Of a DNA stretch of 64,000 bases, positions 1-64,000 are shown one piece after another (the stretch's first letter is position 1; each line of letters opens with the position of its first letter). The position numbers were made by a program, and so were the translations under genes. Below the pieces are notes generated by a model that had not been told where the DNA came from, made no database searches, and was given only the letters and a program-made list of their open reading frames with translations. This stretch comes from Raillietiella orientalis. Lineage: Eukaryota. The DNA lies in the NCBI GenBank assembly GCA_036172245.1, contig JAYWIR010000017.1, positions 682,001-746,000 of the forward strand, in the 5' to 3' direction.

Positions 1-3000
1 GCTTCCGTACGATAGGATGTTCTGTGGATTGTCACTGCTTGCCGGCATGATGAGAGCTATACAATTGATAGTATGCCTTAGATAACAGCCGTGATGGGAA
101 GAAACGAATCTGCTTTTATAAAAATAGAATAAACTGTCTATCATCTTTGATTCCGAGTGAGCAAGGACACGCAGTAATTATGATAACTGCTCACTGACTA
201 AGTCACATGGTTTCACCAGAGGTACTCAAAGGGATGAAAACAGATTTCTCAGTAGTTGCGGTGCAGTGTGGTGTTCTTGCTTTAGATTGCTGTTTCTATT
301 GTGAGTAGAAGGGGAAAAACTATGTGAGAAAAATCTTCATAAGTTGATTATTTAGACTGTTTCCACTGAGAACAGAGGTCTCTTCAACTTGTATCTAAGG
401 CAGCACTAATGAAAAACAGAATCTTTGTATGTTGAGCTGTGATCTTCTTCCTGTTAGTACATTTTCGATCTTTTTTGTTTCCCCAAGTGTCATCTTTAGA
501 TCTCGAATACCTTTAAACCTTCTCATAATTTTAGGCATCCCGCCTTTGTGATTGGAGAAAATGGACAAATGTAATGCTTGGCCAACCTAGGGCTTTAAAT
601 TTCTTTGCACCGGAAAGTCCTTTATATCGTTTTCCTTGATTTCTGAATTGAAAGGCAATAAGAATGTCTAATTGGCAGTAAGTCGTATTTATTAGAAGTT
701 TGTCCTCTTATTTTTGGCACTGTTACGAGGAGCATTACTGCTACAAACATACTTTAAACAAAGCTTGCTGTTCTTTCACCATTTCCTGATGATTTTAAGA
801 TGTTCTTTTTATATTCTAATTGAAGAATTTTTTTGCATCCCGAATCTTCAAGTAGATGGACCAAAGAGTGAAGGGATATCCTTAACTCAAACATTTCATG
901 CAGTAATGAGATCATTAGTTTTACTAAATGTCGATGTTTTTGTGGGGGGCTTTCTAAACATATTCAGAGGTTTGTATTTTCCAATTAGCCTAGTTTCTAG
1001 CTGACTGCTTTTCCCTTGAGCAGTTTTGAAATCATTAAAAAAACTTATTTGGCTACGGTCCTCTTGAATATTCAAAAGTTCACAACAGCTCTTTCCTGAA
1101 ATAACGCTTCACAACCTTTCACCGTCAGGTAATTGAGGTAAGAGCACGTAGACTGAGACATGCAAAAGACTGTACTACATACTGCAAAGTACATGAATTT
1201 CATATTCTCGCATTCTCTTCCTGTTAGTACATTAATTCTTAACACTCTAATTCTTAACAACTTTCGTTCGCAAAAGTTACACAGGATGCAAGCTGGGTAT
1301 TTGCAGCTCATTTTGCAGTATGTAGCTCTCTTTTCTCTGAATGCTCTCCTAAATGGTTTAATTATGAGTTTGTCCTGGTTGCAGTTGGAAAACCCATTCC
1401 ATTTCTTTTTTCTTTTTTTAAAGAGAACCATAGTTTTTCGTGATTTATTGTTTGTTTGTTTGTTTGGTCATAGAATTATGTAGCCCTTTATCTATCAGAA
1501 AAAGTGATAAAGATCCAAAAAATGAAAAGTGAGATTACATAGGAAAGACTTTCAGCAGTTTCGACCTAAAGCGTTGGATAGAATTTTTCCTTTACTTCAT
1601 TTCTCCTGGACTTCATTTTTCCTCTGTAACATAAGTTTAACACATGAGCAATGGAGACACATGTTTACCTGCACACATATACAGTGCACATTCGATATGA
1701 TCACCTTTGCTGGAATCCAAATTTTGAAAATGTTGCCTTTATAGAATGTTGTTGATTGTGTCGAGATGGGTGGTCGAAATCAAGAAAAAAATTAATTTTG
1801 AACGATGAAATGAAAGGAACCAAATTGTTCAGCAGTAGCATGAATTTTTGCAATCAAATGAACAAATTTAGTAGCATGACAAAAGTGAAACATAATGATA
1901 CTGCATGGTGAATGATGATGATACGATATTTAATTTGATTCAAACTTCTTCACGATTGCTTTTTCCCGCATTCTTCTCAGGAGGAGGACATCATGAGCAG
2001 GAGGCAGGCAGACACTTTCTGACCACTCCATAGCTAAACTGGAAGAGTGGTCAATAACTTTGTCCATATCGAATATTTGAACATGGTAACTCCCATCTAA
2101 ATTCTCTTCCGCATGCTCCATAGGAGCGTTGCTAACGGTATCCGAGATCATGAACATGATTTCATTCATTTTCGCCTTCCGCCCATTCCATAACCTCAGA
2201 ATCACCTGCTACGTTTTTTCTCTTGTTATGGGATTGGATCGTGTTGCCATGGGCATGTGATCTTCATCAGTGAAATAGCCGATCGGTAAACTCAACTCGA
2301 TTTCTTCAGTTGATGAATACAAATGCTTAAAAGCATCTGCAATAACGCTCTTTGGAATGAATTTTAATTAATTGATTAATTAATTTCTCTTATTTTCTGC
2401 CATCTTTAACGCGGCTGGAAAAAGTTTCTTTTAGCGAATGACAGACAACTTAAAATGTTGACTATATCAGGGGTTGCTATGTCAGCAGTTTCTTTTATCA
2501 AAAATGACTATATCGAGCGTGCAATGTATATGTTGATCAGAACACAACTATTTATCCTTACTCTATTTAAGTGCCCTTACTCTAATTATGTAAAGTATTC
2601 CTTCGTTTCTGAACTTTCTTTTTTCTCGTCTACTCTGACAAAATGGATCCACCAATCGAAATGATCTAATGAAATAGTTCTCTCTGCTCATTCCTGACCG
2701 ATCCTAAATTTGAGCGGAGTAATTTTGATAAAGATTCAAAACGATCTTTAACGATTTTCTACAAAACTTTTAACACGGTCACCAAAATGCAAGAATAGAG
2801 GGATCTAATACATCTCTTTCGTATGGAGGGAGAATAATACCAGATGGTTCATAAAATCATCGACTACTACTGTGGTATTCTTAAGAAATCCGGTGTCGAG
2901 AGCAGCAAGCATTTTCTTCCTCCCTTCCCCTTCTGTCCTCCTCCCCAAGATAAAGCTTTTCATAGTATTCTAATTACTACTTAACATCGTTAATCGTGGT

Positions 3001-4422
3001 GTGCTTTGACATTTCTAGGCTCTTAAAGGCAGTTGAGGAGTGTGAATATATGAAAGGATGTTCTAGAAGCAGCATTCCACAATGGATCTCATAATAACAG
3101 TGCATCTCATTATCGTCATTTTAGACAAATTTGTCGCCACTTGGAAATAATGAAAATCTGGCAACGAATGCCATAAGCATTACATATAATAACTGTGCCA
3201 CAATGGGAACCAAATGATTTTTCTTAATCCACAAGTATTTGTCACTATAAACTACTATTACTTCTAGTAACAGCTGCTATTTTAGTTGACCAGTCAAGTC
3301 AAAATATGTTCTTGTAAAAGAGGACATAATAACTGTCTTATTTGAAACAACCATAATTTTTGTAACCTCAAATCTTATTTAGTTTCCTAAAATAATTCTG
3401 TTTCAGCATAGTCCTATTCAATAAGGTTTGAAGCTTTGCCTTTACTATCTGAAGTCCTGTTGATTAAAACTTAGAATGAGAAGCTTCCAACCGGCTAGAT
3501 TTTCCTGGATAGGGTATTGAATGATCTCTCTGCTTCTTACCGTGTCTTCCTGTTTTTTTTTCTTTGCACTTATCTATAAGTATCATTCTAAAACATATAG
3601 TACGAGCTATTCGCAATGATAAAATCCAGGACAATTATTTATTATTAATATGCAGATTAACCGACAATCTCAATTGCTTTGAGAAAGATGACATTTAATG
3701 CACAAAGTCAGAAGTTAAAGTAAAACATTTATTGGGATGAGCAAACAAAAATCCAACATAAATTATTCGAAGATAACTTAATGCAGCATTTGACACATTG
3801 TAAAGATATCATTATATAGATGGTTTAATTGCAGTGTTCGCGATGTGAGATACATCAAGCGTGCTTTATTTTAAGGTGAAAATAAAGAACAACCACTTGG
3901 AGCTGAAATTTTGGGGGGGGGATTTGGGAGCACTGGGCAATAATTCTCGGATGCTTGACGTGTTTTGCATGCTTTTTAAAAAAAAATAATTGAAAACTCT
4001 CAATGTCCCTTGAATTCATTTGATTACTTAGCTCAGTTTGCAGGTGAGCGTGTGGCCTATTAAAATCTATTGCAAACACCGTAGAGTGGGTGAGACATAA
4101 AGATTTCGAGATAATCCCCGATAAAAGTCAGAAGCCCACGAACATTTGCTGCAGTAATGGCATTGGTGCTTGAACTTCAATTGAACAGTTATTCAGAATG
4201 ACATATTTGAAGATCTCCAAATACCACTAAAACATCAAGAAAATGTGCTATGGAATAATAATTCTTAGAAGCTTTAAGTACTGCCTTTTAAGATAAAATT
4301 TCAAAGTGAAGTTTTGACATTTAGAAACATTAATGTCATTGTAAATTTATGTGCCGAATGTAACTAGTCAATAAATACATAAAAATTGCAAGCGAAAAGT
4401 CAAAAAACAGAAGTTAGATGCG

Positions 4423-6320
4423 ATGACAAAAAGCAAAAAACACAAGAAAGAAAAGAAAGATTTTGCAAAAGTTCGTCTGAAGGGTAGCCTCAAACTCCCA
4501 AGAGGGTTAAATGTGACCAACACAAATTTTCAATCACGTAGGATTGTCATAATGGGACAAATGCAATCTTCAGGAAATGGACTTCATGAGAAACAGCTCA
4601 GCATCAAGGTGATATTCAAACAATGGATTCACTCATCATGTTCCATAGGAGTTGCTTCACCAGCTCAAACACCATAGTAACTCTGTTCGCAAGAAGGCAT
4701 TGGTTTCCCTCAAATCAATGATGGATTCTCCAGCCAAGCCTCTTCTGAAAAGCCTGGGACCCTGCATTAGTGGTGCTGCACCCTTGCTCCTTGACTTGGA
4801 ACAAGATATCCGCAAGGCAGCTTTGCAGTTTTTGAATTTGATTTTACAGCATGTGAGCATGAGTAATTTCATGATCTCTAATTGGTATTAGGCTGGTGAG
4901 GAGCAGCTTGTGCCCTACCATAAGATATTGAAAATCCATCTGATGGCTGCAATGACTCATGTCAGTTCATCTGTGCAGCAAGATTCACTATTTTTTCTAC
5001 AGTCATTGCTTAACCATTGCAGTTCTGTAGTGTTGGCAAATGCATGTCCACTACTCACTCACTTGTTGGATCAGTTATCTTCTGGATTTGTAGGAGGTTC
5101 TCAGAAGTTGCATACACAGCATAGCATCTTGGGGCGTTGGTGGCTTCATGCTCTACAACTATGTTCATCAGTGCTGCAACAAAAATTCAGCAGATCGCGT
5201 AAATTTAGGGATCATGCTACAAATCAGTGCAAGGAAGAGATTTTCCAACCAAAACAACCCATATCCCTCTTAGCATGTAACCAAGCTATGTGGCAATTTG
5301 ACCATTTATGTACTATTGATGTTTCATCTGATCTTTGGCAAATTAAGAATGTTGTGGGAAGTCTGATATCTGTACTGCTATCTTTATGGAAAGAAGCACA
5401 CCATCAGGAAACAGCACATTTGCAGAATTTGCCTGGTGTGGTAATCAATACTCTTGATGTGCTTTGGGAGACTTTGCAACTAGAAGTGAACTTGGTGAGT
5501 ATCATTTTATTTATTCACAAGAGTTCTAGGCTGGTGACTTTTGTACTCAATATGGCCCAGAATTGGTACATTGTTTCCTACCAAATTTTCCCCATTGGGA
5601 AGAACAAGCTTTAGGACAGTCCCCTTCTATTATCCTTAATTTGCAACTGGCCAACATTCTCATGGGAGTAGCAGGACATCACCCTAAAGTGCCTTTTACC
5701 ATATTATGTTTCCTCATTGGTAAATATTTATGTTGCTTAGGTATATCATTTTGTTTTGATCAGCTATCCTAGAGGATAATGAGATTTCCGACAAGTTCCT
5801 GGATTCTATTGCACGTTTGTTAATTACATTTTGGAAAACTCGGCCAGATATGTGCCCTCTTTCAGCAGCCTGCCATTTATATACACGTTTGAAAAGTACT
5901 GGTCATGATCCTCATCCATTATTTCAAGCATTTTCTACTCTGTTGCACCTTGGCTGTACCCAGAATTTGGAAGTTTGGTGCAGTTCCATTCCAGAATCTT
6001 TAATACAGCCAATTATTTTAAAGGATGTCTTGGAAACTGCACTTATGTTATCACGCATGAATGTTGCTGAGTATCATCAAGCTTTTGCACGTTGTCTAGG
6101 TGCCATCAAAGGTGAGTGCCATAATGTTGAAGAAATTACACACACACCTCCAGAAAATCAGCCTGTTGCCTGCTGTTCAGACATGAGTGATTCAGAAACA
6201 CGTCACTTTCTATCCATACTGTTGCACTGGCATGAATTGGCTGAAAAAGGCAATCAAGCTTATTTGAACTGTTTGTGGCTTAGCAAACAGAAAGATCAAG
6301 TTCCAGTGCTGATAGAATAA
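4423..6320 (+). CDS. TEX10: TEX10/Ipi1-like pre-rRNA processing protein (Rix1 complex), about 569 aa. Exons 4423-4608, 4649-4852, 4892-5494, 5530-5740, 5773-6111, 6154-6320
   Basis: The N-terminus KKDFAKVRLKGSLKLPRGLNVTNTNFQSRRIVI followed by ELLHQLKHHSNSVRKKALVSL...LLLDLEQDIRKAALQFL...AAMTHVSSSVQQDSLFFL matches the Ipi1_N/TEX10 signature. Adjacent ORF pieces join in frame through GT-AG introns of 40, 39, 35, 32 (or 53, alternative donor at 5720) and 42 nt. AATAAA at about 6480. The 3' exon structure is less certain. Confidence 0.88.
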
Positions 6321-9300
6321 GAACTGACTGTCATCATACACTTATGATTCCAGCAAAAGTTGTTGACCACAATAATTACCTTAATCATAGCCTAACTAAT
6401 GACTGTATACCTCGCGAAACATGCAACTTGGTGCAATGTGCTGCAATTATTTGCTATTCTTACGTGAACTTTAACTGTTAATAAATTAGAATATTTTGTC
6501 AAAACCGTGAAAGTTCATTTATTTCACAGGAAAGGTTGAAAAAGTTTGTGGGCTACTAATCAAATAGGTAATTGCCATAATTTGCTCTGAAACCAGAGCA
6601 GTGTTCCAGCAAAGTCGTATGACCTACTTCGCTGGAATGGCTTAGTTTCAGCACATTTCCTTGAATGATTTGTAAATGTCTTTGACTGTTTTGCACTAAA
6701 AAGTACGGAACGACTTATTCAGCAGAAGACTATGGGCATATTACGGATTTAAAAAAAAAAAAAAACTTTTGCTTTAGACGGAATACGAAGAAAATATACA
6801 CTTTGAGGGAATCACTGATACGAGCAATATGATGTGACACGCGACAAGCGAAATTTCTACAGAAATGAGAAGGTGGCTCCAAGTTTTTAATGTGAAAAAT
6901 AATTACAACTGAACAAAGTGTTCGTGAACCCAATTCATCGACCTTTCAAGACAAAATTTTAATTCAGCCTCGAGAAATTACATGCCATACTGCTTTTGAT
7001 ACATATGCGTGAAAATTTTGACTTATGTCAAAATTTTCATTTACTTAGACATACGCTGAATAATCAAATGAAGGTTTGTTTCATCTAGGAGGAGAATACA
7101 CGTGAAACAAGAGCAATATACACGCATTTCTATTCATCTACTTATGTTATATTTAAATGAAATTTGGTGTTAATGATAGGAAAATTGACCATGGTAACTA
7201 CTGACTGTATTAAAGCTGAAGTCTCGACTTGAAACTGAACTCAGTAATAAAAACCAATCAACTTAATTTTGCGTAGTAATGAGGTGCTAAATGTTTCCCA
7301 ATTTTACGATTTTTATCTTGGAAGCAACACTTATGGCTATAGTTTGGGGCAAAAAATCTACAGATATACATTAGTGATCCAATTATAAGACAGTTTTTTT
7401 TCTTTTATTTTCTGTGATCAGTCCATGAAATTCAAGATCCTGTAATCAACGATTCCCGAAGAGCTCTTTTCTACTCTTGCATTCTTACATTTCTTGCATT
7501 CCTGAATATCCAGGTACCAGATGTCTATAATGCATATCCATCTTCTCAAAGCTATAATATAAATTTGCAAATAATATACTTGAGAGCTATTCGTTATAGT
7601 GCTTACTTTGCTGCACTCTAAGCTGTTTTTGCTCATTGCATATTTCAAAATATTTGTCTCTGCACCTTATTCTACGAAAATAAATGTAAAACAAAAAAAA
7701 TACAAGCTTTCTGTTTTTATCCTTTCGAAGAATGAAAGGATACAAATGACACTGCTTTTCTATCATCTTTTTTTTGGTGCAAGTAGTCGACTTTTACAGA
7801 AATTTCGGTATGCTTGTAGAATGTTTCAGTTTTTTAATTTTAAAAATGTTAGCCAGTTTCTTCACTGCTTCATGATGTAGAAAGTTTCCCCTGTTGGTAT
7901 AAATCCTCCATTTGTCCAAAAGGAAAAATAGCAGCATAATAAAAAAAAAAATCAGAGCTGCATGGGGGCGATTGCGATATTTTAATTATTTTTTCTAATG
8001 TTTGGGTTTTGTGCTGAAAGTGCTAGACTTCTCACTGTTATGTTGCAAGATTGTTTTTTAGGGAGCCTTCTTGGCTTAGATCGCTTGGATCGAGTTGCTG
8101 ACTTCAGCTTGTCCTGGAAACTTAGTTGTACCTACTTTTTCTAGTTTCTTCTTCCATATGTAACTGAGTTTAGCAAGGCTTTGGTAATCTTACAAAGTCG
8201 CGATTAATTTATCCGAACTGACTGATTCATATCTGGGGAATTCTTCGATTCTGGAAGTTTGCATTCTTTTGACTTACCATCTAGAAATGACGGTTCCATG
8301 TCTAGCTAGCGGTGACTGTATTGCCTCGAAGAGCCTTTTCTTTTATGCATCATTCTAGATGTCGCTTGTAGCCATAATTGCTCTCTACTTTGTGTTCCCC
8401 AGATAATTGGTTTAGCAAACTACCTCGCTCATATTTTATGGTTCCCAAGACCACAGTGAGGATAGAATTTGATGATCCGCAACAGGGATCAAGTTACCAA
8501 GGACTTGCAGTAACAGCTGCAGACTTGTCCTTGTTGATCATCGCGTCGACATATGCAATGTTTTCTCATCTGAATGCCAGCTGGTATCTCAGTCAGATAA
8601 CGAATGATCTCCATCCACCACACTTTTTCGTCCATTTCTGAAGCAACTGATCCAAACGACATTTATCCGATGGAGCCAAAATTCCGCTACAGATCTCCTC
8701 TAGGTTCACTTTTCTCTAGTTCGAGTATTTCCCTCAACAGTTTCTGATTGTAAAGCACCATTCTTGTACAAAGTTTCACATAAATAGAAGATTTATACTA
8801 GTTAGATCATTAAATTATTTGTTTTTAAAGGTTCTTTGTTTCTTAGTTGGAATAGTTTGCATTCCTACTTGTAGAGCAGATGCTTCAAAAAACTTGTATC
8901 ATATGCTTTGATAAAATGTACTCATCACTCATTTCATGAAAGAAATTTTCATATAATTAATCGGAAACTTGTTTGTCTCTATACTTCAGATTAAGTATGT
9001 GCAAAGCAATGTTTTCCTTTACCAGCTTCAAATTCAAAAACCGCACTGTTTGAGTATTTCGCTTGCTGCCTATCCTCTGTTCGCTAGCAAAAAAACCATT
9101 TGTGCTTTGGAGGAAGCACCCTTTGACTTTAACGGGTGAAATTAAATTTTGCCACTTGCTATTCTGTTTATGTGGTGACATAGGGATTATTTTTTTGAAC
9201 AGAGCTCTCAATTGCTACTTTCAAAACAGAACGACTTTTTAACATTTAGATTTATTTCTACGCACTGCCTTTCGATTAGTATGTTCTGCAAACTTCTTTA

Positions 9301-10326
9301 TATATACTGGGTATATTTGTATTATTAGCCAAGTTATTGACTTTCTCCATATCCGAATTATTTTCCGTTTCACTTCATTTCAGTTTTTTTTTTTGCTGTC
9401 AAAACATTCATGTTTGCTATTATACTTGAACGCAATTCTTCATCCTTATTCACTGAATCACAAAGGTATCTACAAAAGCGCTAAATAGTTGACTGTCGAC
9501 TCTAAAAATTGTACACTAAATTACAAATGGATTTGCAATAAAAGTAACATGGTAACAATATGTGTAAAGTTTCTTACGATTCCCAATCGCAAGGTGGCAT
9601 GCTGTTTTCAAAAATCTTCAAGGCGTTTCTTTAGACGAGCATATTTCGTGCTTTATTTCCCCTCTTATTGGCGAAAGCAATCCTCATAGAATCTAGTATT
9701 ATTCTGAAACAATTTCTTCATCAATGCTTAAAGGTGGTATCTAATAGAAACAGAACACTGATACTACATTGAATTTGACTCGCGTGGTACTTTACCAGTG
9801 TTATTCATAAATTACTTATAATTCATAGTGGCCATTCAGTCGCAGAGATTCTCATCTCCGAAAAATTATTACCAGCATCCGAAGCATTGACGACAATCAC
9901 TGTATGCAATCGTAAGCATTGATTCGCTGGCCTGTGCGGCATTCAAGGAATATCAGCAGGAAATAAAAATCAGCGTTCCGGTGAAAAACCATCGCAGAAA
10001 TGCCGTATTGATGAAAGCATAAATAAAACTACAATAATTTCGCTCAAGTACTTCCATTTCCACTGGAGGGGCGTCCAAAAGCTTCGAACATCCGCTCGAA
10101 ATCGAGTTTGCGTGCGAGCCATTCCGCCTCATCCCCTAAGCATTTGTACATCGCAAATCTTTGAAAATAGGGAGCAGTTTTGACATGTGCTTGGAAAAAA
10201 CTGCAAATCATTTGATGTGTATTTCACTCTTTGATAGTTTTCTCTCACGTATTCATCTACAATAAGTATCTAGCAGCAGAACAAAGTATTTCGCTATTCT
10301 CTGAAGAAGCCCTAAACACACTTTCA

Positions 10327-13300
10327 CTAATGCATCTGTGCAATCGAGGAAAAATATTGAAGCAAATCATCGACGGAAAAGTCTAATGAGATAAGTGCAC
10401 CAGGGTAACAACGACGTATTAAGTCATCAAGTAACTGATACTGACGTAGAAATTCATTTTGCATAGAACGCCAAACCACTTGAAGTAAATTTTCTTCTTC
10501 ACAAAGCTGTTTTTCAACTTTTTTATAGAGTGCCTCAAGTCCACGACGCACTTCTTTCCCTGAATACTGAGAAATCACCTTGCGCAATTCTTGCTTACTG
10601 AAGGCTAACTGATAACACACTTCGGATTCCTTAATTCCAGATGCAACCCGCTGTTGCACTCCATCAAAAAAAATCTAATGTAAATCACTATAATGTAAAT
10701 CACAGATGCAGCTCTCACAAAAATTTTTTCCAGTGGCCTGCCAAAGTACTTTGTAACATAGGCATTCAAATTGGCTGTGTACTTCTCCCGGCTGTCACAT
10801 CTCTCTCGCTCCAAGGCAACAACTTTGATCTTTGATAATATGGAATGCATGCGATGATAATTTTCTATCAAAGACATATTTTACAAGAACCATATAATGT
10901 TTCTAACCCATGCGGATCACTTCAGCAGGTGTTCGACCATAGTCCAGAGCAGCATTCTCAATTCCCTGAAATATTGCATGTACAAGGCGTGTATATGCCT
11001 TCTCGAGATCACTACGTCTTGATGTGTTCTTAAAAGTACTTTCAGCTATTTCCGTAAAATCCTAAAAAGAGTAACACAACGATGACTCAGAATTCCTACC
11101 TCAAAATTTTGAACAAAGTTGATGAGCCCACATTTATTCTTTTTGGATGGATGAGATGAATCAATAGAACGAAGCTGGGCCAACAACAGTTTATCAAATG
11201 ACCGTTTGGCATGCAACAGAGCGGAAGACAAGAGATTTTTGGCAAACAACCCTGTTTCAGGTCCATGCAAAGCATGCTCTGCAAAGTGCACCAGCAAAAC
11301 CATGCAAGAACTATAAAAGAAAACTAAAAATCAGATCAATCCAAAAACTTACAAGATATCAGCACGTGCATATTGCTGCACTAAACCATCCATCTCAGAC
11401 TCTAATGGCACCAACATTTCTCCCATCAAGTTACGAATGCTTTCTTCTGTTTGACGAATTTCACCTGCATCTGTGGGTCCATTTGTGTGAGATACTTGCC
11501 CAAATAGAAAATATGTACAGAAAACACGTTCCTTGGAACAAAGAGGTTCCAGTTGGCTCAATAGTTTTTCCAGCATGATTCCCAACTGCATGTAATCATC
11601 ACAAGATAACTTCTGATGCAAAAGGTTATAAATGAAAGAAAACGAAAACACACCTCCTGCATCCAGACATCTGTATCCACTCCAAGGAGAGGACCTGGAC
11701 GGATGCTCTGGAAATTGCTTTTTGCTCTGTCGCTGGCAATACTTCGCATTCCATCAAACAACTGATGAATTAGGGGTCCATAAAGGCGTGACATGGTCTT
11801 GATATATGCATGAGTCATGGCTTCATACAGATGCTTGTCCATGACATGCAGCCATGACATTAGTTTAGCATAACGCTGCAATTGACGTCGTGCACCTTCT
11901 GGTGAGGATTCATTGCTCTATAGAAATAATCAAATCTAAGACCCTATGCCTTAAGGCTTACCAACTGAATAAACACTTTGTTGAGATGACATCCCAAAGC
12001 ATGTGCAAGTTTTGATTGCCAGTCCATCATCTTTTGATGCTGTTCTTGCACAGCCACCATTTTCACAAGTGCAGGATGCAACTGAGCTTGGGATATTCTC
12101 AACAAGGCATCAGCTGTAGCCTCTGCTTGAACCAAGCCAGCTTCTGTATCTAAATAAGGTGACTGAAGGTAGTCCTGATGATCTGTACCAAGTTGGAGCT
12201 GTTCCTGTGGAAAATGCTAGCATCTCTTCTAACCAGTCACTTGTTTACTAAAAATTTCCGGAGCTCGATCAAGAGACACTTCATATTATCATGACGCTGC
12301 TGCAAACTTCTAGTCTTAGCATCCATTCTCTCAACAACATCACGAACACGATGCAAAGCACCGTCATATAATTCTTGACGCTCATCCATTTGCTGTGCCT
12401 CCTGGCAAGCACGTTCCAAAAGTTCCATAAGATGCAATACTTGCTTCTCTGAGCTGAGTAGACTGCCCACATTTGTCTAAAATTTCAGTGGTGGCAGGAT
12501 TGAAGAACTACTTACTGAATCTAGTACAGTAAGGTCAAGTGAAAGCTGCTGAGCAAATGCTTCTGCATTGGTGATAGCACCAATGTGATGACTCATCATT
12601 TGTACCAAATCTGTCTCCTCTTTTTCACTGAGCACTTGATAGAAAACATCATCTTCCACAGGCCCTTCAGTTCCCATGCTAGTGCTGGAAATTTGATCCA
12701 CTGATAACAGAAGGACCATGAAAAAAGGCAAGCACCAAACATACTTACCTCCAATTACAGACAGATCTGAATTAGGTTTAAGAAGTGTATCTGGAAAACC
12801 AGTGAACTTAGTCTCAGCACCCAAAAGTCTGCTGCATACCTGGATAAAAGGAAATTGAATGAAAGAAATGCACTCTCATCCTTCATCACCCTATCACCTT
12901 CCACATGCTAAGCACAAAGACATACTTCTCAGTGGTGCTAGCAGCATTCCAGCAATACAGACGATCTGTCTGAATGTTCAGATCCAAGGAATCCTGAAGT
13001 GGTTGATACAAGCCCAATAAATAACCTTTATATCATGCACCCACCTCTTCTAAGCCACAGCCATCAACTACACGCACATCTCTAAAATTCCATGCTGCTT
13101 TTTTTTTGAACTCATGATCTGATCTTTTGATCTGTAAGGGTTAATGGAGTAATAATACTGAAGTAAATACCTACATAATGAACATATGCATTAGCTGGCC
13201 TATCTGCAGTCACAGTAACACACAGAAAGCCACTGGACATTGCTTTCCAACGTTTTCCTGACTTTGACACTGGTAACAAAGCTACCAACCTTTCACCAGT

Positions 13301-13339
13301 AGGTTCAAAGACTAATTTTTGAATTTCTGCACGAGTCAT
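10327..13339 (-). CDS. EXOC1: Exocyst complex component 1 (Sec3), 13 exons, about 825 aa
   Basis: Spliced translation contains the Sec3 N-terminal PH-like region ([45 protein letters not shown]), [31 protein letters not shown], and the C-terminal ENYH...[13 protein letters not shown]...[31 protein letters not shown]...CYPG. Introns at 13132-13174, 12994-13044, 12840-12897, 12701-12748, 12477-12515, 12205-12248, 11918-11961, 11613-11653, 11311-11352, 11062-11099, 10865-10907 and 10675-10718 are all GT-AG. Spliced length is 2478 nt, divisible by 3. Confidence 0.96.
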
Positions 13340-14449
13340 TCTAATATGCTAACTTGCTTTGCTAAACTTTCAAATTTTGATCTGCATTGTGCTAAGAGTA
13401 GCCTAACTCTTTAGTTATTCAAAGTATACCACAATCACAAAAGTACCATTCCTTGCTTAAGTACACCACATTTGTTTTAAAAGCGTATAACTTAACTATG
13501 CTGTTTTCATATTCCAAATGCTTACGATCATCACCATTCTACCATTTCATTCAGTTCCCAAACATGATCATTTTGGGTGTAAGCTTTTGTTTCAAACACT
13601 GACATACATTGCAGCTAAACTTATTACAGTTTTAAATAAGTGCTGGTCAGAGGTTTTGTAATATTTAAATGTTCTTCGATTCATGAAGACACAAATAAGA
13701 AATAATTAAAACACCTCTTGGACTCCATTTTTTACAACCAATCCTTAAGTACTTTACGGAGACAAATAACATTTCCATGTACTTTACTTCATTTATTGAT
13801 ATTACCTTTAGCTACAAAAACTTGCGGCAACATAGTAATGAAAATGTAATTTACATGATAAAAATCACTGGAATCACTATTAACCCCAAAGATTTTTATT
13901 TGAAAACTGAATGCAAGGAAAATCCTCCTTGCAAAATGCAAAACGATAATAAAATAAAATAAAATTAAATTAAATTAAACCGACGAACATGCTTGCTAAT
14001 ATGAAATTACACCTTTACCAAGCCCTCATAATTAGGATTGGTTTCAAAGTGGAGAATTCACTTTTCGTGATTAATAAAGGTATAGCAAACAGAGAGATTC
14101 TCCTGCCAATAGTGAAACATTACATAAAATACACATCACCAAAGAAGCTTACGAGCCATCAGGTGAACTAGGTTATGGTGAAAAATAAATATTAAAATGA
14201 GAAACCGGCCACACTTCATGCTTAACATTTGCTGATTTCATGGTATGTGTACAAGAAATACCCACTTTATGTAAAGTGTTAAAATGAATCAATCGATAAG
14301 GAAAACAATAAAATGTCCATGTTTTACAACGGGACAGGACTAACGATAAATAAGGATTTCCTCTAAAGGAAAATCAGAGAAAAAAACCTAGAAGGATTCA
14401 AAAAAGGGTAAAGAATTAAGAAAAGCAAATTATCGACACTGTTGTTAAA

Positions 14450-17400
14450 GATGTTCAGTTTTCCTCACTCCGACAAGCGGTGGGGTGAACTTTTTCAAAA
14501 CTCACATACAGAAGGACAAACGCATTCTCCGTGAGTTGACACGGTATCGTTCACAGCACTAAGTGTCCCTTCTATGGGTCAAATTCGGGACTTTGTGTCT
14601 CTGGGATTTGACCACTACTGGTTGATGGGCGTCCCGCTCTCCTGGGCAGGATATGCAATCTTTTTCAAGATGTAGCGACATGTGTCTGCCGATATCCTTC
14701 GGAATAAGTCCTCTCGTGATGTACACGGCAAGTGTTGCTTTTCTTGCTCCTCTCATTTTTGTCCCTCTTATCTCAATGCTTGTGATGAAGAGGACAATCG
14801 TTGTTCGTACTATCGGATTGTATCGAGGAACGATGCCGTCTCCTTTTATCAATCCCGTCAGGATTTCCATCCTTGAACTCGTCTGCAGATTCACAGTCTT
14901 CAGCGCTGTCTAGTCCTGGCTCAGTGTTGGGCAGGTGAGCATGTGAAGATGGGTTTCCTTGTCCCCATAAGCCTTGCGGAACCCGTCTTGGATGTCACCT
15001 ACCCAGTATTTGATCCTCTATCCATTCAGGAGCTCTTCGTAGTAAGGCATGAGAAGATCATCCTAAGGGTCCAGTGGTAAGTCTCTCCTCCATACTGTCG
15101 TTCCGACTGCTTGCAGGTTGATGTTCTGGATCCTATAACGGTTGGCAGCCATGGCGAGGACATTGCTTCCGTCTTTCGAGGAATAAGTTCCCAGAGAGTC
15201 GTCTTTGTTATTCTGGGCCATACGCAGTTCTTCCATATTTTGCAAATATGGGTAAAGCTTCCTCTCACTTTTTCAGTGTATTGGAATAGTCGCATTTTGT
15301 GGCAGGTGCCAATAGTAGCAAATTGTTCACGGTCCGGAATGGTCGATTCGGATCACGAAATTACCGAATCCCGTACTTTATTGCAGGTTTCTCTACTTCC
15401 AGGCACTAGTTTAAGTTGCTAGTTCTTACCAGTGTCTGTTTCCTTTTCCCAGGTGTGGTCGATGTCCACTCACTCGCCTGGTTTCCCAATTAGGACTGAC
15501 ATCAGGCCACCCGAGCTGTTCAACAACACAGAGTTAGCTCCGTGAGCTACAAATGGCCGCTTGTTCCAGTCTTCGACGAGTTCCAGGAGTTGTCGCGCAT
15601 CCATGATTTGCACGGATTTCTTTATTTAGCGACTTCATCCCGGTCCTGCCGTCTTCACGCGGACGACACAAGAGTTTGAGTCTCACCAGTCTTTCAAATT
15701 CCCTCCACAGAAACTTCCTCTTCCGCTGTTCCACTTCCATTCGAGTCTTCTTGTGCGTTTGGCTAAAAAACGCTCCGTAAAGAACCTTGGGAATGCAACG
15801 CCATTTCACAATTTGGTCCTCTGTTTCATGATGAAGCAGACCCGGGTGTGCTTTGCTGTTTTCCTCTTGCTTTCCTTAGGATTTCTTTCCACAGCATCTG
15901 CAAGCCGAGACATCGCCGATGTGGATTTCTAAATATCTGATCTACTCCACCACTCGGAATCCTTTCTTCCTGAAAGTGAAGAGATCCAGGACTTCGATGC
16001 TCAAAAATTAGAATTTCTGAACCTTAATCTTGAGCCCCAGTCCTTTCTCCATTAACTGAACTGCACCCAGGAACGCATGCTGATTTCTCTCACCGTTCAG
16101 GAAGAAGGGAAGATCGTGCGCATACCCCAGGTGAATCAATCTGTTGTCGCCTATTTTGATTCCTTGGAGGTGGTCACCTCTTTCAATCCTCGACATAGCC
16201 TCCACGTTATCAACAACATCGGACTGAGGGCGTCTCCTTGGCGAATTGCCCTTACCATCCGGATTACGTCCGTGTCGTGTGCGTTAATCTACTGCTCTTC
16301 GAGTATACTTTCCATGTACTGCTGAAGTGTCTTGGGACAACCAGTTTCCTTAGTATCTTCAACAGTGTTCCGTGATCCACAATGTCGAACGCCTTTTTTA
16401 CGTTTGTGAAACCCCGCAGTCTTCGCTGGCGTATCGGCTGCAACTGATGATTATCTGAGCACCTTTCACGTTGTCAGGCAAGCGGCGTCCGGGCACCTCG
16501 CAGGTCTGCGAGGGAGAGATCACCGATGGTAAGGTCGTGCTTAGGTTGGTCCAGATTTAGGCCAACTGCTTGGCGTTCGAATTCAGAATGGAGATTGGCC
16601 TCCTCGGGGTGACCTTCTCCAGGTCCCCTCCCTTGGGCAGCAATCGCATCCCGCTTCCGTGGAGCGACTCTAGAAGCCTTTGTTTTTCTAGGATTGGCAG
16701 AGTGAGCTCGTGGAACGGAACGCAGATAGGCGTGTAATTATGCAGATAGAGGGAGATTGGCACACTATCGGGTCCGGTGTCACATCCTTGCGTGGTCCTG
16801 CAAACGCTCTTTTCACTTCCTCCATGGACATTTCTTCGTCCTGTTATTGTATGCTGACTCTCCCTTGCAACTAGCACAAAATGATCTCTTATTCTATCGG
16901 ACAGAAATCTTGAAATCAGAAATGAGAGCTGTAATGTTGTTCAAAAACTTCCATCACCAAGTCTTCCGGGGTGCAACGTGATCGTCGTGCTGGATGCGGA
17001 AGATATCAGTGACGATGTTCTTTTCCAGTACACCGATTTCTCCTTTGACCGTTGGTAAGAAGTATCGCCTTTCGTACTTGACCTTGAATACTTCGAGAGG
17101 GAATGACTTTCGATGTTCAACTCCAGGTGTGCTTCTGGATTCATCCCCCTGTTGCCGTATTCAAGTTTCAAAGAATAATGTGAATAATGTTCTTCAGTCT
17201 GTCCCAGTCGCCGACTCTGCGAATGTTGGTGCTTCACAGAATCTCCTCGATGACCTTCTTGTTGACAGTTTAGCGTTGCGAACCATGTGGATATGCAAGC
17301 GAGTGCATCCCTGAACCCTCCATCCTTAGAGCTTTTTGGTTTTCAAGGTGAATAGCAGCAGTAGGTGGTTCGAGAGCAGAATCTGCGTGTCTCGGAACAC

Positions 17401-18440
17401 CTACACGTGGTTCCCTATGTTCCCACTTTGCAGGATGTGACCGATTGATTTGTGGCTCGCTGTGAGCCATAGCAGTCAGAAATCTTCAGGCAGCTGCCAA
17501 TGCGCCCTTCTTTCTAATTAATCTTTTGTGCTGTTGGCGTGCCTCAAGACGTTGAGGCACGCCAACGACAATGACGGTGTTCTTCGGTGAGGCTTTGCTG
17601 CCCAGGAGACTCTACACAGACTCGCAAGTGTGTCTCATTGAGCGGTCCGCAGATGTTCACCAGAAACAGGTGCACGCTTCCTAGCCAGAACATCCGAACT
17701 CCAACAATTCGTCAGATGGACGGGCACAATGTTTTCCGGATGGTGTGAGCGATTTCATTCTTCACAAGGATCATCACTCTTTCGTATTCTCTAAGCTTAC
17801 GAATAGTTGGGTGTCCAGTAATCGCTTGAGTTCGAAAATGACTTGGTGACTCAAGCCGTAAGTTTCCTGGAAGCACGGATGCGCTCGCGCTCGACTTTGT
17901 TTTTCCAGACTCCACGACTCGTTGATGTTCCAGGAAGTCGTCTTGATTAAACACGTTCCCTGTTGCTTCTTTCCCCTGGCAAGTATTCTCCAACCCAAAT
18001 TCTCTTTCAAAAAACGAGCTATTAAGACGTGTTTGTTTTCAAAACCCGCAGCTAGCTCAAGAAGATGCACAGCGTTATCTTAAATCCACATAGACTTTAT
18101 TACAAGGCACTTATAGGAAAAACAAGAGGCATGCATTACAAAGACTATGGACGAGAAAGCAGAATTAGGGATGAAAGAGTATATATTTCACACCCCAACG
18201 GCTTTTGCAAATGGTTACCCAATCATGGGCATTGCTTAATGGCAGTTTTACTCAACTCATTCGCTCAATCTTGCTCTTTACGCTTTTGTGAACGCGGAAA
18301 TGCTTCAGCTGGTCTTCAACTGGTTTGGAAACCAATCTTTTGATCTTGGGAGTGGTTCGCAAATAATTTGCCAACGATCGGTTGTTATTCTTGCACTGAG
18401 TGGTACTTTAGGAGGTGCAAAATTCTCTCACGTCGTTCCA
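14450..18440 (-). mobile_element. Decayed non-LTR retrotransposon (L1/Tx1-like): APE endonuclease, reverse transcriptase and C-terminal Cys/His remnants, with a possible ORF1 tail at 18200-18440
   Basis: Minus-strand fragments include TTSWNINE and CFQET (APE, about 17860-17950) and the RT motifs PGPDSVP, RRPISILNSNAKQLA, GRRLPDNV, KKAFDIVDH, IRQGDALSP and LGYAHD (YADD equivalent, 16113-16124). C-terminal KETHLHMLTCP and CISCPGERDAH are also present. Many stops and frameshifts; ends are approximate. Confidence 0.85.
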
Positions 18441-19446
18441 TAGATCGAAAAGCGAGCAAACATAGATTTTTTTAAAACTTATAAGATGATTTTCGAGAAA
18501 ATTGCAATAAAATCAATATGCCTATTTTTATTTTCACAAATCCTTTAAATAGATTCTTGAATGATGATCCTGGGAAAAGATTTTTATTAGGACGCATGTC
18601 GAGATCACAATAGGCACTCTGAACAAATCATTCATCCATCTAGAAGTGGATGGATTTCAAGGTGGATAAAAAAGAGAAGCCTTAGTATGATATGAGAAAT
18701 AAGAATGCGGTACTTTTCTAAAAAGGTAGAAGGAAAATGATGTTGCAGAAAAAAATGAAGTTGAGGAAAAGAAGCAAATCATTTAAATGATACTCAGATC
18801 TTTTTTAAAATACAAACAAGTTAAAAGGGAAGTATTTACTAAAACTAGCTTCAGATTATCGCTCTTTTATCCAAATCATTGCAGCCTGAAAAAAGAGAGT
18901 CTAATTTATTAAAAGGTTTTTCCGTTGCCTTAAGACTTTTCCCTTAATTAACAAATAGCTTTCTGAAATTCATTGTACAATTTTCCTGCTAGAAATCAAA
19001 TTTAGATAATGATGGATGATTATGCGTCCATCTGCGTTAACACAAGAACCTTCTTAGTCGCTAGAATAAATAGAACAAAATGTTGGTCTGTATGAGTACA
19101 GAATCGCATGACTTGAAAAAAATTGCCCTTGTCATCCTGGGAGTCACGTGCTCTCGAACAAATTCCACTGCACCGTTTCTGAAGTCACTGTTACTCAATC
19201 TTTGCAAGAATTCAAAAACTGAATGCGAACGAACGAAAGGAAGTGGACGAAGAGCTATGGAGCTTATGGGGCACGAGCACATGATGATGTGAAATTCTTC
19301 GGTTCTTCTTTTTTCTTCTGCCTCCGCTGTTTTTTCCTTCCAGCTTATTTTTTTTGTGGGGGGGGGGGGGGTTTCTATTTTTTGGGTTCGCTAAGTACTT
19401 CAAGAGAGGTCGCGTGCCTCGCGGCGCACTTGGCTCTTTAACCCTG

Positions 19447-20169
19447 TTCCACGCCACTCGCGGAGGATGCGTGTAATTCTTCAAGATAGGGGGCTCCCCG
19501 GGAGGGGAGTCATCCCTATGAATCTGGGAAAGGGCTCGGATTCCGTTCCTCTCACGCCTGGGGAAGGATTCCTCCGGGAGGGGGGTGGTCCGCTTCATTT
19601 CATTTTCTCCAAAGGGAACCGGAAAGGATGCGCTAGTAGGAATTTCTTCTCCTGAGGGAACTCGCAAGGGAACCGCTCCTGTTCGCTCCTATGAAGAGAA
19701 GCCTGAAGGGACGCTTCCGAAATTTAGAAGGGGCGCTGCTTCCCCGGAGGAATCGCTCGCGCTTCCTTGCACTCTCTGGAGAGGTGGCGACGCACCTGCT
19801 CCGTCAGCACGACTCGGAGGATCCCTCCCCCCCCGCAACGGAGGAGGGTCCGCTCCTTTAAGAACACATCTGGGGAAGTGTCTTTAAGCGCACTTACTCC
19901 ATCTTGAACGAAGCGGAGGAATCCTCCCTGAGTGGGGGCTCCCCTCTCCGTTGCATGGCCGGAGGGGAAACTCCCCACTCCTTGATTATTGGAAGGATCC
20001 GAGGTCTACTCCCCATTGTTCCGGCCTTCATCGGGGACCTCCGGGTTTGAACCGCTACCGGTGCCACTCCCGAATGATTAGGCCAACCATCGCCTTCTTG
20101 CCGGAGTATTCGAACCCGCGACACATGGTGTCACGCGCGGAAGCCGCAACCACAGTCTCCGACGCGGGC
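19447..20169. repeat. GC-rich dispersed repeat, copy 1 (inverted relative to 29478-30199)
   Basis: Shares long blocks with the reverse complement of 29478-30199, e.g. ttccacgccac, gtaattcttcaagataggggg, tccgttcctctcacgcctgggga and ggtttgaaccgctacc. Both copies are about 720 bp. Confidence 0.9.
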
Positions 20170-20434
20170 TATGGAGCGCGAGCACAGGAGGAAACCTTTC
20201 GCTTAAAGAGAAAGCTCTTTAAGCGCTCCAGTATGTTTTTCTTCGTCCTCCAGCAGTATAACTGTAAAGTAGTAGCTAGAAATTCTGGAACATCATAAAA
20301 AAAATTGAATCTTCAATATTTGAACAGAAATTTTTTCTCTTCAGGACGATTTTTCATCGAACTCTATTTCGCAAGCACAGTTCTGCAGGCAATGCAGGAG
20401 ATTCTCAATGATCTTTTCCTTCGATTAGCAACGT

Positions 20435-20568
20435 AAGCTCGCGGAACAGACGCATAGGCGTGTAATAACGCGGGTAATGGGAGATTGGCACACTATCAGG
20501 TAGGTCCAGCTGCCACCCCCTTGCGTAGTCCCGCGGACTCTCTTTCCACTTCTTCCATCGATATGTTG
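20435..20568 (-). mobile_element. Short fragment of the same L1/Tx1-like LINE family (RT N-terminal region)
   Basis: Aligns with 16715-16830 (ataggcgtgtaat...gggagattggcacactatc...ccttgcgt.gtcc...cacttc.tccat.ga). Confidence 0.8.
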
Positions 20569-21626
20569 ATTGTTTATGTAGAAGACTCCCTGAATTGTGT
20601 TTTTGTTTACAAACATTAAAAATCTATTCTAAAATGCTGCCCTGCTCCAAACTGAATGCTGAAAACGACTGTTGAAAACCACATCAAAAGATTGGAAGAA
20701 CATCTAGAATTTAGAATTAAATTCGTTCTAGATAATTTTTGCGAAGGGAATCGAAGAGATAATCATCGACAACCGTGTGTTGTTGATGATGCCATCAACT
20801 CTTGAATAATTCCGACTATGGAAGAAGATTATATTGGAAAGAGAAAAAGTTCTAAGAATTTGAAAACCCTGAGTCAAAATTGGAAGAAAATAAATAAGGG
20901 ATGGATTTAGCGCGGGATCTACTCATGATCATCACTTACAGGAGCACTTTAAAGCACAAATACAAAATTTTGGCATTATTCAAAATTTTTCCGAAATATG
21001 CTTATGAAGATACATTAAAGAGCCACATAGAAACCAGTAATACTTTCTGTAGAATATTCTAGTTCTAAGCAGAAGAACAAACCAATACATTATGTACTGG
21101 GATTCAATCTCTTAGTAGAATGTATGCAAAAGTCCTTGGAATTTGTTCGATGCGCAAATAATAATTTAAGTCCTGTGCAAGATCACTATTCGTGTTTGGC
21201 AGTGCCATGAAGATTTGATAGATTTTCTTCTTATCATTTTTTTATGTTAATCAGACGTTATGATTGTAGAAGCGCTCTTTATCACGGAGCTTCACAGGCT
21301 TGGAAATCGTTCAAAGTCTAGGTGGGAGGAGAATCTGAAAACAATGCTGAAAAGTCATGCAAAGTGATTAATTAGTCAGTCAGGTACACGAGAACCATCA
21401 GTCAAAGACCCGGGAACTTTTTCCCAAAAAGATCAGGAAAGGCAATTACCCTGATCCAGCTTTTCATTTCGTCACCCTTGTAGAGATCGATGTATTCAGA
21501 TACTTTCATTAATTTTCAACACAGTGCAAGCATCCCGCAAAACATCTGTGTCATGCAGATAAACGATAAAAACTAAATAAGAGAGGTTTCTTTGGAGAAA
21601 ACCCATAGAGGAAGGAATTGCAAATC

Positions 21627-24600
21627 ATGAACCTTATTCCTTTTTCTGTTTCCCTTTTGGGGTTTGCCTTACAAAGTGAATCATTTGTTCCAAAGTTCAA
21701 CGAAAAATCAGATATATTTGAACTCCATATTATACACATGTCTGATTTCCATGCTCGCATGGAACCGCTACAAGACATCTTCCACTCCTGCAAAAAGGAA
21801 CCCTGCTTCGGAGGAATTGCTAGGAATGTATATATGCTGAAGGAGCTCCAGAAAAAGTACAAAAACAGTATCGTTGTGTCATCAGGAGACTTTTTCTCAG
21901 GATTCGTATGGTTTTCCGTTTTCAACACAACGGTCTTAGTTCCGTTCATGAAACTCCTCCCTTTTACAGCCATGGTATGTATTTCATTATCTGTTTATTT
22001 AAAATGCCTACGATCGTTGGCCTTAAACGAAATGCAAATCTATTCTATTCATTGGGCTGCCATGGGCTGCAAGCAACGTTACTCGAGCAATCGTGTGACA
22101 AATGCTTGGAGCTCATCAAATTCGAATACATGGGCGCTTTCTTTCTTGACTTCATTGCTGGAAATTCTCTCATCTTCTGTTCAGAAGAATGCATCCATTA
22201 CTAGATTAAAAAATTTGTCTTCTGCTGCAAGTTACTGAAAACTTCATGGAAAGGACAGTGCCCCGCAGTCACAAAAGTCGTAGGCAGCATCCAATTCGTT
22301 CGACTGACGTTTTCCGCAGTTTCAATTCGGGGTGCACCTTGAATTAGCCATCCATCGTACTCACTTGCCCTTCCCACAAATGCTTTAATTTCTGTTGAGA
22401 TGAATCCTTTTTACTTATTATCTACGGACTTGGAATATGCAGTACAACTTTTGATTGCATGCCACTTGCTAAGTGAAAAGGCTAAAAAAGCGAGTGTTCG
22501 TTGGGCTTTCTTCCTGAAATTGCAAACAACCTTTGTATGATGTCATCCATAAGTAGCCGAATATCCCAGTGATGTGAATTCAGCCGTTCATTAACAAAAT
22601 GAATGATGTAATGTTAAACTACAACTGTCGTTTTTTCTATATGATGCGCACATTTGCTTCTTTAATGCGCATCAATGCCATGTTTATGAATGTTATTGCT
22701 CTGTTATAAAAACCTTTTATAATGAAAAAATAATATTCATAAACGTTTCCTCTTGTTATGTACATTGCTGAGCGAATCTATAAATATATGTCCAGCACAT
22801 AGATTGATTAAGAGAATAAAGTGAAAAATAAGTAAAATTCTCACTATTTCCCAAGAAAGAGAGAGACGCACATTTCAGTGTACGAAGACTCCTTTAGCGA
22901 AGGTCAGGCGATTCGAGTATTCCTTCAGAGGTCGCTGTTTGAACGAACAACACTCTTGTATAAAAATCGCAGCGTCAAGTAACCCAGGCATAAATCTAAG
23001 TGTAAAAGTTTCTTCAGACTTTTTAAGATTCAGTCTCCAATGCAACCAAAACAACTCAGGATAGCTCAGTATTGGTTTGCCCGCCAAAGCTAATTATCTG
23101 TTGGAAGTACCTGAAGCTTCTAATCCACTCCATATGCTGAGGATGACTTGATTAGGTCGTCAGATTTGGTTTCTGGTTCCCATTGATCCTTTTACACTGC
23201 CACTGTGAACAGAGATCTATCTGCTTTAGATTCTGAATAATTTTTGAACGCCATTGCACTGCCGACACGAAAGCCAAGATAACGGAGCGAACACGTCGTA
23301 TTCTCTCTCAATCTCTCGGACCACAATCCCGCAAGTCAAAGGCATCCATGCAAGAGTTTTCTACCGGAAGCTTCAGTAAAAGCTGTCAATCAAAAAATTT
23401 CTTTCTAGCTGATCAAAGGGATAACATTTTCGTGAGTTCAGAAATTCGAAAAACGGCGTTTAAATCTGAATGGACGGAAACTTTTATTTTTATCAAAATG
23501 CACTTTTTCACACGCCTTTCTTTATGCCATCTGATCATACTTCTATGAATCAGTCTCTTGATGCAAGGTCTTGACTGCATTCTTAGAAGGTGACTACTGT
23601 ATCACACAATGTATTGATGAAGCCTTATTTTTCAAGATCGATGACCTTCAAAAACAGCCCTTTTTTACGCCACTTTTCAGAGATATGCTTGATGGATACA
23701 CTTCACTGATTTTTCAAAAATTTGCAGAGTAATCTTTACTTACTGTTTCTCTTAGATGGCATTTTCTAGTTGAAAATTTTACTGTCTCTCGTGATATTGC
23801 TTGAGGATTTCGGAATTAGTAGACATTAATTGTTGCCTGAACATAATGCTCACATCCTCATTCGAGTCCAGGAAATAATTCTTACTCTAAAGAATCAAGA
23901 AAACTCGTTGGAGAGATGGGCTCGTGAAGTTAGCAGTGCAACTTAGGAATGCAAGATATTCTAGAGAACTTACTCACGCATTTTTAAAATAGGAAATTGC
24001 TCTGTCTTAGTTCCAATGTATCATAAGAATTTACTGAGATATTTGAAAAATATATTGTTACTGATCTATTGCGAAGGGGTTCATCAACTAAGAAGGAGGA
24101 TATAGTTTTTATAGGATGTGGATATAGTTATTCTAATCATGGCAGACACCTCAGGTGCATCTCGGAGTCGAGAGGACGTCATAGGAAGCGATGAGTCCAC
24201 TTGCATTCCATTCTTAGTTTCACTGTCTACAGCAAAACGTCTAAAAATCTGAGATAATGCTGAGCGGCAAAAAATTGGCCGACTGTGTCTAGCTGATATC
24301 AGCAAACAGATTAAAATGTTTCAGTGGTGAGCACCCGAGTAGCGAATGAGAGAAGTTGTGTTCCTACGTAACGCATGCTCCACTCCACGCAGTAAGGCCT
24401 CGATTCCTTTTCAAGTTCTAAAAAGTTGATTAGCAACCCATGTCAGCATTGGTGAAGCACACGAGTAACAACCTCTTTGTTAGTTGGCACACATGACTGG
24501 GATAAAATCGAGATTGCCATCAGTCTGTAGGTGGATTCTCTCAAGTTCTTGTTGCTCAACGGCGTATCGCATCGCAGTCGCTTGGGTAGCAATGCATCTT

Positions 24601-27600
24601 GTCCGAGCTCTTAACAACATGTTTAGGTCTGCTTCTTTGGGAAGGCTTTTTTAGGGAAACAGGATCACGGAGAAAAGACATCGCTGTGTGAACGCCACAG
24701 CAGAAGGAGCCTACGTGACAAAAGATCAACGATGGAATTGAAGAGTAATGATCGATTATCGAGAAGATTTTCTTTGTCCCACTTTAGTTTTGGAATCCAG
24801 GAGAAGGTAAATCAGAACTGCATCAATCTGCTGAGTCCACAGCATCAGAAAAGTTGAATACACGTACGAAAACGATGCTGGATGTGAACATATGAAAAAT
24901 GCGAATGTCGAGAGATCAAACTTAATTAGAGTCAAGAAGAAGGGAGAGGTTGCAGTTTATTCCTATGAAACAGTTATTGGTAAAAGTATTTTTATGAAAA
25001 AATCCAATCTTAGGACCTCTTTAATGGAAGGGATTGCACTCCTTAATGCTCACCTAATATAGATGGATCTGAAGATGCAGGTTTCAGATCATCGCGTTTT
25101 ATTCATTCGAACCCATGGAGAGAAGGACAAATAAACATTTCAATGGTTTCTTAATAATACAAGAGACCAGTACTCCACTCAAAGAACTGGGGAGATATCA
25201 GAGGACACTGCTCCATTTTGCAACTTGTGTGCGGGTTTTTTCTCTCTTGTGCTCTTTATCATGAAAGAACGAAGGGGACTATCCGATTTCTAAAAGCAGC
25301 ATTCACACCCACAAGAGCTCACGAATGCTTGCTTTTGTGAAACATCTCGATCCCTTGAATATATTTCCAAATGAAATGCTATTTGATTCTCTCTCTTTAG
25401 TGTCTTGGAAACCATGAATTTGACCTCGGAGTTGAGACACTGGTTGATTTCTTGGACACTCTTACATTTCCTGTATTACTGACCAATGCGGAAATGTCGG
25501 GAGAACCGGAACTGCAGAAAAAAGTTAAACCCTCCACAATTATAAAAGTGGGAGGAAAGTCCATTGGGATTATGGGATATCTGAGGCCCGAAACAAGCGT
25601 AAGTTGCATTTTAATTGTTTCCTCAGCAGCACTTAAGAATTGATCTGTTCCCTCTTGCAATTAATGTCTCCATGCCTGTTATAAAAAAAAAATTACAGTG
25701 ACTTTCATGTGTGGCTACTCCTTTTTTCTGGAATTGTGATCAGATTTAGGGGGAACCCTGGGAAGAACACAGCTGACCGAACGTTCAAACCCCAGAGCAG
25801 CCCCGTCCTATACAGGCGAAATCGACTACACGTGCAAAAGAGAAGAAAAAAAATCCTCTGCTCGATGAAGCAGCTGTCAAAATATCATCCCACACATTTC
25901 AAAATGAACCTATTGATTTCGTCCATATTCCCATGCGTCAGTAGCAAAGCTTCAGCTTTGTACATGATGACTTCAGAGATATTGTGCAGGAGAGCAGTAA
26001 AGGAGGGATGGGAGTAAGAAGACCAATGAAGGAGGAAAGCAAAAGAGAAAACGAATGACTGCTCCAAGAGCATAAGGATCCTCCAAAAAGAATCAAAGTA
26101 ATCTTAAGCATGGAGTGCAGAACTCGAGAAGCCTCTTCCAAGTTTCTTAGTATCCAAAATCAACAAGAAAACCACGGACAGAGAACAAATCAAGGAGTCT
26201 TCCATAAAGGAAATCCCAAAATCGCCCTACAGTTATATAGAGAATGCAAGGAGAAGACCTTGAGCTCTCTGGAAAAATGTAAGAAACGAATCTTCTAGGA
26301 AACGGTCGTGTCCCCGAGAAAACGTACCTCCCTGAGTCCGTTACAACGAGAGAAAGTAAAGGAGATGAAATAGGACCAAGCTTGCAAGCATACTGAGGAT
26401 AATACTGGGGATGCGAACAGAAAAATAGCAGATCGATGACATGCCATTGAAAATAGCAAGGAAAAAACCCCCCCAAAAAACATACAAAACCAAAAGCAAG
26501 CTAAAAATGATGTCAGTTCCATCGGTGTCTCCAGGAGGCGAAGGATGAAAAACCTTAACCCGGACTGCATTGAGCACTGACTGGCGATAAGTGCCCAGAA
26601 GCAGAGTTCCGATCCCTGAGAGAATTCGATTCTTTTCAAAGGAAATTCTCTTCGAAGGAAGCTGTTTCATCCAAGGCGGCAGCGAGGAACGATGCTGTTT
26701 CCGTCCAAGTTCAGAAGACTGAGCCTCGGACTGGGAAAAAAGAGGGTACCTGAGAAAAACGAATCGATTCAAAGGTTCCGTGAAGAATCGAAGATCCTCG
26801 AAGAAAAGAGCAGCAACTTTCACTAGAGGAATGCTCCCATGGAAGGATAAATAGATACCTCGAAGCAAACGATCAGTGGACCTTCACCTTGAGGGTGAGA
26901 ATGCAGAAAAGAGGGCAACGTAGAATACAATACACATAAACCCCAAATAACAAATCTAAAGATGATGATACGTTTCGTGAATCCTGAAGGGAGAGCGTAA
27001 AAGAATTTATGAGTAATCGTCTCCAGAAGAGTCAGGGGAAAACTGTCGAAGCCAAATCATGAGATAAAGGTGGTAAGATCCAGGACAGTCTGAAAGGAAC
27101 TTCCCGGACAATCACAATCATTGGATTGACAACTCGTTTCCATATCCACATCTGTCCTCCTCTAAGTTCTCTTGAGATTCCTTCCTGCCATTTGTCGTTT
27201 TTAACAAAGATTCTCGAATTCCACGAGAGCCATCTGTGCAGCAATGGCCTTCATATATTTCCTGGGAGATTGAGCGGGGGATAGTTTTTAATGGAGACGC
27301 TCTCTTGTGCTTAGGATGAGGCCTTCACAGGGAAAATCAAATTCGTCGAGGAAGTCAAGGCTTTAAATGAGGAGGCGAAAAGGCTGAGAAGCAAGAAGGT
27401 GGACTTCATCGTGGCCCTCGGACACTCTGGCCTAGATATGGACGAACACATTGCAAAGAACGTACCAGAGATTGATGCGATTGTGGGAGGACACACGCAC
27501 AGCTTTTTTGACTCAGGTACTGCATTTACCACCTTCCACCCACCCTTCTCCCTTCCTTTAAAGTTTCCCTTCTTTCCCCGAGGAAAAAAAAAATTAATCA

Positions 27601-28801
27601 ACTCTCTCCTAGACAAGAATCCTCCGTCAGGAGACAAACCCGTGAGGAAGTATCCCAATATGGTGAGGAACATGATTAACCCCAATAAGGTGATACCAGT
27701 CGTCCATTCGTACGCATATGGAAAGTACGTGGGACATCTCCATCTTGTGTTTAATAAGAACAAGCTACAATCTGCAGAAGGATCCCCTATATTTCTTTCA
27801 CAAGAGATTCCAGAAGGTATCGGTCCCTAAAGGCTCTATTTCTTTTCTTTTTTTCTTCATCTCCTTCTTTCCTTCCATGAAGACAAAGAAACCAAGAAGG
27901 AGCTACAGAAATGGAAAGTTGAATTACAGAAAGTGCTGAAGGAAGTTATCACCGTAACCAAGTACGACATCGATGGCCAAACTTGCAGAGAGAAAGAATG
28001 CATGGCCGGAAACATCCAGACGGACGCTCTGGTGTTCCAGGTTTGAGAGAGAGAGCAATATTGAGATCCCTGTGCTCTTTCGTCTCAAGAATTCTCATGG
28101 GTTCAAAAATTCTCGGGGTGATTGGACAGATGCAGCGATCGCCATTTTGGATGGGGGCACGATGCAAGGTCACGTTCCAGCGGGTAAGTCCTATTGACCG
28201 AGGGAAACACTACCACAAGAGCCCTTAGGCAAGTTCACTATGGAGGATTTGCTAACCATGGCTCCATTCAACAACGAAATATGCAAACTTCAATTAACAG
28301 GAAGCACCTTAAAAGAAGCTCTGGAGCATTCGGTCGAGCATTTCGAGAAGAAGTATCGCGCCGAATTCCTCCAGGTCTCAGGTACAATATAACATGAATG
28401 GTTCTTGATAATTATTCACTTGTTCAGGAATCCACGTCACTTATGACCTGAGCAAACCACCAGGCAATCGCGTTGCAGAAGTCAAAGTCCGCTGTGCCAG
28501 GTGCAAAAAGCCCATCTTTGAAACGTTGGACCTCAAGGCTTCCTACACAGTCCTCACTGTGAAATTTATGTCAGAGGGGAGAGATGGCTTCAGCATGCTC
28601 AGGGGCAAAGACAAGTGTACAGGTTTGAAGTTTCTCCATTAACTTAGACAAAAAGGTATATTTCCGGTTGAACTTCTAGGAAAGTTTACGAATATCGAAT
28701 TCGCAAACTATCTCCGCTCGAAGCCTGAATGGAGTTATAAGACGGAAGGACGCATTACTCTGAAAAAAGATGGTCGAATTCTCAAGACGAAAGAGGCATG
28801 A
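21627..28801 (+). CDS. Secreted 5'-nucleotidase/apyrase (CD73/UshA family), 9 exons, about 557 aa. Exons 21627-21974, 25401-25598, 27315-27516, 27613-27816, 27883-28040, 28090-28183, 28229-28381, 28428-28622, 28680-28801
   Basis: Hydrophobic N-terminal leader. Metallophosphoesterase motifs HMSDFHAR, SGDFFSG, CLGNHEFD, ALGHSG and VGGHTHS. Also AYGKYVGHL, CREKECMAGN, FLQVSGIHVTYDLSKPPGNRV, VRCARCKKP, GRDGF and EGRI. All junctions are GT-AG; spliced length is 1674 nt, divisible by 3. Confidence 0.95.
22050..23260 (-). mobile_element. Possible highly decayed MULE (Mutator-like) transposase remnant inside intron 1 of the 5'-nucleotidase
   Basis: The minus-strand fragment GWLIQGAPRIETAENVSRTNWMLPTTFVTAGHCPFHEVFSNLQQ resembles the PRTNN..EG...HP..W.F...L motif of animal MULEs, with TLAFL upstream. 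Very degenerate. Confidence 0.35.
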
Positions 28802-29477
28802 CATGGCTGAGAAAAAAGAGAAAAAAATTTCAGGATTTTCATTTCCTTCATCAGTGTTGTATGTTAAGATATCAGATAATGCAGAAGAAATACAACAGCG
28901 TCATTTCGCGTAATTCGAAAAGATATTCATTCATGCACACCATTCCTCCAATGTGTTCACTCATCTCATATAAAACAACCAGGAGTGCATAAACGTCACT
29001 GCTCCCAAACCTATTGGCAGCTCTTTTCTCCTTCCAGTTCGTTCTCCATGTCATCAATGTTATCTTCTGAGGTCCTTCGATTTTAGTTATCTGTAGGAAT
29101 CTGATGAAACCAAAGGGAGGCAGAGATGTTTCCGAAGGAACAACTCCCAAGGAAAGAAAATGTTGAACGAAAAATTTGTGAGAAACACAGAAAAAGAAAA
29201 GCACCTTCGAAATCTTCCCATTTCTGGTGCATAAAGAGAAAACCGACAAGGCCCACACATGTCTAAAGAAATTTCCTGAAATCACAAGACTGCTTCAGAT
29301 CTGAAAACACCATTTTAGGTCTAGAAAGGACGTTATTGTTCTGGGGAGTGTTTGCAGAGAGTGTTGATATGTAAAAAAGCTAAAGAGAACTCTTTATAGA
29401 GAGGGACTACAAGGCTGAATGATCCTGGGTGGTTCTGTATAATAGTACGCATACCTGGTGCAATGATCTTTTACGAT

Positions 29478-30199
29478 GCTCGCGTCGGAGGCCGTGTGGT
29501 TACGGTGGTCTCCGCGCGTGGCACTATGCGTCGTGTTCTCCAAAGTAATCGACGCAATGCGTCGTGGGTTCAACCCACAAGATGACGCTGGTTGACCTAC
29601 ATTCATCCGGTTGCGGCGCTGGTAGCGGTTCAAACCGGATGCTCCCGATGAAAGCCGGGACAAATGGGAGTCGACCTCCGGGTTCTTCCAGGAATCACGG
29701 AGTAGGGAGTTCTTCCTCTGGTTGTGGAGGAGAGGACCTCCTATTCTGGGGGAACTCCCCGCGTCGTACTGATGGAGTAGGTGTGTCGCCACCATTTCTC
29801 CAAAGAGTGTCGAGAAGCGAGCCGATCCCTTCGGGGAAGCTGCGTCCTGAATTAAAGAAGCGTCGTTTCTGGGTTCTCTTCAGGGGAGTAAAAACAGGAA
29901 CGGATTCCTTGCGGGAAATCCCTCCGGAGAAAAAACTCCAGGATCGGATCTTTTCCGGGTTCCCTTCAGAGGAGAAAGAATAGAGCGGTCCCCCCAGGGG
30001 GTCCTCTGGAGAATGAGGAAGGAGCTTCCCTTCTGGATTCCCCTTCGGAGACAACCAGGTTGAAGGTGATCTCCATTTCCGGGGATCCCTCCCCAGGCGT
30101 GAGAGGAACGGACTCCGAGTCCTTCCGGGATCCATAGGGCGGACTCCTCCCGGGGTACCCCCTATCTTGAAGAATTACCCACCCTTGGGTGGCGTGGAA
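29478..30199. repeat. GC-rich dispersed repeat, copy 2 (inverted relative to 19447-20169)
   Basis: Reverse-complement similarity to copy 1 along its whole length. The ORF translations are also similar (TLWRGGDAPAPSARLG versus TLWRNGGDTPTPSVRRG; GLNRY in both). Confidence 0.9.
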
Positions 30200-31559
30200 A
30201 CGCGTAGAAGAACTGCTAAGACAGAAAAGAATTTCCATCATGCAGACGGTTCTCAATATTGTTGGAGGATTCTAAAGCAGCTCACAATCTGAAACAGGTT
30301 CATGGATGCATGTCAAACAGGAGTGTAATTTTCACTAGTGCATTTGACATTTGCGTAAATACATAGTATGTTAGACATGCAGGATTCAGAACATTTACAG
30401 ATGACCTTCTGAACATTATAAACATCAGATAGTAGGAACAGTCGAGCGGGAATATAATCCAGACAGATGGACTAAATTGTGCGAACTCGCATATAGTAAA
30501 AATGAATCCCAGTCACTTTACAGTTCTCGTAATTGTAAATGATTTCCCACATGATTTCTACATCGATGAGGAAAAACAGGCAAACCTATCCTGGAGACTC
30601 GTATGAATGTAGGATGTCTTCTTGAAGAATTGTAGAACACTAGTGGCAGACAATCCACTCATGAGCTCGTCTGTGACTTCACGAATAAACACATCTTTGA
30701 CTCAGATATATGTATTGTTTGGAGTAAAATCCTATATAGGAGGTATGGAGAGATTCTGACTCATAATCCGATAGCCTCACAAAAAAGCAGAAGTTCAGCT
30801 GCACATACGTTAAATCAGTTGAGGCAGCTATCGATGATGCAGCAGCAGAAGGAACTTTCGCATTGACGAAAGACTAACTCTTATCATTTTTAGATAGAGC
30901 AGTACCACTTAAGAATTTATCATGACTAAGAGCAGTGGTAGATCAGAAATCTCTGCTTCAGACTCTTTGAAACAGTTGAAAGTAGAGTAGAGAAGAGTGA
31001 AAGAGTAAGATCAATTATGGATAGATACATTCTTGTAGATTTATGTCCATCGAAAAATCATTTATCTTCTCTGTGAAAAATGGAAATTAGAGGTAATTTA
31101 CGAGTGCTTCATCATTTACAGTGGCTTGGAGCTCTAAACACAGACCGTCAATAAAAGATTCTGGCCCACTGTAGATGGCCAAAAACACAAAGATGGTGGA
31201 AAAGATGAAAACATATACGTAGATCTCAATTAGATATCTAATGAATTCGTTTTAGGTTTGCCATTGATGTGGAGTGTTCTGTTTTACAAGAATGACAGCT
31301 AAGAATTCCTCAGTCTCCAATGAGGATTGATCATTCTTTCGTGGTCATCGATTTATATGCATACTATAAATCAACGGCATAGTCATTGATTTAATTGTTC
31401 TAGATCCACTGATACGCTTGTTATCTGAGTGCTGTTTACTCTTAGAGCAGCATGGGGGAGTTATGCTGGCATTACAAGAAAAGTGAAGAAACCTTCTTCC
31501 ATCTCAAGGAGACCTCATTGATCTTTCATTAACTGATGTGGCTTGCACGCAGAATCCCC

Positions 31560-31950
31560 GAATCTTAACGAGTCATGCAGTCAACTTTGTTCAGCTTCTG
31601 GATACAACCTTAAGCCTCATTTTAAATGAAACAAGATGCTGCTCAACAAAGATGCAAGATTGCCGGTCTGTTTCTAGATACCGTCACTGGATGCAGGAAC
31701 AGAACAGGCACAATGATTCGCAACTAGGTTTCTAGTTTCTGCTTCTCCGTTCACAAAGTGTTCACAAAAATTCACCAAAATCACGAGAATGGGATCACAT
31801 CCTTCGTGAACAGCACCGATTCGGATAGAGGAAGATGGCGACGATGCTCGCAATTTCGAGGCTGGTCGTCTCTGGACATCATTCCCTTGATCAAGATCAA
31901 GGGAATGATGCAGCCCAGCAAGATGTTCCTAGAACGTTGGGGAAAATGCA
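31560..31950 (+). mobile_element. Degenerate LINE reverse transcriptase fragment (Jockey/CR1-like)
   Basis: DCRSVS (resembling YRPIS) and LREQHRFG*RKMATMLAISRLV...LDQ...DVP, which resembles the QFGFR..ST..A...L....LD......D..KAFD stretch of RT domains 2-3. Confidence 0.45.
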
Positions 31951-33932
31951 TATCTCCTTTAGTCGTTCAAATCGTCTTCTTATCCTGGTTTACTTCTCTT
32001 ATTATTACTTATTAGCTTCGAGCAGTGACAATATTGTGATCGATTTGGGGCCACCCAAAGCACAATAACTGCTCGTTGAAAACTCATATTTATCTAACTT
32101 CATTACAAATTCGTCATCCTCATCCTCAACCCATACTGATCCATTAAATGGTTCCGAGCTTTATGAAGGAAAAAGAACTAAAGCAAGAAAGGAACAAAAT
32201 GGCCAAACATGGGGTTTTCCCCTGATTTTAGATACTCAGCGGGTCAATTTTAAGGTTCATTTTGGTAATAGTGTAATCCTTAATTCCAAATAAAAAGAGA
32301 AGCTGTCCAAGTTGTCATTGATCTTTCTTGCAGAGCTTCCATGAAACAAGCTACGAACCTGCGTTCGGTATTGTACACGCCTTGCATCCAAGTTCAGGAT
32401 GGCAAATCATTCGATTAGTGTTCTCCAAACAGACTGATCATCACTTCGTGTTCTGGTGTTAAATCAATACTAAATTACAACAGGATCATTCTAGTTTGTC
32501 TCACTAAAAACCAGTGAGTCACTGAGCGCTTGTTCCAAGAGTAAAAGATGGGAGAAAAGGAAGGAAGCCACGTTAATGAATGGGTTGGGATTCGTCTTTG
32601 ATGGGCTCTAACTCTTTCAGAGCTCTACACCACCAATCCCGTGAAAAAAGTATTCAGCCTTCGTATCATAGCAGGAATGTCCGATGATAGTGCGTTAAGC
32701 CTTTTCTAGGTACAACTGCAAATTATTAGTCAACAAATCATTTTTAGCAACTTGGTTTTAGAATTAGCAAGCTATTCGATGAAGCAGCCTATTGGACTAT
32801 CTGTTTGCTCGACCTGATACGACCAACATAACTATATTGAGGAATAGATAGGCCATTGGTGAGCCCTCCCACTTCAACGTGCATGACTTTATTAGAAAAG
32901 GTCACACCTATGTGTATGCCTACATATGTGTCGAACTTGGGAGGCTACGTATAGCAAACTCTTCCAAGGGCGTGATGTTGTACAGGCTTGTGCTCTTTCT
33001 TGCTGCTGTTACGGCCACAAGAAAGTTCGGCGTGGAAGTTGTGTTTCTGAAAGACTTTGGAGAAAACTTTCCATGGTTAAGTGTGATTGGATTGATTGTG
33101 TGATTCCTTTCGCCTCTCCATGTGAAGAAGACTGAAATATTTAAACAGTACTAAGTAATCTGACCTAATTCCAACATGATACACATGAAGATTGTGAGTG
33201 ATGAAATTCTCCCGAAATTCTTACAATACAGCTTCTATATTCATCCTAACGAAGATTTTTAATTTGCAACTGTTTTGGGTCGTTTTAACTGTTAAAACCA
33301 GGTGAATAGAATTCTAAACCTGAATCTGAGACCACATGCATTCATTGATGTCTATGGATTGGGATTCAGAAAATCTTCCCTTTGGCAAAATGATGATTAC
33401 GCTGGAATTCCGAAGAGTTCTTTCAAGGACCAAGAAGTACATCCTGCGAAAAGATGTTTTGTGACGAAAGATTTGGTGTGACAATAACAAGAGTGTGGAA
33501 CGTCTTTTCAAAGTGGCATTTGAAAAAGAAAAACGAAACACAGTCTCAATATTGTAAGCAGATTTTAGAACACATACACACAAAACAAATGATAAAGAAT
33601 GGTGAAATTCCTCAATACAAGTAAAGGGCGTAGTTTTAAATGAATATCAAAAATAAAAGGAAAATGTGTATGACAATAATAAGTATTCCAACTCAAGTAG
33701 CTAGAATTGGTTACTGATTTTTAAGGAATGAAGACTAGGTACCTTATCAATGATTCTTTTGTATTACTATTGACATTTTCTAAATTCCGGTTGTTATAAT
33801 TCCATCTTAGCCGCTGAGAAATGAAGGAAGAATGTAAGAGATGATGAGAGGTCAGAAGTACCGTATCTCTGTTTTATAACAATAAAATCTCGGAATATAA
33901 AAAGAAGATGCTTTGCTTAGCCTTTTTGTAAT

Positions 33933-33990
33933 ACATCACACGTCTCTCATCATGTACCGAAGAAATACATGATGAGAGATGTGTGAATGT
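33933..33990. other. Long hairpin: 21-bp stem with one G-T pair and a 9-nt loop
   Basis: tcacacgtctctcatcatgta (33936-33956) pairs with tacatgatgagagatgtgtga (33966-33986); the loop is ccgaagaaa. Confidence 0.85.
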
Positions 33991-35099
33991 GCCATTATGA
34001 ATCATTTTTTAATAAGTTTTTACCTATATTCGTGTTCATCATGTTTGCCGTGAAACATGGCACCATGGAAGATTTCAAGCTCGATCATTGAATGAAGTTT
34101 ACTTTGCAAAGGTTTACACACTTATAACAACTGCTGTGGTCTTTCTTTTTATGTGCTAAATACTTTGGTAATAATGTCAAATCCAGAGGAAGAAAAAAAA
34201 TATCTTTTCGAAATTCTCTTGTAAAACGCATCAAAACATAGGTCCCGGATTACTAGGCATCGAAACTCAAGAACCATAAGATTGCTGCTGTGGAAACACA
34301 AGAAAAATAAATCTTGCGACTTTTGAATCTCAAGGTCAACAGCAAACAACTGGACAAAGTTCTTCGGCAATACGACTTTGCGGAGAAATTCCTTAGTGAT
34401 CGCACAGTAGAGAGTTTAACCTGATCTTGAATTCTTGAATATTTATTCTTTCGAGTTGCGAGTGATAAGAGCGAATAATCCAGTGGATGTGAGATTTTAT
34501 GGATTGATTTCAATTACAACACGATCTAGGGAAGAGTATGATTATACCATTAAGAGGAAGCGAGTTCCATAAATGATGATTCATTCCTGAACGCTTTATT
34601 TGACTGCAGTGACTACATCAGCAGGAAATGGTGAACAAACCTTGCAATTGCTGCTCTCCATTGCATTTCCCCCCCCCCCCTTTCCTTTCCCATTAAACTC
34701 TACCTATCTAGAAATTTTCCGCTCCCCGCCTCCATAAGTCTCGATATAAAGTTCAAAAGTCTCGATATTCTGCTGAAAAAAGTCGTTGTGAAGGTTTACA
34801 GTGACAGATCCTGAGTAGAACAGATGAAGCTTCGATACTTCTGTATTTGTCGAATCTAATGTTCTTGCTTATGGCGGCGTGATTCCTTGCTAGGAGAGAA
34901 ATGAGAAATTCAATGATGAAACGACCACTGTGAGCTTGAATCTCTCTTAATTGATCACAAAGTGTGCAAGAACACCTGCTGCTTTTCCTGTTCTTGACTC
35001 TTTAGGTCATTAATCAAGTTGCGGTGTTTCGTTTGGAAGCAAACGCATTTGACTTTTAAATCTTAAATGCTCGTTTAGCAGGATGAGATATAAGATTTG

Positions 35100-35850
35100 G
35101 GCATTTATGTATACCCAAGTCTATCTGGAGCTTTGATAATGCCTATCCAGCTTGAGAATCATTACATTTACAATACCAGAATCAGTAACATCCATTTCCG
35201 CAAATGGGATCATGGCATCTCGAAGCAGTACTAGGTGCATTTCGTAACACTCTCGAAGCTGAAGCACCTTTATACAAGAGAAAAATTGTAAACATCTGTA
35301 GCTTCCCGGAAACTCTTCGCAGACCGCTCCGGGTTTCTCAGCGATTTCGTCAGAACATGCCTCATCACGGAGCTGAGAATTCCTAGTAAGTTTATCCATC
35401 TCAATCTCGCATGAATTTCATGTAGCGTTTCTTTATACCCATGATGTGTTACGAAATCATATGAACATACAAACTTTCTATCCAAGAACAATCCTTCCTC
35501 TAAAAGCTTGACTTGCATAAACGCTGCCATAATCGTCGAAAACAAAGATTCCGGAGGCTTCGACATCCACACAGGAAATAAAAAAATCCATCTGGATGTT
35601 GTGCTTTTTTTCTTTTTTTTTTTCTCTCATTTTTCTTTGTAACGGAAACTAATGAACAACAATAATATGCATTTTTTGGTACTGTAGATGAGGCAAGATG
35701 CAAGTGCAGGCAGGAGAGAGAGGGAAAATGTGACACTAATGATCACGGATCTTCCTGCATGTATTTGAACGGACTACAAAGGACACACAAGACTGCATTT
35801 GTTGAATACTTAATTATCAAAAACCATCGGCACAGCTCCCCGAAGAATTA
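35100..35850 (-). mobile_element. Decayed Gypsy-type LTR retrotransposon pol fragment (end of RNase H and start of integrase)
   Basis: HHGYKETLHEIHARLRWINL resembles the integrase HHCC zinc-binding domain. It is followed by HLVLLRDAMIPFAE (core L.vD..skF.e), with QIHAGRSVII upstream (RNase H YL.GR.F.I). Frameshifted. Confidence 0.55.
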
Positions 35851-37719
35851 CATTCCTATCAGTATCCATTCACTTACAGATTTCCAACAGGCTACACGAA
35901 CGGCAATCAAAAGATCATGTTTAGGTTTTTGATGCGTGGGCTCTTCTATCGGAACACATGTATGCCCTCCCTGAACAGCAAGAGAAAAGCCAGAAAAGTC
36001 TTTTCTTTAACGTGATCAACTCATAACTATTTTGTACAAGCAGATGAATTGGTAAACTTTGCCATGTAGACTCGCCTCCTATGATTGCCTGCTTTCATTT
36101 CACGTGAGTGAAAGTATAGCTTGCAAATGAATAGTAATGGTTACTGCTTCTCTAATAGCCGTGTATAGCCTAGTAGAATATTCTCAATAAACATATGCTG
36201 CTAATATTCCAACAGCTTTTAAGGTGATTCTTGAAAATCCTTCATAAGCGACGCGAAATCAATGGTCAGAAACAAAGAAAGGAAACCTAGGAATTTCCTG
36301 AATGCTTTAGTTAGAGGTTCTGTCTAGAATGCGATCGTGGTTCCTGCAGGATTCCCAAAAGGAAAAACATCTATTCAAGCATATCTGGATGTATTTATGA
36401 CAAACTCATCTTAAGCCATAAAAACAGAAAACCAAATTCAAAATGTAAACACATTCAGAATTCCTGATCAAGAAGTTGTATTTAGTAATCTTTACTACAC
36501 CGATAAATCTTTAAATTACCTATTTAACAAAAACGTAAATACCAAAATGAATGACCATCAAATAAAGATCAAATCATTAAATTAAATAATACATCGAGAA
36601 CTTTCGAGTGTTTTCATTCACATTCAATTTGACTGCTTTAGTCGGGGAAATTCTGTTTAATTTGAATACTTTAATCTTATAAAATGCTTTTAAATCAATT
36701 GCTTTTCCAAACAGAATGAATTCAGTGCTGCAATGTATGCTCAGCCCTTTTTTGTCTCCCAAGAACTTAAAATGCAATCTTAGCTATAGCACAGAATTCA
36801 GTAATTATGATTTTTCCATTAGAAATATCCTTCGAAAAAGTAAGACTATCTCCTCTGTTCATTCTTAACATTTATATTATGAGTATATAGGAACACACTG
36901 AGTATTATTCGATCTTAGTAGCGATTATGCTTCTGGTTTCCAAGTATCTCGTTTTTATGTCTTTTTCTAGATCTGGAATGCAAGAAACTATGGGATAACT
37001 GAAGTTTCTTTGTTCTATAGATTTTCTCATATTTGAAATAACGGAAAAGTTTCGTTCTGTCTCTTGCTTGGTCCACCATTATGAAAACTTTGTAACCCTG
37101 GACCTAAAGCTCCGAAACCACTGAGTCTTTATTTTTCATCAAATCTCTTCTCTTATTACAGCTGGAAGTGTCGGGAGAAAGATAGTACGACGAGTTTCCG
37201 GATTTTCATGGCTGCAAAGAAAATTTACAACTGTGGATGTTGTAAATAGTCTTAAATAGATATAATACATAATATAAAATTCCGGATATTTTTTAACCAC
37301 TCCCGTTTCAGTCTTGGAGCATGTGGAGTCACACTGATAAACTGTTGCATCGCTGATAAAGACCGTCGAGGGAAACCACTTCCTTATAATTAAAATATTT
37401 TGATATTGAAAATGTGATTGTTGCAGTGCAGCAGCAATTAGTTAGAGAAATTAATTACAATTTAGAGACTGCTCTAACGTTTTCTTTTAACTGGAGTATA
37501 TAAGACCGGAAGTGCGGCGCGCTCCTAGAAACGTATCGATCACGTGCAGCAGTAATTAATTGATAGTTTGCATCTTATTTTTGTAATGTGGAATCTTGCA
37601 ATATTGCAAGTTTTAATGGCATTACTTATATTGAGCGTGTGCTGTGATATAGTAGGCTTCAATGACTCGTGTTGTGTTAAATTATTAGGTGTTTATTGGA
37701 TTATTTTCATTCATTGTGT

Positions 37720-39628
37720 CATTCAAGATATGGGGTGGCAATAGCAGCAACTATTTCGTAAAGAGTGGCTCAAGTGAAGTACTGCTTAAAGACTGGATCT
37801 TAGAAATTCCGAGAAGTGCTGATAAAGCTAAATACAAATTTTGCAAATGCATACTGGCTGCAACACACTGAGATCTATTTTCTCATGGCAAAACGGAGAA
37901 GCATCAGACGGCTGACGCTACATATTCTTCTTCATGAGCACTGGACACTTTTGGTTCAACAAACAAAGATTCTGAAAACGCAGCTGAAGCGTCTTTAAGT
38001 CTTTTCATATCAATAAGAACAGTAGACGATCCCAGAGAACTGTGTATTCTCGGATCATGTAATTGCAAATTGTAATTCCAACTACATCGTCCTAAGCGTA
38101 CCGCTATAATAAGTTTCATAGTGGCATCTCACTTTGTAAAGGCTCTTCTTGATGATATAGGAATTGGTCCTTCCAGTGTTTTAACTGATAAATCCAACGA
38201 TATTCGTGTTACTAAAATGCTAGGAGTCAGTCGGGAAATTATCAGTCAGGAAAAATAGAATCTACTTTTTTAGCATTGGCTGAACTTGACACCTGTGATG
38301 TTGAATCTATTGCTGCTACTGTGAGGGAAACACTTGGTAGTAAAAGATTAAACATGCAAAACATAAAAAGTATTGAAGTCGAAAATGCGACTGTCATGAG
38401 TGGCATAAACGATGGCGTGTGCGCTAAACTGCAGAAGGAATGCCCAGGGCTTGCAATGATCCGTTGCGTATTCACTCTCCAATTGGCTGTCTCTGCAGCC
38501 TCAGATTGCCTTCCTGCTAATATTGACTCTTTAGTGAGAAACCTATAATTGATTTTCCCATTCTGCCTTACGGGAAAATGATTACAAAGCTCTATTTGCT
38601 GCCATGAATGATGGGCACAATCCTAGAAATTCTGTACAGAGGTTCCAGACTCGTTGGCTGTCGATTGAAACTGCAATAAACAGAATTCTGGATCAGTGGG
38701 TAGAAGCTCAGTACTATGTTTAAAATTGCGAGTACAAGAGAGAGAGATTACACAACATCCCTTTTGAATTTTAAGCTTTCTGATGGGAAAAACCTCGCAT
38801 TTCTCCTTTTCCTTCGACCAGTATTGCCCGACATGCAAGGGGCGAACAAATCATTCGAGGCAAGTAATGCCGATCATATTAAGTTCTTGCATGACCTGGC
38901 TGGTTTGGTGGAGAACACGGCCAAGAAGTTTGTGCTTCCGACATGCAAGAAGGAATTCCAAACAGAAAATCTTGATAACTATGTGCTCTGGGGTTCCTAT
39001 CTGGGCTATGAAGTTGAGGAGAAACTACATCAACTCAAACTGCCAGCAGAAGAAGAAACTGACTTCAGAAAAAGGTGCAATATCTTCCTTATTAGGTTAC
39101 ATAAGGGGCTTCAAGCAAGACTGCCTGATAATATGAGAGCGCTAAGATCAATGTGAATAATTTCTGTCTCGTGCTCTTCTTTTTGTCAGGTGTCCATTGA
39201 TACCCCTAATGCAGCATCTCCGAATTCCATCAGAGAAGATAGCAAAAGCAGAAATCCAGTGGACCAATTTAACAAGTGCAAAGTGGGAGAAAACTGCCAG
39301 TACAATTGAATTCTGGAGTGGAGTAGTTAATTATCAAGACTCGTCTGATGTCAATTCATTTGGAAAGTTGGCTGAAGTAGTGACATCTCTCATTGTTCTT
39401 CCATGGTCTAATGTTCAAGTGGAAAGAATCTTCAGCTTGATGAACGTCGTGAAGTCAAAACTACGAAACCGTATGGGAACGGCAATGGTCAATGCAATTC
39501 TCACAATGAGGGAAGGTCTAGAGCGCTCTAACAAATTCTGCAAGGATTATCAATTGTCATCAGAGGTTTTGAGGAAAATAGGAACCTTGGCTGCCTATAG
39601 AAATGAAAGTGGACAAGCTGAGAACTAA
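37720..39628 (+). mobile_element. hAT-family DNA transposase pseudogene
   Basis: BED-like LKDWILEIP..ADKAKYKFCKC, SVLTDKSND (first catalytic D region), ENATVMSGINDGV, IRCVFTLQLAVS (degraded CxxH), TRWLSI, and the hATC dimerisation region EFWSGV...LPWSNVQVERIFSLMNVVKSKLRNRM. Several frameshifts and stops; no convincing TIR pair found. Confidence 0.9.
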
Positions 39629-42600
39629 ACTCCAAGAACGTCACAATCGCAGCACTATTTCTTTGACAAGGATGATCCAGAGGACCTGCTTTTTTGAACG
39701 AGTTATGTATTAAAATTGTCCTTTCCTTATCAAATACTAATTGCATGTTATAAATAATAATAGTAATAATAAATTCCTAGGTATTAAAATCTGGAGATTT
39801 TTTTTTGGAAAATCGCGGGTTTTAGAAGGCCATCTAGTGGGACTCCATCAACTTTGTCGACCCTAGATAATTCAGTGCAGCAGCATTTACGTCCTTGGCA
39901 GCATGGTATGGAAGCCGTGTGGGAGCGCTACTTGGGAAATTGTGAATCTTCAGAGCAGGGATTCCATTGCACGTAATGTTTGCATCATAATTATTGGGCT
40001 GCTTTGTGCAAGTCTTTTGAAGAATTGTGGAACAGAAAGATTAGTAAAGAAGGTAAATAAATTTCAGAAGTAGAATGATTTGTGCACAGAGAAGCTTGCT
40101 ACGACTTTATTGTTGAGTGAGGGAAGTCATGGAAAGGCCTTGGTGTTGAGTGTTTTCAGCGATGTAGAAGTATGTTTAATGCCGCATGTGAATGTCATGA
40201 GGGCCATTCAGAATGTATTATTCAAATGTATTATTAAAACCATTCCTGAAAAAATATATACACATCACACCTTACGGCGAACTCTTGGTCATGATGCATA
40301 AACAGCAGGTAGATGTAGAAGGAAAATAATTTTATAGGATAAACAGAATAATCGGTTATTGTGATCGAAAAATTTATTTGAACAACAAATTTTTCGAACT
40401 GGATTTTATACTCCAGTACAGCTTCGAGAATACGTAGCGAATCTTGCTCTGAACCAGCATATTCTATATATTGATGTTGGGATATTCAAGCACTGCAAGT
40501 CGCTTTCGAAAAATTAAAGGGGTTTTAATCCTCAGTGTTGACTTAGCCCTTGATGTTAACTGATGCTCACTGATAGATGATGCTAATATATCACTGATGT
40601 TGCTTATATATCAAGTATATAATCCAAATGAAAATCCGATAAGAACAAAAATGAAAGGAATTTATTAATGACTTATTCGGTCTTTTATTAATATTTGTAG
40701 ATTGTTACTTGAAAAATACAATTTTTCGATTTGTTTGACGATTATTCATCTCACTCAGTCGAAATTGATTTATGTTTTATCTGGGAATGGATCATTTGGC
40801 TCAAGGTGACTCCAGTTTGCTGCATTAGAATAAAGGGTTGATATCTTGTATGTTTGTATTATCATACAATTTGAAATGTACTATCAATTGGAAACTTCAT
40901 TACACATTTGGCAATGCTTTCAAGAATAGATGAGGCACTACAAATATGAATAACTAGAACAATATTCTTTGAAGACTAGAATGAATGGCATTTAATCACG
41001 AAAAATAATGTTATAAGTTCATACAAGTGCATGGACTTGGAACTTTCTATTTATGTATTTGAATATATTAAGTGCATTTAGTTGTGTTGTCAGAGACAAC
41101 AAATTATGGTATCTGCTGAAGCAGAATTTCTATAAGACCACAAAATCTACGATTACAGATAGTATCATTAAATTTTATTTTGGAAAAATATTTGAAATGT
41201 AAAACTGAGTCAAATCGTAATTCTGTGAAACATAAATTATAAAAGAAAACATACCAGTTCCAGTTTTTCAGATTATATACAGTATAGTACCTTACCAGAT
41301 AATATTTAGTATTATGAAAATAAATAGTAAATCATGTGCAGTCTGTGATTGCATCCAGATAAAATGAAAAAAAATACGTAATTTGAAGATTGTAAATCAT
41401 CAGAATACCAAATTATCATGAAATACCGCACTATTTGTAATCAGGTAAGACAGCTTTATGATGTAGAACCTATGAATCAAACATTAATTCTATTAAAAAT
41501 TCTATTTTTAAAATGTTATTGGAACTACATTAAAATTTCGAATACATGTTTACACACAAATACACTTTTAAATGAAATGCAATTATATGCATTCATTAAT
41601 GTGAAGCATGTCAAGTATATGTGCATATATGTGAAGTGAACTGGTTATTATAAATATATATTTTCAAGTCATTAACAGTCAGTATTTTTGTGTGATGACC
41701 CAATTCAGACATGGGAAATAAGAAAATAGTCAAGTAGCTATGTATATTGCCAAGAAATGTTTAATAGCATCTAGACGACTGATTTGAGTTATAAGCAATT
41801 ATAATGATACCGAAAACCATATGCAAATGAATGTTGTAATTACTAGTAGAAGAAGGTATATTTTCTATGATCAAAATTCCTAGTCCTTTGAATACACCAC
41901 TACTGAATTTAAAATTAGAATATGCATGTTGGTTTTGCAAGCTGTACAAATTTCGAAGTGAATCTGAGTGAACAAATCATTTGATTATGTCTCTCTACAT
42001 ATACATATGTGCATGTGTATGTCATAATAATGTTTATATGTTTATGAGTGCTATCTTACTTTTCTAAGTTAATTGTATTGAAAGAGAAACATAACCATGT
42101 TGGCAGCTGAGGGAGTTTGTTTGCACCCAGCAGATTGATTGAGTTAATGCAATTTCCATTGCTTTTGCTGATGCTGTATCACCGTTTTTTGTCAGTTTCT
42201 TGTTAACATCATAGATGAGGAACTTAATTGTATTGATTTTACTGAGCTTTCATCTGTGAAGTTATGTAATTACTTCCATTCCTAAATTCATAATAATCAT
42301 ACTATATCAAAGATCCTGATGAAATATGATTCAAGTTGATATCCAAAAAAAGGCAAGTATGAAAACGGAATCAAAATTTGTCTGTTTATGCAACCCTTTC
42401 CTGAATACATGCTTTTTTTGGATTCCTAAACTGCAGTCCATTTATAATATGAAAGATACTGTTCTTTGAAATGAGTGTCTTATTTCAAAAGGTTGAGTAC
42501 TTCAGAGCAGTTATTTTAAAAACCATGAAGGTTTTCTGTATAGATGTTCTCCCCTTTACTTTTCCCTCATTGCTCTTGGTTTCACTACATAAACACACAC

Positions 42601-43467
42601 ATGCAAGTTTTCAAATCCAAGTATTAATGAGCCATTTTAGCAATGAAGTTCATGGAATGTGTTGTGTTCGAGAGATTACAGTTCTCGCCTTAGCATTTCC
42701 ATATGCCCTTGCAGAAAAGTAAATCGGATTCACGACATGAAAGAATATTGATATACGTATATCCTCTCCGAAATGTTATTGTTGCCAGATGGGAATTTTC
42801 AATGCACCCACTTCTGTGCAAACTTTTATTCACGGTGATTAGCTGATTAAACTGAGACATAATGCTTTTGTGGGTCCGAATGCACGGAGAGATGACTTAA
42901 ACCGTTTGCTTAATTGAGGTGAAAGCATTGTTTCAGAATGAAGGTGGTTGGTTTGGGATTACCTACCTTCCTCTTATCGTTAACATGATACCACTAATAT
43001 GATCTACATTTTAGGAAAACTCAAATATCGAAATTATTCTGTTTGTAAAGGACCCTTATAATCTGTATGCCGAGGTTCTGTTTAATCAATATGTTATTTG
43101 TTTCTAGTATGGAGAATCTGAGACTCAGGACCCAAAGGATAAACCCGATCTTTATGAAACCTCTCAAGGACTTGCTACGATTCTAATTCCCCAGCTTAAT
43201 TTATCAGCAGAATGCACTGTGGAAGATGTGAATCACTTGTCAACCCAGTTGGTGGCCGGAATGGTGTACAATTTTACTGCCATTTACAAGTGTTCAAATC
43301 AATCCGTGTCATGCGATATAAGCGTCTACGTCAGAGCTTGGGAAAATAAGACATGCCTGCAATCAGCCAAGTGCGGTTAATCGAACTATGTTTTCATGAC
43401 AAGTTAGAATTAATCTTATAATTCTTTCAATTTTATTAATCTTTCGAGTCGCACGATATTAAGACGG

Positions 43468-45900
43468 CTAATGGGGTATTTTCGGCTGGTAGCAGTTAGT
43501 GCCATAGAAAAAGGGTTTTATTGCATCCATTTTTTGCCAACCTGAGAGTTCACTTTCAAGTATGGCATTCGCTTTTTGGCAGATGTCTTCCTTGGTGGGT
43601 TGTATGTTGAAGACCCTCACACTGAAGGGTTTTCCCAAGTATTTGTATGCCTGTGATAAGGCAATACAAGGGATTTTGTTTTCCTTTACCTGGATGCCCA
43701 CGTCTCTTATACCTTTGGGGATTTTGCCGCTGTAGCATATCGAGGCGCATTTTGCCGGGTTAATGGATAAGCCGGCTTGGTCGACTAATGTCTGGAAATG
43801 CGCCATCATTTCTTGGACTTTCTCCTCATCCTTCCCCAGTATGACGATGTCGTCTGCGTAGGCTAACGTGATATCGTTCCCGTAGTTTTGCCTCATCGAG
43901 CGCAGATGGGTTCAATCGAGATGATAAAGAGGAGTGAGCTTAAGGGACATCCCTGCTTCACTCCGCGCCGCACGGAGAACGTCCTGGTTTCGGTGTTTTC
44001 CAGTTGAATGAAGGGGGAAATTCCTCTATTTATCCCTTCAACGATATTTATTATTTCCTACCTGGCCCCTGCTTCCTTCAGTGTTCCCATGATTGTGTCT
44101 GGGAAACTGTGCCGAAGGCATTTGCAAAGTCGATAAGTACCGCTCAAAAGTCCTTCGACAAGCGACGTGCAGCACCCAGTCTTGTTTGTAGGATGAAATT
44201 CTGTTCAAGCACTCCGTCAAAGGCCAGGAAGCCCTTCTGTTGAGTGCCGATAATCTCATTTTCCAGAATCCATCTTCTGATTCGGGAGGCCAAGCATTTG
44301 GCATACAGGATGTAAGCACTGTTGCCAATGGATATTGGCCTCCAGCTGGAGATGTCATCTGCTGCTGTGGTTTTTTGCTATGAGTACCGTTCTGGTACAT
44401 TTTCACTCTTCTGGAATCCGACGAAACCTTTTTAGAATATTGAAAATTATTGCGAGCATTTCGGCCTCTGGATCAATGCTCTTCCATCCAGCGTACGTGA
44501 TTCCATCTCCGGGCGATGAATTTTCCGCACGCCGCAGTATCGCCGCTACCTCCTCTTGAGTGAATGGAGATAGGTCTACGGGGGATGCTGCTTGGGTTCT
44601 TCCCAGCAGCATCTTCTTGGGAAGCTCTTTATCAGCTTCCTGTTCCATCTCAAGTTCATTTCGAAAGTGCCTTTCAACCTTGTCAACTTCCAACTTACAG
44701 GTCGTGCTCTGCTGGCCTAAAATCGCTCTAACTGCTCTTCTCCTATTAATGTTGTAAAGCTTTTGGATTGACGATCTGTTCGGGTCCATCCTTGGTTTCT
44801 TCCCGCCTTTCCTTTCTGCTTTTACTTTAAGTATCTCCTGGATTTTGACTGTCACCTTTTGATATATCAGAAGTCCTCCCAACGAGGCCTTTCTTCGTCC
44901 AGGATCCTCTGGAGATAGCTTCGCTCCTCCGAACTTGGAGGCATAGTTCGCTCTCCATGTCGGCTTTCTTTTCCTGCCTTTCGGTTTCCATATCTTCTGT
45001 ATGGCTTCCATTTTACTCGTTCCTTCTGGAGTTCTTTGCTTTCATGAGCCACTGTGGCTGAGGGAGGATGGTCTGGGAGGAGAGGAGAATCACACCATAC
45101 TTTGTAATCGATATGAGCGGGCTGCAATTGTTCCTTTTCCGTGTTTTCTTCCGTTCGATCTTTGATCAGAGTGCCTATGAATGCTTCCAAGTTGCCAAAC
45201 AGCCCTCCTTCATCTCCTTCTTCTAGGGGGGGAATCTCGAGTATTGGCCCCAGCGAGGTATCCTCCTCTTGTTTCTTTGCTTTCTCAGCATTCCTTTTCT
45301 GGCCTTCTTCTCCAAGTATATCTGTGGAAGGAGTTTCCATCTGCACCATGCTTCCTTCGCTGTCAGGTTGCAGCTCGCTCATGCCAGATATGATGGCTTA
45401 GCAGGCCCTTTCTCGTCGAAAAGGCCATGCCGTATCTGGTCTGGCACAGACAAACCTGGACACCCGTACCGTTACTACGGGGGCAGGCGAGGAGGGTTTT
45501 CCATCGCAAACATGGTACGAAGGTCTTGTTAAAAGTATGTCAGCATTAACATCTCCTACACTTGTATTTCATTGACACATCTTCCATTCTATGCAAGCTC
45601 ATCATATGCTTCTTCATTTCTGTACCTGGAGTCGAACCAGTGCTGCCCTTGATTCGCATCCTGCGACGCCACAGGCCATTGTGGGAACCAATGGATAAAG
45701 TAAGGTGACCGCGCGTTTGCAGATCCCAATCTACTTTTTCCATGGTTTCCACGTCCTCTTCTCTTCCATTTTGCTCCGACGCGGGCAATATTTCGTTGAA
45801 GAAACAAAAAAGCACTAAATGCTGTCACAGCTTGAGGATCATTCTTGATGTTGTTCTCCATGAAAAATGGGTTGTATTTTATGTACAATGGGTACAATTT
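43468..45900 (-). mobile_element. NeSL/Utopia-like (R2 group) non-LTR retrotransposon, frameshifted and 3'-truncated (no RLE endonuclease seen)
   Basis: N-terminal zinc-finger remnant KKHMMSLH...KYKCRRC and IQKLYNINRRRAVRAILG. RT motifs SSPGDGITY, WRPISIGN, QKGFLAFDGVLEQNF, DFANAFG, GVKQGCPLS, LAYADDIV (43849-43860), GLSINPAKC, YKYLG and LSGWQKMDAIK. Confidence 0.88.
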
Positions 45901-46449
45901 ATATTATGTACTTTACGATTCACTTTATCTTTGGTTGTAAAGTAGTCTGTTCTAAGTGATACGTTTAGTGGTTCGGAAAAAGGCGTTGTTGGTTTTTTAG
46001 ATTTTGCAACTCCATTACTGCAACAAAAAAAATGTACCTTGTATGAAGTTCGGCCTCAATTCTAGCTCTTGGCTGACTTATTACGAAATCTCTTCTCTTG
46101 AGAACCATTCATATGATTGCAAGTTTTCCGATTATTTACTCGAAATTGCATTTATTATTTGGGATTATGCGTTGGTTTAAAACTGAGATACTGAAATGTA
46201 AGCAGTAAAACATGCATGATACTGTTGTTGGTCGCTGTTCTGATCCCGGTCCTGAGAAGGAAAAGAATAGCTATGCATGACTTATTTATGATGAAAACGT
46301 ATTTGTAAAAACGAAAAATGAAATGTCTCTTAATTGCAAGCATTTAAATAGATTAGATTGAATCCAAAGTATGGCATTCACTTTTCTGTCAAGATTGGGA
46401 CTTCATAAGCTTGTAGATATATCTATCAGGCATTATGATTCCTGAAGTG

Positions 46450-46850
46450 AGTATCAAATATTGATGAAGACGTGAGTAATTTTGTTCAGTACGGGAACGA
46501 TGTGGCTTCGATGATAAGGGAGAAGTTCAAGGAGCTGATCTCCAAGGATGAGAGCACCAATGCGAAGAACAGGGGCGGATCAGATTGTAGTAGTGAGAAA
46601 ATTTTTGTAATGGAGATGGAGCGAAGGAGCTGAGTTATTTAGTTTTAATTATTTATCAGCCGGAAGGGAGGAGTGAATGAATAAAACAAAGTCTTCTGAT
46701 ATACCGAAGCAACTAATTTGGACAGCTTATAAATAAGTATCGAAAAATAAAGGTGCTGAGGGTGTAGATGAGGTTTCGATAACAAAGTTTGAGGAAAATC
46801 TAAAAAAAAATCTGTGCAAACTATGGAATCGGATGTCATCTGGAATGTAG
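46450..46850 (+). mobile_element. Fragment of a bacterial group II intron (class D-like ribozyme segment plus RT/maturase N-terminus), Wolbachia-like and pseudogenised
   Basis: The upstream sequence cgatgataagggagaagttcaag...gagagcaccaatgcgaagaacaggggcggatcagattgtagtagtgag...gtaatggagatggagcgaagg resembles conserved group IIB ribozyme sequence 5' of the ORF. GGAGG at 46667-46671 precedes ATG 46677. Translation is MNKTKSSDIPKQLIWTAYK*VSKNKGAEGVDEVSITKFEENLKKNLCKLWNRMSSG, the group II RT0 region. Confidence 0.9.
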
Positions 46851-46949
46851 GCAGATGATCTGTAGCCAATTGCAGTGGATAATCTGTTATACAACTTAAT
46901 GATGGATACTGATGTTAAGTCCAGGGATCGCTTTTGCAATTTAAGGAGA

Positions 46950-46990
46950 CAAAATATTTTGCATCATCCCCGATGATGCAAAATATTTTG
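46950..46990. other. Perfect 19-bp inverted repeat with a 3-nt loop
   Basis: caaaatattttgcatcatc-ccc-gatgatgcaaaatattttg. Confidence 0.9.
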
Positions 46991-48699
46991 ACTCTCAAAA
47001 GTAGTCGAAAGATTTTTATGTCCGAGTTTTTGATAAGAATTGCAATTGTGGTGTAACAGTTTGTAAATGGAGATTCAACGTGAGAGAGGTCATGGGATCA
47101 TCACAATGCATAAACAGCAGTCCGATTTAAGGTCACGTCCGAAAGCATTCCGTGCTAATAATACATATCAGGGGATATTTTCAGCGAAACTTCTCTGGCT
47201 GATCAGTTGGATACAGTTCAGATTAGGTTTCAGTGCTAGGGATTTTTGGAACTTGTGGCGAGTAGCAGGACAGTACAAACATATTTCTCATTTTCAATTT
47301 GATCGAATCAGAATAACTTTAACAACAGACTCGGAATATACAAGACTTTGAAAGTTTATATTGGTTTGTCAGGACGAAATAATTGACAAACTGTTGCATG
47401 TCTTAGGCTTGTAGATGTGATGGTTTGGTTACAGAAGCAGTAATGCTTCAATATGTAATAACTTTCATAGAGTAATACCTTTTTCCTATTCAAAACAAAT
47501 TTTTATTGCTGGGATTGTAACCGTTTGACGTTGCTGCCTTATTTTCGAGATAGTGAGATCTATGAACCAAGGAACCTTTGGTGATGGAGTCGCTGTTGAT
47601 ATTTTCAGTAGTTTGTAAACCCTGTCATCAGGTAAATGTCGAAGAAAGGGTTTGTCACTTTCCATTCTCTACAATCTTTCCATAGAGTTTAGATGGAAAA
47701 TAATACTCTTGTGCACTTTTACGTACAGTTTTGAATCACTTATGAAATCATAAAGCATTTTGCTCAACATTTGCCTGGCATTCCTAGAACACTGCAATTT
47801 TCCACTCGTAGTTTCGGGAAATAATTCGTTCTTCTGGAACATTCAGGACAATAAGAATAGTCTTTTGTTTTTCTAAGTGTTCACATTTTTGAGATCCTAA
47901 TCCCTGAGATTGAGGAGTTGCGTGATCTCCATTAAAGACTGTGTGCTCCGGTAGATTCCAACAACACCATGTTCTGCCCAGAGATAAAAAAGTAATCTAT
48001 TGCACTTGTTTTTTTGTGTGTGAGAAGTTATGCTCTTATAGTATCAAACTGTTGTTCCTTTAGTAAAATATTTTCTTATTTAATCATTAGGAAGAATTGA
48101 GTGTTTCTGAATCTGTTTCTTAACTTTTGATATCTATGAGCAGATCTTCGTTTTCGTATCCGTCGCCGCTCCTTTCCTATAGAAACTCTAGCTAGAAAGA
48201 TTCCTTCCTTTCTAGTGGAAATTCAATGCATTTTAATTTCAGCGTCCTCTAATGCAAATTCTGTTTGCATTATTTGGAGTTTTCAAATCTTCATAAGGGT
48301 GTATGGAAGCAGGAAAAATAGGATTTTCTTCTATTCCAGTATCAATTCAGAGTTGTTTTTTTCCTTCAGTTTTGTTCCCGTTCCTACTTGCGGACTGAAG
48401 AACTCTGTCGTTCCCTCCATCCCATTTCTGCACACCTAGGACTAGTATCTTCCGTGCTTTCTGTGCTCTCTCCATCCAGTACCGAGTCTGCAGTCCTCCT
48501 GCAGGATGGTTTCTTAGATCATCGAACTGATAGGCATGGTACTAATTTCCTTGAGGAAGATGTAGAAAGAAGTAGAGTGAAGCGAAAAATGAAGAATGAT
48601 GGTGAAGAATGAAGTTCGAACGAGGGTCATTCTAGAAACCTCAGAGAATTCTTTGACGCATTATTTCACGGCATAATTCACATTTTACATAGAAGCCGA

Positions 48700-49200
48700 A
48701 CTGAGCGGAAGTGACTTTGTCTTGTGGTGACGACGATGCTGCTACTAGAAACAGACGGATTGAACCACCATCAGGGAAACCAGAGGGCACATGCTCATTT
48801 GCTGCTGTCAACATTTTGAGATAAAGAACTTACAAAGATGTGATGGATCAAATCATTTTTGGAACACTTTGTAAATGTTAAAATAAATCTCAACAGTTAT
48901 GCTCTAGTCTTCTAGGAAGCGGAATCTAATCGGAAATCCAGAAGCACTTTTGGAAAGCTTACATTTACCTCTACTAGGAAATGCAATTGGAGAGTATCTT
49001 GAAGTCAGCAGTTCTAGTTGAAAGCAGCTGGGAACTTTACCAAGCAGTGCTCTTTAAGAGTTTAAGAGGATGCCCAGTATCCATGGTTCATTGATCTTCA
49101 ATAATATGCTCCAAAAGCTGAAGGCCAGATAGCCACTTTGGACCTTTTACATCAAATATGGCTCTGTGCTTCATATTCACGAGTCAACTAATTCATCGTT
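48700..49200 (+). mobile_element. Possible P-element/THAP9-like transposase remnant
   Basis: LICCCQHFE resembles the THAP C..HF motif, and LQ*YAPKA...IW resembles the P-transposase L.fYSPKAY motif. Very degenerate. Confidence 0.3.
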
Positions 49201-52200
49201 AGGGTTAGATCGCCTTTACTTTAGTATATCACACTTCTGAACGGCACAGAAAATTGCCCCTTGAATTGGAATCCTTAACAGGCCTGAAAAGTACCTACTT
49301 CTCACCCAATTCGTTTCAGTTCCCATGTATCTTAGCGTAACGGGCAACACGTCAGTCAGCTCGAAACCGGGGGACTTTGATACAACCAATTTGTCAACCT
49401 GCTACGTTGTAATCTACTAGAAAAAACGAATATTCGATGCTCAAATTCTTTTCCGATTCTTTCCATCTGTTTTTGATTTGAAGCACGTAACAGAACCTCT
49501 TATTCTCTTGTGATGGCTTTATGCAGCAGTTTGAGAATTTTACATTTCCTCGTTGCTTGATGATTTCTCGTTCTGATGTAATCATCAATAGCTGTAAATG
49601 TTGTTGATTATATGAGATTCTGAAAAACTAGAAAATTTGAAAATGTCTGTAGCTGAGTTTTGTTTGAAATGCTTGCCACACCATGGACGATCAAAGATTC
49701 AGGTACATATTCTAACAAGGAGCATCCTTGCACTAAGACCTGAATCCCTCTAGTCATCTTCCTTACTGTCTCCCTATCTTAAAGCACATAGTTTAGACAT
49801 GCCAAGTTTATCCGGAAAAGATTTTTGACGCCATTTTTGGCTTCATATTGCCCCATTTTCAGGGAAATTCCGTCTCCACTTTCTGATTGGGCCCTGATTC
49901 TAGGATAAGGTAACTGACCACCTGACTGGTTCCCATCGGGGATCTCAATTCCTCAAGAGCTCTAGAATATGGAAGATGTGGTACTCTGTTGTAGTCTTCC
50001 GTATTCTTGGTGGCTGATGCATCTCTTTCAGCTTTCAGGCTCAAGGAGTGTGCCTCGAAGTTTCAGTTCTTTTTCGGAGAGAGCAGGTTGCAAACTAGCA
50101 AATTCCATGGTTTGCCCTTCGTTTTATTTTTACAAAATGTGATTATTCCGTATAAAAACGGGATTTTTTCAGGTGTGCCTTTTTCTTCTCTCTTCAAGTG
50201 ATATTGAGGTAGTGTTTGAAATCTATACCAAAAAATGAAGAAAAGAGCATTTCTAGCAAGCAAACTGTCACCAATGATATAATGTTGTTATCGATTAGAC
50301 TCACACCCAAGTATTTTGGATGTGCTTCACATAGAAAAAAACATGCCCCGTAAATGTGAAACTAATTATTACCTGAGCTCATCAGAGATCATAATTTGCA
50401 CAGCGTTATGTGACAGATTCAATTACAGGAGAGCTCATAGCAGTGTCTCTGCTTTCCTTTCTGCGTTGGCAAAGTTGACAGTATGGGAAATCTTGAGAAG
50501 CATCTTTTGAAGGATAAATAAAAACAGCTGTCAATGTTTCTCAAAACAACCACTATAGGAGTCTCCAGAGATGTGTTTGAAAATATAATTGATTCATATT
50601 AGAAAGTTAAGACATTAGGCTCTTAAACGTGACAGTGTAGAGATAATAGAGAACAGGATTAAAAATCGCATTACTTTGCTATAATTATCTGGTTTCCTTG
50701 TATTCCTTTGCTAAGGACGAGGCTCACAGGCCGCAGTATTTCCTAGAAGCAAGTTCTCCCTAGCAGTGTCACTTTACACTTTGGAAAGCACTTTTATGTT
50801 GAACTCAAGAAAAAGGAAGTAATTATTTCCAATCCTTTAGACACTGTTCGATCTCTTTCAGATTAAAGAAGCTGCGACAGATGAGCATCATGTGGTCTAA
50901 GCAGTTAGAAAAGAATAAATAGATTGGTTTTCTTTGTTATAAGATGAAATGCACGACAATATTCAAATAAAAAATGAAGCAGACCAAGAAGGGCATTTGA
51001 AATATATGTAGGATAGGAACGATCATCTGTATACTAAGTGGATTCTAATCTCTGCCGCTTTCAAACGATGCACTTGTTTAAGGTGTCTTGTTTGCACTCA
51101 GATTAGACATGGTATGCATTTTGATGAAGCATTTGGATCCGAAAGGAGTTGCGCATGATAATTAATGTACGTTTAGTGAAGTCGAGGAAAAACGAAAAGA
51201 GAAAGGGAAGCGTTTGATTTCATAATGAACATAACATTCCATTCTGATATGAAGTGACCAGATGAGCTATTCCGAAGAGAGAGTAATATTACCAAGTTTC
51301 TTTCGAATCATTTGAGACCTTTTTTTCGATAAAAATTATCCTTTCCAATGGAATGCAGTAACTCAATAATTGAGTTGCCTTCGCAAAACCATAGTATCCT
51401 AGGTTCATACCAAGAAAATGGTTCTGGTCTAGTTTCTTGTAGTAAACTTCAGTTCCTATGTTGAACATTCTTCATCTCTCAAAAGTCATTTTAAAATACT
51501 GTCACACTCTTTAGTTATGTTGCACAAATTTAGTTCTGGCCTAATTTTGATTGTTACATAAAGTATTGAACTTACTGCAGTATATACGAGTATTTAGAGA
51601 AGTTTTAAGTACAGGTATATGTGTTTAAAATAACCTCTCCAACATAATGTGAATGTATCTTAACTTGTGAACACATACGTACATAAGAGTGCATGAACTC
51701 ATATATATGTTTGTCACCCCATTTATACACACATATACACACTATATTTACCTGTACGCTTATTCAAATGGATATGCATTATTAAGCCAAGTTGGTTTTG
51801 TATTTGTACTTGAAAATGCATGCATTTGTGAATGTATATGCACATATATTAGTATTACTATACTGAAATGTATAGTTCATTCAATAAGTAGAAATAGATC
51901 ATGAATATACAAGTACATCCGTATATGTAGCATATATATATTTTAAAATAGTTAAGGTAATATCGATGCAGTTGTGTGAATTATTAGTGTGAATATGGTA
52001 TGTCAAATATGCTATGATTTATTTATGCTGTGTAACTTAGAGAACATGCCATCCTAAATACAAAAAAGCATGTTTGCGTGTTCCTTTGTTTTTTACTTCA
52101 AAAACAATTTGGAAAAACATGCTGAAGATTTGTTAGAATAATAAAGGAAACGTTGAATCATTAGAAAACTCGGTGTTAGAATGGTTTCTTTTCATATTGT

Positions 52201-52703
52201 GATTATATTTCAATAAATCTTAACAGTAATAAGAGTTAGTCGAGCATTGTACATTTAGAGAAAACCTCTGATTTTTTAAGCTTTTGGAAGGTTTACAGGA
52301 ACACAAAATCACATTTCAACGAACAGAAATTGAACTCTTTAAGTACTTGGCACATCATCAATGAATTTCGAAGCAGCGTGGAACATGTGGGATATCATAC
52401 AGGAGTTCGAGAATGTTTTTTTTTAAAGCAGCACCTACATATCATAAGTAGCGTAAGTATAATAGCCAATATTGATACTCCTTGTCATGGAGTTTCTAGT
52501 TCATGTAAATAAGTTTAAAACATTTTACGCTGGCGGCTGTCGGCAGTAGATAGTCATAAAATGAGAGCTTGTGTTTGTCGTGGTAATTTAGTTTTTTACA
52601 TACGACAATAGCGGAGTAAAAGCAGTAACGAGGTTCTTTTATTTATCAGAATCTTGAGTTGGGAATATACATATAAAACCTTGCATTGATTATTTAACTG
52701 TGA

Positions 52704-53849
52704 ATGGAGTTATTTATTTGGGAAGGAGGTTGGGGCCTACCAAGCTTTTGCAGACAGTGCCTACAAATCATGGTGAGGTTTGAATGTGCATGGTAATGAA
52801 GCATCGTAATTTCTATAGGCCTATGCCAGATTTGTAAGATGCCCATTGAAATTCACTGTAATAAACAATCCTTGGAAAAGTCCAAATGGGATCTTGCCAT
52901 TTATAAAATTTCCAAAATCTGATACCACCATTCCATTTGAGCAAGCAATTGAACATTTACAAGCACAGGTAATAAGAAGAATGTATTGTTCATGTACCTT
53001 CTTTTAGGGCTATGTCTTAGATGTGGACTTGGCTGTTCATGAGCGAACTGATGTGCTAGCATACACACAGTTTCTGCACAAGTCATTACAACCTGCCCTA
53101 GCTTATATGTGGTGGTTGATAGAACCCAATTATCTGCAGGTGGTTCGACCATGGTACACTCGTACCATGCCTTATTTTTTAGGTTATTTATACCCAAGGA
53201 AGCACCGAAAGCAAGTGTGCAATTTGATGCAGATTATATTTTATCAGGATCCTTTGGAATTGTCAGAAAGTGATAGAGATAAGATGAAAAATATGGTAAG
53301 GGGATGAGAGCAGAAGATAGTTTAATCCACATTAGTTATTTACTGAAGCACATACTTGTCTGCAGCATTTGTCTCATAAGTTGGAAAAGGGGCCTTTCTT
53401 TTTTGGATCACATCCATCAACTTTAGATGCTGTAGTATTTGGTTACTTGGCACCACTGCTGCTTGTGCCTTTTCCTTGTGCTGAACTTAAAGAATACCTA
53501 GAGAAATTCTCCAATCTTGTGATATTAAGCAGGAGGATTTTGCAAGTGTATTTTCCAGGTAAGTGTATGTGATCCAACATGTGGAGTATTCTTTCAAGAA
53601 ATTTCCACTGCAAATACATTGGCTGTCCAGCATCTAGAGTTGGAAGAATTTCCTCATCAGTGGTGCTATCAAATATGTTTTACTGTGTCAGCAATCTTGG
53701 CAACAGCAGCTTATCTTTTCTACACAGGATATTTGAGGGTGAGATAAAAGCAAGTGTAGTAAACAGTAATGTGCCACTAGACAAATGGTAGTGACCAGAT
53801 AGAGGAGGATGTAGAAGATAACAATGATAGATTCTTTGACTCGTACTAG
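52704..53849 (+). CDS. MTX1: Metaxin-1-like mitochondrial outer-membrane import protein. Exons 52704-52772, 52819-52968, 53008-53295, 53336-53558, 53599-53738, 53781-53849
   Basis: Motifs MELFIWEGGWGLPSFCRQCLQIMAYARF, NNPWKSPNGILP, LQPALAYMWW..PNYLQVVRPWY and FFFGSHPSTLDAVVFGYLAPLL, followed by a C-terminal hydrophobic segment and an acidic tail. Introns of 46, 39, 40, 40 and 42 nt are all GT-AG. Confidence 0.92.
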
Positions 53850-56304
53850 TCACAATGAATGAAATCCTATTCATATTCAAATTTATTATCATTCATAATA
53901 AGTAATAGCTCACTATGCAACAGCTGTGTGATCCACAATGTACTTAACCCAGTTGTGAAACAACTAGAACAGTGGTATATGTCATTATTTGCTTCTTTGA
54001 AAATCCCAAAGTAAAGAATATATTCAATCTGAATCCTGTTATTTCTTGAATTGTTTCTCATCAGCTGTCCAACACATACCCGTTGTGCCACTGTGAGAGA
54101 AAGTTAAATATTGATTGGTGATAATGCAGCTGAACAAGTCAAGAGATGAATAGTCCATCATGCATGCAACCACCATGCTGAACCACTATACTTGATTATT
54201 TTCAACCTTATTAGTGTTGAAATAATGATTCCTACTCAAAGTAGGTTTTCTAGTTGGGGTGCAAGTTGTATGGATTTCAGCAGTTAGACCAGTAACATAT
54301 CATGCGATTTCTTACAGGAGAACCTTTATCTGTGATCCCTTTTCCATTTGTCCTGTTTGGTACAAATATTTATGCAAAGATTTAAAATCTTCCCTTGATC
54401 ATTAAAAAAGTTGCATTTTATGGATGCAAATTTAACATCTAATTTATTAAACACATTTACTGGGTACAGTTTTTAACTTAAAAAACGCGCCCTATAAGTC
54501 ATCAACTTTCATGCATTCGTTTCAGCGATTACAAAAAATCTGGAATTTTTTTTTTTTTAATCAAAACACCTATTCATTTATCCAATTTGTTTGTAAGGAG
54601 CACCACAGAATATGAAAACTATACGGAACTCTTGTGATACATTAAGTGAAACTGGACGTCTCTGGGCACAACTATCGTGGAAACCAATCCTCGTATCGCG
54701 CTTGTGACGATCAATAAGTTGAATTAAGTGCAACAAATAACTGAAGTAGTTGCAAATATTTCTCGGGCTGCATGAAAATGCCGAACACAATGAGCGTGAC
54801 GCCAATTAAGTGCAACTTTGTGGACGAACCAATAATTGAACGATTTGAAATCTCTTTATACCCAAAACGAAGCATCAGAATGCTCTAAACGAACAGAAAA
54901 TCCCAATTTCATGGAAAGAGAACGCAGCACTAACATTCAGTTCTGTTTCTAAAATACAAAGAACATGCTTACTTTGAAACTTCACCTCACCATGATTTGA
55001 TGAAGGCAAACGGGAATCACGACTAAATCATCCAAATGACCTTTATCGGCGAAGTTTCAGAATTTATCAGCAAGGATTTTTTTTTTTTTTGAGGAAACTA
55101 GAAAATAAGGATTAGTTCATCCCCATACTTCGCAACTCTAACCAATGAAAAGACAAGAATCAGCCATACCATTGCTCTGCTTCCCATTGCTTTATGCATA
55201 CCTATTTACATATATATAAGAGGACGTTATCGCGGCTGATTATATGCCTACATAGAAAAGATAAAAAGGACGTTTCGAACATTTGTTAAAATGGGTAGAG
55301 ATCTTTCCAATTTACAAAATTGAAATTTCAGTTGCTATACAATCCTAAATTAACCTACATTCTTTAAGAATTACTCAGTCATAAGTTTGGAATTATAAAT
55401 ACAAGCACATAATGTTCGTGAGATATGATCATAACCAGAAGAAAAGCTTCGAGGAAGTGATCTCATAAGAACAAAAACGTTGGAATTCTTCAAATTTGAA
55501 AATCATCAAAATTCTGTTATTTCTATGTGCTACCGTTACTTGCAAAATGTTTTCGTTGAAAGAGCAATGGAATAATGTTGTTGAGAAGTAGTCATTCTCG
55601 TAAGCCCATATGCCATATATTATATAAGCATGCACCTACAGAAAATTCAGCAGTAGACATTCCATTCTCTCTGTTCTCACTTTAGCTTTTGATTTTCTCA
55701 TGAGGAACCCAAGATTAAAAAGAACAAAAAAAGGAAACAAAACAAAATCGAGGTGCTCTTTTTGAGAGCATTAACCTAGCGCATACTCCTGGGAAAAAAG
55801 CAATCACAGTTGATCTTTCAACAGGCAAATCCCTATTTGTCGGCAAAAGAAGATTAAGCAGAAAGTGTCCAGAGACCGAAGATCGAGGATATCATAAAGA
55901 GACTCTTTAGTTCCATGCTTCTAGAATTATGCAATCTCTCAGTATTGCGAAAAGAAACTACCAGTTCTCCCTACTCTTTCTCCTCTCCTGGATCGAAGGC
56001 CCTAAAACTAATACTTCATTAGCTTCATGTCGATACTGATTACTTGGACTCTTTGATAACTTAGAAAGGAATGAATTTGCGCGCGGATAATTTCGGTCAC
56101 TAAAATTGTGTTTTAAAACTTTGAACTAGTGAGTTTGCTGGTCCATAGCTGCTTGAAGAGGTGATTTTTCCGCCTCCTATCGAGAATGTGATGAAATAAT
56201 CAACTACGTGCCAAATGAAAGGGTATATTTGTTTCCAGGAAACTAAAGTGCACATATACATAGCGAAGAATTCCATCCGGGTTTTACTACGCTGGATGGT
56301 GACG

Positions 56305-59300
56305 TCAGCAAGGATTCATGGAGCAGATTGCTCGAGTGAACTCGGAAAATCTATTCAGTTCCTCCTGGTACTTGCTGGACACGCTCATTCTCCTATTCTT
56401 CCGCCGCTTCTCGATATCGCAAATGGTAAAGTGTAATCGGAGGAGCTCTTCACGGGTGCGCGCTGAGCATCGGCGGGAGAAGAGCAGCTCCATCAGACAC
56501 TGGACTTTGGTTCGGATTGAGAAGAGTTCCGCAGACTTCATCTTTTCCATCCTCTCCCTTGGAACGGTACTGACAGCGTTCCGCTGCCTGAATTTCTCCA
56601 GAAGTACCATCAGCATGTTGAAAATCTCACGGTTGGTTTGAAACAGCTGCTCAGAGACAGTGGTTTTCTGACATGCGCTCTTCTGCGTCTTCGACGGCTG
56701 GGACTGAGCGAGCAATTCTTGCCTCTTCTGTGCGAGACTGAGTAGAAAATATAGAACAAACGTTTGAATGAGATCAGTGAGTGGAGCATCAGTAAGACCT
56801 GCAAAGCAACAGTAAGATCAAATAGCAAACTGGGGAAGACAAAAGACAGAACGAAGCACTGGCTCACGAAGGGATAGCTTCATGGCTATAAAAGTAGTAT
56901 GTCCAGTTGTTCACCATATAATCAAACTGTGGCATCAGAGAAAGCAAAAGATAGTATGCAACTCCGGTTTAGTCTTCACTGCAAACAGAACAATGCAGTC
57001 CGACGCATGAATTTCGAAAATTAGAAAGCGTTTCTTGATATCGTTCAACATAGGATCAGAAATTGTTTAGGAATATCTTTTTCTTATATGGTGTGAATAC
57101 TATGTGTACTTGACAAGTCTAAACTCGAATGTGTGCATCATTTGCACATGCAGGTTGCATACCAATATTAGTTATGTATCAGCAGGCACGTATACAGGAG
57201 ACACATGCGTAAGGTATACACATTCACTAAGAAAATGAATATACTGAGTAAACATACTGAATACATGCTGGAAGTTGTATAGTAAGTTGTTTAATAAGCT
57301 GTAGCAAGCCTGGCAGATTTCTCAGATCTACACGATAGATCTCAGCATGATGCATTTCATACTAGCCATATGCAAAAGGTACCGAAACAAATGTATTGAG
57401 GCCAAAGTTGTCCTAAATATTCTATTACACCGAGAACTTCAATACAGGTTAAGGCACACAACATACGAATCGTACCAAAGCACCTCTCCACCATGTTAAG
57501 CGAGCTTCCACCTCGCTTTTATATCGTCAGATCAACTTTCAACTTTCTGCGTCTAGAAAAAGCAATTAGGAAGCAGTAAGAATAAAATGGATTTTACGGT
57601 TGACCACCAGCTGCATGATTTTTTTTGTTGACTCATTCGATATTGCAAACTTTCCGGCGAAACATGCGCGGATCCTATTTTGCTTTGAAGGCTTAGGTAG
57701 CCACAATGCTGTTACAAGACGTGTTGTTCAGAACTTCTTGGGAGTTCTGAATAACACTTCTTGGGAAGTGCGCCGGAATCCTTCGAAAGGGCATTCGACC
57801 TCGCAGTAAAATGGAAATTGCCGTCCAACCATCCTTTTCTAAAGATTAAAACCTTTCAAAAGTGCATCGGCTTGTATTTAGCAGGCACTCTTGCTCATTT
57901 TGGAAAATACACTGGAAGCGTCTGTCCTTCTGAAGCTGGAGCTAAGTGAACGAATTTCGTATGCAATTTGAAAACAAAAAAAAAAGTTGATAAGACGAGA
58001 AAGAAATTCTCATCAGAGGAACTCAGGGATTAGGCTCGGGCGGCTGTGACGAGAAACCTGATGGAATTTTTGTCACGGTGAGCCTGCGTAAAATTGGGTC
58101 ATGATAATTTTTTTTGCTCATGGCAGTTTTCTTTCTATTCTCAAGATAAATAACAATGAGTGCATGACGGGTGCGGTCACTTGTATACGAAAACGGAAAC
58201 GGAGATTTCCATGTTCGTATTGCCGTAGGAAGAATTCACAAATTTTCGATGACTCACTTTTTGAAACTCTTCCAGCTGATTTCTTGGCAAGTTTTTCCAT
58301 AATCAGAGTCTGGTTTTTCCCCACGATTTAGAAAGTATTTGAAGATGCGCATGGCGGTCTTAAAGACGTCTGCGTTCGTGGGACCTCCACGTGAAATCAA
58401 ATCCCGGTCAAGAAGATGCAGGCATGATTGTATCATGCAGACTACCACTCCGATCATATAGCTGTAGTCGTTCTTGGAGATAGGTTCTTTCTTTTCGGCT
58501 CTCACTTGATCGCTGGCTGGAATTCCTGGAGGTACGGGAAAAGCCAGTCCCATCACAGTGGTTTCATTGCATTGTGCAAAAGGATTGTAACGTTTGGAAT
58601 TCTCAGAAGCTCCCTCGTATGTTAATGGAACGCAAGGGGATGCAGGACGTTCTTCCTGAAACGTTTTTCAATGTGAGACGGTATGTACTTCTGCCTTGGG
58701 GGCATTGTTGGGATCCCGATCTGCCCCCGAGCTTTTGAAGGTCATGGCTTGTGCAGAGGCAGAGAGGCGTTCCCGGAATATCCTTGTGTGAGAATATTTC
58801 AGTAATACAAGGGAAAGCTCACCAACTCCACCTTTAAATGCATCCCTTTTTCTCCCAGCACCTCATGAGTTCTGAAGAGAGGACTGAAATCATTGTGAAA
58901 AAGGGAAACACGGGCAGGAGTATGAACAAGGTTTCACAATGCGAATAGCCAGAGCTGAGTACGGATGCATCTAAGGAGATGTCCTATGGATTCTGGAAGT
59001 TCATTCGAGGATGATCCCTGAGAACCAATGGGCAAGCCAAGGAAATCCACTGAGCGCTCAGTGTTTTCCAATCCGCCCCCCACCTGGATTGTCTGCCTCG
59101 CAAGAGACGACGGGGAGCTCAGGCCGCACCAGGAGAGATACGTGGGCTGAGTCAACAGAAAGTTGGGCTTTTCCATTATTCAAGAAATATCGGCAGAGAG
59201 GAAGAGAAACACCCTTTTCATGAAGAGAATGCTGGAAGTAGGAGCAGCAAAGTACCAGGGTGCCATCGGAGCTGCTCTTAGACGATTGCTATCCGCAGAA

Positions 59301-61838
59301 CGTCCCAAGAGTGCGCCAAAGAATTTCCGTGTCGAGTGGAGTGATTCAAAGCTTCTGGACTGGAATGCAGCTGTCCTATATTCTTCAGGAACGAAACCCC
59401 TGGTTGAGTCCGTCTCTGTTATGAATATGAGTCATCCTGGAGTCACCCTCCCACCCGACGGATGAAGGTCTCGAAGCGGTAGGACCGAAAGGAGGACAGC
59501 CATAGATGCGAAAAGGGAGAATTGTGGGTGATAGTTAAAAAGGACATTTCTGTAAGCCATTAATGAGTCGAACACCACCTCCGTGGGGAGGAGTTTCTAA
59601 AACTTTGTAGTAGGGACTTCTTTCCGCGGAGGAGCGCCTTCGCGTGGCTCAGTTTCCGCCAATTCCAACAGGGAGAGAATCTCAGCAGATCTCATAATTA
59701 GAAACAAAGAAGTTCCTTCACCTGTGTCATTTCTCTGCTGCATACTCCTCCGGTCTCTACCTTCCTCAGCATTTGCAGCTTGTCTGCAACCAAAAGCCGA
59801 ATCTCGCGGTCTTGTTCCATGGTGACACTTCTCGGGAACAGGATCCTCTGAAGCGACTCCAAATGCCTACGACACTTTGAGAGTACACGTGGCGTGTACT
59901 GCGCGGCAAGTTCCTCTGGAGCAGCTGGTCTGCGCTGTGGCAGATCTCCCAGATAACGGATTAAAACCAGAGCTGTCCCCAGAATCTTCCTGCTGCAATG
60001 ATGTAGAAGCAGGTTCTCCCTACAGCAGTCTACGTCCGTGAGTCCAATGGAACCCTCCTGACACATTGCTGACGTTATCTGGAGGAAAGTAGATGTTGCA
60101 GATTCTGGAAGAATAACGTGTGAGAGATCTTACCTGCTTTCTAAGAAGCGACTTCTCCAGGTTCGGTCGGATTGCCATGGAAAATGGCTTTTTTCCCCTG
60201 GCACCGCATGCGGCGTTGATGTCCCTCACAACCTTTTTCAAGTGCAACAGATGCCTCGCAATCAGTTTGGGACTGAGTAGATGCCTCGAAGGCATCCTCG
60301 GTCGGAAGCCTTCCTTTCCTGTCACTTCTTCCAGGACCGTTACTACCTTATCCATCACGTACTAGGCCAGGAGAACTTCCGCGTCAAAGGTTGCATGGGA
60401 AGGTGGGAGGGAGAGGGAAGGCTTTGGATCCTTAGTACCCATCTCACTTCTTAATGTTAAACGAAAGGATTCCGCTGCATGGTGGAGGATGGATAGAGAG
60501 AGAAGAGGGAATGTATGAAAGCGACAGAGGACTTTTGGTACTTAGAGGTGTTCTGGGACTCTTCCTGGATGCGTTTTCTCTGAACGCAAAGAAGGAAGAT
60601 GCACCAAAGCAGTTACCGGAGACATGGATAGAAATGCATGTGATGTGAGCGATGACATTTTTCTGCTCCTCTTCTGGGCATCCGGGTGAAGGAAAGAGAA
60701 GAATTCGAGTAGAGTGGCTTTCCGAGACACCTTTGTAGGCAAGTGCGCGAAGTAGGTAGGAACACAGCTTGCTTAGGAGGAGCGGTACGTGTCAGCAGCG
60801 AACGAGAGTGCGTTCTGAATCGCGTTTCCAAGAATCTCGCCAAAGGGTTGGAAGGAAGGAAGGGGAACACAAATTAGAAAGCAACCCAGCGCGTGCTCAG
60901 AAAGATTAGGAGCATAGAGAGAAGAAAAGGTTGAAACGGGGAAAGAGAGAGGGAGAAGGAGGTGGGGGGAAGGAGGAGAAAGAGAAGAGATGGCTTACCA
61001 CGTAGATGGGGTCTTGGCTCACAACGGCACGAAACTGCGTCGTAACCAGAAAGCTCAGCAGCACCTCACCGATCCTTTCCATGGAGAAGTTAAAGTGGCT
61101 CTTCCAAAGGATGTCGACGAACTCTTCGAGGACCAGCACGCTCTGGTCACAGGAGTTGGCTGGGTGCTTGTTCTGGAAGACGACGTGCAAGGCCGGGTAC
61201 AGCCAGTCGCACATGGCATCGATTCGGCACCCGCCTTCGGTGTAGTGCAGCTGGAAGTAAGCCATATCCAGGAACGTCTCTTCGAAAAGGCGCAGCTTTG
61301 CTCTGTCGAAAGTAGCCTTGAGGGTCGCCTGGAGGTCAGCGGACGGCTGCTGCTGCTGCTGCTGATGGAGCGCCACCGGCGCTATCTCCGCTTCCCAGCA
61401 CCGCAGCAAGTCGGCGCACGTGCGGATGTGGATCAGAAGGATCTCGTCGAACGCTTCTCTGCCAAACTCCTGAAGGCACTGCACGCGGCCCTCTGCCCTG
61501 TCTCGCTGCAGCTTGGAGCACGAGAACGCTTCCATTGCCTGCTGCAGAGAGGGCGGCTCCAGGGATGGTGATGGAGAGCCCCCCAGGAGCCGCAGATACT
61601 TCCACGCCACTGTCTGGATGTCCTTCACGACGGGGTGCCTCGAAGAAAACAGGCAGTAGCGCACGAGGCGCGCGCGCAGGGTGCAGAGCCAAGTCAGCTT
61701 TCCGGCGTTGTCAAGCTTGCGGCATAGGCAGTCGGGCATGCTGCTTTCGCGCGAGCTCCGGAGAACTGCCGCCAAGACCTCGGGCTGCTCTCCCGTCTGC
61801 TCCCCCAAGCTTTCCACCTGGACTTCCATGGGGACCAA
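56305..61838 (-). pseudogene. GC-rich multi-exon gene of unknown family, apparently disrupted in its central part
   Basis: Co-oriented minus-strand ORFs at 60906-61838, 60020-60358, 59698-60066, 58254-58556 and 56305-56715. Splice signals include donor gtaagc at 60998, a clean in-frame intron at 60079-60134, an intron at 58784-58823 and an acceptor at 56738. No stop-free path was found through 57.6-60.9 kb. Confidence 0.55.
61347..61364 (-). repeat. (CAG)6 encoding a poly-glutamine tract in ORF 60906-61838
   Basis: ctg repeated six times on the plus strand; HQQQQQQP in the translation. Confidence 0.85.
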
Positions 61839-63760
61839 AGGAATCCTCAGTAGGGCAAAGAATCAGTCAGAATTTCGAATGGGAGTAAAGGTGACTTTCG
61901 AAAAAACGGAAGCACACGCAAAAAAAAGCAAAAAAAAAGCCCAGCCTTCCGTTGCCATAGTGCCGCATCATTTGTTGCGTGTCGATCCCACCTTCTGAGT
62001 TTTATATTCCGGAGAATCTACGTGTTCCTCCCGCTGCCCGTGTAAGACCCCTTGTCCTTTGAAGATTCTCTGTTTTATCAAGGCTAGAAGTGAGCTACAG
62101 AGGGATCAGGGGCTAGGTTCCCGCCGCACAGAGCAATCTCGGTCGCGAGACACCCCTCAAAATCTCTGTTTTGGACAGGGCCACGGCTCCTGCTTATTCG
62201 GGAACCAGGACCAGCATGAGACAGCATCCACGCCACATGCTCCCCGCATCCTTCTCGCTCCGCGTATCGACGGACGATTATTCTGCGTAATTCTTCTGCC
62301 TTTCTCGGAGGCCTTCCGAAACCTAAGAATCAATCCCCTTGGGTTTCCCATTGACACCCAGGACAAGTGCACGCGGATCGGAGACCGCCACCGATCCGTG
62401 GTACTGCTTCATTGAGGTGCTACTCTTGTTCCACCTTCCCGCTACTATCTGCTGCACCTTATCTATGGGGGCTGGACATGCCTTTCGAAAAAGGAAAAGC
62501 GTCTCAGAAAGCTTCCTTCTGAAGGGTCTCCTTCTCCTAAGCTGTCCGAGGACAACCTTCGTTTCTAGCTGAGATCCCAGGAAGAGCTCGTCCTTGCAGG
62601 ATCTGTGTTCTCATGGAGCGCTCGAAAGCACACTGCACGTCAGAGGTGAGGGAACCACTCGTCGTTTGGGAGGTGCTCCTCCAGATGGCGATCGGATTCT
62701 CATGCTCGTCTCAGGTCGCTTTTCTCATCCCTATTCAGTGTTTCGTTCTGTGAATTCGATCCTGTGGAATCACTCTTCCTGGTGAGCTTCTGTATCACTC
62801 TCTTCTCTCTCCGCAGGAAGGAATTTCCTCTGTGAAAACAAGCATAGTGGAGCACCAGAGAGCATGCTCGCGAGGGCACCGGCGGAGAATGATTCATGAC
62901 TGGTTGGATGGATTCCTTGTGTGAAGAGTGAGCAATAATGAAGAGGGAAAAGGTGGAGCCCTCTAGAGACCTCAAAAGAACCAGAAAGGCAAGCAGCGCA
63001 GTGGACTCCACAGTGCGCCTCTTAGATCTTTTGGAATCGGGAAGAGACTCCCAGGCTCCCAGGAGAGAGGCTGCTGACTTGGCAGCGCAGAGGCAGGAGG
63101 AGGCACGGCGGTTGTCTGAAAAATTAAAAAAGAGTCACGGTGGAGGCAGATGTGATGTGTTCTATAGATTTGAAAAGAAAGGAAAAGTCGACAGTGAAGG
63201 GGTGCGCATCAGTAGTCTCGCAGAAAGAGTCTCTCAGGTAGTGCCTGCAAACTGCGCCCCCGAAAAAAGAAGGAATCGAGGTGTGGATGTTCCGAGAGAA
63301 AAAGAAAAAGAAATGTGGCTAATGACATGGAGGGATAAGGATCATGCTATTCACCCGCCTGGAACTAGTAAATTCCTTGTCTTGTCTGCTAACTGCTTCG
63401 TAGCGTGCTTCTGCACCCTACTGTCTGTAGCGTCCATAGCTATTGACAGAAGAGGAGTAGGAAGTGGAAAAAGACGGTGATATCCTATTTTCTTCTTCTT
63501 TCACTGTGGTGTTCTGCTCTTTGTAATGACCTAATAAAATGTCGACACAAATGATACGCCAGAGTTAGAACTATCTGAGGATGCTTGGGATAGGTTGGTC
63601 GTTGATGAAGTTGTATCAAAAATTTGCGAGCTTAGCGTTAGTGTTAAGCATCAAATGAGTTTCTTGAAAGAAGAGAGTCAAAATAGGAGAGAAAAGAGAG
63701 GAAAGGAAGGCACAAGCCACAGAAAAGGGAGCCTTATTCTTAAGCTACTTATATCTCTTG

Positions 63761-63809
63761 TATCTATTATCTGTATCTATCTATCTATCTATTATCATCT
63801 CTATTATCT
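63761..63809. repeat. Imperfect (CTAT)n microsatellite
   Basis: tatctattatctgtatctatctatctatctattatcatctctattatct. Confidence 0.7.
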
Positions 63810-64000
63810 TGGTCTCTTTAGTCTCGGCAAAGGGTCCTTAGTATATAAAGGCACTGACACCGTGCATGACAGATCCATCAGTAGTCACCTTCACGAAGCA
63901 CTCACTCATCAATAACTTCAGATTTCACCACAGGGGCGTTGCATGGGTAATATTAGCTTGCTCTCTTAATAGAATAAATGACAGGACTTCAAGGGGTTCC

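What the first reader, a model, noticed from the sequence alone, without database searches (positions are those of the whole stretch)
46450..46850. Wolbachia-like group II intron fragment in the animal nuclear genome (endosymbiont-to-host transfer)
Seen: ribozyme-type sequence, a GGAGG Shine-Dalgarno site, then MNKTKSSDIPKQLIWTAYK*VSKNKGAEGVDEVSITKFEENLKKNLCKLWNRMSSG with a premature TAA at 46734, ending abruptly at about 46845. It lies between a eukaryotic retroelement and spliced host genes and is absent from the ORF track. Established: group II introns are not native to animal nuclear genomes. From memory, this peptide is nearly identical to the N-terminus of the Wolbachia group II intron RT. 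Inference: a nuclear Wolbachia transfer recording present or past infection. The stop codon and truncation favour real integration over contamination, and the missing 3' part suggests DNA-level capture rather than retrohoming.
Basis: partly seen in the sequence, partly recalled or inferred. Interest (0 to 1): 0.8.

Follow-up and report, generated by a model that had tools for sequence, protein, structure and literature searches.

The report
Decayed Wolbachia intron fragment in arthropod DNA
A 356-base broken piece of a mobile intron of the kind carried by Wolbachia bacteria sits inside ordinary arthropod chromosomal DNA, an inert molecular fossil of a well-known kind that records a present or past infection.

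Summary
Window 46490-46845 (+), not 46450-46850, is an internal piece of a bacterial group II intron. It holds 187 nt of structured intron RNA, a GGAGG site (46667-46671) and the first 56 codons of the reverse transcriptase/maturase (ATG 46677), with CAA>TAA at 46734.

The peptide matches NCBIfam TIGR04416 (E 1.9e-10). It is 84-91% identical to Wolbachia group II intron RTs; 32 of the 36 hits that carry an organism name are Wolbachia. The DNA is 86.6-88.5% identical to three Wolbachia-type introns. Identity drops to chance (8-12 of 40 bases) exactly at both edges, and both edges lie inside the intron. Domain I, domain V/VI and about 360 RT codons are missing.

The copy shows a nonsense codon, amino-acid-changing substitutions and a terminal branch 2-3 times longer than its relatives. 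The flanks show no bacterial or transposon protein family, and arthropod genes and transposons lie on both sides.

The best reading is a small, dead nuclear Wolbachia insert taken up as DNA, not by retrohoming. I could not check the junctions with reads: no host genome or host run is held. This is a known phenomenon and of low interest, unless the host lineage proves to have no known Wolbachia.

The parts
46490..46676 (+). 187 nt of non-coding group II intron RNA. By position this is the region between domain I and the ORF start, probably DII, DIII and the DIVa stem; that labelling is inferred, not modelled.
   Evidence: 86.6-88.5% identity over 46490-46845 to L003:433-789, L004:269-625 and L040:121-475. 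25 of 45 predicted pairs show compensatory changes across 12 introns, and the window row keeps 42 of 45 pairs. No Rfam match in the window.
46667..46671 (+). GGAGG Shine-Dalgarno-type site, 5 nt before the ATG. It is inherited from the bacterial intron.
   Evidence: Read. The GGGAGGA block is invariant in all 12 aligned introns.
46677..46844 (+). First 56 codons of the intron-encoded reverse transcriptase/maturase. About 360 downstream codons are missing.
   Evidence: TIGR04416 positions 1-46 of 353, E 1.9e-10, 40.4 bits against a cutoff of 300. 91% identical to residues 1-56 of P0001, a 416-aa protein. The full-length relatives continue SYFPEP....
46734..46736 (+). Premature TAA (CAA>TAA, Gln20>stop). 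It is private to this copy.
   Evidence: C at 46734 makes up all depth in runs X1, X7 and X12, and 25894.6 of 25943.1 in X13. Q or R stands at this residue in L003, L004 and L040.
46489..46490 (.). Left junction between host DNA and the intron fragment. The break lies inside the intron, at least 432 nt from its 5' end in L003.
   Evidence: The 40 nt outside match the references at 10-12 of 40, against about 88% inside. In L003, RF01999 (domain I) lies at 141-254, upstream of the break.
46845..46846 (.). Right junction between the intron fragment and host DNA. The break lies inside the RT ORF, after codon 56.
   Evidence: The 40 nt outside match at 8-11 of 40. Contigs from other runs continue GTTATTTTCC..., as the intact introns do.

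Best explanation
Window 46490-46845 is a dead nuclear fossil of a Wolbachia-type bacterial group II intron, lying in intergenic or intronic DNA of an arthropod chromosome.

Inferred history: DNA released from an intracellular Wolbachia, or a very close relative, was joined into a germ-line chromosome break by host end-joining. This is how NUMTs and other nuclear Wolbachia inserts arise. Only an internal 356-bp piece is present. It was either captured at that size or is what remains of a larger insert.

It cannot splice, because domains I, V and VI are absent. It cannot encode an RT: only 56 of about 415 codons remain, and codon 20 is a stop. It cannot move. Since insertion it has drifted neutrally. 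It has no function; its value is as a marker of a present or past Wolbachia infection in this lineage.

Shown here: identity, donor affinity, the breakpoints, loss of the essential parts, signs of decay, and host context. Inferred: the end-joining mechanism, the germ-line timing and the age.
For: Family:
- TIGR04416 E 1.9e-10.
- 104 plasmid records match, at 60-80% identity; most of the listed rows lie under genes annotated ltrA or group II intron RT/maturase.

Donor:
- 75 proteins at E<=0.001. 32 of the 36 that carry an organism name are Wolbachia, at 84-91% identity. The other four are a beetle-assembly protein (Euwallacea similis, 89%), a 'Pseudomonadati' multispecies entry, a Hymenobacter MAG fragment (84%) and a Spiroplasma endosymbiont (77%).
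- DNA is 86.6-88.5% identical to L003, L004 and L040, whose RTs are 82-95% identical to a named Wolbachia RT. The next best locus is 70%.
- The ML tree of 42 rows places the window in a 4-row clade with these three, support 98/96.

Sharp internal breakpoints. Essential intron parts lie outside the retained piece.

Decay:
- TAA at codon 20.
- 23 private differences (22 substitutions and a 1-nt insertion), against 6-10 in each reference.
- Terminal branch 0.10, against 0.03-0.05.
- The private ORF changes fall 2/3/2 on codon positions 1/2/3. The window differs from the references at 6-8 amino acids, whereas the references differ mainly at third positions (for example 2/1/9, 1 aa).
- Four runs from four organisms and four studies carry intact-type copies. 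These read C where the window has the stop-making T, and they run on into the intact ORF beyond 46845.

Host context:
- Sec3/EXOC1, Ipi1_N, Metallophos, hAT and RVT_1 domains occur elsewhere in the window.
- The EXOC1 exon is 66-75% identical to arthropod proteins, with decapods best.
- No N in the window.
- No bacterial family (NCBIfam) in 45590-46489 or 46846-52045, and no Pfam family in 45590-46489 or 46846-48045.
- No plasmid DNA match in the immediate flanks.
- No other intron piece in the 64 kb.
Against: - The junctions are supported only by the assembly. No whole genome is held, and no public run holds more than 0.04 of the sampled words. Independent reads across 46489/46490 and 46845/46846 were therefore never seen.
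- The three DNA references are unnamed metagenome contigs. They are called Wolbachia-type only through their RT's identity to named Wolbachia proteins.
- The 11-13% DNA divergence could partly reflect an unsampled donor lineage and not decay in the host.
- RNA pairing in the window copy (42 of 45 pairs) is no worse than in the references (41-45 of 45), so that measure shows no decay.
- The codon-position counts are small (7 private ORF changes).
- The copy number of the fragment in the host genome is unknown.
Confidence: 0.85

Rival explanations
1. Assembly artefact: reads from a Wolbachia infecting the sequenced animal were wrongly stitched into a host contig.
For: Wolbachia reads are common in arthropod sequencing data. 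The junctions could not be checked with reads.
Against: The piece is only 356 bp and lies in the middle of 64 kb without N, with host genes and transposons on both sides. Both ends are internal to the intron. It carries a stop codon, four other amino-acid changes against its nearest protein P0001, and a branch 2-3 times longer than the intact-type copies. Intact-type copies in four other runs read C at 46734, so a live bacterial copy would not be expected to look like this one.
Confidence: 0.04
2. The donor was not Wolbachia but another intracellular bacterium (Spiroplasma, Rickettsia, 'Megaera' or an unsampled Anaplasmataceae) carrying a related intron.
For: A Spiroplasma endosymbiont protein is 77% identical. 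Rickettsiales plasmids carry related introns at 66-68% DNA identity. The window is still 11-13% from the nearest DNA. Introns move between co-infecting symbionts; this last point is established knowledge that I recalled, not a call result.
Against: All hits at 84% identity or above that name a bacterial organism are Wolbachia, apart from one partial MAG protein labelled Hymenobacter and one multispecies entry. The window lies inside the Wolbachia-type clade, not beside it, with support 98/96.
Confidence: 0.07
3. The fragment is not a primary insert. It reached this locus secondarily, as cargo of a host transposon or segmental duplication that had captured part of an older Wolbachia insert.
For: The neighbourhood is rich in transposons: a LINE-like RT at 43468-45400 (-) and a hAT remnant at 38216-39628. 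A 23-nt-arm hairpin lies 100 nt downstream.
Against: There are no terminal inverted or direct repeats bracketing the fragment beyond chance-sized matches. There is no transposase or RT domain within 900 nt to the left or 1200 nt to the right. The fragment lies about 600 nt from the LINE's 5' end and on the opposite strand, which does not fit a template-switch chimera. There is no second copy in the window.
Confidence: 0.08
4. Product of intron mobility in the nucleus, through retrohoming or retrotransposition of intron RNA.
For: Group II introns are retroelements.
Against: Target-primed reverse transcription starts at the intron's 3' end. Abortive products therefore keep domains V and VI and lose the 5' end; this is established mechanism that I recalled. 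Here the 3' two-thirds is missing, including RF00029, and so is the 5' end.
Confidence: 0.01

Closest known systems
Group II introns of Wolbachia genomes. About 25-29 intron-associated genes, roughly 1% of the genome, occur in the wVul strains (PMC11376236, passages read). Leclercq et al. 2011 is cited there; I did not read it.
   Same: 84-91% identity over the RT N-terminus and 87-89% DNA identity. The SD site, start codon and upstream RNA helices are the same.
   Different: Only 356 bp of an element of roughly 1.9 kb or more. Domains I, V and VI are absent, there is no RT, X/maturase or later domain, and codon 20 is a stop. It sits in eukaryotic DNA.
[quoted passage not shown]
   Same: Bacterial DNA embedded in host chromosome sequence, pseudogenised, with no sign of function.
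   Different: Very small, and made only of mobile-element sequence. The host species is unidentified, and the junctions are not validated by reads or PCR.
Sirex noctilio woodwasp remnants of Wolbachia transfer, which include an ORF similar to group II intron RT/maturase (PMC8962096, passages read).
   Same: A Wolbachia-derived group II intron RT sequence in an arthropod genome. This is a direct precedent.
   Different: There it is part of a multi-gene insert confirmed by PCR in wasps reported as free of Wolbachia. Here it is an isolated 356-bp piece, and no neighbouring bacterial gene was detected.
'protein YkfC-like' of Euwallacea similis, a 408-aa protein on a 5.35-Mb contig of a beetle assembly (P0013).
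   Same: 89% identical over the 56 residues. It is another Wolbachia-type RT annotated in an animal assembly.
   Different: Full-length open ORF with the RVT_1 and GIIM domains. I did not examine whether it is integrated or contamination.
f element of Armadillidium vulgare (PMC5541319).
   Same: Transfer from Wolbachia to the nucleus of an arthropod.
   Different: The f element is about 3 Mb, recent, mostly intact and functionally important in sex determination. This piece is 356 bp, decayed and inert.

Membership tests
Bacterial group II intron (functional mobile element) | Sequence homology to intron RNA and IEP gene | tested here: met
   blastn E 1e-118 to 1e-127 to L003, L004 and L040. TIGR04416 E 1.9e-10.
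Bacterial group II intron (functional mobile element) | Catalytic domain V/VI (Rfam RF00029) | tested here: not met
   No Rfam hit in the window at gathering score, nor at E<=10 in 46000-47300. RF00029 is present in L003 and L004 about 1.1 kb beyond the breakpoint.
Bacterial group II intron (functional mobile element) | Domain I with exon-binding sites (Rfam group-II-D1D4-2 in the relatives) | tested here: not met
   RF01999 lies at L003:141-254, upstream of the retained part L003:433-789. It is absent from the window.
Bacterial group II intron (functional mobile element) | Complete RT/maturase ORF (about 410 aa, RVT_1 plus GIIM) | tested here: not met
   Only 56 codons with an internal TAA. 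40.4 bits against a cutoff of 300. tblastn with four full-length RTs finds no further piece of the RT in the window; the only other hits are weak chance-level ones (E 0.017 or worse).
Nuclear Wolbachia insert (endosymbiont-to-host DNA transfer) | Sequence nested within Wolbachia diversity | tested here: met
   32 of 36 organism-named hits are Wolbachia, at 84-91%. Clade with three Wolbachia-type introns, support 98/96. The references themselves are unnamed contigs.
Nuclear Wolbachia insert (endosymbiont-to-host DNA transfer) | Host DNA on both sides in one continuous sequence | tested here: met
   Sharp loss of homology at both edges. The flanks show no NCBIfam family (45590-46489, 46846-52045), no Pfam family (45590-46489, 46846-48045) and no plasmid DNA match. 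Arthropod genes and transposons lie in the window.
Nuclear Wolbachia insert (endosymbiont-to-host DNA transfer) | Junctions confirmed by independent reads, PCR or a second assembly | not testable with these tools
   No genome is held. No run holds the locus, best share 0.04. The contigs laid are bacterial-type copies only.
Nuclear Wolbachia insert (endosymbiont-to-host DNA transfer) | Evolution without bacterial constraint (pseudogenisation) | tested here: met
   Stop codon, excess of amino-acid changes and a long branch. RNA pairing gave no signal either way.

The most novel reading that the evidence does not exclude
The host may belong to an arthropod lineage in which Wolbachia is not known today. 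Its EXOC1 exon is at most 75% identical to any protein in the database, with decapod crustaceans nearest. If so, this decayed fragment would be the only trace of an ancient infection. Its 22 private substitutions in 356 bp, together with the orthologous locus in related species, would then date when Wolbachia was present in that lineage.
Probability: 0.12. Interest if true: 0.5.

Novelty: new member of a known kind. Interest (0 to 1): 0.25.

Why it matters
Such fossils show that a lineage was once infected with Wolbachia, even if living animals are not infected now. They can also give false positives in PCR or read-based Wolbachia screens and in contamination filters.

This one is tiny and inert, so its value is as an annotation and as an infection marker. 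It is also a reminder that multi-copy mobile elements of the symbiont are likely to be among the pieces transferred. It does not change what is known about group II introns or about gene transfer.

Tried and rejected
**Searches that gave nothing or could not run**
- Whole-genome search of the host: no genome is held.
- The genome search centred on 'Wolbachia': the tool needs a genome handle, so the call errored. As a result I never compared the window with complete, named Wolbachia genomes.
- Genome-contig scan with the window peptide: it found only an Actinomycetes MAG at 61%. Four of the five search patterns contained substitutions private to the window, so Wolbachia genomes were missed.
- Viral-contig scan with P0001: one hit at 25% identity, irrelevant.
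- Phage collection: no match.

**Sequencing runs**
- The look-up of sequencing runs: 22 rows, all at share 0.04, and no RNA holder listed.
- Four of those runs were laid. They cover only 46507-46845, and no contig covers the flanks apart from three short low-depth patches in X13. This absence of cover is no evidence either way about the host locus.

**Host identification**
- The TEX10-like exon found nothing.
- The Atlas gave no taxon.
- The EXOC1 exon gave only 'arthropod, decapods nearest at 75%'.

**Other checks**
I reduced it to 48046-52045, in addition to the flanks. The rest of the window was not scanned for other bacterial pieces, except with the intron itself.
- RNA-pair breakage as a measure of decay gave no difference from the references.
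- Pfam hits CENP-N and Pox_D5 to the peptide fall below their cutoffs and I treat them as chance.
- Weak plant-miRNA Rfam hits at 46934-47010 (27.5 bits or less, against gathering scores of 53-140) only reflect a generic hairpin.
- Earlier-findings look-ups returned nothing.
- I did not consult paper supplements. Table S7 of PMC11376236 (intron genes of the wVul strains) might hold closer relatives.

Full report
**1. Observation**

GGAGG lies at 46667-46671, 5 nt before the ATG. The window contains no N.

**2. What the sequence is**

- The 57-residue peptide matches NCBIfam TIGR04416, group II intron reverse transcriptase/maturase. It covers profile positions 1-46 of 353 at E 1.9e-10 and 40.4 bits, against a full-length cutoff of 300. 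It is therefore an N-terminal fragment.
- Pfam gives only sub-threshold chance hits.
- A word-seeded search for longer proteins returned 75 hits at E<=0.001. Of the 36 whose source names an organism, 32 are Wolbachia, at 84-91% identity. The best is P0001, from a Wolbachia of Drosophila bicornuta, at 91%.
- The other four are a beetle-assembly protein (Euwallacea similis 'YkfC-like', 89%), a multispecies 'Pseudomonadati' entry (86%), a partial Hymenobacter MAG protein (84%) and a Spiroplasma endosymbiont protein (77%).
- Full-length relatives have 408-425 residues and continue '...NRMSSG SYFPEP...'. The window therefore keeps codons 1-56 only.

**3. Extent and breakpoints**

- A metagenome scan with P0001 gave 80 loci. 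Three encode RTs 82-95% identical to P0001: L003, L004 and L040.
- blastn places window 46490-46845 on L003:433-789, L004:269-625 and L040:121-475, at 86.6%, 88.5% and 87.9% identity. The next best locus is 70%.
- Outside these limits the 40 adjoining bases match the three references at 10-12 of 40 on the left and 8-11 of 40 on the right, which is chance level. The segment therefore starts at 46490, not 46450, and ends at 46845.
- In L003 the domain I motif RF01999 lies at 141-254 and domain V (RF00029) starts at 1871. In L004, RF00029 lies at 1699-1774. Both are outside the retained part.
- The window itself has no Rfam match at gathering score, nor at E<=10 for any intron family.
- The 187 nt before the ATG are nevertheless real intron RNA. 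In an alignment of 12 introns, 25 of 45 predicted pairs carry compensatory changes.
- No other piece of the intron or its RT occurs anywhere in the 64 kb.

**4. Donor**

An ML tree of the 356-bp region used 42 rows. These are the window plus the 41 fetched loci whose blastn match spanned more than 300 nt of the fragment and could be extended to its full span. The tree puts the window inside a 4-row clade with L003, L004 and L040, with support 98/96.

Related introns on plasmids of Aquicella, Clostridium, 'Megaera', Neochlamydia and a Rickettsia endosymbiont are 66-71% identical. Wolbachia is thus the best-supported donor.

One caveat applies. The DNA references are unnamed contigs, and I could not compare with complete named Wolbachia genomes.

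**5. Decay**

- Against the three references, the window has 23 private differences: 22 substitutions and a one-base insertion. Each reference has 6-10.
- Its terminal branch is 0.10, against 0.03-0.05 for the references.
- In the ORF part, its 7 private changes fall 2/3/2 on codon positions 1/2/3, and one of them creates the stop.
- The window differs from the references at 6-8 of 56 residues. The references differ from each other at 1-4 residues, mostly through third-position changes, for example 2/1/9.
- Contigs from four public runs (four coded organisms, four studies) were laid at 80% likeness or above. They carry intact-type copies that read C at 46734 in all depth in X1, X7 and X12, and in 25894.6 of 25943.1 in X13.
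- Where they reach 46845, those contigs run on as GTTATTTTCC..., the normal continuation of the ORF.
- One measure gave no signal. The window keeps 42 of 45 RNA pairs, within the range of 41-45 seen in the other rows.

**6. Context**

- The window is eukaryotic. Pfam finds Ipi1_N (4892-5614), Sec3_C-term (10327-10674, minus strand), Metallophos exons (21609-22238 and 27315-27830), a hAT dimerisation domain (39161-39628) and a LINE-type RVT_1 (43468-43911, minus strand).
- The Sec3/EXOC1 exon is 63-75% identical to animal EXOC1 proteins. Decapod crustaceans are best at 73-75%, followed by beetles, an isopod (71%), bugs and spiders. The host is an arthropod that I cannot place further.
- GC is 0.39 in the fragment, and 0.37 in the 1 kb on each side.
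- Six-frame translations of 45590-46489 and 46846-52045 hit no NCBIfam family. Those of 45590-46489 and 46846-48045 hit no Pfam family.
- The immediate flanks match no plasmid DNA.
- No repeats bracket the fragment. It is an isolated piece.

**7. Mechanism**

Both intron ends are missing, including the 3' end where target-primed reverse transcription would begin. This is therefore not a retrohoming product. The pattern fits capture of a bacterial DNA fragment by host end-joining, as for NUMTs and other Wolbachia inserts; that step is inferred. I cannot tell whether the insert was originally larger and was later eroded.

Assembly chimerism is unlikely, given the small size, the internal breakpoints, the private stop codon and the long branch. 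It was not excluded with reads: no host genome or host run is available.

**8. Comparison with what is known**

- Transfer of Wolbachia DNA to host nuclei is well documented, and most transferred genes are neutrally evolving fossils (PMC5541319, abstract and passages).
- A Wolbachia-derived ORF similar to group II intron RT/maturase was reported among transfer remnants in the woodwasp Sirex noctilio (PMC8962096, passages).
- Wolbachia genomes carry tens of intron-associated genes, about 1% of the genome in the wVul strains (PMC11376236, passages). Intron pieces are therefore expected among transferred fragments.

**9. Verdict**

The finding is a new member of a known kind and of low interest, unless the host turns out to be a lineage without known Wolbachia.

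Noticed in passing
window 46946-46994: Near-perfect hairpin about 100 nt downstream of the fragment: 23-nt arms, 3-nt loop, 96% complementary. Its only Rfam hits are weak matches to plant and animal miRNA-precursor models (27.5 bits or less, against gathering scores of 53-140), so it looks like a generic hairpin, possibly a transposon end.
   Followed up: partly
window 43468-45400 (-), with a GC drop near 45800: Broken LINE-like retroelement: an RVT_1 domain and several overlapping ORFs in different frames. GC falls from about 0.47 to about 0.34 just beyond its 5' side. The intron fragment lies about 600 nt further on, on the other strand.
   Followed up: partly
window 38216-39628 (+): hAT-type transposase remnant (Dimer_Tnp_hAT, E 2.7e-5), split over several frames.
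   Followed up: no
window 19212-20298 and 29394-30174: Two stretches with long overlapping ORFs on both strands give similar-looking Pro/Gly/Ser-rich translations. They lie on either side of the 5'-nucleotidase-like exons and may be two copies of one repeat family. I did not align them.
   Followed up: no
window 4892-6320 (+), 10327-12875 (-), 21609-27830 (+): Host gene exons: Ipi1/TEX10-like, EXOC1/Sec3 and a calcineurin-like phosphoesterase, possibly of the 5'-nucleotidase type (my reading of the translations). The TEX10-like exon found no relative in the word-seeded search, which suggests a poorly sampled host lineage.
   Followed up: partly
P0013: A full-length 408-aa Wolbachia-type group II RT is annotated as 'protein YkfC-like' on a 5.35-Mb contig of the beetle Euwallacea similis. 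It may be another transfer or contamination in a public animal assembly.
   Followed up: no
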